Shown: piece by piece, positions 1 through 64,000 of the stretch | Numbering within the stretch: the stretch's first letter is position 1 | Layout of the letters: every line of letters begins with the position of its first letter | Assembly (NCBI GenBank): GCA_964187785.1 | Contig: OZ076418.1 | Coordinates: forward strand, 21,948,001-22,012,000 | Direction: 5' to 3' | Source: Amphiscolops sp. MND2022 | Lineage: Eukaryota | Length of the DNA stretch: 64,000 bases | The notes under the pieces: generated by a model | What the model was told of the DNA's origin: nothing | Databases searched by the model: none | The model's input: only the letters and a program-made list of their open reading frames with translations | Translations under genes and position numbers: made by a program

Positions 1-461
1 AAAGTTTCTTGAACTGCCGTCCACTGACTAGTGTTTCTCCAGATGTTCGTGATATAGAAGCGCTTACTCCTAATCATTTTCTCTTGGGGAGAGCTCATGG
101 CAAAATTCCTTTGACCTTTTACCATGACAAAAGTACACCTTTGACTCGACAATGGAAATTTGCCCAACAACTTGCCGACCACGTATGGAAGCGACTGCAG
201 AAAGAATATTATCCAACTTTATTACCTAGAAAGAAATGGACAGCTAAAACCATAGATTTGAAACCTGGTACACTTGTTTGGATTCTGAAACAATTCACTC
301 CAAGAGGCTTATGGCCTTTGGGTCGTGTCATTAAGGCACTGTCACACGATTCAACCCAATTCAAAAGATATCTGGTCAAAACTCGACTGGGTGAGAAGGA
401 ATACCCAGCTGTACAGCTTGCACCTTTAAACTTCGTTAATCAAGATGGAACTGAAAACTAA
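1..461 (+). mobile_element. BEL/Pao LTR retrotransposon, pol C-terminus (integrase end, DUF5641-like), intronic and antisense to the host gene
   Basis: NCRPLT..EALTPNHFLLGR...W..W..EY...R.KW...DL..G.LV...PRGLWPLGRVI is the characteristic BEL/Pao motif series. Confidence 0.9.
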
Positions 462-1275
462 GACTTTTTTTCGATCTTCACTTTGGAAATTTATTTTGCG
501 TTGCAAAATGAGGCCGGCTGTTAGTGATCATCTCAAAAAGGAATATTTCACGTGGCTTCAAAACAATTCTCAAGAAAGATTCAACTCCGAAATTCAGAAC
601 AAACTTTTCACACTTCCGGAAAAAGCAACTGAACATTTCCGCCAACTTGGACTTTCGAAAAACTTTCTTCCACGCAAATTATCATCAACTCAAACTTTTC
701 TGTTGAATTACCTTCATTCAATCGATGCTTTCTTTACCTTGAAACTAAAATCTAACCAAAGGAATCTTTTATATAAAATACTTTTCCCTTCAAAGAAATA
801 GATTCCCAGATTGATCGGAACGGTCAATAAATACTAAATAACTGTTTCCAACATTGCAAAATCTGACCCTCCAATCAATCTGGGTCACTGCAATTACCCA
901 TGAGAAAAGGATATTTATTACAATATCGAACCCGCAACTCTTTTTCATTCCGTTTCTTACGTACACATTGAGAGTATTTACTTCAGGGTTTTTACCATAA
1001 TTTTTTCAACAATTTTCAATGATTTTTTCATGACAAATCTATGAATATATCAGGGAAAAGGTTTGTGAAAGGAAGCTCATTGGCGTTCGTCGCTTTTTCA
1101 TTATCAGGTTTTGCCCGTTTCATCACGTTCAGAATACGAAATACAAGACATTTGGACTCGAAAAATTCAAGAAAATGATACCTTGAATGAAGTACCAGCT
1201 GTATGTTTCACTTTCGAGTTAGAATAATTGAACTCTATCAGGAGGAAATGATACAAAGAAAAGAAGGTAACCAAC

Positions 1276-1375
1276 TTGTTCGGCAGAACTGCTGCCCGAG
1301 AGAGCGGTGAATCCCACGATGTCCGAGAAGTAGATTGTAGCTTCGTCGAACCATTCGGACTCCACTTTCTCGTTT
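1276..1375 (-). CDS. Receptor guanylyl cyclase exon 7 (start of the cyclase catalytic domain); the gene continues left of the window
   Basis: Not in the ORF track. TTCAG|A; reads (R)[33 protein letters not shown]. Phase 2 matches exon 6. Donor most likely CAA|GTTGGT (alternative G|GTTACC). Confidence 0.9.
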
Positions 1376-2266
1376 CTGAACAAAAAACCTTTTAACGGTC
1401 AGCATTTCAGTGTTCATACCGAAACGACGCAGTACGCAGTGCGTAATATCTCCAACACGTCGAAAAGCGTTGGCTGATAATAATAAACTTGAAGGAATTT
1501 AATTTCATCACTATTGATTAAAATCAACGAAGTGAAATAAGCACTCTTTTTTCAACGTCCTAATTTGATTTACGAATTAGTAAAATATGTAGACACAAAA
1601 CTTGAGAATTTTTTGTTGACAATCATTTTGCAACAGTAATATTTGGAAGTTGGGATTTGAATCTCAATCGGAATTCACCAGACTACCATAGTAAAGAACT
1701 GGGTCGTGATGATATTCACATTCCATACTTTTGAAGACTACCTCGAGCCAACAATTTCAGAAAATTTTTCTCACGGACGTTAAATAGGAAGTTGATATCT
1801 ACGGAATAACTTTAAAAGTAGAAAAAGGTATGTTTCAAATTTACTCAACGGCAAAGTTACCAGAAGCTCTAAAGACGGAAACTGCCCAAATCTGTGCCCT
1901 GCTTAAAACTTGAGCAGCGCAAAGTCTTCAAAATAAGCTCAAAGGCTGTTTAAAAGAAATTCTAAAAAAAACTATGTCAAAAAAATTGACGTTGCTCTCG
2001 ACGAGAATCAAAAATTTGCAAAACCATTTAGAATCGAACGAAGAGTAACTTGATTTTATTCAGAATTGAAATGGTTTATACTACTTTCATTTATACTACA
2101 TATAGTGCTGTTACGTGCAGTATACCTCCTAGAGCGCCATAAAACCACAGTTCCAAAAACTTACAAAAACCTATATAAAACCACAGTTCCAAAAAACTCA
2201 AAAGGGATCGATTTTTTAATGTTTTTTTTTCGGCGCTTTTTGTAACAAAAATAAATGGTCCACGTC

Positions 2267-2455
2267 CAGAGTTGGAACCGGGCTACGCTTGAAAAAAAGG
2301 CTGGGACGGGCCTGTGTTTTGATAGGTGAAGAACAAAAAGGGTTCGAATTAAATTCATTTGTGGGTCTGTTAGTAGGAGTTTCAAAACCATTGACAGGGC
2401 CAGGTCGGGCTTGAATGTGACCGGGCCTAGATATTCAGGCCCCGTTCCAACTCTG
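2267..2455. mobile_element. hAT-like MITE
   Basis: TIR CAGAGTTGGAAC.GGGC / GCCCCGTTCCAACTCTG; degraded 8-bp TSD TCCACGTC / CCCACCTC; subterminal CGGGC repeats. Confidence 0.7.
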
Positions 2456-2529
2456 CCCACCTCATACAAGTTTTTCTGTCAGACCACAGACCTCATACTC
2501 AATGGTCCATTTTTTGAACAGATGTTCCT

Positions 2530-2597
2530 GCCAAAGTGGTCTAGTGGTTAGGATGCCCGCATCGCAAGTAGGAAGCATTGCGTTCGAAACCTTTTTT
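2530..2597 (+). ncRNA. tRNA-derived Pol III cassette (pseudo-tRNA / SINE-like head)
   Basis: A-box TGGTCTAGTGG, B-box GTTCGAAAC, followed by a T6 terminator; the cloverleaf stems are imperfect. Confidence 0.55.
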
Positions 2598-3425
2598 CAT
2601 GTTTGCAAACCTTGATGTAATCAAAGGATCCAGAGGAAAGAATTTTTAAGCCCAAAAATTTTCTGGTGCATTTTTTCATCTCTGGTCAAAACTGAGAAGC
2701 TATTGAGGATCGTGTATCTCAGGTACTAAAAACATACAGGTATTTTTCGTCAGTGATATCTATCAGAATTTTCATGAAAACAGCATTTAAGCATATTTGA
2801 AAAATTTGCACTCTTTACTCAGTGAACTCTTTACTCAAGCGTGCGAATATGAAACCAGAGAACTAGCTGGAGCGGTTAATTGAGATTCGTCACCTGAACA
2901 ACTAACTGCGTGAAACCATCAACTTGATTGAAATTGATCAACAAAGCGCTCGACAACCACAAGAACTGTAAAAGAATTCACTATTTATGGAATCCAGTGA
3001 TTCGCTCAGTGGTCAACTCAGCAGTTGGTCCCTTACTATTGAACTTTAAGAGTTCAAACTGAAAGAGGTGGAGCGAACAGCACAAGTCATATTAGTCATA
3101 TTCAAGATAAATTAGACGACAGATAAGACATTTCGAATTAGGCGACAGATAAGACATTTCGGCGTTTTAAAGTGGACGTGACTAATTTTTTTCATTTTTC
3201 ATTTTAACACTAAAATTCAAGAGCGAAAATAAGTGTTACTTCATTTCCGGTTCAACTTTAGCTGGTCAATACTGATAGAAGCGATTGCGCGTCGTTTATT
3301 CCAGGTACTAAAAGCGTGAAGCGATTGTACTTGACTTTAGAGGATCAGTAATATCTCATTTCCGTTGACACTTTCACTATTGGAAAAGCATTAATATAGA
3401 GGTGTACAGCAACTTCGGTCTTGAC

Positions 3426-3843
3426 CAGTGTATTGTCGTATACTGAGTGCCTCTTATAACGTGTAATCGTATTATCGAAGGTTTCGTATATCGTATTATT
3501 CGTATAATTTGCCTCTTATATCGTATAAAGGCATGGAGCACGATTTTTGGATCATTTTTCTATCGGAAAGTGTTAATTGCTTCAGGAAAGGAGATTGCAA
3601 TAGTATCACGTAAAGCCTATTTCCATTTTAGGATGCATTTCATTTGAAATTTATTACAAAAATTACATATTTTTCAAAAACTTCTTAGCCCGTTACGGCA
3701 AAATCGATGTAAAAAGACTGAAAAGCGATTCTCCGTATAACTCGTATAATAATGGCGGCATCTTCGTATAACATGTATTCGTATAACAAATTGTGGGTTT
3801 CTAATAATTTTTCGCATAATCGTATATCTTGTATAATACACTG
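3426..3843. mobile_element. hAT MITE
   Basis: TIR CAGTGTATT / AATACACTG; exact 8-bp TSD GTCTTGAC; many TCGTATA subterminal repeats. Confidence 0.88.
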
Positions 3844-5146
3844 GTCTTGACCTGAAATGGATCCTAATCTTAAAGACTCAATTCATTATTGAGCTCCGCG
3901 AAATATTAAATGTACCAACATAAGAAACTTCATCTATTGCCTTATATGCAGGAGCGAAGCGGAGCAACATCAAGTTAGAATTACATTTCAATAATTAGGT
4001 CTGGTATTTTGTTCTTATGGTGTTTTGACCTGTATTCAAAGAAGAATAAACGAAATTTTCAAAAGTCATGTCATGCTAGAACATGAAAATGTATCCACAA
4101 AGTTGGCTTCCACGTTCAGTTTTTTTTCGTTTTAATCATCTCTGAATGAAATAATTTTTACGCTGACATTTCAGCCTGCGAAAATTAAAGAAAAAACAGT
4201 AAAGCATGACGTGCATTTTCTGTTCTACCACTAACATAATTGACACACAAATTAATTAAATGGAGTCTAAAAACAGACAAACTTGGGCAATAGAGCTTAA
4301 ATGATCTTGTCCATTTTTCATTCAAAAAACATTAGAAGAATTGCTTACATTCATAGAAACCAATAATTTAAGCGCCTATTATGTAATTACCGTCACTGCA
4401 TATCTTGTTTGTCATTGTCTAAGTGATCCCGTACCTTTAGATCAGATAATGAAACCTACAAAAATGAGATGAATTCACAACATGCAATCAGGCATATTTA
4501 TAAAAAGTGCGCCGCATGAATTCTTCGCCATTGAAACTTAGAAAATTGAATGTAGAACACTCACTACATGATAATTTGACTTGTACTATTCAATGCAGGC
4601 ATTTGACATTTCAATTAAGTAGTGACGTAACGTTGAATTATTGAAGCAGACAGAAAAGTCCATCAAAGAACCACTTAAAACTAGTCTTTAGCAAAGAATC
4701 TATTTTGATAATGACGTGAGCCCAAATGACGTGAAATTTGCATCCAATTTGAGCATTCCTGAGAACTTCATTAACCTTAAAAATCACTATCAAAGGTTTT
4801 GCTTTGCTATTCAAACGTGACGGCTAGGTGCTAGGTCACAACTGTCCAACTGCGCCTTTGATTGACTGTCCAATTGGCTGACAATAATTTCCAGAGGATA
4901 TCAGACCTGGATAAAATATAGTTTATAAACCTGAAAGAATGAAATAAGGTTTTCATGGAGATCAGGAAATGAAGCTGGCTGATCTTGAATTAAAATCATT
5001 TCATTTTTTGTATCTTTTGAAATGATAAATTCCGCCGAAATGAGAAATGGGATCTTTTCTGTCAATTTCTTTTGTCAATTCACCTACCCCCAAGAGATAC
5101 TATCATTGAATTGATAGTAACAAGTTGTTACTATCAATTCAATGAT

Positions 5147-5508
5147 AGGCGTCCGTACAATTGGCCAACCGCTCAACCGGCCGACTGCAGTTAGCCGACC
5201 CGATCAGTGAAAATTTTATGCAACTATAATTTGCATCGAATCAAAAATATGTGCAAAAATTTTGTTTGTGAACACGCTTACATGCAACTGAAACTCATCG
5301 CTGATAGTGGTGGGGAATTAAAACCCGCGCTTACTGTGGGGGGTGGGGGATTAACAGAAAAGATGTGAGAAATGTAAGCGTGTTCACAAACAAAATTTTT
5401 GCACATATTTTTGATTCGATGCAAATTATAGTTGCATAAAATTTTCACTGATCGGGTCGGCTAACTGCAGTCGGCCGGTTGAGCGGTTGGCCAATTGTAC
5501 GGACGCCT
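5147..5508. mobile_element. Young fold-back MITE with 137-bp TIRs (PIF/Harbinger-like TSD size)
   Basis: Arms 5147-5283 and 5372-5508 read as perfect reverse complements; 3-bp flanking repeat GAT. Confidence 0.88.
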
Positions 5509-5769
5509 GATGATTATGGGAACAAGGTTTTTCTGACTTGGCAAACTTCAACTGCTAATTGCATGGTCCTGTATTCTCATGTCTAAAAAAGTTCACTCAG
5601 AAACGTGGCCTAAAAAACTAGAAAACCATTGATCACAATTTCCATTTTTTTTTCAAAAACGGAAACGTTTAACGTAATCGGACAATTGGATACGTTATTT
5701 TCCCAAAAAAAGTAACTAAATTCAGCAGCTTTGAAATTGAGAACCTACCAGGAAGTAGCTTAAAAACTA

Positions 5770-5942
5770 CAGTGGAATCCGGCTAATTCGTATCGCTAGG
5801 GACTGAATAAAATACTACGAATAACGAGAAATACGAATTAACAGGATGATTTTACTTCGTCGTCCTGAAATGGGGATCTCAAAGACGTACGAATTAAACG
5901 AAGATCCGAATTATCCGGATACGAATTAACCAGAGTTGACTG
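5770..5942. mobile_element. Tc1/mariner (pogo/Tigger-like) MITE
   Basis: TA|CAGTGGAATCCGGCTAATTCGTATC...GATACGAATTAACCAGAGTTGACTG|TA; a second copy lies at 10442-10614. Confidence 0.85.
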
Positions 5943-6199
5943 TATAATCAATTCATGCCCCTTAATAAGCTTCAATCACTACGCTATCTTGTCCTACTGT
6001 TATAGCTTGCTGAACTTCGCATTTTGGAAAGACGAAGAGATCAAGAAATGAACAGAAATAAAATTAGAAAGACCACGTGTTAAAAAGAACGTCAGTCAAA
6101 CTCAAACTGACAATGAGTTGTTTACCAACAACAGATATCTTTTTACTGGTGCTCTGGTGCCGACTAAACTGAATTCTAGAGTTAGCGCACAAAACGGCG

Positions 6200-6700
6200 T
6201 CCTTATTGCACGAAGAAAGAATATGATAAACACGACGGAATCTATTTTAAAAGAAATTAGCAAAGCGGATGCCAATTTTCAGTAATGAAAACGGTTAATT
6301 AGAGATAGTTCTTGTAATCCAGGATAATGTGGAATCCTTCCATTTCTAAGAACGAGAAAAGCCGCAGGGCAATTTGGAGCATTAGCAGGCATGATGAAGT
6401 TGTTGTATTTTTGTAGCACAGGAAAATGCGTGAGTATGGATGGTATCACTGGTACTTACCAAAAGTCCTTAGATTCAATATAATTAAATGGTGCACTTAT
6501 TTCATCTGCTTGCAAATACGAACGCTTATGATAGATGCTATCGAACGAATTAAAGCAGAAAAAGCATATTTTTTGCAAACATTAATCTAATAACACGGCA
6601 AAAAAACGGCGCCAAAAATTCCGAAAACAAATACTATGTGCCTTTCTAGCCTCATTAGTCGACTTGCTGCGTATTAACCGAGCACTCTAACTTCTAGATC
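6200..6700. repeat. Dispersed ~500-bp repeat, homologous to 15200-15730
   Basis: Colinear blocks such as AACGGTTAATTAGAGA, TCTGCTTGCAAATACGAAC and AAAAAACGGCGCCAAAAATT..GAAAACAAATACTATGTGCCTTTCTAGCCTC occur in both copies. Confidence 0.8.
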
Positions 6701-8442
6701 GAGAATAACAGTGGAAGTAGTTAAAAATAACGGTTAATTGGTATCACATACATCATCTAAAGAAGTGATTTCGAACAAAAAACTCTTGGGATAGATCGTT
6801 CAATGAAAAACCACGCCAAATCATTGAAAACTAACTTCTGCAGATTTTCAACTTGAAGATATGACCGAAAAGGAGCAATTTTTGATGGAATTGGCACTAA
6901 TAGGTGTTTTTCTGCAGTTCAATTCGCTTTTATATTATTGTAAAAGGCATGATTTTATCCACTGGGCTCAAATATAGCTCTTATTCTTGTCTCTTCAACA
7001 TGTTAAAAATGTTTAACCGATTAGGAAATAAATAACCATTTAATCGACTCTCCTACAAAAGACAGACTATCCTACAATACGGAAAATTGCCAGTTGCAAA
7101 AGCTTCTTCGAATTTTTTTGTACTTTTCAAAGGTTCAAAATTTGACAAAAATCAAAAGTTGAAAATAAACTTTGACAAAATTTTATCAAAACTGCATTTC
7201 TCATTTCCCAAAAAAGTTTCAAAAATGAATTCATCTCGTATACATGTATTGCAGTACTCGTAGACACAAAATAGTGTACACTTCTAATTCAAAACAAATT
7301 CTAAAACCAAAAAATTCAGTAGGTTCAGATTATAAATAGTCTCCGAATGAACAAAACTTCCTAAAATTTCGATTTTCAGGAGCTGAAATTTCAAAAAAAA
7401 ATTCTAACCAAAATTTCCTAAAAATTGCAATTTGCAACAAAGAATTTTTCTAACTGAAAAACATCCAAAAAGCCAAAGGGTGGGACCCTTTTGTGAACAT
7501 TCAATTGTCAAAAAAGGTCCCGGCCTGTTATTATTGTTCATTGACGATCATCATTGACGAGACGCAAAAATGACGTTCGAAAACAAACGCAAACAAAAAT
7601 GTATTCATGAATTTTCTTATTAACCTTACAACATATGCGCTCACACTCTCTATCATAGGCAAAAAACTTCCATACTCTTGGCTTTTTTATTACATTGAAA
7701 AGAATAGGAAGAGACTGAATTTCTTGATATTTGCATTCGAGATGAGTACGAACTGAATCCTACTATTTGTATCCTGGGTTTAAACATGCACTTCATTATA
7801 GTTACTAGTTCTCGGACAATTTCCCAAGAGAACCAATTAATTAAATCCTGATGCAAGTTTAGATGGAAATTAGGCAACCAAGTTGAAATTACGAAAACAA
7901 GATCATTTTAACGGAAGGGATTTCATGGCATTCATTTCCACTTATTACATCATATCACTCCATGGTATGCTTGCTGAACTTTGTTTTGCGTCATAATAAC
8001 ATTAGAATTGAACATCTTTGTCAGGACATCAAAATGTTTCATTCAAAGCTTGTAAAATATATCAAATTAGGTTTTTACAAGAAGAATACACTATGTATTT
8101 TTGCTAACCGAATGAATTATTTTCAAGTTGAGAAAAAAAAACATTTTAAAATTCACGTTTTGAATTTTACATGCAGTTTCGATGATCAAGCCACCGAGTA
8201 TTACAGCCCATCAGAAGTTCACCCATATCCCTATAAATCTGACATTGATTCTATAATTCTAACAAAACGATGGGATCTTTTCTTCGGTAACTCGAAAAAG
8301 TTCAGTGTCAAAAAATTCGCACAATGCTCTGTTCCTGCAAAAATCAAATGGGGCACTTCGATTGAAAAATGATTAAAAAATCGCATAGTGCCAAAAAACA
8401 CAAACGGGACACTTTGCTCTCACCTCTACTTTTGCAAGCCTA

Positions 8443-9236
8443 AACAAGCCGGGAACGGCCCAAGTCGGCGCCATATCTAAGGCTCAAAAATAGCAAAAGG
8501 ACTTAAAGTGTCAACGTATTCTCTTCTAAAGCACCCAAAAACCCAAAAGTTGGACCGGATTGGCGCGCCAGGGGAACGCTTTGACATTTTCCATCCCTTC
8601 TGTCGCAAATCATCAAAAAAATTGAAGGGGGACCCTTTGGTGAAAAAAATGAAAAAATATCTCACTATTCCGAAAAAAAACTGAAAGGGGGACCTTTTGG
8701 TATTTTTCAACGTCCACTCTGCCGCAAAATTCCAGAAAAAAATGAAGGCGGAACATTTACGGATTTTTTTGTCTAAAAGAAGTAGCACTATGTCGAAATG
8801 AAAAAAAATGGGAAAAAGATTTACCGAATTATTTTTCGAAACTTTTTTGAAGTCATCGTTAAGTCGCATAGTGCCGAAAAATGTAAAAGGGGGGACCCTT
8901 TGGGATTTTTTGAACGTCCAATCTCTTGCAAAATATAAAAAAATGAAGTGAGGACCCTTTGGAGACATTGAAAAAAATTGCGAAAAAAAGTCTCAAAGCC
9001 GAAATTACATGCACAAAAAAAATGGTCAAGGGTGAGACTCGAACCCACGTCGTTCTGCTTGGCAGACATCAAAAACTATCCTAATTAACCTCTATGCTAA
9101 GTGGCAGTAGAAGTTACAAGTGCGGCAGTTAGTGGACGCAGCATATAACGCTTATGAAATCTGTCACTTCGTTGGTCTTAAAAAAGAAAAGTCACTGCTA
9201 TAGTCTGCGTTTTCTATGAAAAGCGCCGACTAAAAA
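8443..9236 (-). mobile_element. HINE-like (Helentron-associated non-autonomous) element, family 1
   Basis: Sub-TIRs AGTCGGCGC (8463) / GCGCCGACT (9223); terminal hairpin GCCG-GGAA-CGGC; T-rich termini; internal GGGGACCC repeats; tRNA-like cassette at 9023-9105. A degenerate fragment lies upstream at ~8270-8440. Confidence 0.75.
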
Positions 9237-9519
9237 TTGATTTGGTTCCGTAAACAGAAAAGGTTTAACATAGCCGATTAAAAAAATTCAATCAACTTGT
9301 GATCAAATTCATTCTCAAATTTGATTAGACAAAGACACATTCCAAAGGGTAGCCGTAATTTTGTTCGTTCACCATTATAGCCGCTTGAAATTATAACTGA
9401 ATCTACACGCATAAATGGGGGAGGAAAATCATGATCTGTGTTGCGTTTTTTCTAAATTCTGCCAAATCTCCTCCCAGTTCCACCTCACTTAGTTACTTGA
9501 CTATTTTAGTTACTGAGTA

Positions 9520-9672
9520 AAATCTAGTCACCATGGAGCAGTTAATAGTGCGCCTGCCTGGCAGACACGAGGTCGTGTGTTCAAACCCGAGCCGATGCTT
9601 TTTAAGCTGAAACACTGTTATGCTGTTACCCTTTCAGCGGAAAATATCCCGGTGCTTAGCGGGCGTCTTGTT
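9520..9672 (+). mobile_element. tRNA-headed short element ending in a hairpin + CTTGTT (family 3 end)
   Basis: TGGAGCAGTTAA...GTGTTCAAACC then a T-run. The tail GCGGAAAATATCCCGGTGCTTAGCGGGCGTCTTGTT recurs at 33308-33343 and, degenerate, at 22936-22971. Confidence 0.5.
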
Positions 9673-9871
9673 ACAATATAGTTACGAAATCGAAGCTTCG
9701 TTCTCAAGTAGTTTGGTCAATCATAATTGAGAATTCAATCTTATTCTGCTATAAAATGATTCGTCTTTAATGTCTTTAATCTCGTACGGCTATAATCCAT
9801 ACCACCATTCCAAAGATGTATGCGGGTATTTTTGTACATGTAAAACAAAATAGCGTCAATAGAAAATTGTT

Positions 9872-9961
9872 ATAACGTAGTCAGCTATGGTCACGTGTCT
9901 CTAAATCCCTAAATGCAGGAGCCGGAGCTAAGCGACGTGCCATTACTAGTCCAGCGGCTGG
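9872..9961 (-). repeat. Copy of the hairpin-rich 'CTGACTACGTTAT-ended' repeat
   Basis: Reverse complement matches GGCACGTCGCT...CTGCATTTAGGG...ATAGCTGACTACGTTAT of 43510-43647. Confidence 0.75.
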
Positions 9962-10441
9962 ATTTGACGAAGGCCAACCCGGTTATATAAAAATTATGTC
10001 TGATTTTTACCTTGTTACATTTTCGGCTAAGTGGCACCCCGCCGCTGTAATGTTTTTCAGTGGAAATTCATATCATAACTAGTTTTATAACTGCCTCAAG
10101 GGATCGGCTTTTGAATTCTATCATTGCTTTTTCGCAATGCCCAAAATTGTGTCACCTTCTTGGATACTGGAAGCAAGCCAGATAATCACGTGATACATGT
10201 ACTTCATTCAAACTTAAAAAAATGTTCCAGCACTTTCTAACTGAACATCATACAAGTGCGCTGCAGAGAACTTCGATGCTACAGGAGCTTTAATTCTTTC
10301 AAGTTGAAAACCTCATAAACGTTCAAACGAGTGCGTTCGTCTCGCTTCGCTAGCTTCCGTTTAACCTAACTTTATAAAGGCGACTGAATTCTTGCAAGGA
10401 TTTAAAGTACCCATTACGGCCAAAAGAGTAAGCATTGCTTA

Positions 10442-10614
10442 CAGTGGAATCCACCTAATTCGTATCGCTAGGGAGCGAATAAAATAGTACGAATAATGAG
10501 AAATTCGAATTATCCGGATGATATTACTTTGGTCGTCGCGAAATGGCGTCTCAGATACATACGAATTGAACGAAGATCCGAATTATCCGGATACGAATCA
10601 ACCGGAGCTGACTT
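10442..10614. mobile_element. Tc1/mariner (pogo-like) MITE, same family as 5770-5942
   Basis: Colinear similarity over its full length; TA at the left end; right terminus mutated. Confidence 0.82.
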
Positions 10615-11849
10615 TCAATTCTGGTCATACCAAATTTTCTCAGAAAAATCTTGATTCTGGCATTTTGTGACGCAAAAAATTAGATCCAATATATAAAACA
10701 TTCACGGGCAAAAAACATGAAAGGCTTCTATTTATTTGACCAATGCTAGACAGGTCACACAACACAATTGTCATAGAAGCAATTCATTGAAAATTTCTTT
10801 TCAGGCTATCGTTATGTGGCATCTCAACTCTAATATAAAATCACACATTGAACGTGGAAAAATATTTAATTTGACAAATTTTAGAAACGTTGGATCACCA
10901 AGGAGCGATACTGATCAGCGTGTAAAATATATTGTGAATTACGTACAGTGAAATTGATATAAATTGAATATGATGACAAAATATATCTATGGTTTTGTAC
11001 AATAGAATATATTAACTTTTTGTTCCAATGTATTTGTGTTTTAGACAAATATATTTTCGTATTCATTTCAAGGTTGGCAAATAACACAAACGTATGATTA
11101 TATGTATGATTATACGTGAAATACAAGAAACTCGACTCAATTTCTTGGCCAACTATTAAGCATTTGGATTTAGTTAGTGGAAAAATATTTTCACATCTAT
11201 TTACTTGTAGAAAAATTCAGCAAGTGTTATCGTCAAAGTTTGGTATCATTATCATAGATGTGAATACAATCTGAACTGATGTGAAGAAGCTTACAGATGA
11301 ACCCTTTGTTGGAACAAAATATTTTTTGTCTTACAATATAGGTCATCATTATATTTAATATATTTATTGGTCAGGAACAAAGTACATTTTTTTCGAAAAT
11401 TTATTTTTTACATCCCTGATTCTAATGCATTAGTGTTGCATTTTAGTCTACAAAATCAATTTTGTTTTGCCATTTTCAAATACTTGCAAATTTGTACCCA
11501 AAATTGAGGATAAAAGAACGAGATAACAAAACCAACAAATATTCTAAATCGATAGGCCGCCCAAACTAATACCAAATATGTATTCAATTATTGCTTTTCT
11601 TCTTATCACGCTCATTCTCGACTTCAACCAAGTCTTAATTACTATTTCTGAGCCATTCCATTGAACCAGTTCATCAGGAGACAAAGGTCAATGGAATTAG
11701 CAACCGGGCAGCAAAATAGGATCATTTACAAGTGCAGATAATGAATGTAGTACAACTGGGGTAACGTAGTTATTTCTGCTAGATACCATACTGTAATGAA
11801 GGAATTGGACCCCTGTTGGTAAAAATAATTTAGACTGAAAATAAATTCA

Positions 11850-12410
11850 CTGGAAACCCGAGTTTTGAAGGTAGTCGAAAATGCTTAATCAAATATCGTT
11901 AAATTTGTGGAAACACTTCAGAATCAGTTTTGTAAATAATTTTGTAGCTTGCTAATATCACTTCTGACTACTACTAATTCCTGATGTTGTAGCAAATTTT
12001 TCCAAATTTGCCGTACTTTAATAAAAGAATTGGGCCCCTGATTGTAAGAAATGATTTGGACTCAAATCAAACTAGCTCGAAACACGAGTTATTTGAAGGT
12101 AATCAAAAAATGCTTACACAAACATCAATCATTTTGTAAAGGCACTTCATTCATAATCAGTTTTGCAAGCAACTTTAAAGCTTGCTGATATCACTTTTGA
12201 ATACTTGTATTAACTACAGTGGATCCCGGATATAAGAAACTCGCTTATAAGAAATACACGCTTATAGTCAATGCGTATCTTGGCCCTGACTGGCAATTTC
12301 ATTCCTTTTAAAACCCGGATATAAGAAAGTTCGATTATAAGGAACCCCAATAGCGTTCCCCTGACGTTGATTATATCCGGGATCCACTGTACTAATTTCT
12401 GATCTAGGTG
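11850..12410. repeat. Degenerate ~225-bp tandem duplication, interrupted by a MITE
   Basis: GAAACCCGAGTTTTGAAGGTAGTCGAAAATGCTTA (~11853) vs GAAACACGAGTTATTTGAAGGTAATCAAAAAATGCTTA (~12079); CTTGCT.ATATCACTT occurs in both. Confidence 0.5.
12217..12389. mobile_element. Tc1/mariner (Tigger-like) MITE
   Basis: TA|CAGTGGATCCCGGATATAA...TTATATCCGGGATCCACTG|TA: perfect 19-bp TIR. Confidence 0.92.
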
Positions 12411-12439
12411 CAAGTTTTGCCAAATTTAAGTGCATCGTA

Positions 12440-13260
12440 GACCCAGTTTTGCAATTTTTTATTTTTGACAAACTATTACATCCACTAAGGACGATAATGT
12501 TTTGTTTACAGAAAAGTCATGAAAAACTATATATTTTTTCACAAATTCTATCCCCTATCTTGATACATTGCATTAAAGTTTTTTCTCTGGAATGTTCAGT
12601 TCAACATGGTTTCTTTTCAATATCTTGTAATGAAAGTTATTTGTGTGAACGCTACTTTTGTTGAAAGCATCTGAAAAATTAAAAACGATTTTTTTTCGAA
12701 TTTCAAAACGTTCCAAAATCGAATCTAACTAAGTTAGAAGCGAAACCAGTAGTAAAATGCATAGCTTCTAAGTTTTTGTATATGGATCTCATAAAAATGT
12801 TTGTAGTCAACATGAAAAACTAATAAACTTCCAGTTTCTGTTTTCGAAAATACTATTTCGTCCAAAAGATTTTGGTCTCCTTTATCCGAGTGCAATTATT
12901 TTTTACATTAAGGGGTCCAATTCATTTATTACAGTACTGTAAGCAATTTTGTATTATCGACAGAAACTACTGCATCCATTGATGCGAATAATGTTTTGTT
13001 AAAATAAAAACTGTACTGATATATGGCTTTTCTAAAAATTGACTTTTATGTACCATCTCAAAACATTGCTTCAAGTTTTTCTCTGAAATGTCCTATTATA
13101 TTAAAGAAAGTTTCTTTTTAAAATCTCACAATGGACACTCTTCAAAAACAGTTCATCTAAGAAATTTTGAACAAAAATGTTTATAATCAAGATAAAATTA
13201 AACCTTTTAGTTTGTTTTAGGAAAAAAGTATTTCGTTAAGATATTGGTCTCTCATAACCT
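12440..13260. repeat. Old degenerate direct repeat with ~490-bp period
   Basis: ACTATTACATCCACT..ATAATGTTTTGTT (~12472) vs ACTACTGCATCCATT..ATAATGTTTTGTT (~12967); TTTTTCTCTG.AATGT.C occurs twice. Confidence 0.45.
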
Positions 13261-13311
13261 CGACAGTGATTTCTTCCTAAATGAGGACAACGATTTTTTT
13301 TCGCAATCAAT

Positions 13312-13725
13312 ACCAGAGCCGCATATGCGGTAAAGGAGTCGGCTTAGGTCTTTTTCGTTCTGACTAGCCATACGAATTTGAAGAAATTACACACGAAGAA
13401 CCATAATATGGTGTAGAATGACTGTACACAATTTCGTTCGAATCGTATGGACAGTTTTTGCAAAAATTGAAAAAAGTCGAAAAATGGCTGTTTTTGGCCA
13501 TTTTTGGGTTAATTTTGGATACGTTTATCACATTCCAGTCATACGATTTTGATGCTTTTGCGCATGCAGGAGCCCCTTTTGGTGTAGAATGACTGTGCAA
13601 AATTTCATGAAAATCGTATGGACAGTTTGAGAAATTTGAAATTTTCATGAAAGGTCGGGAGAAAAAAAACAAAAAAACGACACGATTGCATAAGTAGCCG
13701 AAAATTTTTTCCGACTCCTAAAAAA
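13312..13725 (-). mobile_element. HINE-like element, family 2
   Basis: Palindrome CCGCATATGCGG (13319-13330) next to sub-TIR AGGAGTCGG; the inverse CCGACTCCT at 13711 is followed by an A-run; internal ~50-bp direct repeat GGTGTAGAATGACTGT..ATCGTATGGACAGTTT (x2). Confidence 0.65.
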
Positions 13726-15199
13726 ATTTACGAGAAGGCAAAAAGCCTACAGGAAAACAAAAATTTGTCTTTCTTATCGACAATCGATTGGCGTATCTGG
13801 GGTGAGTTATTTGTGACAATGTAGTTTTTTTCCCGAGCCACCGGCAAAAAACGTAACTGGAAAAAAGTGAAAATTTGCAAAAAAATTACTCTTCAGAAAA
13901 TTGGCTTTTGCTAACTGAGCAAATGTTTGCTAAGTTACTATCTCACTGTAGTAACACTTTAGACCACTTTTGAAAACGCATATAGAAGTTTTTCAATAAA
14001 GCTTCAGTTATGAGTTCGACGGGCATTTGAAAGGTGGCCCTAACTCCCAGTCTAGCTAGTTAGAAATAGCTTTCAGGAGCAAAACAACGATTTGAGCTGC
14101 TGCTATTATTCGTGGAGAAAAGAAGCTTTGAAAAAAATTGCCAAATTTTTGTCAATTTTCCAACTTATGCGTGTACTGTCGAGATCATTTTTTACAATCA
14201 GAGGTCCAATTCATTTACTAAAGTATGGTATCACGCTTCGATACTCTGGCGTTCTCTTTTGGCAGGGATAGGGGAGTCCCGTACGACTTCTCACGGGATT
14301 CACAGCATTCAATTAAGCGATCGTTCATTTCAGCCCAAAATTGAATTAGACAATTACGTCTGAGATGTTCCTAATTCGGCAGAGAGAATTAGGCCTTCAC
14401 TTGTTGTACCAAAGGAAGAGTCTTGAACATAATCATGACTAAGCAATGAACGTGGGGTAAATTGATATTAGACGACTATCCTATCAGTTAATGTTGAAAT
14501 TTTGTTAGTTTTTTAGTCGCAGTTTTGAGATATCAATAATTTTAACACTGTCTTCGTTTATGCAAAATTGTTCGTTATTTACAGGACATGGAGTTTATGT
14601 TGGTTGAAAATAGTATGTGCTGTTTCTACACTTGAGAGAAAATTCATCTTCATATCATTACGCCCAAGTTTTAGAGCCAAGCAAAATAGATTACCATCAA
14701 CATATTAACCTATATTGCTTCAAATTCCCCAGTCTTAATAAAAACGGAACTCAAATTCGGGAAAAAACCATTCATAAAAGCTTTTATGTTGTTTGGTACG
14801 AAATTTCCGTCTTTCGTAAAGGTGAATGATAGCTTTTAAAAAACCAATGAACTCTGCTTTTAGAATTTGAGAAAAAGGTTACAAAGAACTGATTCATGAA
14901 CTAACGAACTTGTGTTGAACGGAATATGAACATTGTTTCCAAAGGGAAACTCATTCACGTTGGTTGTATTTACAGTCTTTAATTCATTTGAACTACTACT
15001 TGCTTACTGTATCGATTCGAATGCTCTATTTTAGGGCATTGTAAAAAAGGAATAACATTTTACAGAACAACAACAGTGTTATTCACCGGAATCCATATAA
15101 ACTATAACAATCTTTCCCATTCAGTTTTGTTCGGAAAGTATCTTCTTCATTAGGCGCAGCACTTTTTGTAATCAAAAATATGCTTTTTCATCTAATTCA

Positions 15200-16047
15200 T
15201 AAGCCACCTAATTCGGAAGAAGAATGCGATGAACACGGCGGATTCAATTTTAAAAAGATTGACAGCGAAAAGAGATAGCATTACTCTGTGTCGGAGAACG
15301 GTTAATTAGAGAAATTTCCTATATTCCAGGATAATGCACAATCCTTCCTGTTCAAAGAATGAGAAAAGCCTCAGGACGATTTGGATAATTAGCATGAATG
15401 GTGAACTTGATGCAATTTTGGAGCACAGAAAAAAGCTTTTAAAAAACTGTTCGAAATTCATTCTCATACAAATGGCTTTTGATGCTCAAAATACGCGAAT
15501 ATGGTATCGTTTGTACTTAGCAAAGTGCCTGAGATTCGATATAATTAGACGGTGCACTTATTTCTTCATCTGCTTGCAAATACGAACACTTATATTAGAT
15601 GCTACCGAATGAATTAACATAGAAAAAAGCATATTTTTGCAAACAATAATCTAATTACTCGACGAAAAAACGGCGCCAAAAATTCTGAAAACAAATACTA
15701 TGTGCCTTTCTAGCCTCTTTAGCCGGGAGCAGCAGAAGTCGGTGCTTGAGGCTCAAAAATTAGCAAAGGGAACGTGGTACTATTGTATCCCGGAAAAAAC
15801 TGTTAAAAATATTTCCATTCAGCTTGGAAAAATTCGTAAGCTCAAAAAACGTATCTGCCTAGAACCTATCTCGAGACCTTCTGCGTACGAACCGAGCTCT
15901 CTAACTTCTAGCCAGACCACTATGAGCCGTCAAAACTAAAACTGTAGAATTTTATAGGTTTATTTTGATAACTTCCATTGGGTTGAAAAAAGACAACGAG
16001 TCACTATTAAAGTCGGTTCTTCATTTCAGAGAGCGCCAACGAAAAAA
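15200..16047 (-). mobile_element. Family-1 HINE 5' end + tRNA-like cassette + unrelated ~500-bp cargo
   Basis: 15985-16047 aligns to the family-1 5' end (9170-9236); tRNA-like segment at 15845-15925; body homologous to 6200-6660. Confidence 0.55.
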
Positions 16048-16420
16048 GACAAAATCCGACGAAGTACAATTATACCTAGGTTCCAGGCATGAGATGAAGT
16101 CTAATGATGATTCAATCTAATGCTATATCATGGATTCCAAAAGAATGTAGGATCATAACGGTTATTCGTATGTAATAGAACGATCATTCAAATTGAACGA
16201 CCAAAAAATAACCAGAAATTTTTCAAATATCAAAAACCAGAACTTTAAGTTCAGATCTCAGAAAAGCATCAGAAACAAAGAATCATCAGTATTCCACCAA
16301 TTCGCCACTACGAAGAGCCAGGCGAATGATTCCACTATAGGTCAAACGCATGCAACCCTTGCCAAACTAGAGACTTTCTCGACCAAAACACGAACAACAA
16401 ATAGTTGAACTCAAACTAAC

Positions 16421-16623
16421 CGTATCAACTTGGTGGCAATGGCTACAGGCAGGATGGAGTACAAAAGATCGTCTGCTCGTTTCTTCTCCAGCACCACGTG
16501 TTTAGCCTTTTCCTCCACCAGAGATTCCATGGTTTTGGCGTACTTGTCCATTCTCTGCAGCATGTTCTCCATGATGTTGTCCGGCACGTTCTCCTTCAAA
16601 CAAGCAACTAACGTCTTACATGG
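16421..16623 (-). CDS. Receptor guanylyl cyclase exon 6 (signalling helix / coiled-coil hinge)
   Basis: NIMENMLQRMDKYAKTMESLVEEK...EKKRADDLLYSILP; CAACAG|CCA and CG|GTTAGT junctions. Confidence 0.92.
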
Positions 16624-17183
16624 CTGTTGGAAAGCATCGGGAAAATATGCCACTTTGAACCCTAGTTTCCTTGCGAATGATGAACTTTCTGAATAATCTG
16701 ACTTATTTTGCCATCGAATAGTCCCAACAGTTTACCACAGAAGTTCCAGGCTGCATTAACACTTACATTCTATTTCATTTTTGAAATAAAAATGGACAAG
16801 GTCTACACAAACGGAAGAATCTCAGACAATGTTAAAGAAACAAAGTGATGAAAAAATCAGAAGATATTACTGTGCAGAAAATATTACTGGGCCTTCTAAG
16901 TGGATTCCACTAAATGCAATTCATTTTAGGAAAATACAAATTTGTGTCATCCAATATTTGGCAGAGTAATGAAAATGAATTAGGAATCAGTATAAAAATA
17001 CAATGAAAGGTGGCACACTTTTGAATCAATGAGAAGTATTATAAGTTAGTCGTGTATGTGAGAGACATCTGCCTAGGATCCCGTCTAGAAAGGGTTTAGG
17101 GTCTAGATTCGTTCGGTTTGGATGTCACTGGGGAATTGCCCCTTCCCCGAGGGGTTAGACAAGAACTTATTCAGAAAAAGTAC

Positions 17184-17371
17184 CTTCAACTTGCTGCAGA
17201 CCCAGTTCATGTCAGGGCGGTCGTGGGGGTTCTCAGCCCAGCACAGCTCGATCACGTGCCGTGCATTTCTCAGTCTGGATCTCATGGTCTCCACCACGCC
17301 CTTCTCGTAAGTCTCCAGCTCCTCGGTGAAGTCGCTGTCATCGAACATGGGCCGGAAGGGATTCTTGCCAC
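17184..17371 (-). CDS. Receptor guanylyl cyclase exon 5 (end of kinase-homology domain)
   Basis: GGKNPFRP...IELCWAENPHDRPDM. The phase-1 junction continues EVIKG from exon 4 across a ~16.5-kb intron; CGCAG|GT and AAG|GTAC junctions. Confidence 0.9.
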
Positions 17372-17411
17372 CTGCGAACAAACATGATACCAGTGATTAT
17401 ATAGCAGACAG

Positions 17412-17840
17412 CAGTGATGTACATTTTAACCATTTGTTTACCATTGGTTTAACAAATTGGTTTGTTAAACGTTTTTAACCATTAACCAACCTGTTAAACA
17501 GATTCGGTTAAAAAACCCAATTTTCAACCAATTTTGAAAATAAAAATTTTGTCATTTCTGTGTTCAAAACTCAAAGTCCCAAACACAGAATTCAGAAATG
17601 ATTTAGGAGTTCAAGTAAGGTCAGGCAGTTATGCCTAGTTTCCGCACATTTTCTGAACTCCCAACTACTCATTCGATTGTGTTTTCAAGAACTTTTGAGG
17701 AAATGGCCATAAAAATACCCCTTAAAATGTGCCGCAAAAAGTTGGTTAAATTCAGATTCATGGCGAAAATTGGTTCAACAGATTCGGTTTTTCAATAGGT
17801 TATTGTTAAAAAACGTGTTAAAAAATTTAACACATCACTG
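17412..17840. mobile_element. hAT-like MITE
   Basis: TIR CAGTGATGT / ACATCACTG. TATAGCAG occurs on both sides but is offset by 4 nt on the left. Internal AACCA/TTGGTT repeats. Confidence 0.65.
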
Positions 17841-18299
17841 TATAGCAGCGGCGATAAATCAGGTAACGATCAGTTCAAGACATTAGAGGATGACTAAAAC
17901 AATGGATCAAAATTTTTGCCATCATACTGTTTCTTTATGGTTCGGAGGATTCAAACCAAGCATCATTATGGGTGATGGTTGAAACGATGCTTTTTTTGAT
18001 TGCTTCTAAAATGTTAGAAATTGATTGAAAATTTTAGTTTTGAAAAGAGAGTTTCGAGGTTTTCTCCACCCCTGTCGATTTCGCTAAATGATTAAGCCCT
18101 GCATAGTTTGACAACATTGTTTGCGAATTGCACAAGATCCAAGCATATCCTTTTGTAGTCGTCAAAATGATGCCAAATTAAATTTCGATAACTTGAAAAA
18201 CGCCCACGTCCATCGGAGTCAGTATCCACTTGCCAGTATTAGATGGTTCTCGAAGGTCTAAAAATAAGATTGATAGACACGTCTCTTATTGTGGTATGC

Positions 18300-18597
18300 G
18301 GAAAACTCTTCGAAAACAACTCGCCGAATGCAACTCGCCGAAAACAACTCGTCGAAAATAAAGGGCGGAAAACTGGTCGAATATTAACTCGTCGAATAAT
18401 AACTGAGTGCAAACTCGTCTAATAATTACAGATTACAAACAAGGATTATTCAGTGTTTTCATCACAAAGTTAGCGCTATTTTTGTCTGAGATTATTTTCT
18501 GTCCTTGCGACGAGTTTTCCGCCGGAGCATTTTCGACGAGTTTTCCGTCTAGTATTTTCGACGTTGTTTTCGGCGAGTTGTTTTCGAAGAGTTTTCC
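18300..18597. mobile_element. MITE with TIRs made of short tandem sub-repeats
   Basis: GGAAAACTCTTCGAAAACAACTCGCCGAA / TTCGGCGAGTTGTTTTCGAAGAGTTTTCC; repeated AACTCGYCGAA units. Confidence 0.8.
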
Positions 18598-18964
18598 TAG
18601 ATTCTCTAATTATTCATGATCGAAATGAGCAAAACTAAGTAGGATCAAATAGTCCCTTGGTCATCTATAATCCAAAGTGAAAATGGCCTTAAAAAGAACA
18701 TCACACATTTAGAGCCCTTAATACAGAGGCCAAATAGACAAAAGACAAGCCACTAGAAGACGGGATTCGACGGCCGACCTGAAAGGGTGCATAGCGCCCC
18801 GAATAGAGGCTGAGTCATGCAACCAATTTACAAACGCAGTTCATAGTAAAGTTATCATTTGCGTTCCTGTACAATTAGATTGTAAATGATTACTGTAAAT
18901 CATTTGGTTGCAATTTTCGATTCCTAAAATTGATCATGTCATTGATTCACAGTTCCTTTTTTCC

Positions 18965-19615
18965 TTTTTAGTCGGCGGTTTTCACCTGTAAAAAGTGCTC
19001 GACTCTCACACTGGCAAGTTTTTTGTCAGGGTCTCTGAAGCGTCCAGAGACTTTAATAAAATTTATTTATTAATAATTTTAAATTTTAATAAATTTTATT
19101 ATATGGCCGGTTGGCCTAGCGGTTAACGCATATTTTCAGACCTTGTGACGGTCTGAGAAGCAAGAGTACGTGTGTTCGTGTCCTTGACTGAACCAAAGCT
19201 TTTAATGCTAGCGAAGACGAAAGATCAAAGGGTCCCCAATTTTTTTATGTCTCCAATGCGACTTTTCTATTTTTTTTTAACGAAGCTCCCTTCAATTTTT
19301 ATCAAAAATGAAGCGTTGTGCGAGAATAGAGGGCACCTCAAGCACGGTACTTTTTCGAGAATTTTTTTCATTTCGTCGAAGAGTATCCCCTTCACTCTGA
19401 GAAATTTTCAAGAAGAAATTTTTCAAAAATTGGATTTTTTAATGTTTCCATTTAGGGAAGAAGCGGTTTTCGATTCTTATGGGTATTCCTCCTTCAGGTA
19501 TCTTTTTTTGGCACTGTAAAATCCATTTAAAAATTCACAAGAGTCCTTTAGCGTATTTATAACTTTTTGCTCTGTTTGAACTTGAGCGGGGCGCCTACTA
19601 GGGCCGTTCCCAGGT
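18965..19615 (+). mobile_element. Family-1 HINE-like element (diverged) with tRNA-like cassette at 19105-19200
   Basis: 5' TTTTTAGTCGGCG aligns to the reverse complement of 20160-20236; 3' TTGAGC...GGCGCC.ACT.GGGCCGTTCCC.GGTT is a degenerate family end. Confidence 0.65.
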
Positions 19616-19678
19616 TCCTTCCTTTCTTTACTTCTGCCACAGCATTTTATATTTAATATTTTCTCCCATGTATAACCT

Positions 19679-20236
19679 AACAAGCCGAGAACGGCCAAAG
19701 TCGGCGCTATATCTAAGGCTCAAAATTGTAAAAGGGGGGACTCTTTGGGTTTTGTGAAACTCCAGCTGGTGGCAAAATATGAAAAAAATTGAAGGGGGGA
19801 CCCTTTAAGGACTTTAAAAAATTGCACAAAAAAATTTTAAAATGTGATTTTTGAACAGTGTCACAGTGCCGAAAAATGTAAAAGGGGGACCCTTTGGAAT
19901 TTTCTGACATCCATTGTGTTTTAAAATATTGAAACAAATAAAGGGGGGACCCTTTGGTGCAATCCAAAAAGTTTCAAAAAAAGTCGCATAGTGCCGAAAA
20001 AAAGTGAGGGGGGAGGCTTAGGGGGAGATCGTTAGTGTGTTGTCGAGGTTCTGTTTGTTTTGTTTTCTTTTTCGTTTTGGACGCGCTTCTTAGGTTCGCC
20101 AAGTTGTTGAAGAAATGAACTGAACAAAGAACAAAAAGAAAAGACACAGAAAGAAAAGTGGAACTTTCGTGTCTAAAAAAAACTACCCACTGTAATAGTC
20201 GGGCACATTTTCTACTAAAATGCGCCGACTAAAAAC
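19679..20236 (-). mobile_element. Family-1 HINE-like element
   Basis: AACAA-GCCGAGAACGGC-CAA-AGTCGGCGC ... GCGCCGACT-AAAAA; near-identical layout to 28815-29364. Confidence 0.8.
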
Positions 20237-20299
20237 ACGTTTTGCCGACTTTGGTGTCAATATCGGAAAATCGTCAGCATTTCGTTTTCAGCAAAACGT

Positions 20300-22100
20300 T
20301 TCTATCAGCATTAACTGAATATCACGATACAAGATGAAACTTTCATGGTATCCAACACATGCTTTCTTAAAGAAACGGCAGAAATGTTTGACACATAATT
20401 TTAGATTTTTGCGTATCCAGATTTTCAGTCAAAGCAGAGCGAGCCCCCATTCCAACATGTTGCGCTATTTGCACTCCGAAATTCGAGTGGAAATGGAGCG
20501 GCTCGATTCCCGAGGTGGAATAACAAAATTTGTACCTTGTTAGATGGCTTTGTCCTGAGGCTTGCTTGGAAAAAGGCCTTCGAAATTTCATGTATTCACA
20601 AATATTTTTCCACTTCATTGTACTTCCCTTTGCCGCCGTCAAGGCATTCATAATTTAGGAGGTAAATTCAATCAAAAACTGAGGCCACAAGCAACGCCCA
20701 TTGTTCATTTTTCACATCTTTAAAGCAAACAATTCTCAGTCGAAAGTCTTTTACAAATTAACAACATTCTAATGTCTCCCACGTAAATTTCTTCCAACAA
20801 GATTTCTTTGATATTTTCATATACTTTAGCAATTTGCTTGAACAGTTTCCACAGATGATTTATAATTGAGTAGATAGACAAACAATACAAAAAACTGCGT
20901 GAAAAACTCACAATTGCCACCATTAAGGCAACATAATGAGCAAAAATAACAAGAAGTCACCTTATGTATTTTCTGGTTTTTATTCAAAGTTTGACAAAAA
21001 TGTAGATGCTTTAAATGTCGTAAGATCATTAAATTTGAATAAACCATTGACGAAACTTCGGAATTGTTGAATGATTTCAAAAAGAAACTTTAATGATAAA
21101 TCAACCGTTCACAAACTTGCATCGAGTATCTGTCAATGTCACATGAGTTTGAAAAATTGTCAATAAAAGACCGTAGTTACACCGTACAGAAAACATGACA
21201 TGATTTACCGATTGGTGTTTGAAGAATAGACTTACAATGAAAACTGTACTAGTTTTTTTTTGATAGAAAACGTTGGACGTTTGCCATCTGGATTTTTAAA
21301 GTGGTAACAAAACCGGAATGGAATGACCATCATAATTGTTTGATAATAAAACTTCAAAGCCAAAAAAGATTATCTTCCTTAACGCCAAAGCGTTCAAACG
21401 TTTTTCCACAAAACTACTTGAATTCGATCGAAGTACACACTGTTGACGTTAAAGGATCCATTGGAAACTCTGCATTCAATATCGTAGCAACAAAAATGTC
21501 CGCAAAACATTGGAAGTCAAGTCAAAATAAATTATCACTCGTTTTTAGTGATCTTTCACAGGAGATTTTTTAAAAACAGGAGATCCCCTGAGCATCTTTT
21601 TGCGCTCTGGACCATTTGAGACAAACATTCAAAGCACTGTTAAAAAAATTGAATTTAGGCTTTTTCATAAAAAGTTAATTTATCTTCATGAAATCGTATT
21701 CTACTAACCTTATTTTTTCGCCGTTAAACAATGTGGAAGAAACTCATTTTTTGAGTACAAAATTAGAGCATGACAATTCGAAAACGCCGGCAGAGATTAA
21801 TTTTCCCATATGAAATATAAAGGTAGTAAGTGGGATTACACTTAGGGTTTTTAAAAAGTAAAATTACATAGCCTCAAAAACTTTCCTTAACATTTGATTA
21901 TCACGGCGAGGCATCGATTTGTTCGGTAAAACGCAATGAGAAAGTTGAATTTCGAGTTCACCATGAAGTTTGGCTGTTTTCAACATGCCAAGAACTATTT
22001 CACCGATTGTGTACCAATTAACTTAATTCATTTCGAGCTCAATTCGATCGATGACGTCACATTTTGTTGAGACCAATATAAATTAACTCTCGCTTCATGC
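20300..22100 (-). pseudogene. Heavily decayed hAT-type transposase remnant
   Basis: Broken minus-strand frames give, in hAT order: CLKWS..KDA.GI; TFERFGVKEDN; SIYSIINHLWKLFKQIAKV; WKNICEYMKFRRPF; VLDT.K. Confidence 0.4.
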
Positions 22101-23067
22101 CACTCGAGATGTGGAAAAGTGCCCTAATTTCTTGAGAGGCTGTGTATTTGTTAGTCCACGACATGCATTCACTTTTTTGTGGGTTTGTCCTACTTTTTGG
22201 TTCCAAACACGGCCACAAAAATTGAAATTGATGAAAAATTGTTCATCCATTTTTCAGGCTGTATAAACATTTTTTGTTCAACATACACTTTCGTTCACCA
22301 TTAAGACCAGTAACAATAAAAGAAATGTCACAACTGGTATTAGGGCCAAATTAATTGCAAATCCTCAGCAACGAAAAAACACACAGAATAGAGGAGCACA
22401 GAAATCTCTCTCCAATGTGGTAGAATTGTAGAATGAATGAGAATTCCATTAAACATTGAAACTTGAAAGACCTTGGCATTAATCCGATTATTGATTCAAT
22501 TTTTTATTAATTTTCAAGCACTGAAAATGGTAGACATCTTTTGTTAAAGCAATTTTTGCGACCCTAATTACCATGACAGCTTGTCATTACATTTGACATT
22601 CAAATAAAAATGAAAAATTGGACCATGAAGCGAGCGAGCAGCCAAGAACTGTGCTTTTGGCCTAGAAATTTAATAAAATTATGAAAGAAATCAATTTTCC
22701 AACAGCATTTCCTGCATCTGATTCGAAAGAACTAGTGAATTCGACTTCCTCTATCAATACCCGTCTTTATCATTTTTTATTTTAACATTCCATATTCCAA
22801 AAATCAATATTTCTCAATCGCGTTTCTTCCAAAATTTTGACAGGTTCGAATTTTCTGGACCTTTTTGTGCAAGTTTACTGCTGTATATTGGATACGCTAG
22901 AGCCCTAACAATATTTTCAAACAAAATATTTTAAGGTCGAAAACTCCGGGTGTTCAGTGGGCGTGTCTTGTATGACTTTCACAGCGTCCACTAGGGGGAG
23001 GGCAAGACTGGTTAAAAATATGCAATAATTTTCCAAACTCTCGCGTTTCTTGGGCCAACTTTCGAAA

Positions 23068-23876
23068 CAGTGATTTGACGTGTACTGCCGTAGCTTGTAC
23101 TACTACTCGAGTATTCAGTTAAAGATGCAAGAGAATACATACACGATTGTTTTCTACAATACCCCACAAGTTCTGCCTGTAATATAAATGATCCAGAAGC
23201 GTGTGAATGGACCCGAACGTCAAAGTGTCATTCACTCAAATGACATCAAAAATGTTGAACGTCGTGTTTGCCTTTCAGCGATCAGTATTTTGATGCTTGC
23301 ATGCCTGTGATTGTTCCAATTGAAAATGATGCCCCTATTGCAAAAAATGCAGAAAATTAGACAAATTTGTTCTGGACCCTAATAACAAAAAACTTGGATC
23401 GAGTCACTGGAAGGAGCCTCTTGATACGTTCTTAAAAGCTCCAAAACTCACTCAAACTGTTGATGGTATTTCATATTGGGCAAATAATTTCGATTTTTCC
23501 GATGTCGTGAATTTATACAAAGTTTTGGAAATTCAAATTTGCCCGGTTTCATCTGCTGCTGTTGAAAAAGTATTTAGTTTATGTGGCTTGAGGACTTCCA
23601 ATCGCCGTAATAAACTTTGGAAAAATTTGGTCAAGTTTGCTTTTTGAAATTTGAGCATCTCCGCTATTTCATTTTTCTTCATTAAAAATAATTTGGTAAA
23701 GAAACTTTATATTTATATATATATATATAAAACAATGAAAAATACTGTTGACGGTATTATAGCATCTCCGAAATACCTACCGTTACATGCACGAAATTTT
23801 GAAGGTTGTACTTGAAATACCGAGCACCGAAAGCTTTTATACGCGTCAAATCACTGTTTTCATTTCGAAATCACTG
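23068..23876 (+). mobile_element. Internally deleted hAT transposon with transposase C-terminal remnant
   Basis: TIR CAGTGATTTGACGTGTA / TACGCGTCAAATCACTG; 8-bp TSD TTTCGAAA. Frame 23330-23647 (absent from the ORF track) reads FVLDPNNKKL..LDTFL..DGISYW..CPVSSAAVEKVFSLCGLRTSNRRNKL, the hAT dimerisation motif. Confidence 0.88.
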
Positions 23877-25289
23877 TTTCGAAACCTCCTAGCCAATGAT
23901 TACCTCCTAAAATGAACTACCTCGATTTGATTTGATAAAATAAATGAAAACAAAAACCAAGATTCCTTTGCAATACACCAAACCCAAAATTCTGAAGCTC
24001 CGAAAATGAATGTTTGACTTCATAGCTGCGAAAACTTCCCGCAAATATTTATACGGGTATCAGGCAGGCGCGCGCCTGCGTAGCGGAGGTGCTGAAGTAC
24101 CGATTCAAAACTGATACAGCTTTTGGAGTTATGGGTCTGAAAATTCATTTTGAGAGAGAAGATTTAATTTAAGAGACTGAACTGAAAATACGATTCTACC
24201 AAACTAACTAGTACCATACGATTCAACCACGAAGAATAACAAGAGAAGCAATTGCTAATTCGCAACACCTTGATCTGTTATTTTTCACATGGTAGCTGAG
24301 AAAGTGGCGCACCAAAGCAATATACCAACCAGGCATGGCAGTTTTATGTACTTGCCTATTCTTTCATCTATTCCGCATACTCGACAGCAGTCACTTAAAT
24401 TGCACACATAAAAAAGTGACGCGTCGAAAAAAGTGACATCTCTTGCATAAACGCTCCAGTTTGAACTGTTTTTTTATTACACCATGAATGGTGGGCTCTA
24501 AAAATTTAGGCAGTGACGCAAAAAAACGCAGGAAATGTCCAGTGGGGCTCAGGAAGTTTAGTTTACAGCTTACAAAAGATTTTCAATGTTGAAGCAAGTT
24601 GTTTTCAGATGACTGTCAATTATTGACTCCTATAACTTGACCCTTACTCAGAAACATGTTTCTTCATATAAATAGCCGTAAAAGAACAGTTGTCGGGAAA
24701 AAACGCTCAAAGCGTAATGACATCAATAGAAAATGATAAAGAGCGAAGCGGAAAGACTAACCATTAGTAGTTTAGCGACTGGTTTTGACTAAGGCCGACC
24801 TGAAGGGGGCGCGAAGCACCCCGTAAGAAGGAAGGCCGCGTCATACAGTCATTAGAAAAGTTATGACTGCTATGACAATTAACAGTTCTTCTCCCAATAT
24901 CTATGAACCCTTTTCACTGGTACAGTTTTTCTACAACCAAATTACATATTTAGATCAAAACAACACCTTTTAACTGCATTTTGATGCACATTTTGCAAGA
25001 TGAAATTCATTTCATGTCGCATCGCATCTCTCACTTTTTTCCACACGCCTGATGCCAACGCATGAATTCTTTTTTTTTCTACATGCATATTAAATAGAAT
25101 CCACTCAATTTCACACCGCTTCATTTCACAATGGGCATCAATTCATTGAAATCCAATACCCCATCACGTCATAGCTATAAAAGCATCACTACAATTCAGC
25201 CGCTCTTAATTCATACTCCGCCTAAATTCTGCGTCTATCTGCGGGTAAAATCGATGATGTAATTTCACAATGTGACAATTCATACAACT

Positions 25290-26014
25290 GAAATAAGAAA
25301 ATAGGTCTCAAACAGTAGATTGCAATTTACATTTCAATGCTGTATCAGCCAATATCGAAAATACTGGTTGTAGAACCAGCCTCTGGACTAGTAGCGGCAC
25401 GTCGCTCTGCTTCGCTTCGCTCCTGCAGTTTTTGAACCCAGCTGAGATATCAGAATCACACTTGATGAGATTTTTGAAAGCACAACTGAGGGACGCTGCT
25501 TTACAAACCTGGCGAACGTCCTTGAACGAGAACACTCTTTGTAAAACATACGTTTTATACAAATCCAATTTTGGCATAGAAAAATACCTTATCAGCTTGA
25601 GACAACCTTACCGAAACGAATTGAGTAGGTTCCGATGTGCCTCTTTTGTGAACGCGCAGACAAGACAAAAAATTTTAGGAATAACTGAAACGCATTGTTT
25701 ACTTTGCAATGAGGAAGGGCTGGCGGACGAATATCATTTACTTCTAGTCTGTAAGAGCCTAAAGTCAGAGCGGGAAAAATATTTAATGGAAGAGTTTCAT
25801 AAGTACCCAAATCTTCTTAAACTAAATAGGTTGATGAACTTGGGTTGCACCTCCAAACTATATAATTTATGTAAGTTTTGTAAACAAATTACCAACCACG
25901 TTCGCTGTAAAATGCAAACTTTGTAATTTGTAAGCCCGAGTTGGGCAACGAATATGAATTGAAATATTCATTCATTCATCCATGCATTTAGGGATATGTG
26001 ATAGCTAACTACCT
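25290..26014 (+). repeat. Hairpin-rich 'CTGACTACGTTAT-ended' repeat split by a LINE insertion
   Basis: The 5' part ends ...TCGCTCCTGCA (25427) and resumes TGCATTTAGGGATATGTGATAGCTAACTACCTTAT (25982-26014). Confidence 0.65.
25428..25981 (+). mobile_element. 5'-truncated LINE (L2/CR1-group) ORF2 3' end
   Basis: ORF 25432-25926: W...L..Y..YK..FGIEKYL...R..LSRFR...CLLCNEEGLADEYHLLLVC...R; (ATTC)n tail. Confidence 0.85.
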
Positions 26015-26444
26015 TATCAATAATTCCGACAATATTCAATGCACGTTTTCAACTGAATGAATTCAAGTCAATTTTCATTGTCATTTCAATCAACCAGAAT
26101 GCACGATGAACAAAACTTCTGCTGTTTGAGATCAATTTTCCATTTTCGGCTGCCCTCGGGGATACTTACCTGGCACAGCATCAGGATTTTCGGAGCTATG
26201 GGACCAAAAATTTACCTTCTTAGCTATAAATATTTGTAGCTATCGGACTTCACGGAAATTGTTGACGGAGTAGACACTGTTACGGATTTTACCACTGTAA
26301 ATTGAAAGGCGGAGGATACCCATCGAATCGATTATTCATCGCGCCAAAAATTAATGAACTCTACTGATTAGTAGAAATTCGAAATACAAAAGAATTAAAT
26401 TGGTTAATTAGTGCTGCATACCGTCGAACTAATACGATAATGTA

Positions 26445-26614
26445 CAGTCGAACTTCACTTTCATGTACCTTCATTATAAGGTAAAACTCGTTATTGTTTA
26501 TCAGTTTGAATCTCCGTCTTCCCAAGTTCTATATATAACCGTCCTCCTATATAACGTAAATTTCGAATTAACGTTTTCTTCTCATTCTTCCCGTATAGGT
26601 ATATAATTCGACTG
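26445..26614. mobile_element. pogo/Tigger-like MITE
   Basis: TA|CAGTCGAA...TTCGACTG|TA. Confidence 0.75.
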
Positions 26615-26636
26615 TATTCAGCGTTGTTCACATGCC

Positions 26637-27090
26637 CAGAGGTGTAAAAATTTATATTGTATTGCAATATATTGCAATTAAATACAATTAATATATTTAT
26701 TTAGTTCGAGCAAAAATACAATATTTATTGAAATAAGGCAAATATTGTCAGAGCTCTACAATATATTGCGCAAAAAATTATTGCAAAATACAAACAAATT
26801 TCATTTAATATGCATTTTAAACGGACTAGAAGTGAAAGACTATCAAGGGAGAAATTCACTAAGCTGTTCGCTAATTTCGAGAAAGTAGTCTTTCTTTATA
26901 CAAATAAACAACATTGGAATGTTTGCCTTGTAAATGAATGTTTCTCTGCCCAATAAAATATTTCACAATCTATTGTTTTTCTAAAATATTGCAGGACAAT
27001 AAATACAATATATTTATTGCTGAAATTGAATCAAACAATATATTATTTTTTTTGAAAAAATATATTTAAATACAATATTTCACACATGCA
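26637..27090. mobile_element. hAT-like MITE inserted in a hairpin-rich repeat
   Basis: 8-bp repeat CACATGCC on both sides; imperfect TIR CAGAGGTG / CACACATG; many ATATTG/CAATAT sub-repeats. The flanks rejoin to TGTTCACATGCCCCTATTACCCTAAATGCAG. Confidence 0.6.
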
Positions 27091-28394
27091 CACATGCCCC
27101 TATTACCCTAAATGCAGCTTGTTTCGACGAAGGCCGAGTCCTACAACCAATATGAAACTAATCGCTGATATGAAATGTAATTAGTCCACACTGAACGATT
27201 TTTAATTTCGGCGCGATGCCATTGATTTCATTTTTCGGCACAATGAATAGTCACCAAATTTAAACATTGTTCTATTTATTGTTTTTGTCATTTTTGTTGA
27301 ATTTCTCCAATCTGGATAAATTGGTACTCTGTCTAACTTATCAGCGAAATTCACACTTTTTCATAACACCATGGTCGTGAAATCAGGCGGATTGTACGAT
27401 AGTATACAAATGTAAAGCAGCTCAGTATATACAGAGGTGTCATTACACAGAGGTGTACATTCGGTCATTTGAATTGAAGTCAAGTCCAAATGAACTCTGT
27501 GGAAGAAGACTACTCGAATTCAGTGACGACTGTGTATCGTCTTCCTAATTCAAATAAACTGGCACACAATAACTACAAAGCTTGCCTGGTGGCGCATTTA
27601 TTCAGCTAAGACCAGCGAAATTCGAATTAGACCTGATACATGTGTACATGTACGCGCCGCCGACACGTAAAAAAACCAATTGAAGAATGTGACGGAGAAT
27701 GCGATTCATTGTATTCACCAACAGTCTAAGTTGTAGTCTATTCTATTCTGGAGTGTGTCACCGCATTCATTAATCGGGCAAGAGGAACAACGTGCCAGAA
27801 TGAGCATCGCATTCACAGAGAAAACGACCACAGAATTCATTTGTTCAAGTCAACAAGGGCTGAATTGCAAAGTTTCCACAGTTCAAAGTCACTGAGGAAA
27901 TAATCAAATAATCATCACAATTAGAACACACAAGAATGCGATTAATGTCAGCGAGATTATACTTTGTCTGTTGTCATCGTTCGTTCACGAATCACAGCAA
28001 AGTTCCCGCCCCAAGGAAATGAGGAAAAAAGGAATGTGTTCAAGTTGACCCGTTTCATTCACTGGGGACTCAAAATAGCGAGTTATCAACAATCGGCGAT
28101 TCAAATGCGGGAGTTACAAGACTACTCAGGCCCACAACAAGATTGATAAAAATAAGATCTCTTATTTTAGATCAGTCATCAGCCTCCGCCTAAAAGGGGA
28201 CATTATTTTAGAGAACTGAATAATCAAACTTTTAGCTCTTCAAACACGAACAAGAGCCAGTGAATTTGGAACGTGACCGCCAAAAGATAAGTTCTTTCGG
28301 ACGAATAAGGGAATCACTCACCACATTACAGTTGGACAGCAAAAGTAAAGCAAAATTATTTCAGCAAAAGATTCCTTTAATTCTGTCTTAAAAA

Positions 28395-30622
28395 CAAACA
28401 AGACGGGAACGTCCCAAGTCGGCGCCATAACTAAGGCTCAAAAATATTCAATGAACAACTATTGGAAACATTTGGGAAAAAATTTTCAAAAAAAAGTATT
28501 TTTAAAAGTCGCACAATGCCAAAAAACTCAAAAGAGGCCATTCAGGCTCATTCAACGTTTTTACAAACCGAAAGCTTCAAAAAAATGCAAGGGGTACCTT
28601 TTTATAGAATTCGAAAATTTTCGAAAAAAAGTAGCATAGTGCCGAAAAAAACCCAAAGTGGAGACCCTTTGGTCTCGCCTCTACTTTTGGAAGCATAAAA
28701 AAATTTGTGGCTTAGTGCAAGAATCGAACCCGCGATCTCCTGCTTCTCAGAAAATCAGTTGAACAAAGGATTGTAAAAAAAGACCATTCAGAGTGAGACT
28801 GTCAGCTGAAAAAGAAACAAGCCGAGAACGGCCAAAGTTGGCGCCATATCTAAGGCTCAAAATTTGAAAGGGGGACCCTTCGGGCTTTGTGAAACTCCAG
28901 CTGGTTGCAAAAAATTTAAAAAATTGAAGGGGGGACCCTTTGGAGACATGAAAAAATTTCCCAAAAAATATTTTTAAATGAGATTTTTGAACAGTGTCAC
29001 AGTGCCGAAAACTGTAAAAGGGGGACCCTTTGCGATTTTTTGACATCCATTGTGTTGCAAAATATCGAAACAAATGAAGGGGGGACCCTCTGGTGCAATC
29101 CAAAAAACTTCAAAAAAAGTCGCATAGTGCCGAAAAAAGTGGGGCTGAGGTGGGATCTTCAGTGTGTTTTCGAGGTTGTGGACGTCTGTCTTGTTTTTTC
29201 TTGTGTTTTGGACGCGCTTCTGAGGTTGGAGTTGTTGAGGTTTGAAGTTGTTGAGGTTTGAGGTTGTTGAACAAATGAACAAAAAAGTGGACTTTTCGTG
29301 TCTAAAAAAAACTACCCACTGTAATAGTCGGGCACATTTTCTACTAAAATGCGCCAACTAAAAATACTACCCACTGTAATAGTCGGGCTTTTTTCCTTAA
29401 GGGAAAAGGCGCCGACTAAAAACAAGACGGGAACGTCTCAAAAAGCGCAAAGTCTTTAAAATATGCCCAGGACGTATTTACCGTATTTACGAAAAGCTCA
29501 GAAAACAGTTTCGAGACACCCAAAGGGTGCCTTACATGCTTGATAAGACTCGGAAACCACTTTTTCACCAACTGGGAACAAGAAAAAAGTTTTTTAAAAG
29601 AAACATCAGATTTTTTCTTTTAGAAATTGTCGCATAGTGCCAAAAAATGTAAAAGGGGGAACCCTTTGGGATTTATTAACATACATTCTGTTGCAAAATA
29701 TCAAAAAACTCAAAGGGACTATTTGCAGACATTTAAAAATTTTCGAAAAAAAGTCGCACAGTGCCGAAAATGGCCGTTTAGTCTCGTCTGTTTTTGTAGG
29801 GTACGTTAAAAAAGTAAAAAAGAAAGGCGGGACCCTTTGCACCATGTTTCCGCTGGCCAGACTTGGCTTTGTTAGTTTCTGTAAAAAGTGGACCGATCAG
29901 TGTGAGGTCTGTGGTCTGGAGAAAAAAGGGTCACTGTAAGTGTCGGGCATTTTTCCTTTCAAGGAAAACGCGCCGACTAAAAACAGTGACTGCAATGACT
30001 CTCTAAAAACGCCGACTAAAAATAGTCACAACTATAGTCGGGTCTTTCTTACAAGAAGCGCTGATTAAAAATGATCTTTTAGTGGTCGCTTCATGAAGTG
30101 AAACGCGATTATTATAATGACTTTTTTTTCCAATCCACACGAACTGACCAAAATAGTTCTTAAAAGTTCTACGAAATTTTATGGTCCCAAATTGAATCAT
30201 TTGGCCTAGCGAACTGAACCAATAAGGTTTTTCCTCTTTTTCCGCGTAACATACCATACCGGAAGAGACTAAAGGGTCCCCCTTTTAATTTTTTGGCAGT
30301 CTTTTTTTCGAAATTTTTTCTCCAAAGGGTCCCCTTTCAATTTTTTGATGTTTTGCGACAGAATGGATGTTGAAAATCCCAAAGGGTCCCCTTTCAGTTT
30401 TTTCGGCATTGTGAGACTTTTTTTGGAATTTTTTTCACCATTCAATTTTTTTGATTTTTTGCAACAATGGATGTTAAAAAATGCGCAAGCTCCGTCGTTT
30501 GGGTTTTTCGTGAGTTTGATACTTTTTGTTAGTTTGACTTTGAGTTTTTCACACTTTCATGTCCTTTTGCTATTTTTGAGCCTTAGATATGGCGCCGACT
30601 TATGCCGTTCCCGGCTTGTTTC
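28395..30622. mobile_element. Cluster of at least four family-1 HINE-like elements (28395-~28760 -, 28815-29423 -, 29421-29984 -, 30074-30622 +) plus extra 5' ends
   Basis: Repeated hairpin + sub-TIR starts at 28397, 28815 and 29421; GCGCCRACT-AAAA ends at 29351, 29409, 29970 and 30009; plus-strand end GGCGCCGACTTATGCCGTTCCCGGCTTGTT at 30591-30620. Confidence 0.8.
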
Positions 30623-31555
30623 TCGTTACCATGATACCAAGAAGCATATTTGATTCGTCCAAATGATTGCACAATCAAGAAGGGATATGAATAGGAAGAT
30701 TTTTCTACCAATTGGAAAAAAACAGTGGCATGTTTTGGAACAATAGATACTGTTCAAGAAACCTTTCTAAACAAAATTGAGCCACGTAAGCTTTCTGCAA
30801 CACAAGAGTGCTTTTCGAAGTATTCCTTTTTGCATGCAAATTTAAATAAATTACTAGAATCGAAGCTAAGTTAGTAATTCTCCGCTTTAAAATGATTCGT
30901 ATTTTACATGCTGCAGGCCTGCATGCAGAGAAATTTACAAAATGCAGGGTAAATTTTGTAGAATTACAATGCAGTTTCGACTATTGAAATCGAAAATATT
31001 TCCGTCTTCATTACCGACACGATCAAGTTGTTTTCACGCTTTGATTTCTCAATTACTCATTCAATATAATCACCGCTTCTCAAATAGCACGTTGAATATG
31101 ACGCTAGGCGTTGTTTGCATTGTGAATATCATATCGCATTAAAATGGCGATGAAATGATAACGTCTTTCGATGTATTTAAAGATAGAACTGCTTCTTAGT
31201 GAAACCGGCAAACTTCAAGCCTTAAATTGCCGCCAAATTTAAGATGCCTTTCAAGCAGCTTGATAAAAGTCGAACAGAACAGGGAAATATTTTTGCATGA
31301 AAGTTTCCGTAAGAGTTTTAGAAAAGTTGGTGGCATTAAGCAAAACGTTCAAGCAACTTCAACAAGGATATGGAACTATTTCGAGAATGTTTTTTCCATG
31401 TTTAAAAGACATCAGTGGTTTTAACCCTGCGCAGTATCCATAATTTCGTTACCATGACACCAAGCGAAACGATATCTATTATCATGTTTTGTAGAGAAAA
31501 ATTCTTTAGGGCTAATCAAACGGCACCAAGATTTGTTCCGATGACAATTTCAAGC

Positions 31556-31800
31556 ATTACGGGAACGTCTCAAGTCGGCGCCTTACTTAAGGCTCAAAAA
31601 GCGTAAAGCATTGAAATATACTAGACTATTTTCATGAGAAATCTGTGCTGAAAAAACCAAAGAGGAACCCTTTGCTCTCTTTGTTTCGTAGATCATGTAA
31701 AAAAGTACAAATTGAAATGGAGAACATTTTGGCCCATGTTAGTACTTAGTTTAGAATATTGTCAAAAATTGACCTTTACTATAAAAAACGCTGACTGAAG
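31556..31800 (-). mobile_element. Short degenerate family-1 HINE-like copy
   Basis: ACGGGAACGTCTCAAGTCGGCGCCTTACTTAAGGCTCAAAAA start; degenerate AAAACGCTGACT end. Confidence 0.6.
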
Positions 31801-32559
31801 ACATGAAAATTTCAGTTTTTTACTATTCTCGACGGATTTCATTAAGGATTGGTGACTGTTTGCTGCGATACTTAGCATCTATTGATTTTATACTTGAGCT
31901 GCACAATTCATTGGTACGGAAAGCACATCGTTTTCAACTGTTTTCCAAATAAGGGAGAGAGTTGCAGTCGAATTGAAAAAACTCCGTTTCACTTTTTGCT
32001 CTTGAACACTCCAATTCCATATTTTTATTTGAAATTATTATCTGACACCGATTGACAGACACACTTTGCCTCAATAAGATGATGAATTCCAAAGTGAACA
32101 GATGCGCTGTTGGATATAAAAGCGGACGCTTTCCAAAATAGACAGTGACTAATTACCAAAAATATATACTTGCATGCGATATGAAGCAAAATTTATTATT
32201 ATGTATGCTTTTGCTGAATACGACATTTTTGAACAATTTCCTTCAGAAAGGAGAGGAGAATTTGAAAGAACTGCCATTCACTGTATTTTGGACTATCAAT
32301 TTCCGACCGTATTCACATATGGGAAAAGAAAATTGATCTATGAGCCGCGTCTTTCCAACTTGAATGAAAGGTTTTAGCAGCGTGCCAGTCCCCCTTCATA
32401 GACACTATTTATTACATGTGAACACACAATTGCAAAACGAGGGAGCAATTTGACGAAAATATCAATAGTTAACTGTGTTCGGAATCCACAAGAATGAATG
32501 TTGAATATTTGGTCCGAGTCTCGGATTAAATAAAAAAATTTTAATGCTTGCAAGAGTAG

Positions 32560-33050
32560 AGGGGATATCAACGTGTTCCCTTTTGAGATTTTTCAGCACT
32601 ATGTGACTTTTTTCACGAAGTTTTTTAAGCCGAGCGCCAATCTTGATATTTAGCAGAAAAAACCGTTTGACGAGCATAAAGGGCTGCCTTACGTTTTTTC
32701 GGTACAATGCGACTTACCGAAGACTTATAAACGTTTTAGTGGAATTTTTCGAATTGTCCATTTTTTGGTTTTTCTGGGAGGAAAACCCTTTTCCGAGTCC
32801 TAAGGGCGACCTCATTGATTATTTTTTGGTTCTGTGGAACTGATGAAAGTTTTCTCCGTAATTGTGGAGGAAACCTACGGTATTTTTCGGCACTGTGCGA
32901 CTCCGAAAATTTTTTGTCTGGTCAAAGTGTTTTTCTTTCATTTTTAGAAATGTTTTCGTCTTTTAAAGCGTTTTTTGTTGTTTCCAATTCGTGAAAAGTT
33001 GTTTTCGAGTCCCACGCGTATCCCTTCGGTTATTTTTCGGCACTGTAAAA
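32560..33050 (+). repeat. Degenerate internal fragments of family-1 HINE
   Basis: TTTTTCGGCACTGTGCGACT, TTTCAGCACTATGTGACT and TTCCCTTTT motifs match the family's internal unit. Confidence 0.5.
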
Positions 33051-33873
33051 CTGATAATAAAGTGTTAGACAGTAAAGTTTGGAGCGTCTAATAGTTATGC
33101 GAGTTTCTCAAAAACTTATTTATTTTAAATGAAAAGATGGTAAAAGTTTGCAATAATTTTTTCACTTATATTATTGAAAATTTAGGACTTCAAAATAAAA
33201 GCCTACAGTGAACCAAAAATTGCCATAATTTTCAAATTTTTGTGCAATTTCACAGTGCAGCGTCTACGCTCTAGCCTTGAAATATGTTGTCGCTGAAATG
33301 ACCCAGGGCGGAAAACATCCCGGTGCTCAGCGGGTATCTTGTTCAGTGAACAAGACTTTTGGAACTATAATTACTAACGACATAGATATTTCGATACCCT
33401 ACTCTGCGAAATTCATTTGTCCCCCGTTTTAAAATTATTGTCCAAGAACAAAAGCAAGGAAAAATCAGGATGTCAGCAAATGTTAACCAGCGTGCCTGAA
33501 CAAAAATGTTAGATACGCTGATAATGTTTCCGTATTATTCAAAAATAACAGAATTTTCATTAGCTAATCCAATCATTACTAATTTACAACGCCGTTAGAT
33601 GTTTACTGTACTTCACACCCACGAAAAACCAAGTAAAGCTATCACATTAACGAATGGAATGCACGTTGATTGGAATTTCTTATCGATTTTTACCCTGTTT
33701 CCTTCTTAAAAAACCCAAAATCTACACTACAAGAAATCATGAAAGCTTTTCTTTTCACGTCACAAAGCTTGACCATCCGGTTTGTGTTGAACAGAAATGT
33801 CGGTCTGTCTGTTCTTGAGCCAATTAAGCAAATGTGTTCACGCTGTTTGATTGAAAAAACTCGATATTCTAAC

Positions 33874-34504
33874 CTTTAATCACTTCCATGATCTTCTGTT
33901 TGTGCGTGTATTCCAGGTTGGTGATATGGAAAGGCTGTTTTTGGTAAAGAATTTCGTGACAAATTATTGCAAATGAGTAACAATCGGCTCTCTGCATAAT
34001 ATGTGTGAACTCCGATTGTTGCATCTCATGGGAACTCGGAAGAGTACCGCGTCTAAGAATCTCGGGAGCTACGTACACGTACTTGACGTAATACTTGTCT
34101 TCCAAGCGTAAATCGGGTTGGCTCAGGTCAAGAACAGGTAAGGGTCTCAATGAGTACAATCCGTGGTCCCCAATTTTGCAAACAAAACGGTGGTCCAGTA
34201 CACACGTTTTAGCATTGAGACGGCCATGGAACATTCCATTTTGCGCGAGAAAATGGAGGCCCTTTGCAATGTCAAGCATGAGGGAGAAACGGAAAGACAG
34301 ATCGGCTTTCATGGGGGAGCGAAGGAAGTTATAGAGGGATCCCTTATCGCAGTTTTCGTACACTATGTAGCGGGGTTGGTCCACGGTGCAGCCGATGAAA
34401 CGCACCACGTGTTCGCTCGTGAAACTTTTCAGGTTTTTCAGCTCAATCAGTCTCTTGCGATTCAGTTCAAACTGCACTGTGTCTTTGAGGGGTCTAGCGG
34501 CCAC
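33874..34504 (-). CDS. Receptor guanylyl cyclase exon 4 (kinase-homology domain)
   Basis: HVVRFIGC, KGSLYNFL, HGRLNAKTCVLDHRFVCKIGDHGL, YVAPEILR, DCYSFAIICHEI are typical pseudokinase motifs of receptor GCs. TTTAG|GTG and AAAG|GTTAG junctions. Confidence 0.93.
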
Positions 34505-34962
34505 CTAAATGAAACAAACAAAAGCGGATCAAGTTTGAAACAGGAAACTCAAGTCTTTTCAAATCAGAACTTCTTAAATGTTGATTTCGCTTTGAGAAAT
34601 CCGCTCGCTTTCATCAGAACATCACATTTGAAATGAGCTAAATGAAGCTCTGAAAAAGTTGCAATTACCAAACAATTGGGTTTATTCACTTCTGTAGCAC
34701 AAACAACGTTTGCTCAGCTGAATATATTAGCATACATTAGGTACAAAAAATGTAATCAACTTTCCATTTTTGAGATAAGATTCAAATTTTTCATCATTCC
34801 AACAAAGGAAAAAGTAGACCCGATTCTGTGAAGTACTATAATGAAGAAAGACCAAATATTCACTAAGAGAAACACAAACATCAAACTCTTCAATCAGAAT
34901 TATTTAAAGACTGTATGTGACAAAGTTTGGACACTGCCCATCAATAACTATGCTCACCCAAC

Positions 34963-35068
34963 GGTGTCCGGACATTACGCCCAATACTTATACATACAAC
35001 AATCTTTCAAATTATTGGGCGTAATGTCCGCGTTGGGCGTAATGACTTTAGGCGTATTGTCCTAGAAC
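34963..35068. mobile_element. Small sub-repeat-type MITE remnant
   Basis: GGACATTACGCCCA / TGGGCGTAATGTCC, repeated GGCGTAATG units, terminus TGTCC-TAGAA-CCC. Confidence 0.55.
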
Positions 35069-35525
35069 CCACCCAACAACACACTTCACTGAGGAACTAG
35101 CAAAACTTAAAACAGGACAACTCACACGGCGAACGCACTTCCGTACCTCCGAAACAGCTGAATGTTCAAAGTAGAATTCATTACAACAAGCAGCCCTTGA
35201 TAATCATTATCATTGGTTGGTTAAAATACAGTAGTTGATGATGTATTACCACACGAAGCCTTCGGGTGGAAGCAAGTCGAAATACTCGCGAAAACGTAAT
35301 TTCCTCCGCCATTATTCTAAAGTGATTGTCTCAACTTATGAATGCAATTAGTTGATGATCAAAAAGTTCAAAAAATAGGGTTAATATATATTCAATCTAA
35401 CTCCTGGAGTAAATCAAAACTATCGAATCTTAACGATGACCATTGAAATTCAATTTTGAGATAAACTCAGGTAAGCGTTTTCAAGTTTTGGATGAATTCG
35501 CTACGAATGTGAGAACAGAACTTAC

Positions 35526-35721
35526 CTTCATCTTTTTGTATCTGGCGAAGACATATCGGGGTTCGGGCCTGGTGGAAGTGACCATGTTCTCAAATGCTGT
35601 TCCAGGAGCTACAGACACACCTTCTTTCGGTTCCAGTGCCATGGTGCTCTGATTTTGACTGATCCTTCGGATGGCAAAGATGGAGGGAGAATTTCTTCCC
35701 GGGGGAACGGAGACGGAGAAC
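35526..35721 (-). CDS. Receptor guanylyl cyclase exon 3 (start of kinase-homology domain)
   Basis: Not in the ORF track. TTGAAG|G...AAG|GTAAG; 196 nt, phase 2 to phase 0. Reads RFSVSVPPG...EPRYVFARYKKMK and joins VAARPLK of exon 4. Confidence 0.8.
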
Positions 35722-36035
35722 CTTCAACGAAATTACTTTTTTCTAAATAAGGAGCAAAAATAGAATAGTAAAAAAAGAAAGCTTGTTTTTCAAGAACAAG
35801 AAAAATGATTTTTTATCTTATATATTTCAAATTTCAACTTATATAGAGTTAATTAAACATGAACAATGGGGTTTCACAAAAAAAGGATTTCTAGGTTTCA
35901 TAAATTAGACTCAAACTTGTTCGTCTTAATTACATTGAATATTCAAGACAAGAACGATTCATAAACTTCCTTTTCATTTCTTTTTTAGTTTCAGGAGGAG
36001 AAAGAGGTCCATGAATGACAGTATTAAAGCCTTAC

Positions 36036-37749
36036 CTGCCTATCCCGAGATGTGATTGTCCGGCACTACCTGCCAAATTAGCAGCACTCCCAACTGAGCT
36101 TTTGTGCGAAGCATGGATGGCTGAAGATACAGCTGAAATTTTCTTCATATTTGAGTTTTTCTGATACAGAAAAGTATTAGAATGATGCTTCAATTGTGAC
36201 TCTGGAGAAGCAACGGATGGTTTCCATTCGCTGAAGTCTAATTCATCGTGTTTGATCTTCCAGATCATTTTCATCAGTTCTTCTTCTAGTTTCACCTTGC
36301 GATAAACGAAGAAACCCAAAACCATGATCACTATCACGAACAAGCAACATGCCAGCGAGGAAAAGGTTATGATGTATTTCAGCCTGTCCGGTTCTCTACA
36401 TTTTTCGTTTTCGTAACCACAATCTGGAGGCGTTTTGGGCACCTGCCCTGATATCCATGGAACCCCGGGAGCAAATGTTTCGTTGGTTCCATTTAGTTTG
36501 TAAGTAACATGCACTGAGAAATTACCCGATTCCGTATCCCACATTCTCCACACGTTCATTAGTGTGACCCGTTTGCCATAGTTGTCATACGTACTGGAAG
36601 AATAGGACAGTTTGTCTTCCGCAAACGTTTTATCTGCTATAAACTGTCTGAAGTCCCCCATGTGAATAGGCAACTTCTCGTCTCCAGTCCGAAGCCAAGT
36701 GCTTCTGGTTTCAATCGAGAAATTCATAGCCTGCATGAACAACCTGAGACCGTCGGAAGTAGCAGCCGGGAACTGGAGATGCTCGGCTAAAGGTGGCAAC
36801 TCGCAGCCAGAAAAGTCACTTTGCTCACATGCTTTGCTGTATTCTGCTCTTACAGTTTCCAATTTCTCTGCTCCACTAATCACCGGTTGCATGCGAAAGT
36901 AAAGAACGTGGCGGAAGAAATGTTTCAGGATTTGATTCTTTTCATGGTTCAAAGGAAGTGTGACGTCACGCCATGGTTGGATCCAGTCTGAGCCTGCCAG
37001 TGGGTGGTAGTTATCGAGACAGAGGATCACGTACTCTTCAATGGGCAATTTTAGATCATGGAAAAGTTTCCACATCATGTCACGGAAATGAATAGCTTCC
37101 ATGGAAACGACTATGACACGAGTCCACGACTGAAACGAAGTCGTTGTATTGTCAAACTTCTTCAGAACGTGGGCGCCGTTTGGCAATGCTTCAGTGAATA
37201 GCTCCACCTTACTTTGATCTAAACCACCACTTCTGCGCGTTAAAAAATTGTATCCGCTAGAGAACGCCAGAATGATGGTCCGGTAGAAATTATCCGGCCG
37301 TGTTGACAAGTAGATGAGAGCGAAATTGGGATCCCAGTCGAAATGCATCAACGTCTGATTAATGGCGTACGCAAAATCAGGAAGTTTGCCATTGCTACCA
37401 TGTTTATCGTACAAGAATTGCGGCATCAAAGATACGTAGCCTTTGGGATTTATATTGCCCCCGTACGCAACACCTACTGTTGTCATTGGCAAGTCATAGT
37501 TTTCGCACACTTTGTAAGTCCAACTCAATAGCGTGGGACACATTGGCCCAAAGAGTCCCTGGATACTGAAGTCGAAGTACATTCTAGCTGCTGACATGCT
37601 GTGTTTGTTGAAGTCACAATCTGTGTCGAGGTAGACCAGTTTGAAGAAATGATTGGGAAGATATATAGGCTGCCATTTCTTTATCGTCATTTCCAGGGAC
37701 ACCAGGGTCGCGTTTAGATTCAGACCAGCAATTGAGAAATCACGAAAAC
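36036..37749 (-). CDS. Receptor guanylyl cyclase exon 2: ANF-receptor-type extracellular domain, TM helix and juxtamembrane region
   Basis: Acceptor TTGCAG|G, donor AG|GTAAG. Motifs YLDTDC..GLFGPMC..LPMTTVG and PKTPPDCGYENEKC precede TM YIITFSSLACCLFVIVIMVLGFFVY, then YRKVKLEEELMKMIWKI. Confidence 0.92.
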
Positions 37750-38175
37750 CTGCAACAATTATTTTGTTTCATCCAACATTCGTAAACAAATTCGAAAACA
37801 TTTGAGTATTTATTACAAGTCAAGTAGAAACGTCTATTCGAAGCATGTATTCTCTAAAAATTAACATGTGTTGTATTCATCACGATGGTTTCCAAGATGC
37901 CGTTTCATGAGGCTATTTGTTGAAACTTTTTGAACAAATTGCAGAAATACAATTTTTGGAATTTCATGCATTAAAAATGAAGATTGTTTTATACACGTTA
38001 AAAAGTTCGAATTTCAGTGGAAGGCATGTACATACTTGCCCAAACCGATCAAATTTTCTGCCAACTTTAATATTTTCATCAAAAATCTTCTCTTTAATGT
38101 TTCAAAAAATCCCACAGAAACCATTCATTGAAACTGAATAGTGTGACATTATTGCCATAAATGGTATCTACTCAC

Positions 38176-38389
38176 CTGGAGCGAAAACGCCCAACCGGAA
38201 CTCCTCTTTGCCTGCGGTGTCATTTCCAACAATGTAGGTGGTAGCTTCGAGCTTGTAGTCGCCGCTTTGAATTGCTGCGACTGGCCGTGTTGTTTGGGAT
38301 AGAATCAAACACAGAACCAGAAGAATAGAGGTGAAGTTCTCTGGTAAATGAACCCGGTTGTGCATTTTGTAAGGAGGTAGTTGTAACAT
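38176..38389 (-). CDS. Receptor guanylyl cyclase (NPR-like), coding exon 1 with signal peptide
   Basis: MLQLPPYKMHNRVHLPENFTSILLVLCLILSQTTRPVAA: hydrophobic signal-like stretch. Ends CCAG|GTGAG (phase 1) and joins in frame to exon 2. The start could be the ATG at 38389 or at 38365. Confidence 0.7.
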
Positions 38390-41300
38390 ACGGAAGTTGG
38401 GGAAGTAGCAATTAAGACGGAGGAAGCATGAGTGAATTGAATTAGGTGCAAACAAAGTGTGGAACAGTGGTTGCGATGATGACCCGATGAAAAAGGGAGT
38501 GCGAAAGAGATTTACAAGATTTACTTGGGAATTAGAATTTGCCGATTTTGTTGGTTTTATTTCACGGCTGGGAGACCAAAATAACGCGAGTAAACAATCA
38601 GCTTTCACTCACTTGTCATGATACTGCAGTCCGCTCGTGTATTCGCAAGAAATGACCTTTTTCAAGACAAATTGACAGTTCACTTGGTACGTAGCACATT
38701 CATGTTGCGTAACATCGCATTCATATTCATGAACTCATGCAATACAAAGCTGCAAATGAAGTGAATGATAATTTAAAGACCATAAAGCTATCAGCAATGG
38801 CTTTCATAATCTCCCACTTTTTCAGATCTTGGCAAGGGAAATAAGTTAAGTAAGTAGTGATAACTGGGGCAACTTGTTAAGATGACCGTATTAGTCTGGA
38901 TGGTAAACTGAGAGACTTTTTCGGATGTAAGAAAAATAAATAATTTACAGACTAAATTCTGATCACGAGAGTACTGTAAGCATCATCTAATTTTGAATAG
39001 AAGAGACAAGTATACATCTTATCTCTTCAAGTCACGTCTGCAGCACAAAATCAGTTTCAAACAAAGAACCGCGGTGCCAAGAAAAAACACTCTGCGTTTT
39101 CTGCAATAGCTGTCTGTCGCGAGAAGAATTTTCAGTAATTTGGCTGTTGCTGCATTTGACGACAGCTGAGGCGCACTTTGAAGAAAAGCAGATGAAATCC
39201 CCACAGCTAAAGAAACTGACAAGTCAGCATAAACCGCTAACAATCGCAACTGAAAAGAAAAGTAAAATTTAAATTTTATTGACAAAGTGATATTTTTATC
39301 TGTGCAGTGAATTTTTTCGTTTGCTTCATTAGCCAACCTTTTTCGTTAAAATAAAGGTTAAGAAAAAGGAACATAGAAGTTTAATCGAAGGAGATGGGAT
39401 TAAAGGAGTTTGGGACGGAAACTAGCAGGGAACAAGCGCGACCATCTTCACAAAACGTCAAAGATAATCAGCAAACATGGCACAAGGATGTCAGATAAAA
39501 TTTGTAGAGTAGTTTGTGAGCTGGAAGCATCAGGCGTTTCGTTTCACTTGATGGTTAAAATGATGGAATAATGGGCATTTGGAGAGGAAATGATGTACGT
39601 AGTAATGACCGATTTCACACTTGGTCTTAACATCAAAATATAGCTGCTGCTTCTTCACTGCTTCTAATTCCCCAAGCGCGCTTCCTTGTATCTTCGTTTT
39701 GTTTTGGGATAAAACGACGACGGCTGTTGTTTTAGTGGGATGAGAAGTGAGTGGTGGTGGTTTGCACGTATCAAACAAATGTGGCGGCGATGAACTACTC
39801 TCTACTCTACTACCCTGTCACATAAATCAGTAAAATAAGACTTGGCAACAGAAGTTGAAGCAGCACCAATAGATACTGCCACTATTACTACTACTACTAC
39901 TGACGAAGATGGCGGCTAGCGGTTGTTGGTGTTGTTAGTTCACTCAGCGTTAAAAAGTGAAGCGTTGAAACAAAGTAATGCTGAAAACAAATAACAATTG
40001 CCCCTCTGTCGCCGATGTAACAACAAGCCAACAAATGACGGCGGCTGCGGCGGCGGCAATTGCGTCGTCGTTGTCGTGAATGTGAGATGGAATGGGAGAA
40101 AGTCCTAGCAGACTATTTTGCTTCCTGAAATATTTGCAACGCGGCTGTCGTCCCGGCGTTGCTGCTCTAGCTGTAGTAGTATCTCAAGCGACCAAGATAA
40201 AATTTAGCAGATAAACAATATAAAAGAAGCACAAATTTAGAAGACAGTGTTCCTTCTATTTCGCTGCGCTGTCCCCCTCCTCAAAATCGTAGTCGCAGTA
40301 GCATTGGTAGTGGTTGTCTAAAGAACGAGACAAAGACCATAGTTGCTGCTATTGCCTTGCGGAGGTGTCATTTAACGAAACTAAGAGAGGCAGGGAACAA
40401 CTTCTGCTAATGCTGTCAGAACAGACCTGTCGGTGTACCCGTATTCGATTGAGGCAATGGTGTCACGTTTACCAACTGAGGTACACCACACTTCGAAACA
40501 TGTTCAGTCATTCTTTGGAAATACTCAGTAGTATCTGTTCATAGCTGATAGCAATGGTAACAATGTACACAAAAACAATACTGGAATTTAGCGGCTGATA
40601 AGTGACTAAATCAAGCTCAACCTTTCAAGAAACCACTATTTTCGTGAGCACTCAGCCATTACTAAGCAATTGAATGCTGCTTCTCATTCGAATCGTTTTT
40701 GCCGTCACATCGCGGCCTCATATTTTTGTGACCTCTGCATTAAGTCGGTATTGAAGCATCTAATCTGAAACAACTATATTCTGAAAACTGATCTGATCGG
40801 CCACGTTTTCCATTTCGTAAGCAACCGCCTTTCTTTTTTATGACATTCAGAAAGCAGTGACAGGCGCCATTTTGGAACTGTGACCAATTTGAATCCCCAA
40901 ATAGTAAAAAAAAATATTTTGGTATCGTGCTTAATTCAAAGAGATCAAAAACAAACACGTGAGATGATAGTCTCCAGATCACATAATAATATTACACCGA
41001 CATACAGGGATTTTAAAATGCATTCTATTTAAATATATTGACAGAAAATAGAATACTTTGTATGAATACTTGATACAATACAAATATTTTTTTGTTCCAA
41101 TATATTTTGATATCCACTTTAAGGTTGGGAAGTTTTAATGCAAATGTGTTGTAATCTGATATCAATGTGTAAGTTTATAAGTCCTATTCACTTCAATTTC
41201 ATTCAGTAGAGCGAATGTTCAACAGCGTTAGATTTACAGGGGACAATAGGAAAGGAACTCTCCTTGTTGGTTTTGAAATGTTGCTTTCCTTGTTTGTAAA

Positions 41301-41458
41301 CCAATAGCTGAAAATTCATTCCAAGTGTAAAATTGATCTATTTCTTGGAGCAATATATTTTCTTCATACAATATACTCAACATATTTATTGTTGACAACG
41401 AGCAAAGCATACAACAAAATCATTTCGCAATTCCTGAATTTTAGGGTTCCGAGCAAAA

Positions 41459-41690
41459 GCCGCGTCGTTCATCAACATTGGACAAACTGTCCGATACCTT
41501 TTAACGCGACTCGAGGAGCATAGGATGAATAACGCTCCTATGAATCTACATTTTCAAAACTGTAATCAGAGGCCTACAAGTGTCGACTCTGTGTCTGATA
41601 CCTTGACTCTTCTAGCCTTTGACGCTATTTACATCAAGAGGAAGCCCTCAATCATCACAAAGAGAATTTCAGATCCCACACACTACAGTA
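41459..41690 (+). pseudogene. Penelope-like element GIY-YIG endonuclease remnant
   Basis: INIGQTVRYLLTRLEEHRMNNAPMNLHFQNC...LLAFDAIYIKRKPSIITK matches the YIGQT-R-L-R-EH...H...EA-YI-P-IN-K pattern. Confidence 0.72.
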
Positions 41691-41848
41691 TGCGTTCTAG
41701 TACCCAGCAACGCCACTCACACATGAAGTTTCTTTATCTGATAGCAACTATCTTCACTCCTTACATATAGACTTTTCGTTAATTCTAGCAAAGTTAATAT
41801 ATTTTTAGATGATGACTGATGAAGATCAATGATTGCAAAGCTTTTCAA

Positions 41849-44800
41849 CACATTTTTCTCAAACATATTCTGTTTTTTTTTCAATATACTATTTTAAGTA
41901 TATTCGTTTACATCTCTAAAACTGAATTGTAATGTAATGAGCCGAATGTAGAAAATAGGTCTCAAGCAGAATTTAATTTACGTTTTAGTACTATGTTATC
42001 CAATATGGAGAATACTGGTTGTAAGACTCGGCCTTCTGAACCAGTTACTGGCCTAGCAGTGACACGTCGCTCTGTTTCTTTATTTAGGACACTAGGGGTA
42101 TGTGAATACAGCTGACTCTAATCACTCGATATCGCATTCGACGATATCCAATACAATACTTTAACCTGACCTCAATTCGAATTCTTTCAAACAACCAAAA
42201 TGTATGATGAACAGATGTTCCGCTGTTTGAAATTTCGAAGCAATGGGAATTCTACGAGCCATAGACAAAACAGGGGTGTAAAAAGTTTTTTTACAGTTGA
42301 CCCAAGGTTAGAAAACAAGTGTGAATTGAAACAGCGTGAACCGATTGTGTGAAACGATTCATCTTTGATTACTTTACTTTCATCTAATCTACATTGAATT
42401 GTAAAATGACTGTTTTGCGCAATTGAAAAACAATCATCTACTTTTTGTTTTCGAATGCGTTTTTGTTGAGCCGTTGTTGACACTGCAGCTGTGTAGCGCA
42501 TTCACAACCAACCATCCTCTCTACCACAGATGCACACCAGTTCTTTCAAAGAGCAAGAAACCTTCACATTTTCCTGGCTTCAATGCGGGCGGTCCGTTTA
42601 ATAGTGAGTTAAAAAGAAATTAAGGTCCAAAAAAGGCATTCAGATTAGCAATGAATTTCAAATCCCACACTAAGTACCCAAAAAACGTAGGGGGCAAAAC
42701 CTCTATAGCTAGAAGACAATAGGCAAAGAATTTTTCTTCTTTTCTCATCTATCAGATATCATGGATCTTCGTTATTAATCAAGTGCCATGTGTATCATCA
42801 TGTTGGGGGGAGAAGACACACACCCGTGGTCTGCAACGAACGTAGGGAACCCCATACTAGCCACTATCATAGAAGAGCAGTAACAAAAATAACAACCAAC
42901 AAACTACTCATACCAGCCACTATCGCAGTCGACCGGTAGAATTTTTTTAACGCTGCAATGATATAGAGGTTTTTTTAAAGGCAAAGAATGGTGGAAAATA
43001 AGGACCGTGCGAACTGGAACCATTTTAAAAGGGTCTTTATGAAATGGAATTAGCCCGAGTTGAAGCATGGGCAGTCAGAAAAAGATAGACAAGGTGCTAG
43101 ATCGCTGCAAGCTGCAGAGCCTCCATACAGTGTCAAAAACGGTCCCCTGAATGAAACAAGCACCAAGAACATCAAGTGGAGGAGAGATTTATAAATTAAG
43201 AAGAAATGGTGGACAGGCAAGAATGGTGGTGGGTAAAGAATGGTGGAAAATAGTGTAAGAGCGAAAAACAAACGAAAGTTCATCTCTACAGAAACGGTGA
43301 ACGAGAATAAGACCCAAAAACTTCAAAAGGAAATAGTTTCATGAAAACCACTAATTGCAGTTTGTTCACATGGTATTTTACGGCTGTGGAGATTGTGGTG
43401 ACTATTCAAATCGTAGAATATTCAAACCGTCGAAAAAATCAAAGCTATTCAAAGCGTCGAAAGAATTCCATAGCAGCGATTATTTTCAGGTTATAATTTG
43501 AAGAGGTTAGCATATTTGTTGTATGGCTCGGTCGCCTCGCTCCCTTCGCCAAGTAGCAACATTGAGGCATGGCCATATGGCACGTCGCTCCGCTTCGCTT
43601 CTGCATTTAGGGCACTAGGAGTATGTGGACATAGCTGACTACGTTATCGTAATTAGTTCGTCGCTTGTACTGTATTCATTTTACTGAATTTGATTGGCTC
43701 ATTGAATGAGCCAATCAAATTCAGTAAAATTTCACATTTTTCTCAAACATATTCTGTTTTTTTTTTTCAATATACTATTTTAAGTATATTCGTTTACATC
43801 TCTAAAACTGAATTGTAATGTAATGAGCCGAATGTAGAAAATAGGTCTCAAGCAGAATTTAATTTACGTTTTAGTACTATGTTATCCAATATGGAGAATA
43901 CTGGTTGTAAGACTCGGCCTTCTGAACCAGTTACTGGCCTAGCAGTGACACGTCGCTCTGTTTCTTTATTTAGGACACTAGGGGTATGTGAATACAGCTG
44001 ACTCTAATCACTCGATATCGCATTCGACGATATCCAATACAATACTTTAACCTGACCTCAATTCGAATTCTTTCAAACAACCAAAATGTATGATGAACAG
44101 ATGTTCCGCTGTTTGAAATTTCGAAGCAATGGGAATTCTACGAGCCATAGACAAAACAGGGGTGTAAAAAGTTTTTTTACAGTTGACCCAAGGTTAGAAA
44201 ACAAGTGTGAATTGAAACAGCGTGAACCGATTGTGTGAAACGATTCATCTTTGATTACTTTACTTTCATCTAATCTACATTGAATTGTAAAATGACTGTT
44301 TTGCGCAATTGAAAAACAATCATCTACTTTTTGTTTTCGAATGCGTTTTTGTTGAGCCGTTGTTGACACTGCAGCTGTGTAGCGCATTCACAACCAACCA
44401 TCCTCTCTACCACAGATGCACACCAGTTCTTTCAAAGAGCAAGAAACCTTCACATTTTCCTGGCTTCAATGCGGGCGGTCCGTTTAATAGTGAGTTAAAA
44501 AGAAATTAAGGTCCAAAAAAGGCATTCAGATTAGCAATGAATTTCAAATCCCACACTAAGTACCCAAAAAACGTAGGGGGCAAAACCTCTATAGCTAGAA
44601 GACAATAGGCAAAGAATTTTTCTTCTTTTCTCATCTATCAGATATCATGGATCTTCGTTATTAATCAAGTGCCATGTGTATCATCATGTTGGGGGGAGAA
44701 GACACACACCCGTGGTCTGCAACGAACGTAGGGAACCCCATACTAGCCACTATCATAGAAGAACAGTAACAAAAATAACAACCAACAAACTACTCATACC

Positions 44801-45596
44801 AGCCACTATCGCAGTCGACCGGTAGAATTTTTTTTAACGCTGCAATGATATAGAGGTTTTTTTAAAGGCAAAGAATGGTGGAAAATAACGACCGTGCGAA
44901 CTGGAACCATTTTAAAAGGGTCTTTATGAAATGGAATTAGCCCGAGTTGAAGCATGGGCAGTCAGAAAAAGATAGACAAGGTGCTAGATCGCTGCAAGCT
45001 GCAGAGCCTCCATACAGTGTCAAAAACGGTCCCCTGAATGAAACAAGCACCAAGAACATCAAGTGGAGGAGAGATTTATAAATTAAGAAGAAATGGTGGA
45101 CAGGCAAGAATGGTGGTGGGTAAAGAATGGTGGAAAATAGTGTAAGAGCGAAAAACAAACGAAAGTTCATCTCTACAGAAACGGTGAACGAGAATAAGAC
45201 CCAAAAACTTCAAAAGGAAATAGTTTCATGAAAACCACTAATTGCAGTTTGTTCACATGGTATTTTACGGCTGTGGAGATTGTGGTGACTATTCAAATCG
45301 TAGAATATTCAAACCGTCGAAAAAATCAAAGCTATTCAAAGCGTCGAAAGAATTCCATAGCAGCGATTATTTTCAGGTTATAATTTGAAGAGGTTAGCAT
45401 ATTTGTTGTATGGCTCGGTCGCCTCGCTCCCTTCGCCAAGTAGCAACATTGAGGCATGGCCATATGGCACGTCGCTCCGCTTCGCTTCTGCATTTAGGGC
45501 ACTAGGAGTATGTGGACATAGCTGACTACGTTATCGTAATTAGTTCGTCGCTTGTACTGTATTCATTTTACTGAATTTGATTGGCTCATTGAATGA
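41849..45596. repeat. Near-identical tandem duplication, unit ~1.89 kb (41849-43709 and 43733-45596)
   Basis: Identical ORF-track entries are offset by 1886-1887 bp; by eye only a few substitutions and homopolymer differences. Confidence 0.95.
43510..43647 (+). repeat. Hairpin-rich 'CTGACTACGTTAT-ended' repeat (duplicate at 45397-45534; diverged relatives at 41940-42120 and 43825-44006; fragment at 46098-46138)
   Basis: CATATTTGTTGTATGGCTCGGTCGC.TCGCTCCCTTCGCC...GGCCATATGGCACGTCGCTCCGCTTCGC..CTGCATTTAGGGCACTAGG..ATAGCTGACTACGTTAT. Confidence 0.85.
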
Positions 45597-46014
45597 AAGT
45601 TTGGTCACGTGACTATGACGCGCAGTATTTACTGCGTGTAAACTTCTTTCGACGCTTTGAATATTCTACGATTTGAACCGTCCCCGGAGATTGTGCCCCT
45701 GAAGGGCAAGTTTTTGTGTACTTGTTATAAACTTTTTCAGGGATTCGCAGTCCTTTTCGTTGGGTCGGCATAGTCCTCGGGTCAACATACCAAACTATTG
45801 ATTGGGATCGAAACAACTCCAAAATCTAAGGATTATGGCGATCAACACAGATAACCATCAGGCATCGAAAAATATTGCAAAACGTGAAAAAAAAAGCAGA
45901 TGAAATTGAGGCAATCAACACACAAAAAAACATTAAATAACAATTTTTCCATCATTATTTCTTTCCTCCCATTGATTTCATAAAATATTCAGATCTCAAA
46001 TCATGGCGGCTATT

Positions 46015-46110
46015 CACAAGTCCGAAAAGAAATTTGGGTTGCACAAGTCCGAAAAGAAATTTGGGTTGCAGAAGTCCGAAAATGAACTTGGGTTGCACAA
46101 GTCCGAAAAA
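46015..46110. repeat. 27-bp minisatellite, ~3.5 copies
   Basis: Unit CACAAGTCCGAAAAGAAATTTGGGTTG. Confidence 0.88.
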
Positions 46111-46262
46111 ATGCTTCATATTTGTTGTATGGCTCGGTCGCTTCGCTCCCTTCGCCAGCGTGTACTTGTTTGATTCCATTATCCGCAAATCATTGTCCAA
46201 AATCTGCAATGTGAATTTTGATGGAAGCAGCTATACTCAAGCGATTCTCCCAGTCTCCAAAA

Positions 46263-46820
46263 GGTTACCAGTCACTTGGCTTAAAACCATTTGGCTTAAT
46301 TTTTTCGTCGAGTCATATGGCTTAAAAATTTTAAGCCAAGTGACCACAAAATTGTGCCAACTCCATTCCAACTCAAGGAAAAAATATGTCAACTTCCGGG
46401 AATATCACAATGTGGGGCATATGCGGTGTATGCACGCTCGCCCTCACCGTCGCAAAGACCAGCTCCCACTACGATCGCTTCGCGATCTTCGTTCCCGCTA
46501 GGTCTTAGCTCCTGTTCGACCTCGCTTAGCAAGATGGGAATATAGGCGACCCCAAGGGGCCGCAGGGCACTAGAGGAAATGGGGACATATCGGAGGGGTA
46601 CTTGATATGACATGTTACAATAATACGCTGACTACGTTATGAAGATAAATTCGACAAAATCTGCCACGTGTTTTCAACTAAGTGGTTTCAAGTCAAATGA
46701 CTTTAAGCCAAGTGACCAATACCCGAGACACTTGGCTTAAAAAAAATAAGCCAAGTGACCAATTGTATTAAGCCAAATGACTTTAAGCCAAATGGCATTA
46801 AGCCAAGTGACCATTTACCC
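46263..46820. mobile_element. Sub-repeat MITE (TTAAGCCAA units) with a nested hairpin repeat at 46412-46640
   Basis: Arrays of TTGGCTTAA / TTAAGCCAA; right end GTGACC-ATTTA-CCC; flanks share TCCAAA; removing it restores the CRE-like reading frame LPVSKGG. Confidence 0.7.
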
Positions 46821-46916
46821 TCCAAAGGGGGCATAGACATTGCATCGGCTTCCCAGATTGCTCTTCCTGCTTTTTTAGCTTCAGCAACGGGCGCCAAACC
46901 TGCTTTGTCGTGTATC

Positions 46917-47618
46917 GGGTGGCTGTAAAGAGGTCGAATTTTTCTGGTCGAAAGAACAGAGGTCGAACCTTTTGATCGAATTGCAGGGATCGAATGGAAT
47001 GCGGTCGAATTTTATCGTATTTGTTGTATGGCTCGGTCGCTTCGCTCCCTTCGCCAAGTAGCAACATTGAGGCATGGCCATATGGCACGTCGCTCCGCTT
47101 CGCTTCGCTCCTGCATTCAGGGCACTAGGGGTATGTGAACGGGGCAGGGACATTTCGTCATCAGCCATTTGGGCGACAAAAATCTCTGCCCCTTTCGGCG
47201 ACAATAATGTCGCCCAAGTGTCCCGTCAAATATGTTCACATAACCCTAGTGCCCTAAATGCAGGAGCGAAGCGAAGCGGAGCGACGTGCCATATGGCCAT
47301 GCCTCAATGTTGCTACTTGGCGAGGGGAGCGAAGCGACCGAGCCATAAAACAAATATGCTAACTCCTCTAAATATATCAGTTAATTGATCAATTTGATCA
47401 ACCCATTTGGTCAACACTTTTGTCGCCCATGTGACCGACGCCATATTGTCGCCCAAATGGCTGGTGACGAAATGTCCCTGACCCATGTGAACATATCTGA
47501 CTACGTTATAAAAAATTCGATCCTAGTTGTTTCGATGCCATTCAAAAAATTTGGTATGTCGACCTGAGGACAAACTCTAATTTTCGATCCCGTTCCTTCG
47601 ACCTACTTCCGCCCACCC
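46917..47618. mobile_element. Mutator-like MITE with 9-bp TSD, containing further nested elements
   Basis: TCGTGTATC|GGGTGG...CCACCC|TCGTGTATC; RGGTCGAA sub-repeats. Confidence 0.8.
47141..47484. mobile_element. MITE with ~40-bp TIR and 8-bp TSD, inserted in a hairpin-rich repeat (47018-47509) and carrying an inverted copy of that repeat (47225-47370)
   Basis: ATGTGAAC|GGGGCAGGGACATTTCGTCATCAGCCATTTGGGCGACAA ... TTGTCGCCCAAATGGCTGGTGACGAAATGTCCCTGACCC|ATGTGAAC. Confidence 0.85.
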
Positions 47619-48453
47619 TCGTGTATCCTCCCGGAAGATTATGTTGATGCATCGTTTGAATAGGCTCTGGATTTATGGTTGACGAGGGCGAACCTGACAG
47701 AAGCACCGTCGGACTCCATCCAAAAACATTGGACTTCTCCTCTGAGCGATGCTACTTTTAATCAACTTATTACAGACCTTGATGCGGAAACTGTCAAAAG
47801 GCTGAATGATTATCAAGACCCCTTTGGTTCAGCTTGGCTGAATGTTGTACCAAGCAAAAATCTCGGTCTGAAGTTGACAGATCAGCAACTGCGCTTCTCC
47901 TTATCCCTCCGCCTGGGTTCGAAAATTTGCGAAAAACACACTTGCCGCTGTGGTAAACTTGTCGAAGAGAACGGACGTCATGGTCTTTCCTGTGCCAGAA
48001 GCGCGAGACGTTTCGCGAGGCACCACAACCTCAATACTCTCGTGAAACAGGCGCTGAGTTCCATCAAAGTTCCCTCAATTTTGGAACCATATGGTCTGAC
48101 CCGAACAGATGGAAAGCGCCCAGATGGAATTACCCTAGCGCCCTGGGAGGAAGGCAAGCAATTAGTCTGGGATGTTACTTGTGTCGATCTTCTCGCCCCC
48201 AGTAGAAAAGAGAACGGGTCTGTTGCCAACCCAGGCACAGCAGTGGAGGATGCAGGGGAATTGAAAACGGCTAAATACGTTTGTTTCACTGACAATGGAT
48301 ACATCTTCCAACCATTAGCCTTTGAAATTCAGGGAGGAGTCGGACCTTCCACGTCTACCTTCTTGAAAATCCACGCAATGAAATTATTCAAGAAAAAAAA
48401 TAATACCTTTCCTAGAGGTCTCAACAAAATTTTCAGTACTTTTTTCCTCTAAA

Positions 48454-48628
48454 GTGGGGGCATATCCGGTGTATGCACGCTCGCCCGCGCTGTCGCAAAG
48501 ACCAGCACCAACTACGATCGCTTCGCGATCTCCGTTCTCGCTAGGTCTTTGCTCCCGTTCGACCACGCTTAGCAAGATGGGAACATAAGCGGCCCCAAGG
48601 GGCCGCGGGGCACTAGAGGAAATGGGGA
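48454..48628 (+). repeat. Hairpin-rich repeat, second copy of 46412-46590
   Basis: Colinear; hairpins GATCGC-TTC-GCGATC and GCGGCCCC-AA-GGGGCCGC followed by GGGCACTAG. Confidence 0.85.
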
Positions 48629-48717
48629 AAAATCAGTGGCAAGTTTCATACTTTAAAAATCTTCAGATATCATTCCTTCAAAGACTTTTCTGTTCTCCCC
48701 TTGTGTTTCATTCAGCA

Positions 48718-48929
48718 TTTAGGTCTTATTCCCATTTTTGGGTCTTATTCCCACTTTTTTATGTCTTGTTTGTCGTTTTTAGGTCTTGTTTTTTGCTAAT
48801 AGGTCTTCTTCCAAAAAGTAGGAAGAAGACCTAAATTTTTGGGTGTTATTCCTGAAAAATGAATTCTACTTTAGGCCTTACTCCCGTTTTGGATTTAGGT
48901 CTTATTCCGTAGGTCTAATTCCGTTCCCC
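48718..48929. repeat. Array of RGGTCTTATTCC units ending CC-GTT-CCCC (one arm of a sub-repeat MITE)
   Basis: At least 8 degenerate units visible. Confidence 0.65.
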
Positions 48930-48934
48930 TATAT

Positions 48935-49868
48935 CAAATCAGTATTGGTTCGTAGGGTCAAAATCTTGTGATATATATAAATTTTAAAATGAAGCCCCTC
49001 TTTGCGGGCAGGTATGAAACAGAACAATTTAAGAACAGTTACAATATAGTGGATGCATACATATTAGGCAGGATCGCCTACGGCAGTTTCAGTACACTAA
49101 ATAATATTTGTACCGGAGATGAAATTTATAATAATGGCACAGTCATCAGAGATGAAAAAATCAAGAGAATTGAGATGAAAGGGTCTGAAATTACGATAAT
49201 TTGGACAATAGAAGAAATAGTGGTAGCTGTTCTGCTCTGACGTTCCACAAATACACATGGGCGATGGTGTGCGGCTGTTTCCATAGGTTTTCAGCTAATC
49301 TTCGTGAGCTTCCGATGAGAAGATCGCTTATCATATTGGCAATCAGAGGGTTTCCGTCCAGTAAAGGTGAATGAATCATTTCTTGTGGCAAGTTGGAAAT
49401 GAAATTCCTGAGGAAATTGTCATTTTACGGATTGTTCCATCTGCGGTTCCAGTTATCCCTGATGAAGGCATTGATGGAGTCCCGAGTGTAAGAATGAGAC
49501 ATATGAGTTCTTTCAAACCTTCTCAGTTTGCTTAGGAGAGGGGAGGAGAGACTACTGGGTCTTGTCAATGTTTTGACATGCGTCGTGGTAAATAAATCAT
49601 CGTTATTCACTGCTTTCATTAATACTTTTATTTCAATTGAAGAACAATAACTACTTATAGTAGGAATCCCCATCGAAACTTCAAAAGCTGTTATCTTTGG
49701 AGACATGCTGTGTTTCAATATGGAGCGAATGATCCGAATTTGTACAATCTGTAGGCTTGCATAGTTTCTTTGGGCCCATATCGGCTCGGCATATAATAAC
49801 TGTGGTCTGATTATGGTTTTATACAGATAGGCTTGTGTTGGTATACTGAGGCCCCACCTGTTAGAGCA
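48935..49868 (-). mobile_element. LINE ORF2 3' part (post-RT), decayed
   Basis: LQIVQIRIIRSIL..FEVSMGIP..IRDNWNRRWN..LLIG...L; no RNase H visible. Confidence 0.7.
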
Positions 49869-52800
49869 GGCAAAGAATGGTGGAAAACAGCGTAAGAGCT
49901 AAAAACAAACGAAAGTTCATACAAAAAGAATTAGAAAACATACACGTCCACGTTGGTGTAGATATTAACTGGCTCTACACTGTCCTGAAGCATCAAAATA
50001 ACCTGAGATCCCTTGTTATACCGAAGCGCTCCAAACCCAGAAGGAGACGATTGAAGAAGCGATCGGCGTCAGCCAGGCGCCGGTGCAAAAAGCAGTACCA
50101 ACAAAAAACAATATCCACTGGTCAGCTACCTGAGCCTTCGCTGGCTTAAAGCGGCGGTCCTGAGGATAGAAGGTATTGAAAATGCCAACTAAACAAAGCA
50201 AGAAGGATAGAGAACGGACGGTGTCATCCTCAGACAAATATGCCCAATGCGGTTTTTGCACAACTCTCGCGGTAATGAGTACTTGCGCTGTGGAGTGCTT
50301 AGCTTGCAAACAAAGTTTCCAACAAGAATGTTCAGATCTGAGAGAAGTAAACATAAAAACTATAGTTGGGTTGCCCCCAGTGCACTGGTATTGTAGAAAA
50401 TGTCTTGCATTCGCTACGAAATCGCTGAAGCCCAATCGGTTGAAATCAATCTTTGAAAAACTTGACACGCTCATTCGAACAAACGAGCAACATCGAATCA
50501 GGCTCTTAGCGAGAGATTTCACAGAAGAACAATCAACTAACGCAACCTGCATTGCCTCCGAGAGCACTTTGAAAGTATCTAAAGATCTCACTGCAATCAT
50601 TCCCATAATAAACAAGGTTGCACATAGAGTTGTACACAAAATCAGATCAGTCAAGAGCGCAGACGAAAAAATGGCATGGACATATGCTTCAACTACAGCA
50701 ACTGGTTTACAAAAATCCCATGTAAAACATAAGGCGGTACCTACGCTGTACCTCAAAAAGGCGTGAGATCGGTGCTCATAATCAAGAACTCTGACGTGAC
50801 CTTCAGAAACAGCTCAGAATTTGAACGCAATTTCGCAAAATGGTTCCTACTAAAAAGCTTATATACGCCTTCAGAACAACCAGAGGACACATCCGCCTAA
50901 AATTTGAATCGCAGCAAGAATTCATAGAATTAGAGTAAACTTGGCAGCCGCCTTCTTCGGAAGTGGAACCACCTGTCGCAGATCTAGAACAAATCAGAAA
51001 CTCTTCTCTGTACTGATGAAGGATATTCCGAAGGTCCCAGGATTCTCCGATGAAAACATCACGCAAATACTCAACAAAGAACTTTCAAGCGCAAAAACAC
51101 AACGTTTCATCAAACGTGACAAAATCATGTCGAACACTGTTGAAATTAACAGGCCGAAACTATCTGACCTTGAGATAGCTTTACAGAACGGCCTGTTCCT
51201 GAACAATCAATACAATAGAACATACGAATTCAACCACAAAGAAAGGATACCTATAGATCGGCGCTACAGCTGTCAATGTTTTGGACACATGCTAAGACTT
51301 GCAATAACCTCCTAAAATGCGAAAAAAGTTCAGAGGCACATGCTACCAGCGACTGCAATGAACAAGCTGAAAAAAGTGTGGAAATTGTCAATTGAATCAC
51401 CACGGAGATGACACAAACTGTCAAACATACATGGTCCATGCCACCAAAGTATACAACCAAAGAAACATACCCATACCCTGGAAGAAAATATCGACTCTTC
51501 GATATGGAATCACAATGACTGATGGGAACAAAACTGCAGTTGACCCTAAATGGGATACCAAGCAAACTTCAATAAACAAGTACTTCAAAGACCTAAACCT
51601 GCCTTTGTTGCACTGAACTAAACTAAAAGTGCACTACCTCATGATTATTTCAACTATCGTATTTTTTCACGACACCAAAACATAATAGTGGTGGAGTCTC
51701 TCTCTGCCTACCAATGGAAGTCAGCTGTTGTGAAATTAATTCACTCCAAAGGACAACCTTCGACCCAGTTTGGTGCCTCGTGTACGTGCAAAATCTATCC
51801 TTCGTTTTGTCGTCTCCGTATGTTCCACTCAATGCAGAAGAGGAGTTTGGGGATTTCATCTTGAGCTTTGATGGAGCTAGACAATATAGTGTAGCAAATA
51901 AACTCAACGATGTTTTTTGTTGGGAATATCAATGCGAGAGGCTCTCCTTGGGGAGACACCCGGATCAACACATGCGGCGATATTCTTGAAGCATACATAG
52001 AAGAAGCTGATGCGTTGGTTTTGAACAACGGTGAACTCACGTTTTACGCAGTTAATGGGAAATCTTTCATTGATTTGACCATAACTACAGACAAAAGTAC
52101 TGACTTGAGTTACAAACAATACACAGACACAGAAACTCAACTACTAACTGGAATCCCCAGAAGAGGTCACGTTCCTGTCTTCAGTGTCCTAAAAATTCCA
52201 AATTCGTCCCCAACACACCCGAATGAAATACGACTTGGGAAACTCCGACTGAAAGGAGTGAAAAACCATATTGGAAGGAACCTCCAAAGGGTCAATCCGG
52301 AAGTTCCCATTTACAATGACGTCTACACTGCATGGGACAAAATCAGGGATACTTTTCAAGAACTTTCCCGAAAACACACTTCGAAGAAGTTTATGACAAA
52401 ACATAGGAAACCGTTTTGGAATAAAACACTAACAGAATTGACCCTTCAACTCCGGACGTTGAGTAAAGTTTTCTAGAGAACATCTACACCGGCAAATTTG
52501 CGGCGCTAAACATAGCGCGAACTGAATTTCAAAGTGATCTGAGAGTTGCAACATTCAACTGGACGCGTTCCAGACCGAACGAAATAAATAAAGGAAGACA
52601 TGGCAATCGTTTTTGGAAAGCGTTACAATAAGTGGTTCCCAGTACCCAGTAAAAAAGACATGCTCGCTCCTCTGATGTCTTCATACGGACTCCTATGTTT
52701 CTCCCTTCATGAAAAATCAAAGTTCTAATGGACACTTTTCCTCAGTGGGAGGCACCTGAAAGAAGAGATTATTGACAATACTTTCTGTGACTCTATGGAC

Positions 52801-53615
52801 AAAAGTCTGCGAATGATAAATTTCCTGGAAAAAAACTAAACCTATGAAAACTAATGGTATAATCGTGAAATTACCCTGGACGAGCCTCGGTAAATTACCA
52901 AACGCATCCAGCTCTTTAGATGACGATAATCTTCACCAAACAAAGATAGTATTTTCCTGTCTTTATTTGCGCACGTTCATCACTTTGTTTAATTGGTGCC
53001 TTGTTACATCCAAATGGCCTTGGCCTGAAGCCCGTGCTCTCTTCATCAACAAACCCTCGAAACCGGACTACACGGACCCATCTCCCTATAGACCTCTGTC
53101 AATTACTAGCCATATTGGAAATTTTTTTGTTCGGATTTCTTGATGAAAAATCAAATGATCGACCACGAACATGAAGGCTTCCTCGCAAACAGAAACACCA
53201 CGAGATCACTATTCAGATTGAAAATATTGAACATGAAAATCTGAAAACGCAGAAAAAAGATGCAGGCGTGATAAATCTAGATATGGAAAAAGATTTCCAC
53301 AGTATGTGGCAAAATGTACTCCTAGCAAAACTACGGACTGCTGGTATCCTGGGCTACCTCTTTCGTATTAATTCGACATACCTTAAAAATATACTTCTGC
53401 GAACAAAAATTAGCGGCTGCTACTATAGAAACCTCTATTTGTAGAAACAGTGTCAAAAAACATTTCTTTCATACAATGATCCTCTGAATTACAATGACAC
53501 TTTTAAAACACATCTATTCATTCCACGATCCGTTATAATAGAGTTTGCGACATTGCACATCTCCCTCCTCCTCCAGTCCGAAATGGTCGTAGTAGATCGA
53601 GGAGGACTGTCAAAA

Positions 53616-56600
53616 TCAAAAGTGGTCCCCAAGTCTCACAGGAGGACGCTTTTCTCTCTGGGACCGTCTGGGGGGAGACCGTGGGTTATCTGGGGGAATA
53701 TTTGCTAGGGGTGACTCGTTGGGTGACCCGGTTTCGTTAAGTTTATCACAACATTTGGACTTCTTGTTAGGTGATTCAGCAGAAAGGGTGTGGGGCATGA
53801 TATCTTTGTCCAGCAAAGACTCGTTCTCATCTCCGAGGGATTCATTTGGAGGGCGGTTGAACTTGAGTGGGGCTTTAATTGTAACTGCCGGTGTCTCCTT
53901 TTGCGTTGTGTGAACTGTGTACCGGTCGGAACTTGACGCTTTGCTTCCGGTCGCGGTGTTTGCGGCTTTGCTGTAGGTGAATCTTTTGTCTGTTCTGGGT
54001 TGGTTCGTTGATTCACCGGAGACAGATTCTCGGCGTTGTTGGGGGTTTTCAAAGGTTGGATGGTGTGGGTAGTACCAGGTATGTGGTCCACTACGATCTT
54101 GTCGAATTTCCGTAGAAATTTCCGATTCTATCAACTCTGACAGCGTACTGGTCGAACGGCTTGACCTCGATCACTAAGCCGGTTCGATCCCATCGCAGTG
54201 GATGATTACCTGTCTGGTTCTGGATGGTCGCCAACCCGGTCGCCAACATTAAGGGGTTGTAACCGTACCGTGTGTTCGGTGAGGCAGTCGGCATTTCTGA
54301 TGTTTCTAACACGCATTGCTTCTTCCCTGGCCCGTGATGTTTATATCCAGGTGTTGTGAGGTCTGTATGAACCAGGCAGAATGGGGATGAAGTCCTTTAT
54401 GGGTCGTCCAAAGATCATTTGTGCTGGGGACAAACCGGTATCGCGGTCAGGGGTGTTGCGGTATTGAAGCGTGCCTCTTTGAAATTTGTCGAGTTTGATC
54501 TCGCCGTTCGGACGAGTGTTGTCCATGAGCATGCGCTTGCAGGTTTTGACCCCGAGCTCGACGCGACCCTCTGAATGGGCTAGCGCAACAGATGGGAGGC
54601 GGTGATGGACACACCAGTTTTGCAACAGATGTTGTGTCGCCTCGGCTGTGAATTCAGGCCCGCCATCTGACGATAGTTCGTCTGCAATGCCATATGTGAC
54701 GAAAACTTCGCGAAGGCCTTTTACAAGACCCGAAGAACCATCTCGTGACTGCTGCACAAAAGGCCAACCAGAGTAGCGGTCCACAACCACCATGTAATTG
54801 CTGCCCTTGTATTTGTAATCCGCACAGACTGAAGGTAAAGTGGTTCCTGAGCTGCGAGCGGAGGGCCATGTGATTGACTGGGCGCACGCTCGTTGCATGA
54901 CCGGCAGCGGGCTCTCAAATTTGCAATAGCCGGCGTAATGTCCGACCAAAAGACACTAGATTCAGCCCTCGAAGTCATGCAGGAGACACCTTGATGAGCA
55001 GAATGCAGTGAGTCTAGGATTAGTGCTCCTAGTGGTAATGGGATAACAGTCCTGTTGTTGTATAGAATCACTCCATCCACTGTGCTGAGTCCATCCTTGA
55101 ATTGGAAGAATTCTCGTAAACCCGGGGCAAGATCCAATTGTGAGGTGATGCCCAGGAAAACGTCTTGGATCTTTTTTTGGAGGTTTTTTAAATTTTCATC
55201 GCGTAGGGTGTGTTCTTGGACATCGGCCCATGTAACGGCGCGAATGTCGCCGAGATTGGTGACCGCAGCAACGGCAAGCTTTTCTTCCAGATCAGCTGAT
55301 ATGTCGGGTTCCCACGTCTTGGTGGCCTCAGGAAGGCGGAGACGCGGTTCAATACAAGCAATGGAGTCCGACTCCTCGAAATCACTATGCAAGGGGAGTT
55401 TTTTTGCATCATCAGTGGGTTTCCGGCGCCTTTTGTTTCTGTCCAGGTAAATGGATTATAGAGAAACGGTATGGCAGCGTCTTCTCTTTGAGTTACAGTA
55501 GTCTTTCATTCTTGATATCGCCGAGGTGTCGGTTGTTGAGAACCCCGAGTAGCAACTTGTGGTCAGTAGCTACCATTAAGTTGTCGCAACCGAATACGAA
55601 GTGACGGGCGGACTCCAATACAAAAACCACAGCCAATGCTTCCCCTTCAAAAGGAGCACATCTTGATTCTGCTGGGTGTGTGAATCTGCTACCAGCGAAC
55701 ACTATTTTTTATCCCGTTGAGCAACAGATAGGAGTGGTGACCTCACAGGTGCAGTATCTCTGCAAGAGCCAGAAACCGATGCCTTTCTTGGACCAATCTG
55801 TGGCGAGTCATGTGAAACGTTTGGGGTCGAATATCCGGACACCCTCGGTGATTTTGTTCAGTATAGCAGCCTTGGATTGCTCGAAAACTTGTTGCAGCTG
55901 ATCATCCCAATAGAACGTTGACGACGGCTTGAGATGCTCGCGGAAAGGCGCCATGTCGTTGCGGAGGGAGTCGCAGTACGATACTTGACTGATGAGGCCA
56001 AACCAAGATCGAATGTCAGTGATGTTTTGTGGCGTAGGAAAGTCACGGATTGCGCGGGTATGTTTGTCACTGGAATGGATATCATTCAGAGTGATGACGA
56101 AACCAGCAAATTCCACCGCGTTGGAGCCAAATACAAACGTTTTGGGATTCTGAACGATTCCGTGTCGACCGCAAACGTCTAGCTAGCGACATGTTTGAAA
56201 AAAGCTCTCTTCGAGAGTGTCTGCCCATAAGCATGTGTCATCGATGCATTTGGTTTCGTTGGAGAAGTCATTGACAATTCCGTCGGATCTTCTGGTGTAT
56301 CCGTCCTGTGAAGCAGCGTAGCCTTGTGGACAAGTTTGGTATTGGTACCAACCGCATGGCGTGATGAATGTGATGAGATGGCGATCTTCTTTTTGGATTG
56401 GCACACTATGATACCCGTTCCAAGCATCGGTAATTGTTTTCTTGGTCCCTGAAGGTACCAGCGTCGCCTGGTGAAACGGGGATTGGGAGTGATGTTCGTT
56501 GAGCACCTGCATGTCCACAGTGCGTCGTGGCTTGCTGTTTTTCTTCCGAGCCGTGACCATTCGATGGCACCAGGTAACTGGTTCTCCAACTGGGACAGCC

Positions 56601-57301
56601 TCCAGAACCCCGAGTTTGACATCTCTGTCGATAGACGCTTTCACTTCCTGTTGCCAGTGTAGAGGGACTGGAGTGGGTTTGTGGACAACAATCAGTTTGG
56701 TTTCGGGGTCGACGTGGAGTTCCAACGGCGGGCCCTCGATCAAAGGGATTGTTTGGCATTCGAAAGTGTTGAAAGTGCTGCATCGGTATCTGTCTAGTAT
56801 CCAATTCTGGAGAGCAGCTCGGTTGGCCTCAGTTGCTGGGAATGGTAAAGCAGTTGGTAGTGGTGGTGGCTTGGTGCGTATGGGGCAGGAGCAGTCGCAC
56901 TCCTCGTCCCGCGGGAAGTCACTCGGGATGATTCCCAGTGTTGTACAGGCTTCCCGACTCAAGTATGCACCTTCTATCACGTCGGTCACATAGCATATTT
57001 GTGATGTCTCTATTACTTTGCCAGACCCCGATTTTCCGGAGAGTCGTAGGATAACAGCCCCTAAAATTGGGATGACGTCACGATTCACCGCCGAAATTCT
57101 TGTTTTCATGGGAATGAGGTCCGATTTTTTGAAACCCAGTCTGTGGATGATTTTGATCCAAACTAAGACAGATTGACAACCAGTATCAGCCGTCATGGCT
57201 TTTGTGATCTGGCGTGTCATTGAGTGAAGGCGGTACCCCAGCTCCTCATAGTATTTTGTGTGAGTGCGGGCGGTGAGAAAAACTGTCGGTTGTGGCGGCA
57301 A
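53616..57301 (-). pseudogene. pol (PR-RT-RH-IN) of the Gypsy element, frameshifted
   Basis: ORF fragments 56183-57301, 55808-56116, 55493-55702, 54721-55392, 54341-54949 and 53616-54134 are in Gypsy domain order. Confidence 0.9.
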
Positions 57302-57393
57302 CCGTCTTGTGATCTAGCCGTTTCTGTCGTCGAAAATGTGGTGGTCGAGGACGACCGCCCATTGAACGGTTTCATGAGAGGTGACCGAACAGT

Positions 57394-58329
57394 CTACCGA
57401 AATTTTGCATATTTTGTGAAAGACAGTGTTGGAGTCATCCACATCTTTCGTTGTGTTCCCACCGATCCTCTTGGGGGTAGACCTACAGACGTTGGCGAAG
57501 TGGTTTCTTTGTCACACTTTGAACAATGTTTGTCCCACGCCTTGCACTTCTCCTTTCTAGCCTGTGTATCACGGCCATCACCATGGCCTGGTTTTCCACA
57601 ATTTCGGCATTTGACTACGTGTTGTTCTTGGTCCGCCTGTTTATACGAGGATACTAGCGCAGCACTCGGGTTCAGGAGAGTTGCTTGTGATCGTTTACCA
57701 GCTTCCTTGGCCTCTATAAACTTTATCGTGTCCTCCAGGGTCATGTCCTGGTCGTTATGTCCCAGTACATCTTGCTGGATATCGCTGTCGCCAAGTTCTC
57801 TAATGAGAGCGTCGCAGACCATGTCGTCGGTGTGATTGACTGCTTCAAATGGATTGTGAGAGCAGTTTTTCGAGAACTTGCAGATCTTAGCTTGACCTCG
57901 TAAGCGAACGGCAAAACTCCTAACACCCTCCTCTCTGTCCTGTGTCATTGTCAAGAGAGTCATCCTGCTCACCATGGCGTTCTCAGCCTTCGCGGCTAGA
58001 TTCTTGATTGCTGCCATGTCTGAGTGGGAGCGGTGGAGGTCCTTGCGTAGACTGTCTTCACAACATTCGAGAAGCTGTAAGGTGGCATCGTGGTCGGCTA
58101 TGCGTGTGGCTGTCTTGTAGGCGTCCAACCTTGTGATAAAGTACTCCCAGTCTTCACTCGTGCTTTCTTTTGACACTTTTGGGCGAGACAATTTGTCGGG
58201 TTTGGCCTGTTGACAGGCGGCGGGGGCATGTGAATACCCGTGCACCGTGAAGAGTGCGATGGCTTGAGCCGCTTCATTATCCCCTGTGGCGTAGGTACAT
58301 TCTTCAATGGGGCAATTGAGCACCACCAT
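57394..58329 (-). pseudogene. gag of the Gypsy element at 53424-58789
   Basis: N-terminal C-x4-C..H motif, DWEYF..R...Y, QDREEGVRSFAVRLRGQA, CRNCGKPGH. Confidence 0.88.
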
Positions 58330-58977
58330 AGCTGGCGAACGCGTTCACTGGTTGATTTTCTGCTTGGAGCACACTAGACGTGATGCTAGCAAGGTAGATA
58401 TAGGAACGGGTTTGAAGTACACGATACGTGATACTTCTAGAACCGATAAAAAGAATACGCTTGAAACACACGACACGTGATACTACAAGGTGATATTCAT
58501 GAGAAACACGATTGTAGTTCCAATCCAGTTCAGGCTTTGTTACGAATAAGATGCAAAGGAACGAACTAACGGGAAAATTGTAGGTGTTCTTTGTTTGCAG
58601 GATCGTGTAGATTGCAGAAGTTGCTCGTCCACTTACTGAGAATAGAGGATCATATAGAAACCTCTATTTGTAGAAACAGTGTCAATAAAACATTCATTTC
58701 ATACAATGATCCCATGAAGTGAAATGACACTTTTAAAACACATCTGTACATTCCACGATCCGTTATAATAGAGTTTGCGACATTGTACAGCTACAGCCGA
58801 GCTTTTACCCCAAAACAAGGTCTTCCTGGAGGGAGTGTGATTTCACCGATACTATTCATTGTTTACATTGCCAACATGCTCGAAACATGCTGTGTAGTGA
58901 AGTTCAAGTATGGTGACGACTCGCAGGTCCTTGTCAGGTCAGCTAACCAGAAAATCCTTCATAACATCATTCAAAGG

Positions 58978-61900
58978 TGTCGTGTTTCTCGTTGATCAAA
59001 ACGCTTTTCTATAAAGGTTAGTATTCTGTAGATGGCAGATATCAAAGCACATATCAAAGGGACATCGACATCTAAAACAAAACATAAGTCAATTACAGCA
59101 ATATATAATAAAGGCATAAATCAGTATACACAACATCCCCCTTCCAAGAGTTCATAGCTACTTGCAAATGAAGTCACTGAATCTTGGGTTCGGTTTCCTG
59201 ACTCGTGCAGACTTCCTGAGCGGGACCTCGGGAGTAGTAGAAGACTCTACAACCAAAGACGAGCCTCTACTAGTTTGTTCCGCCACGCCCGTGGTCGTAG
59301 TACCATCTGTAGTTGATGTAGCCGTCACTAGGTCCGGGGCAGCGGTAGTTGGACTGGCAAAGGGAGCAATTTGACTAGTACCTGCTAGAATTGTTCTCTC
59401 GGACCCGTCTGAATCTTCCTTAGTGAGCCACGCTGTATTATTGCCCTTCCGAACGACATACCTCGCAGGAAAAGACTCAGTGTGAGGTCCAGCACGGAAA
59501 ACTACGCGCTCTCCGATGGGATAATTGATGACAGCAGGAAGTCGCATTTTCCTTCCAAGCAGAACTTCTGAGGGAGTCTTCCCTCTCACGGAAGAAGTGT
59601 TACGGTGTGTGAACAGGACTCCCTGCAGAAATGCATGGAAACTGACACGAAGAGACAAGTTCCATGCCCTCATGTTCCATGCTTTCTTTACAGTCTGCAC
59701 AGCCCGTTCGGCAAGTCCATTACTCCTTGGATTGTAGATTGGGCTCTCTAATTTGGTGCAGCCTTGAGCCTGTAACTACGTGATAACTTTGTCGTTGATA
59801 AATTTTTTTGCATTGTCGAAAAATAAAGTGTGTGGGAATCCAAATCTCCCAAAAATGGCGGACAGACAATGTATGACTTTTTCCGTGTGCCGATCGCCGC
59901 AAATGAACGCTTCTATCCAACCAGAACCAGCGTCGACAAAGATAAGAATGTTGCCTACTTCTTGAATAAAAGCCCAATCTATGTGTAGTCTCCCCCATGG
60001 TTGTGCATCTGGCCAAGTATCGATCGATTTCTCAGTTCGTGGTCGGATTTTTGCACACTCAGAGCAGGCACTTATGAATTTTTCAACATCTTTTCCGACC
60101 TCAGGCCACCAAGACATTAGCTTCACCATGTTCTCAGTCGCCTGGGCACCAGGGTGTGTGTCAAGGGCTCGTTCAATTACGATGTTTCGCATTCTTGGTG
60201 GGGTGTAAGGTCTAGTTCCGTTGTACAGCAGCCCGTTCTCGACTGTGAGGAAACCAGATACTTTCTTGAAAGTACTCTCTACTTGAGTACATGCTTTCCA
60301 ATAGCCATCGATTACCCGCCTGATAACTCGCTTCGCCGATTCATCGCGTTCACATTCCCTCCTCAACTCTTCGAATGGAATGAGTTTATGCTCGGCATAA
60401 TGAACACAGAATTCATCAAGATTGGAACTTGAGTAGTCGACTAGATTGCACTCGTCGTCATCTTTACCGAAATTCAGTCTACTCATGGCGTCAGCATGAG
60501 GAATCGATGAACCTTCTTTGTATTTAATCTCATAATCAAAGGCCATAAGCGAAATTGCCCATCTTGTGATTCTCGCTGATACGGTTTTAGGGAGTTCCTT
60601 GTTTGGAGCAAATATGAATTCTAGGGGACGATTATCAAATTCGAGGTTGAATTTCCGGCCAAGTAAAAACTGCTTCAAGCGTTTTACTACAAAAACAATC
60701 GCTAGGGCTTCTCGCTCAATGTTAGAGTACCTTTGCTCAGCTTGAGACAATGTCTTCGATACATAAATTACAGGGTGCCCCTCTTGAGATAAAACTCCGC
60801 CAAAAGCTTTCTCAGACGCATCAGTCGTGATCGTTACTTCCTTTTTCAGAGAATAGGACTGAACAAAAGGTTTCGATGCTAGCTCAGATTTCAGCCTTTC
60901 GGATGCACGTTGACATTTGTCGGTCCACTGGAACTCAGCCTCCGACTTCTTCCTCAGATCAGATATTGGGGCAATTTTCGACGTGAAGTTTGAGATGAAC
61001 CGACCGTAGAAAATGACCAATCCACAAAATTGTTCGACTTCCTTAACACTTGAGGAGGATGGATTTTCTTGACTTTTTTTGACAAGGTGATCATCGGGCT
61101 CAATCACGCTTCCTGAAATTGTAAAACCGAGAAAAGTATTTTTCTCCATGACATTTCCAGATTTGATTTCGTTTATGGTGAACCCCTTGTCTTTCAGGCG
61201 ATCCTGAACTGCTCTCCAACGCTTCTCACATTGACTTTTTGTTCTTCCGTGTACCAGTACGTCATCCTGGAAACAGATAGTTCCGGCCAATCCTTTGAGA
61301 GTGTTCTCGATTGTTCGCTGGAACATTCCGGATGCATTTTTCATTCCTTGAGGTAGTCTGGGTAACTTGAAGAGACCCAGCGTTGTGTTGATGACACAAA
61401 TTTCCTGCGCTGCATCATCCAGCATTATTTGGTAATTAGCAGATGATAAGTCAATCTTGACGTAAAACTTTGATCCTTCCAGCTCGTGAAATAATGTTTT
61501 CATGTCGGGAAGAGGGTAGTCTTCAGTCATGATCTTATCGTTCACATGAACTTTGAAGTCTGCACAAAGTCGAAAAAATCCGTCTTTCTTCCTTTGCCAC
61601 GCGACTGGCGAGGCATTCATGGCACCTCCTGGATCGACTGGGGCAATGATTCCTTGTGCCTGAAATTTCGCCAATTCAATCCTGACCTGGTCTTCCATGG
61701 CAAGTGGTACTTTTCGAGCGCGACAGAAAACAGGTTTTGCGTTAGGCTTCAGTTTGATGGTGTCTTTAACTCCTTCAATTGCAGGCAAGACTTACATCAG
61801 ACAGAGACACGTTGTGAATGTGATCAACTCGGGTCACGTCTCTGCCGATCAATCCAATTTCTTTCTCGGACTCGATAACTGCAACGTCAACGCTATGAGT

Positions 61901-64000
61901 TTTTTTTCCCAAAGAATCTCACACTTTAGATGACCAAGATAAAGCATTCGTGTCCATCATATGCTTCAATCCATCGGGGGCTAGTGCTCAATGTAGGAGA
62001 GCCAATTTCCTGCCAAATTTTTGTTGAAATAATAGTCACTGAAGATCCAGTGTCGTTCTGCATTCGAACGTCATGACCATTTATCTTGATGCTATGAAAT
62101 TCAGCTTTGCTTCCAATGTGATGGATTTCCTCTACAGTTGCGACTTGTTCGGCATAATACATGGTTTCCTCAGACGAGGCGGAATTTTCGAATTCTTGTT
62201 CTTCACAAGTATGGTACACTGATGCATTTGATTTTCGATAGGTTTTCCCTTCAGTTCGCGAGGCTTCTTTACTTTTAGGTTTGCACATTCTGGAATAGTG
62301 TCCTCGCTTCGAACAATTGTGGCACTTTTTATCCTTGGCAGGGCACTCATGAAGTAAATGGAATGGCTTTCGTCCACATCGTCCACACTGCTCTGGCTTC
62401 TGACGGCGACTCAGATCTTTTTTTCATTATTGAGGCCGCGTTTTTCCGCATATGCAACTACACTTGAAGTTGACTGATGAACAGAGCTCTCAGCAAATCT
62501 CTTGGCTTCGGTTCTGTATTGAATAAGCTGAAGCAGTTCTTCCACAGTCAAGTTGTCGTTTGCTCTGAGTGCTTCAAGCAACTTGAGCTTTGATTCGCTG
62601 TCTCGTAGTCCTGCGATGAATTGTAATCGGATCATTTCAGCTTCAGGAGAAATCCGGAGAAGCTTTGAGATCGACAAACTTACAATAACGCGCAGCCTTT
62701 CGGAGCCTAGCAAGGTAGTCGGTTTCTGCTTCTTCTCCCTCTTGAGACATCTGAAGGAAGCCAGTGCGTTCTGCAACCACCAGTCTCTCTTGTGGCTTCA
62801 AGTAATTTATGAGATCCTTACGAATGTCTATGAATTTCATGTATTCAATGTTTCTGGGCGCGACGAGGCTACTGAGCTTTGTCAACGCTTCGAGGCCGCA
62901 TTGGTTCATGAAGAAATCAGTCACCTGATAATCTTTTGCTATGGCAGCAACAGCTGGCCGTCCACTAGTTCCAGGTGTTGCGTCGATGTCCCTTTTCTTT
63001 TCAACACGCGCTCGCGCCTCGAACGCCTTGAGCCACATAAAAGCTTGATCGGGTTCCTTGAGGTTCAATTCCGGTTTACCCATTGATTTTTGTAATAATT
63101 TAAAAAAAATAAGATTCGAACAATTTTTGTCCTTATGACTAAGAATTACTAAGGGGAGTTTAAGTCCAAGACTCAAAAACCTCACCTTTAATTCGAAAAG
63201 CTATAAAGAGGTAACAACAGCGGCTCTGAGTCCGAGACTCTAAAAGCTCACCTTTAGTTGTCTTCTCTTTTTCTCTTAGCCTCTCTTCGTTGCTCGTGAG
63301 TTCTTCGCTTGGTGCCTCTTGTTTTCAAGATCTTCCGCTGGTTCGGATAATAATGTAGAACTACACCTAGGGATATGAGTTCGAGATCGCTGGATTGATG
63401 CAAGGCTTTTTACTTCTCGACGAGTACTTCACGGCGCTGCTCTGACTTGCTCAAAATATCTGTCGTGACTTGGATGATTGGGCAGTCCAATGTTCTCAGG
63501 TCTTCAAAAATATTCGGGGACCCTGTACGCTGACAATAATCTATGCCGCATAAGTTTGTTAGACTTCTCAATGAAGCCACTAGCTGATTTACACATTGCG
63601 GTTGATAGTTGTTACTTGTGTGATAGTATTGTTAATCAGATCGTGCCACAGGATTATTCTCGTATTTCTCAGTTCTTCGGATTTTAGATAGTTGTAAACG
63701 TCTTTTGACTTGTTCACAGACTCTGGGTTCAGGCTAAAACCGGGACCGGCATGGACGAAGTTGGTAGTTGTTTACGCAACTTGATTTGAAGTTCTTCAAT
63801 TGAGTTGTACAGGGAACTGCCAGCAATAATTTTGAGCATGCTAACCATGAAATGAATCCTGGTCTGGACACCAATTGTCGTGTTTCTCGTTGATTTAAAG
63901 GCTTTTCTATAAAAGTTAGTGTTCTGTAGACGGCAGTTATCAAAGCACATATCAAAAGGACATCGACATCTAAAATAAAACATAGGTCAATTACAGCAAA
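58978..64000 (-). mobile_element. Ty3/Gypsy (K02A2.6/Mag-like) LTR retrotransposon, decayed; the 5' LTR runs off the window
   Basis: LTR 58978-59135 (TG..CA) matches 63876-64000; PPT GGAAGGGGGA; PBS TGGTGTCCAGACCAGGATTC; gag ~62300-63083 with CCHC; protease NDTGSS; RT-RH-IN at 59158-61788. Confidence 0.95.
59158..62288 (-). pseudogene. pol of the second Gypsy element (PR, RT, RNase H, integrase), frameshifted
   Basis: IDLSSANYQ, LPQGMKNAS, FQDDVLV, TTDASEKAFGGVL, YSNIEREAL, WGRLHIDW, FDNA, TPSEVLLGR. Confidence 0.92.

Follow-up and report, generated by a model that had tools for sequence, protein, structure and literature searches.

A tRNA-like module at a fixed place in the left flank of non-autonomous Helentrons of Amphiscolops

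Short rolling-circle transposons in the window

The window, a 64,000-nt stretch of the Amphiscolops genome, carries host repeats that are short, protein-less rolling-circle transposons, namely non-autonomous Helentrons (HINEs), several families of which occur in this genome. Each HINE comprises a T-run, the subterminal repeat TAGTCGGCGC and that repeat's own hairpin, internal repeats of ~150 bp, and a 3' repeat with a palindrome. The complement of TAGTCGGCGC lies 5–15 nt downstream and its reverse complement near the 3' end, as in the subterminal inverted repeats of HINEs. In both the A-type copies and the elements of the window, an imperfect palindrome (GGGCCG..CGGCTT), equivalent to the HINE stem-loop, comes after the 3' repeat. 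The elements measure 340–800 bp, have no coding capacity and contain central units of ~125–150 bp, again as in HINEs. Seven aligned A-type copies start with T4–T6, end with TTGTT(T) and have unrelated flanks. We assign these repeats to the HINEs because the subterminal repeat and the inverted repeat complementary to it, the T-runs, the ~150-bp repeats and the 3' palindrome match the published anatomy (PMC4067079, PMC7492417), which bears out the rolling-circle, Helentron-like nature that the original prediction had given them. They also resemble HINE/DINE-1-like elements in that the left flank leads into a variable stretch, the central repeats are in tandem, and copies occur in tandem or nested; no target duplication was seen.

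Helitron_like_N has 152 matches genome-wide, many of them within open frames of 1,300–2,600 aa, so Rep-helicase genes are present in the genome. On contig C1, none of the Helitron_like_N places lies within 10 kb of a place with flank and B box, among the first ~100 places of each kind. Head-to-tail joints from 9236 to 8443 were found in 32–39 contigs per run in the four sequencing runs found to contain the stretch, all of them DNA and none RNA.

Element A (8443..9236, minus strand) is complete and belongs to a young, abundant HINE family; it consists of left flank, cassette, ~150-bp repeats and right flank. Its ends are sharp in the seven-copy alignment, and at 8442/8443 and 9236 contig depth changes in steps and the loose ends are diverse. 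Its flank plus cassette has 40 genome matches at 92–96% identity, out of 4,233 first-look candidates. Between 18965 and 20238 two elements face each other: C1 (18965..~19625, plus strand), a HINE with its 3' repeat and palindrome near 19590–19625, whose family is older and numbers roughly 150 copies, and C2 (19679..20238, minus strand), read directly as a HINE with a microsatellite-like stretch in the cassette's place. A reading of this interval as a single element with long terminal inverted repeats was rejected because the A-family alignment fixed the true 3' end; the element ends proposed originally were in part mis-assigned. C2 is homologous (85% identity over 229 nt) to element G (28816..29366, minus strand), which also lacks a cassette and which, read directly, is inserted into the T-run in the left flank of element H (28397..28810, minus strand, with its 5' hairpin at 29367–29423).

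A tRNA-like unit built into the left flank

Several HINE subfamilies have a tRNA-like unit of ~90 nt, with an A box, a B box and a T-run, built into the left flank in sense orientation, 118–140 nt from the element 5' end, and its place and orientation are constant across aligned copies. The cassette of element A (9107->9015, minus strand) begins 129 nt inside the element, whose 5' end is at 9236, and has its A box at 9099–9089, the B box GGTTCGAGTCT at 9045–9035 and a T8 run at 9022–9015; it matches the cassette profile at E=5e-18. An antisense reading of this cassette was rejected once the A-family alignment had set the true 3' end. The cassette of C1 (19105..19203, plus strand; profile match E=3e-26) lies 140 nt from the element start, with an A box at 19112–19122; in this copy the B box (19172–19183) carries two changes and the T-run (19200–19203) is only T4.

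The remaining sites in the window are more worn. Element R2530 (2222..2700, plus strand) has a diverged terminus at ~2222 and a TIR-bounded MITE at 2267–2456 within its left flank; with the MITE removed, as the original prediction had proposed, a shorter unit at 2530–2597 with a tRNA-Glu-like D arm, the B box GCGTTCGAAACC and a T6 run stands 118 nt from the terminus. Element H keeps only the B-box half and a T7 run at 28751–28686 on the minus strand (profile positions 50–112, E=2e-9), in agreement with the partial cassette anticipated near 28700–28756. Element F (29425..29985, minus strand), with an R2530-type left flank, has a remnant at ~29868–29835 in which an A-box-like piece is joined to the post-cassette motif, and in element E (30075..30628, plus strand) a remnant at 30198–30225 consists of the A-box piece and the 3' tail, ~70 nt having gone with the B box included. 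Element B (15714..16047, minus strand) is an old, short HINE-like copy whose claimed cassette at 15925–15845 is degenerate: a cassette-profile search with filters off gave no match there, and alignments with the 13 genome relatives of its left flank cover the flank only, so that the cassette is not demonstrably common to them. The fixed position claimed for five sites in the window accordingly stands at four, one of them the half unit in H, and is weak at 15925–15845(-).

One alternative is that a free tRNA-derived SINE inserted into HINEs on independent occasions. The genome abounds in tRNA-like units (117,979 first-look candidates), a possible free unit lies at 9513–9635, and the HINE unit resembles tRNA-derived SINEs in its degenerate tRNA-like head, which has A and B boxes. 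Unlike those SINEs, however, it is internal, 118–140 nt from the element end, is followed immediately by a terminator, has no LINE-type tail, and sits in a host with rolling-circle hallmarks. Dozens of copies share an identical register and orientation, cassette and flanks diverge in step, and no aligned copy has target-site duplications or an A-tail of its own around the unit. Of 30 pattern-picked C-type cassettes, chosen by the cassette alone, about 24 are preceded, in register, by the left flank. We therefore regard independent SINE insertion as very improbable. Duplications of the cassette's own at variable positions, the outcome that had been named in advance as pointing to it, are absent from the aligned copies; nothing indicates retroposition either, and the proposed SINE/Helentron hybrid is not upheld in its mechanistic sense.

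Promoter boxes, tRNA resemblance and descent of the module

The unit has the layout of a type-2 Pol III promoter, a class in which A and B boxes stand 30–90 nt apart with a T-run terminator downstream. In the A type, both boxes agree at 10 of 11 positions, lie ~51 nt apart and are followed by a T7–8 run 17 nt past the B box; the C-type consensus has a B box of 11/11. The consensus modules of the A, D and C types keep a near-canonical type-2 promoter. With boxes ~50–70 nt apart and a T-run 17–20 nt past the B box, they would be candidate TFIIIC sites, and fresh copies could bind TFIIIC and give a ~90-nt RNA; any Pol III activity of the module is put forward here on such sequence features. Recurrence of the cassette is not due to chance, since 25-mers from the C-type and A-type cassettes have 146 and 1,333 genome occurrences, and the terminus followed after 135–186 nt by GGTTCGA occurs 3,730 times, with 0 occurrences of the reversed control in each case.

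The boxes and arm-like stretches suggest that the module derives from a tRNA. ARAGORN found 0 tRNA genes in the window; the Rfam tRNA model gave no match to the cassettes at the gathering threshold, none at E<=10 in three window copies (A, B and C1) and none at E<=5 in 20 further copies; and a cloverleaf is absent from the predicted folds of the four window cassettes. These results would fit a merely coincidental resemblance to tRNA promoter boxes within unrelated flank sequence. Against coincidence, a single unit combines an A box of 10/11, a B box of 10–11/11, tRNA-like spacing, D-loop and T-loop motifs and a terminator, this box unit recurs in several diverged subfamilies, and relaxed ARAGORN settings give tRNA-like folds in some copies, with inconsistent isotypes (Ser, Gly, Ala). 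We consider coincidence most unlikely. A genome-wide search with RF00005 returned tRNA-Lys-type arrays only, leaving no Ser or Glu genes to compare as donors.

The two main cassette types, A and C, are clear homologues: their alignment scores 77, shuffled sequences 16.5 +/- 2.8. This homology indicates that the module was inherited within the elements and did not come from repeated SINE insertions. We infer that the A and C types go back to one acquisition. The interior of the R2530 cassette is not significantly similar to either, whereas the sequence after it matches the C type at a score reached by one of 500 shuffles, so more than one acquisition is possible on sequence grounds. The left-flank variable region might, in that case, have taken up tRNA-like sequence repeatedly, Glu-like in R2530 and from another source in A and C. 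Consistent with this, the interior of R2530 is unlike A and C next to sequence common to them; its D-arm 25-mer has 20 genome matches, of which the 19 at other sites, with two to three mismatches, are candidate tRNA-Glu genes; and a neighbouring repeat family shows presence or absence of another tRNA-like unit. In a five-way alignment the cassettes nevertheless have in common the core of the D loop, AAGCA ahead of the B box, and the T-run with the motif that follows it, features that also fit divergence from one ancestor, and we think repeated uptake quite unlikely.

When the A and C consensuses are compared, the terminus window is best kept (1.00) and the B-box window comes next (0.87, with a 15-nt identical block), the remaining windows ranging from 0.0 to 0.87 and mostly from 0.6 to 0.73. 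The B-box conservation, seen in this single consensus pair, could mean constraint in source copies. Individual copies decay neutrally, at the rate of the flank: in the pattern-picked C-type copies, the unselected B-box half has ~0.7 identity to the consensus, compared with 0.73 for the left flank. This profile was taken from the pattern-picked set, a BLAST-picked set having been dropped because it was biased towards the cassette. Decay of the boxes at the neutral rate, which the original prediction had listed against itself, is thus seen in part, namely in the B-box half of this older family.

Loss variants, spread and comparison with known systems

Exact HINE termini number 36,483 genome-wide, and the 3,730 with the B-box core at the set distance make up about 10% of them; absence of the cassette from most copies, likewise named as a contrary outcome, is partly borne out, with ~90% of termini lacking a B box at that distance. 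The commonest form is a B-box-deleted derivative like element E, whose deletion-junction 25-mer occurs 10,355 times (control, 1), and some subfamilies, represented in the window by C2 and G, have no module. Because the B-box-deleted form is the commonest, module-less subfamilies exist and copies decay at the flank rate, the module is dispensable for HINE spread, and the tRNA-like piece looks like inherited cargo, the commonest family having lost half of it and spread nonetheless.

We think it rather probable that the module is a decayed tRNA-derived segment carried as inherited cargo in the left flank of one HINE clade. The segment would have joined the left-flank variable region in the ancestor of that clade and would have been copied along with the HINE since then. 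The HINEs themselves would move as DNA through Helentron Rep-helicase enzymes encoded elsewhere, with the module outside the transposition machinery, and subfamilies with the B box deleted or the module absent would have amplified at least equally well.

A competing reading is that the module works as a Pol III/TFIIIC unit under selection in source copies, for example through open chromatin or a small RNA. The abundant A, D and C subfamilies have consensus sequences in which near-canonical boxes and a terminator persist, only the terminus is a better-kept block than the B box between the A and C consensus, and at least 3,730 copies have the exact B-box core at the set distance. The abundance of the B-box-deleted derivative, the existence of cassette-less subfamilies and the decay of copies at the flank rate all argue against selection, and among the four window copies, folding of the predicted RNA is unremarkable in three (z = +0.47, -0.16 and -0.84) and stands out only modestly in C1 (z = -2.2). 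We hold this reading to be rather unlikely. It is unlikely, too, that a tRNA-derived Pol III/TFIIIC unit has been domesticated by HINEs to their own advantage, for example for chromatin-opening, for anti-silencing or as a small-RNA source; if it had, potential Pol III or insulator sites would have been scattered by the thousand over an animal genome, and the elements would be a DNA-transposon counterpart of SINEs and of the TRIMp3 discussed below.

Published HINEs have a microsatellite and a variable segment after the left flank (Thomas et al. 2014, PMC4067079; Pacific oyster Cg_HINE, PMC7492417). Unlike these, several Amphiscolops subfamilies carry a tRNA-derived A/B-box unit with a terminator in the variable segment; tRNA is mentioned 0 times in PMC4067079 and PMC7492417, and no precedent for a tRNA-derived module in Helentrons or HINEs was found in the literature on Helitrons, Helentrons or HINEs with tRNA or Pol III. 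Reported Helitron and Helentron captures are protein domains in autonomous elements (HELIANO survey, PMC11417382). Captured gene fragments, like the HINE module, are foreign sequence stably kept at a fixed place in all family copies, but the module would be a relic of a small-RNA gene in non-autonomous elements.

The closest analogues, as analogues only, are the TRIMp3, non-autonomous LTR retrotransposons that comprise Cassandra (5S), Helenus (tRNA-like) and Ajax (5S) (Kojima 2024, PMC10886601) and for which insertion of a SINE or small-RNA gene into the element has been proposed as the origin (PMC10886601). Both are non-SINE, non-autonomous families with a piece that stems from a small-RNA gene, in which promoter boxes are kept and the parental fold is lost. 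The HINEs differ in having no LTRs, primer-binding site or polypurine tract and in ending in inverted sequences. TRIMp3 require an RNA copy, which makes their use of a Pol III promoter obvious, whereas a rolling-circle DNA element does not, and the predicted transcript of the HINE module would end after ~90 nt, well short of the element end.

The known carriers of Pol III promoter relics (SINEs, Cassandra, Helenus and Ajax) all move through RNA, where the use of the promoter is obvious. We found no prior description of a DNA-moving rolling-circle family with such a relic in a fixed place and in thousands of copies, nor a published model for the combination, in keeping with the original prediction that none was established. 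The finding is a descriptive addition to Helentron biology; a new mechanism is not evidenced. Intact, B-box-deleted and module-less sister subfamilies coexist in one genome as a natural experiment, which raises directly the question of whether a Pol III/TFIIIC site alters transposon success, silencing or chromatin; as regards spread, the present evidence leans towards no effect.

Beside element A, a possible free tRNA-like unit lies at 9513–9635, and contig joints from 9512 to 9636 mark the presence or absence of a tRNA-like unit in the neighbouring repeat family.

Helentron-like anatomy of the window repeats

In this 1.07-Gb animal genome, the HINE-like repeats of the window share a plan that begins at the 5′ end with a T run and a subterminal repeat, TAGTCGGCGC, whose complement lies a few bases downstream, making a hairpin possible at each 5′ end. 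A left flank of ~100–140 nt precedes an interior of tandem units of ~125–150 bp each, and the right flank carries the subterminal repeat in reverse complement, then a short imperfect palindrome and TTGTT. Because this layout is the one described for HINEs (PMC4067079, PMC7492417), which accompany Helentron rolling-circle transposons as non-autonomous partners, we classify these elements, by structure, as HINEs.

A seven-copy alignment, which set the true 3′ end of the young family, shifted the element boundaries of the original prediction. Element A now spans 8443–9236(−), and H, G, F and E occupy one stretch at 28397–30628. The interval 18965–20238, previously taken as a single element, is replaced by two facing elements, C1 (18965–~19625, +) and C2 (19679–20238, −). 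G (28816–29366) is inserted exactly in the T run behind the 5′ hairpin of H (region 28397–29423), a natural example of T-rich target preference.

DNA contigs from four public runs, placed on 7900–9700, gave family A sharp edges at 8442/8443 and 9236; depths over this interval are summed contig depths and were not taken as copy numbers. Contigs that join element A head to tail (9236→8443) numbered 32–39 per run, in agreement with the tandem arrangement usual for rolling-circle elements. Element A matches in the genome-wide list also form arrays with a period of ~1.6–1.9 kb; joints and arrays represent tandem copies, or possibly circles. Helitron_like_N matched at 152 places genome-wide, many of them inside open frames of 1,300–2,600 aa, so candidate Helentron drivers exist.

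A tRNA-like cassette in the left flank

The original prediction placed a tRNA-like Pol III cassette (A box, B box and T run) at a fixed place in these elements, which holds for A, C1 and the unit at 2530–2597, all at 118–140 nt, and for H by half, B being a weak site. The element A cassette is ~90 nt long, begins 129 nt from the 5′ end, and has an A box matching at 10 of 11 positions, a B box (GGTTCGAGTCT) ~51 nt further on and a T8 12 nt past the B-box end. That of C1 begins at 140 nt; its B box has two changes in the window copy, the family consensus being GGTTCGAGTCC with a T6. The unit at 2530–2597, in the element R2530 (~2222–2700, +), is shorter; its D arm resembles that of tRNA-Glu, its B box is good and it has a T6. 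With an inverted-repeat-bounded MITE at 2267–2456 set aside, its distance from a diverged terminus is 118 nt. This MITE in a HINE left flank (~190 bp, terminal inverted repeats CCAGAGTTGGAAC...) is a candidate hAT-type element. Element H keeps the B-box half of the cassette alone. The unit of element B (15925–15845) is degenerate and was missed by the cassette profile, including with filters off; the B left flank has 13 genome relatives, whose alignment is limited to the flank.

Neither ARAGORN nor Rfam found a tRNA in the window. The Rfam tRNA model had no match at E ≤ 10 in three window cassettes (A, B and C1) or at E ≤ 5 in 20 further copies, and no cloverleaf appeared in the predicted folds of four of four window cassettes. 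ARAGORN with relaxed thresholds called a few copies, with inconsistent isotypes. The cassettes are not tRNAs and, since they fail tRNA detection, we infer their derivation from tRNA, on the basis of the two boxes, the box spacing, the terminator and stretches resembling D and T loops. Coincidental box resemblance strikes us as very improbable.

Genome-wide, a C-type 25-mer occurs 146 times and an A-type 25-mer 1,333 times, with no occurrence of either reversed control. Among 4,233 first-look candidates, 40 copies of the A-type flank plus cassette stood at 92–96% identity. When the C-type cassette alone was used to pick 30 loci, ~24 of them had the left flank in register upstream, the terminus lying 85–145 nt ahead of the core. 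Exact matches to the terminus TTTTAGTCGGCGC number 36,483 (control, 21), and GGTTCGA follows 135–186 nt later in 3,730 of these (control, 0); the matched strings with GGTTCGA include at least three abundant left-flank types. The cassette is a family feature, but in a minority of termini only, and the anticipated objection that most copies lack it is partly borne out, as ~10% of termini have GGTTCGA at the expected distance.

In C2 and G, a microsatellite-like stretch takes the cassette's place. In E and its relatives, an A-box piece is joined to the cassette 3′ tail by a clean loss of ~70 nt, B box included, and this junction occurs 10,355 times in the genome (control, 1), more than all intact forms combined. 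Element F holds a similar remnant, of R2530 type. Mosaic copies were also seen, such as one that combines one hairpin type with the cassette of another. In a further HINE cassette (L090:1030–1133), a near-perfect 104-nt palindrome is inserted directly behind the A box; its Rfam match to plant miRNA precursors (E = 7e-8, below gathering) is surely an artefact caused by a MITE hairpin.

Origin and maintenance of the cassette

Alignment shows clear homology between the A and C cassettes (score 77; shuffles 16.5 ± 2.8), and the left flanks of the two types have diverged together with them, which rules out repeated SINE insertion for both. No copy had an A-tail or flanking duplications at the unit. 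The independent insertions raised in the original prediction as an alternative are thus contradicted for these types, and free SINE insertion has very little probability as an explanation of the module. The post-cassette sequence of R2530 matches that of the C type (a score that 1 of 500 shuffles reached), but its cassette interior showed no significant similarity to A or C in alignments compared with shuffles. Its D-arm 25-mer has 19 other genome sites at 2–3 mismatches, which may be true tRNA-Glu genes. Given the dissimilar interior and these near matches, the R2530 unit may stem from a second acquisition, or a swap; as an account of the module in general, repeated uptake from different tRNAs is improbable.

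A different repeat family adjoins element A at 9414–9672(+), with a tRNA-like unit and T run at 9513–9635. Many contigs skip exactly this unit (joints 9512/9514→9636/9637), so only part of the copies carry it. A relative's unit, at L062:2600–2672, reaches the Rfam tRNA gathering score (30.2 bits). The unit at 9513–9635 may be SINE-like and free-standing, and could have supplied modules such as those of the HINEs. Large arrays of tRNA-Lys(TTT)-type genes, nearly identical to one another, lie on three contigs of the genome (C7:5.23–5.34 Mb, C8:47.9 Mb and C1504) and include members whose mutated anticodons read as Arg, Asn, Glu, Thr or stop.

We lean towards the module being inherited cargo in the HINE left flank, the part of which that holds it is known to turn over (PMC7492417). 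The module would be copied as cargo within this turnover-prone part, and fresh A-, D- and C-type copies, which look Pol III-competent in silico, would yield an RNA of ~90 nt, terminating far short of the element's end. Such an RNA is not needed for rolling-circle transposition, and the elements can spread without the module.

In a pattern-picked C-type set, unbiased except at the 25-mer used for picking, conservation of the B-box half (~0.7) is close to that of the left flank (0.73), so individual copies decay neutrally. This decay of the boxes at the neutral rate, foreseen as damaging to a functional reading and found here among C-type copies, speaks against the dispersed copies having a role at the level of the host. 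When the A and C consensus sequences are compared, the terminus agrees at 15/15 positions and the B-box window at 0.87, with a 15-nt identical block; other windows are mostly at 0.6–0.73, some much lower. This single consensus pair hints at constraint in source copies, as would be expected were the module selected for the element's benefit, but the success of the lineage with a deleted B box weighs more heavily, and we regard such selection as unlikely.

Module-bearing HINEs are analogous to Cassandra, Helenus and Ajax (PMC10886601), although those three are LTR elements. The window HINEs lack the defining features of both that group and SINEs, and hence belong to neither. A literature search that covered few subscription journals and no Repbase turned up no Helitron, Helentron or HINE described as carrying a tRNA-derived or Pol III unit; this negative does not prove that there is none.

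Other features of the window

A perfect inverted repeat of 137 nt with an 88-nt spacer lies at 5147–5283/5372–5508. The interval 41848–45128 and the 46–49 kb region contain a tandem duplication of ~1.9 kb (96–100% identity) and hairpin-rich repeats with one common terminal module. A 556-aa open frame at 36032–37702(−) has a weak ANF_receptor match, slightly below the Pfam cut-off, and an LTR-retrotransposon pol open frame at 59776–61788(−) includes RT, RNase H and an integrase zinc domain.
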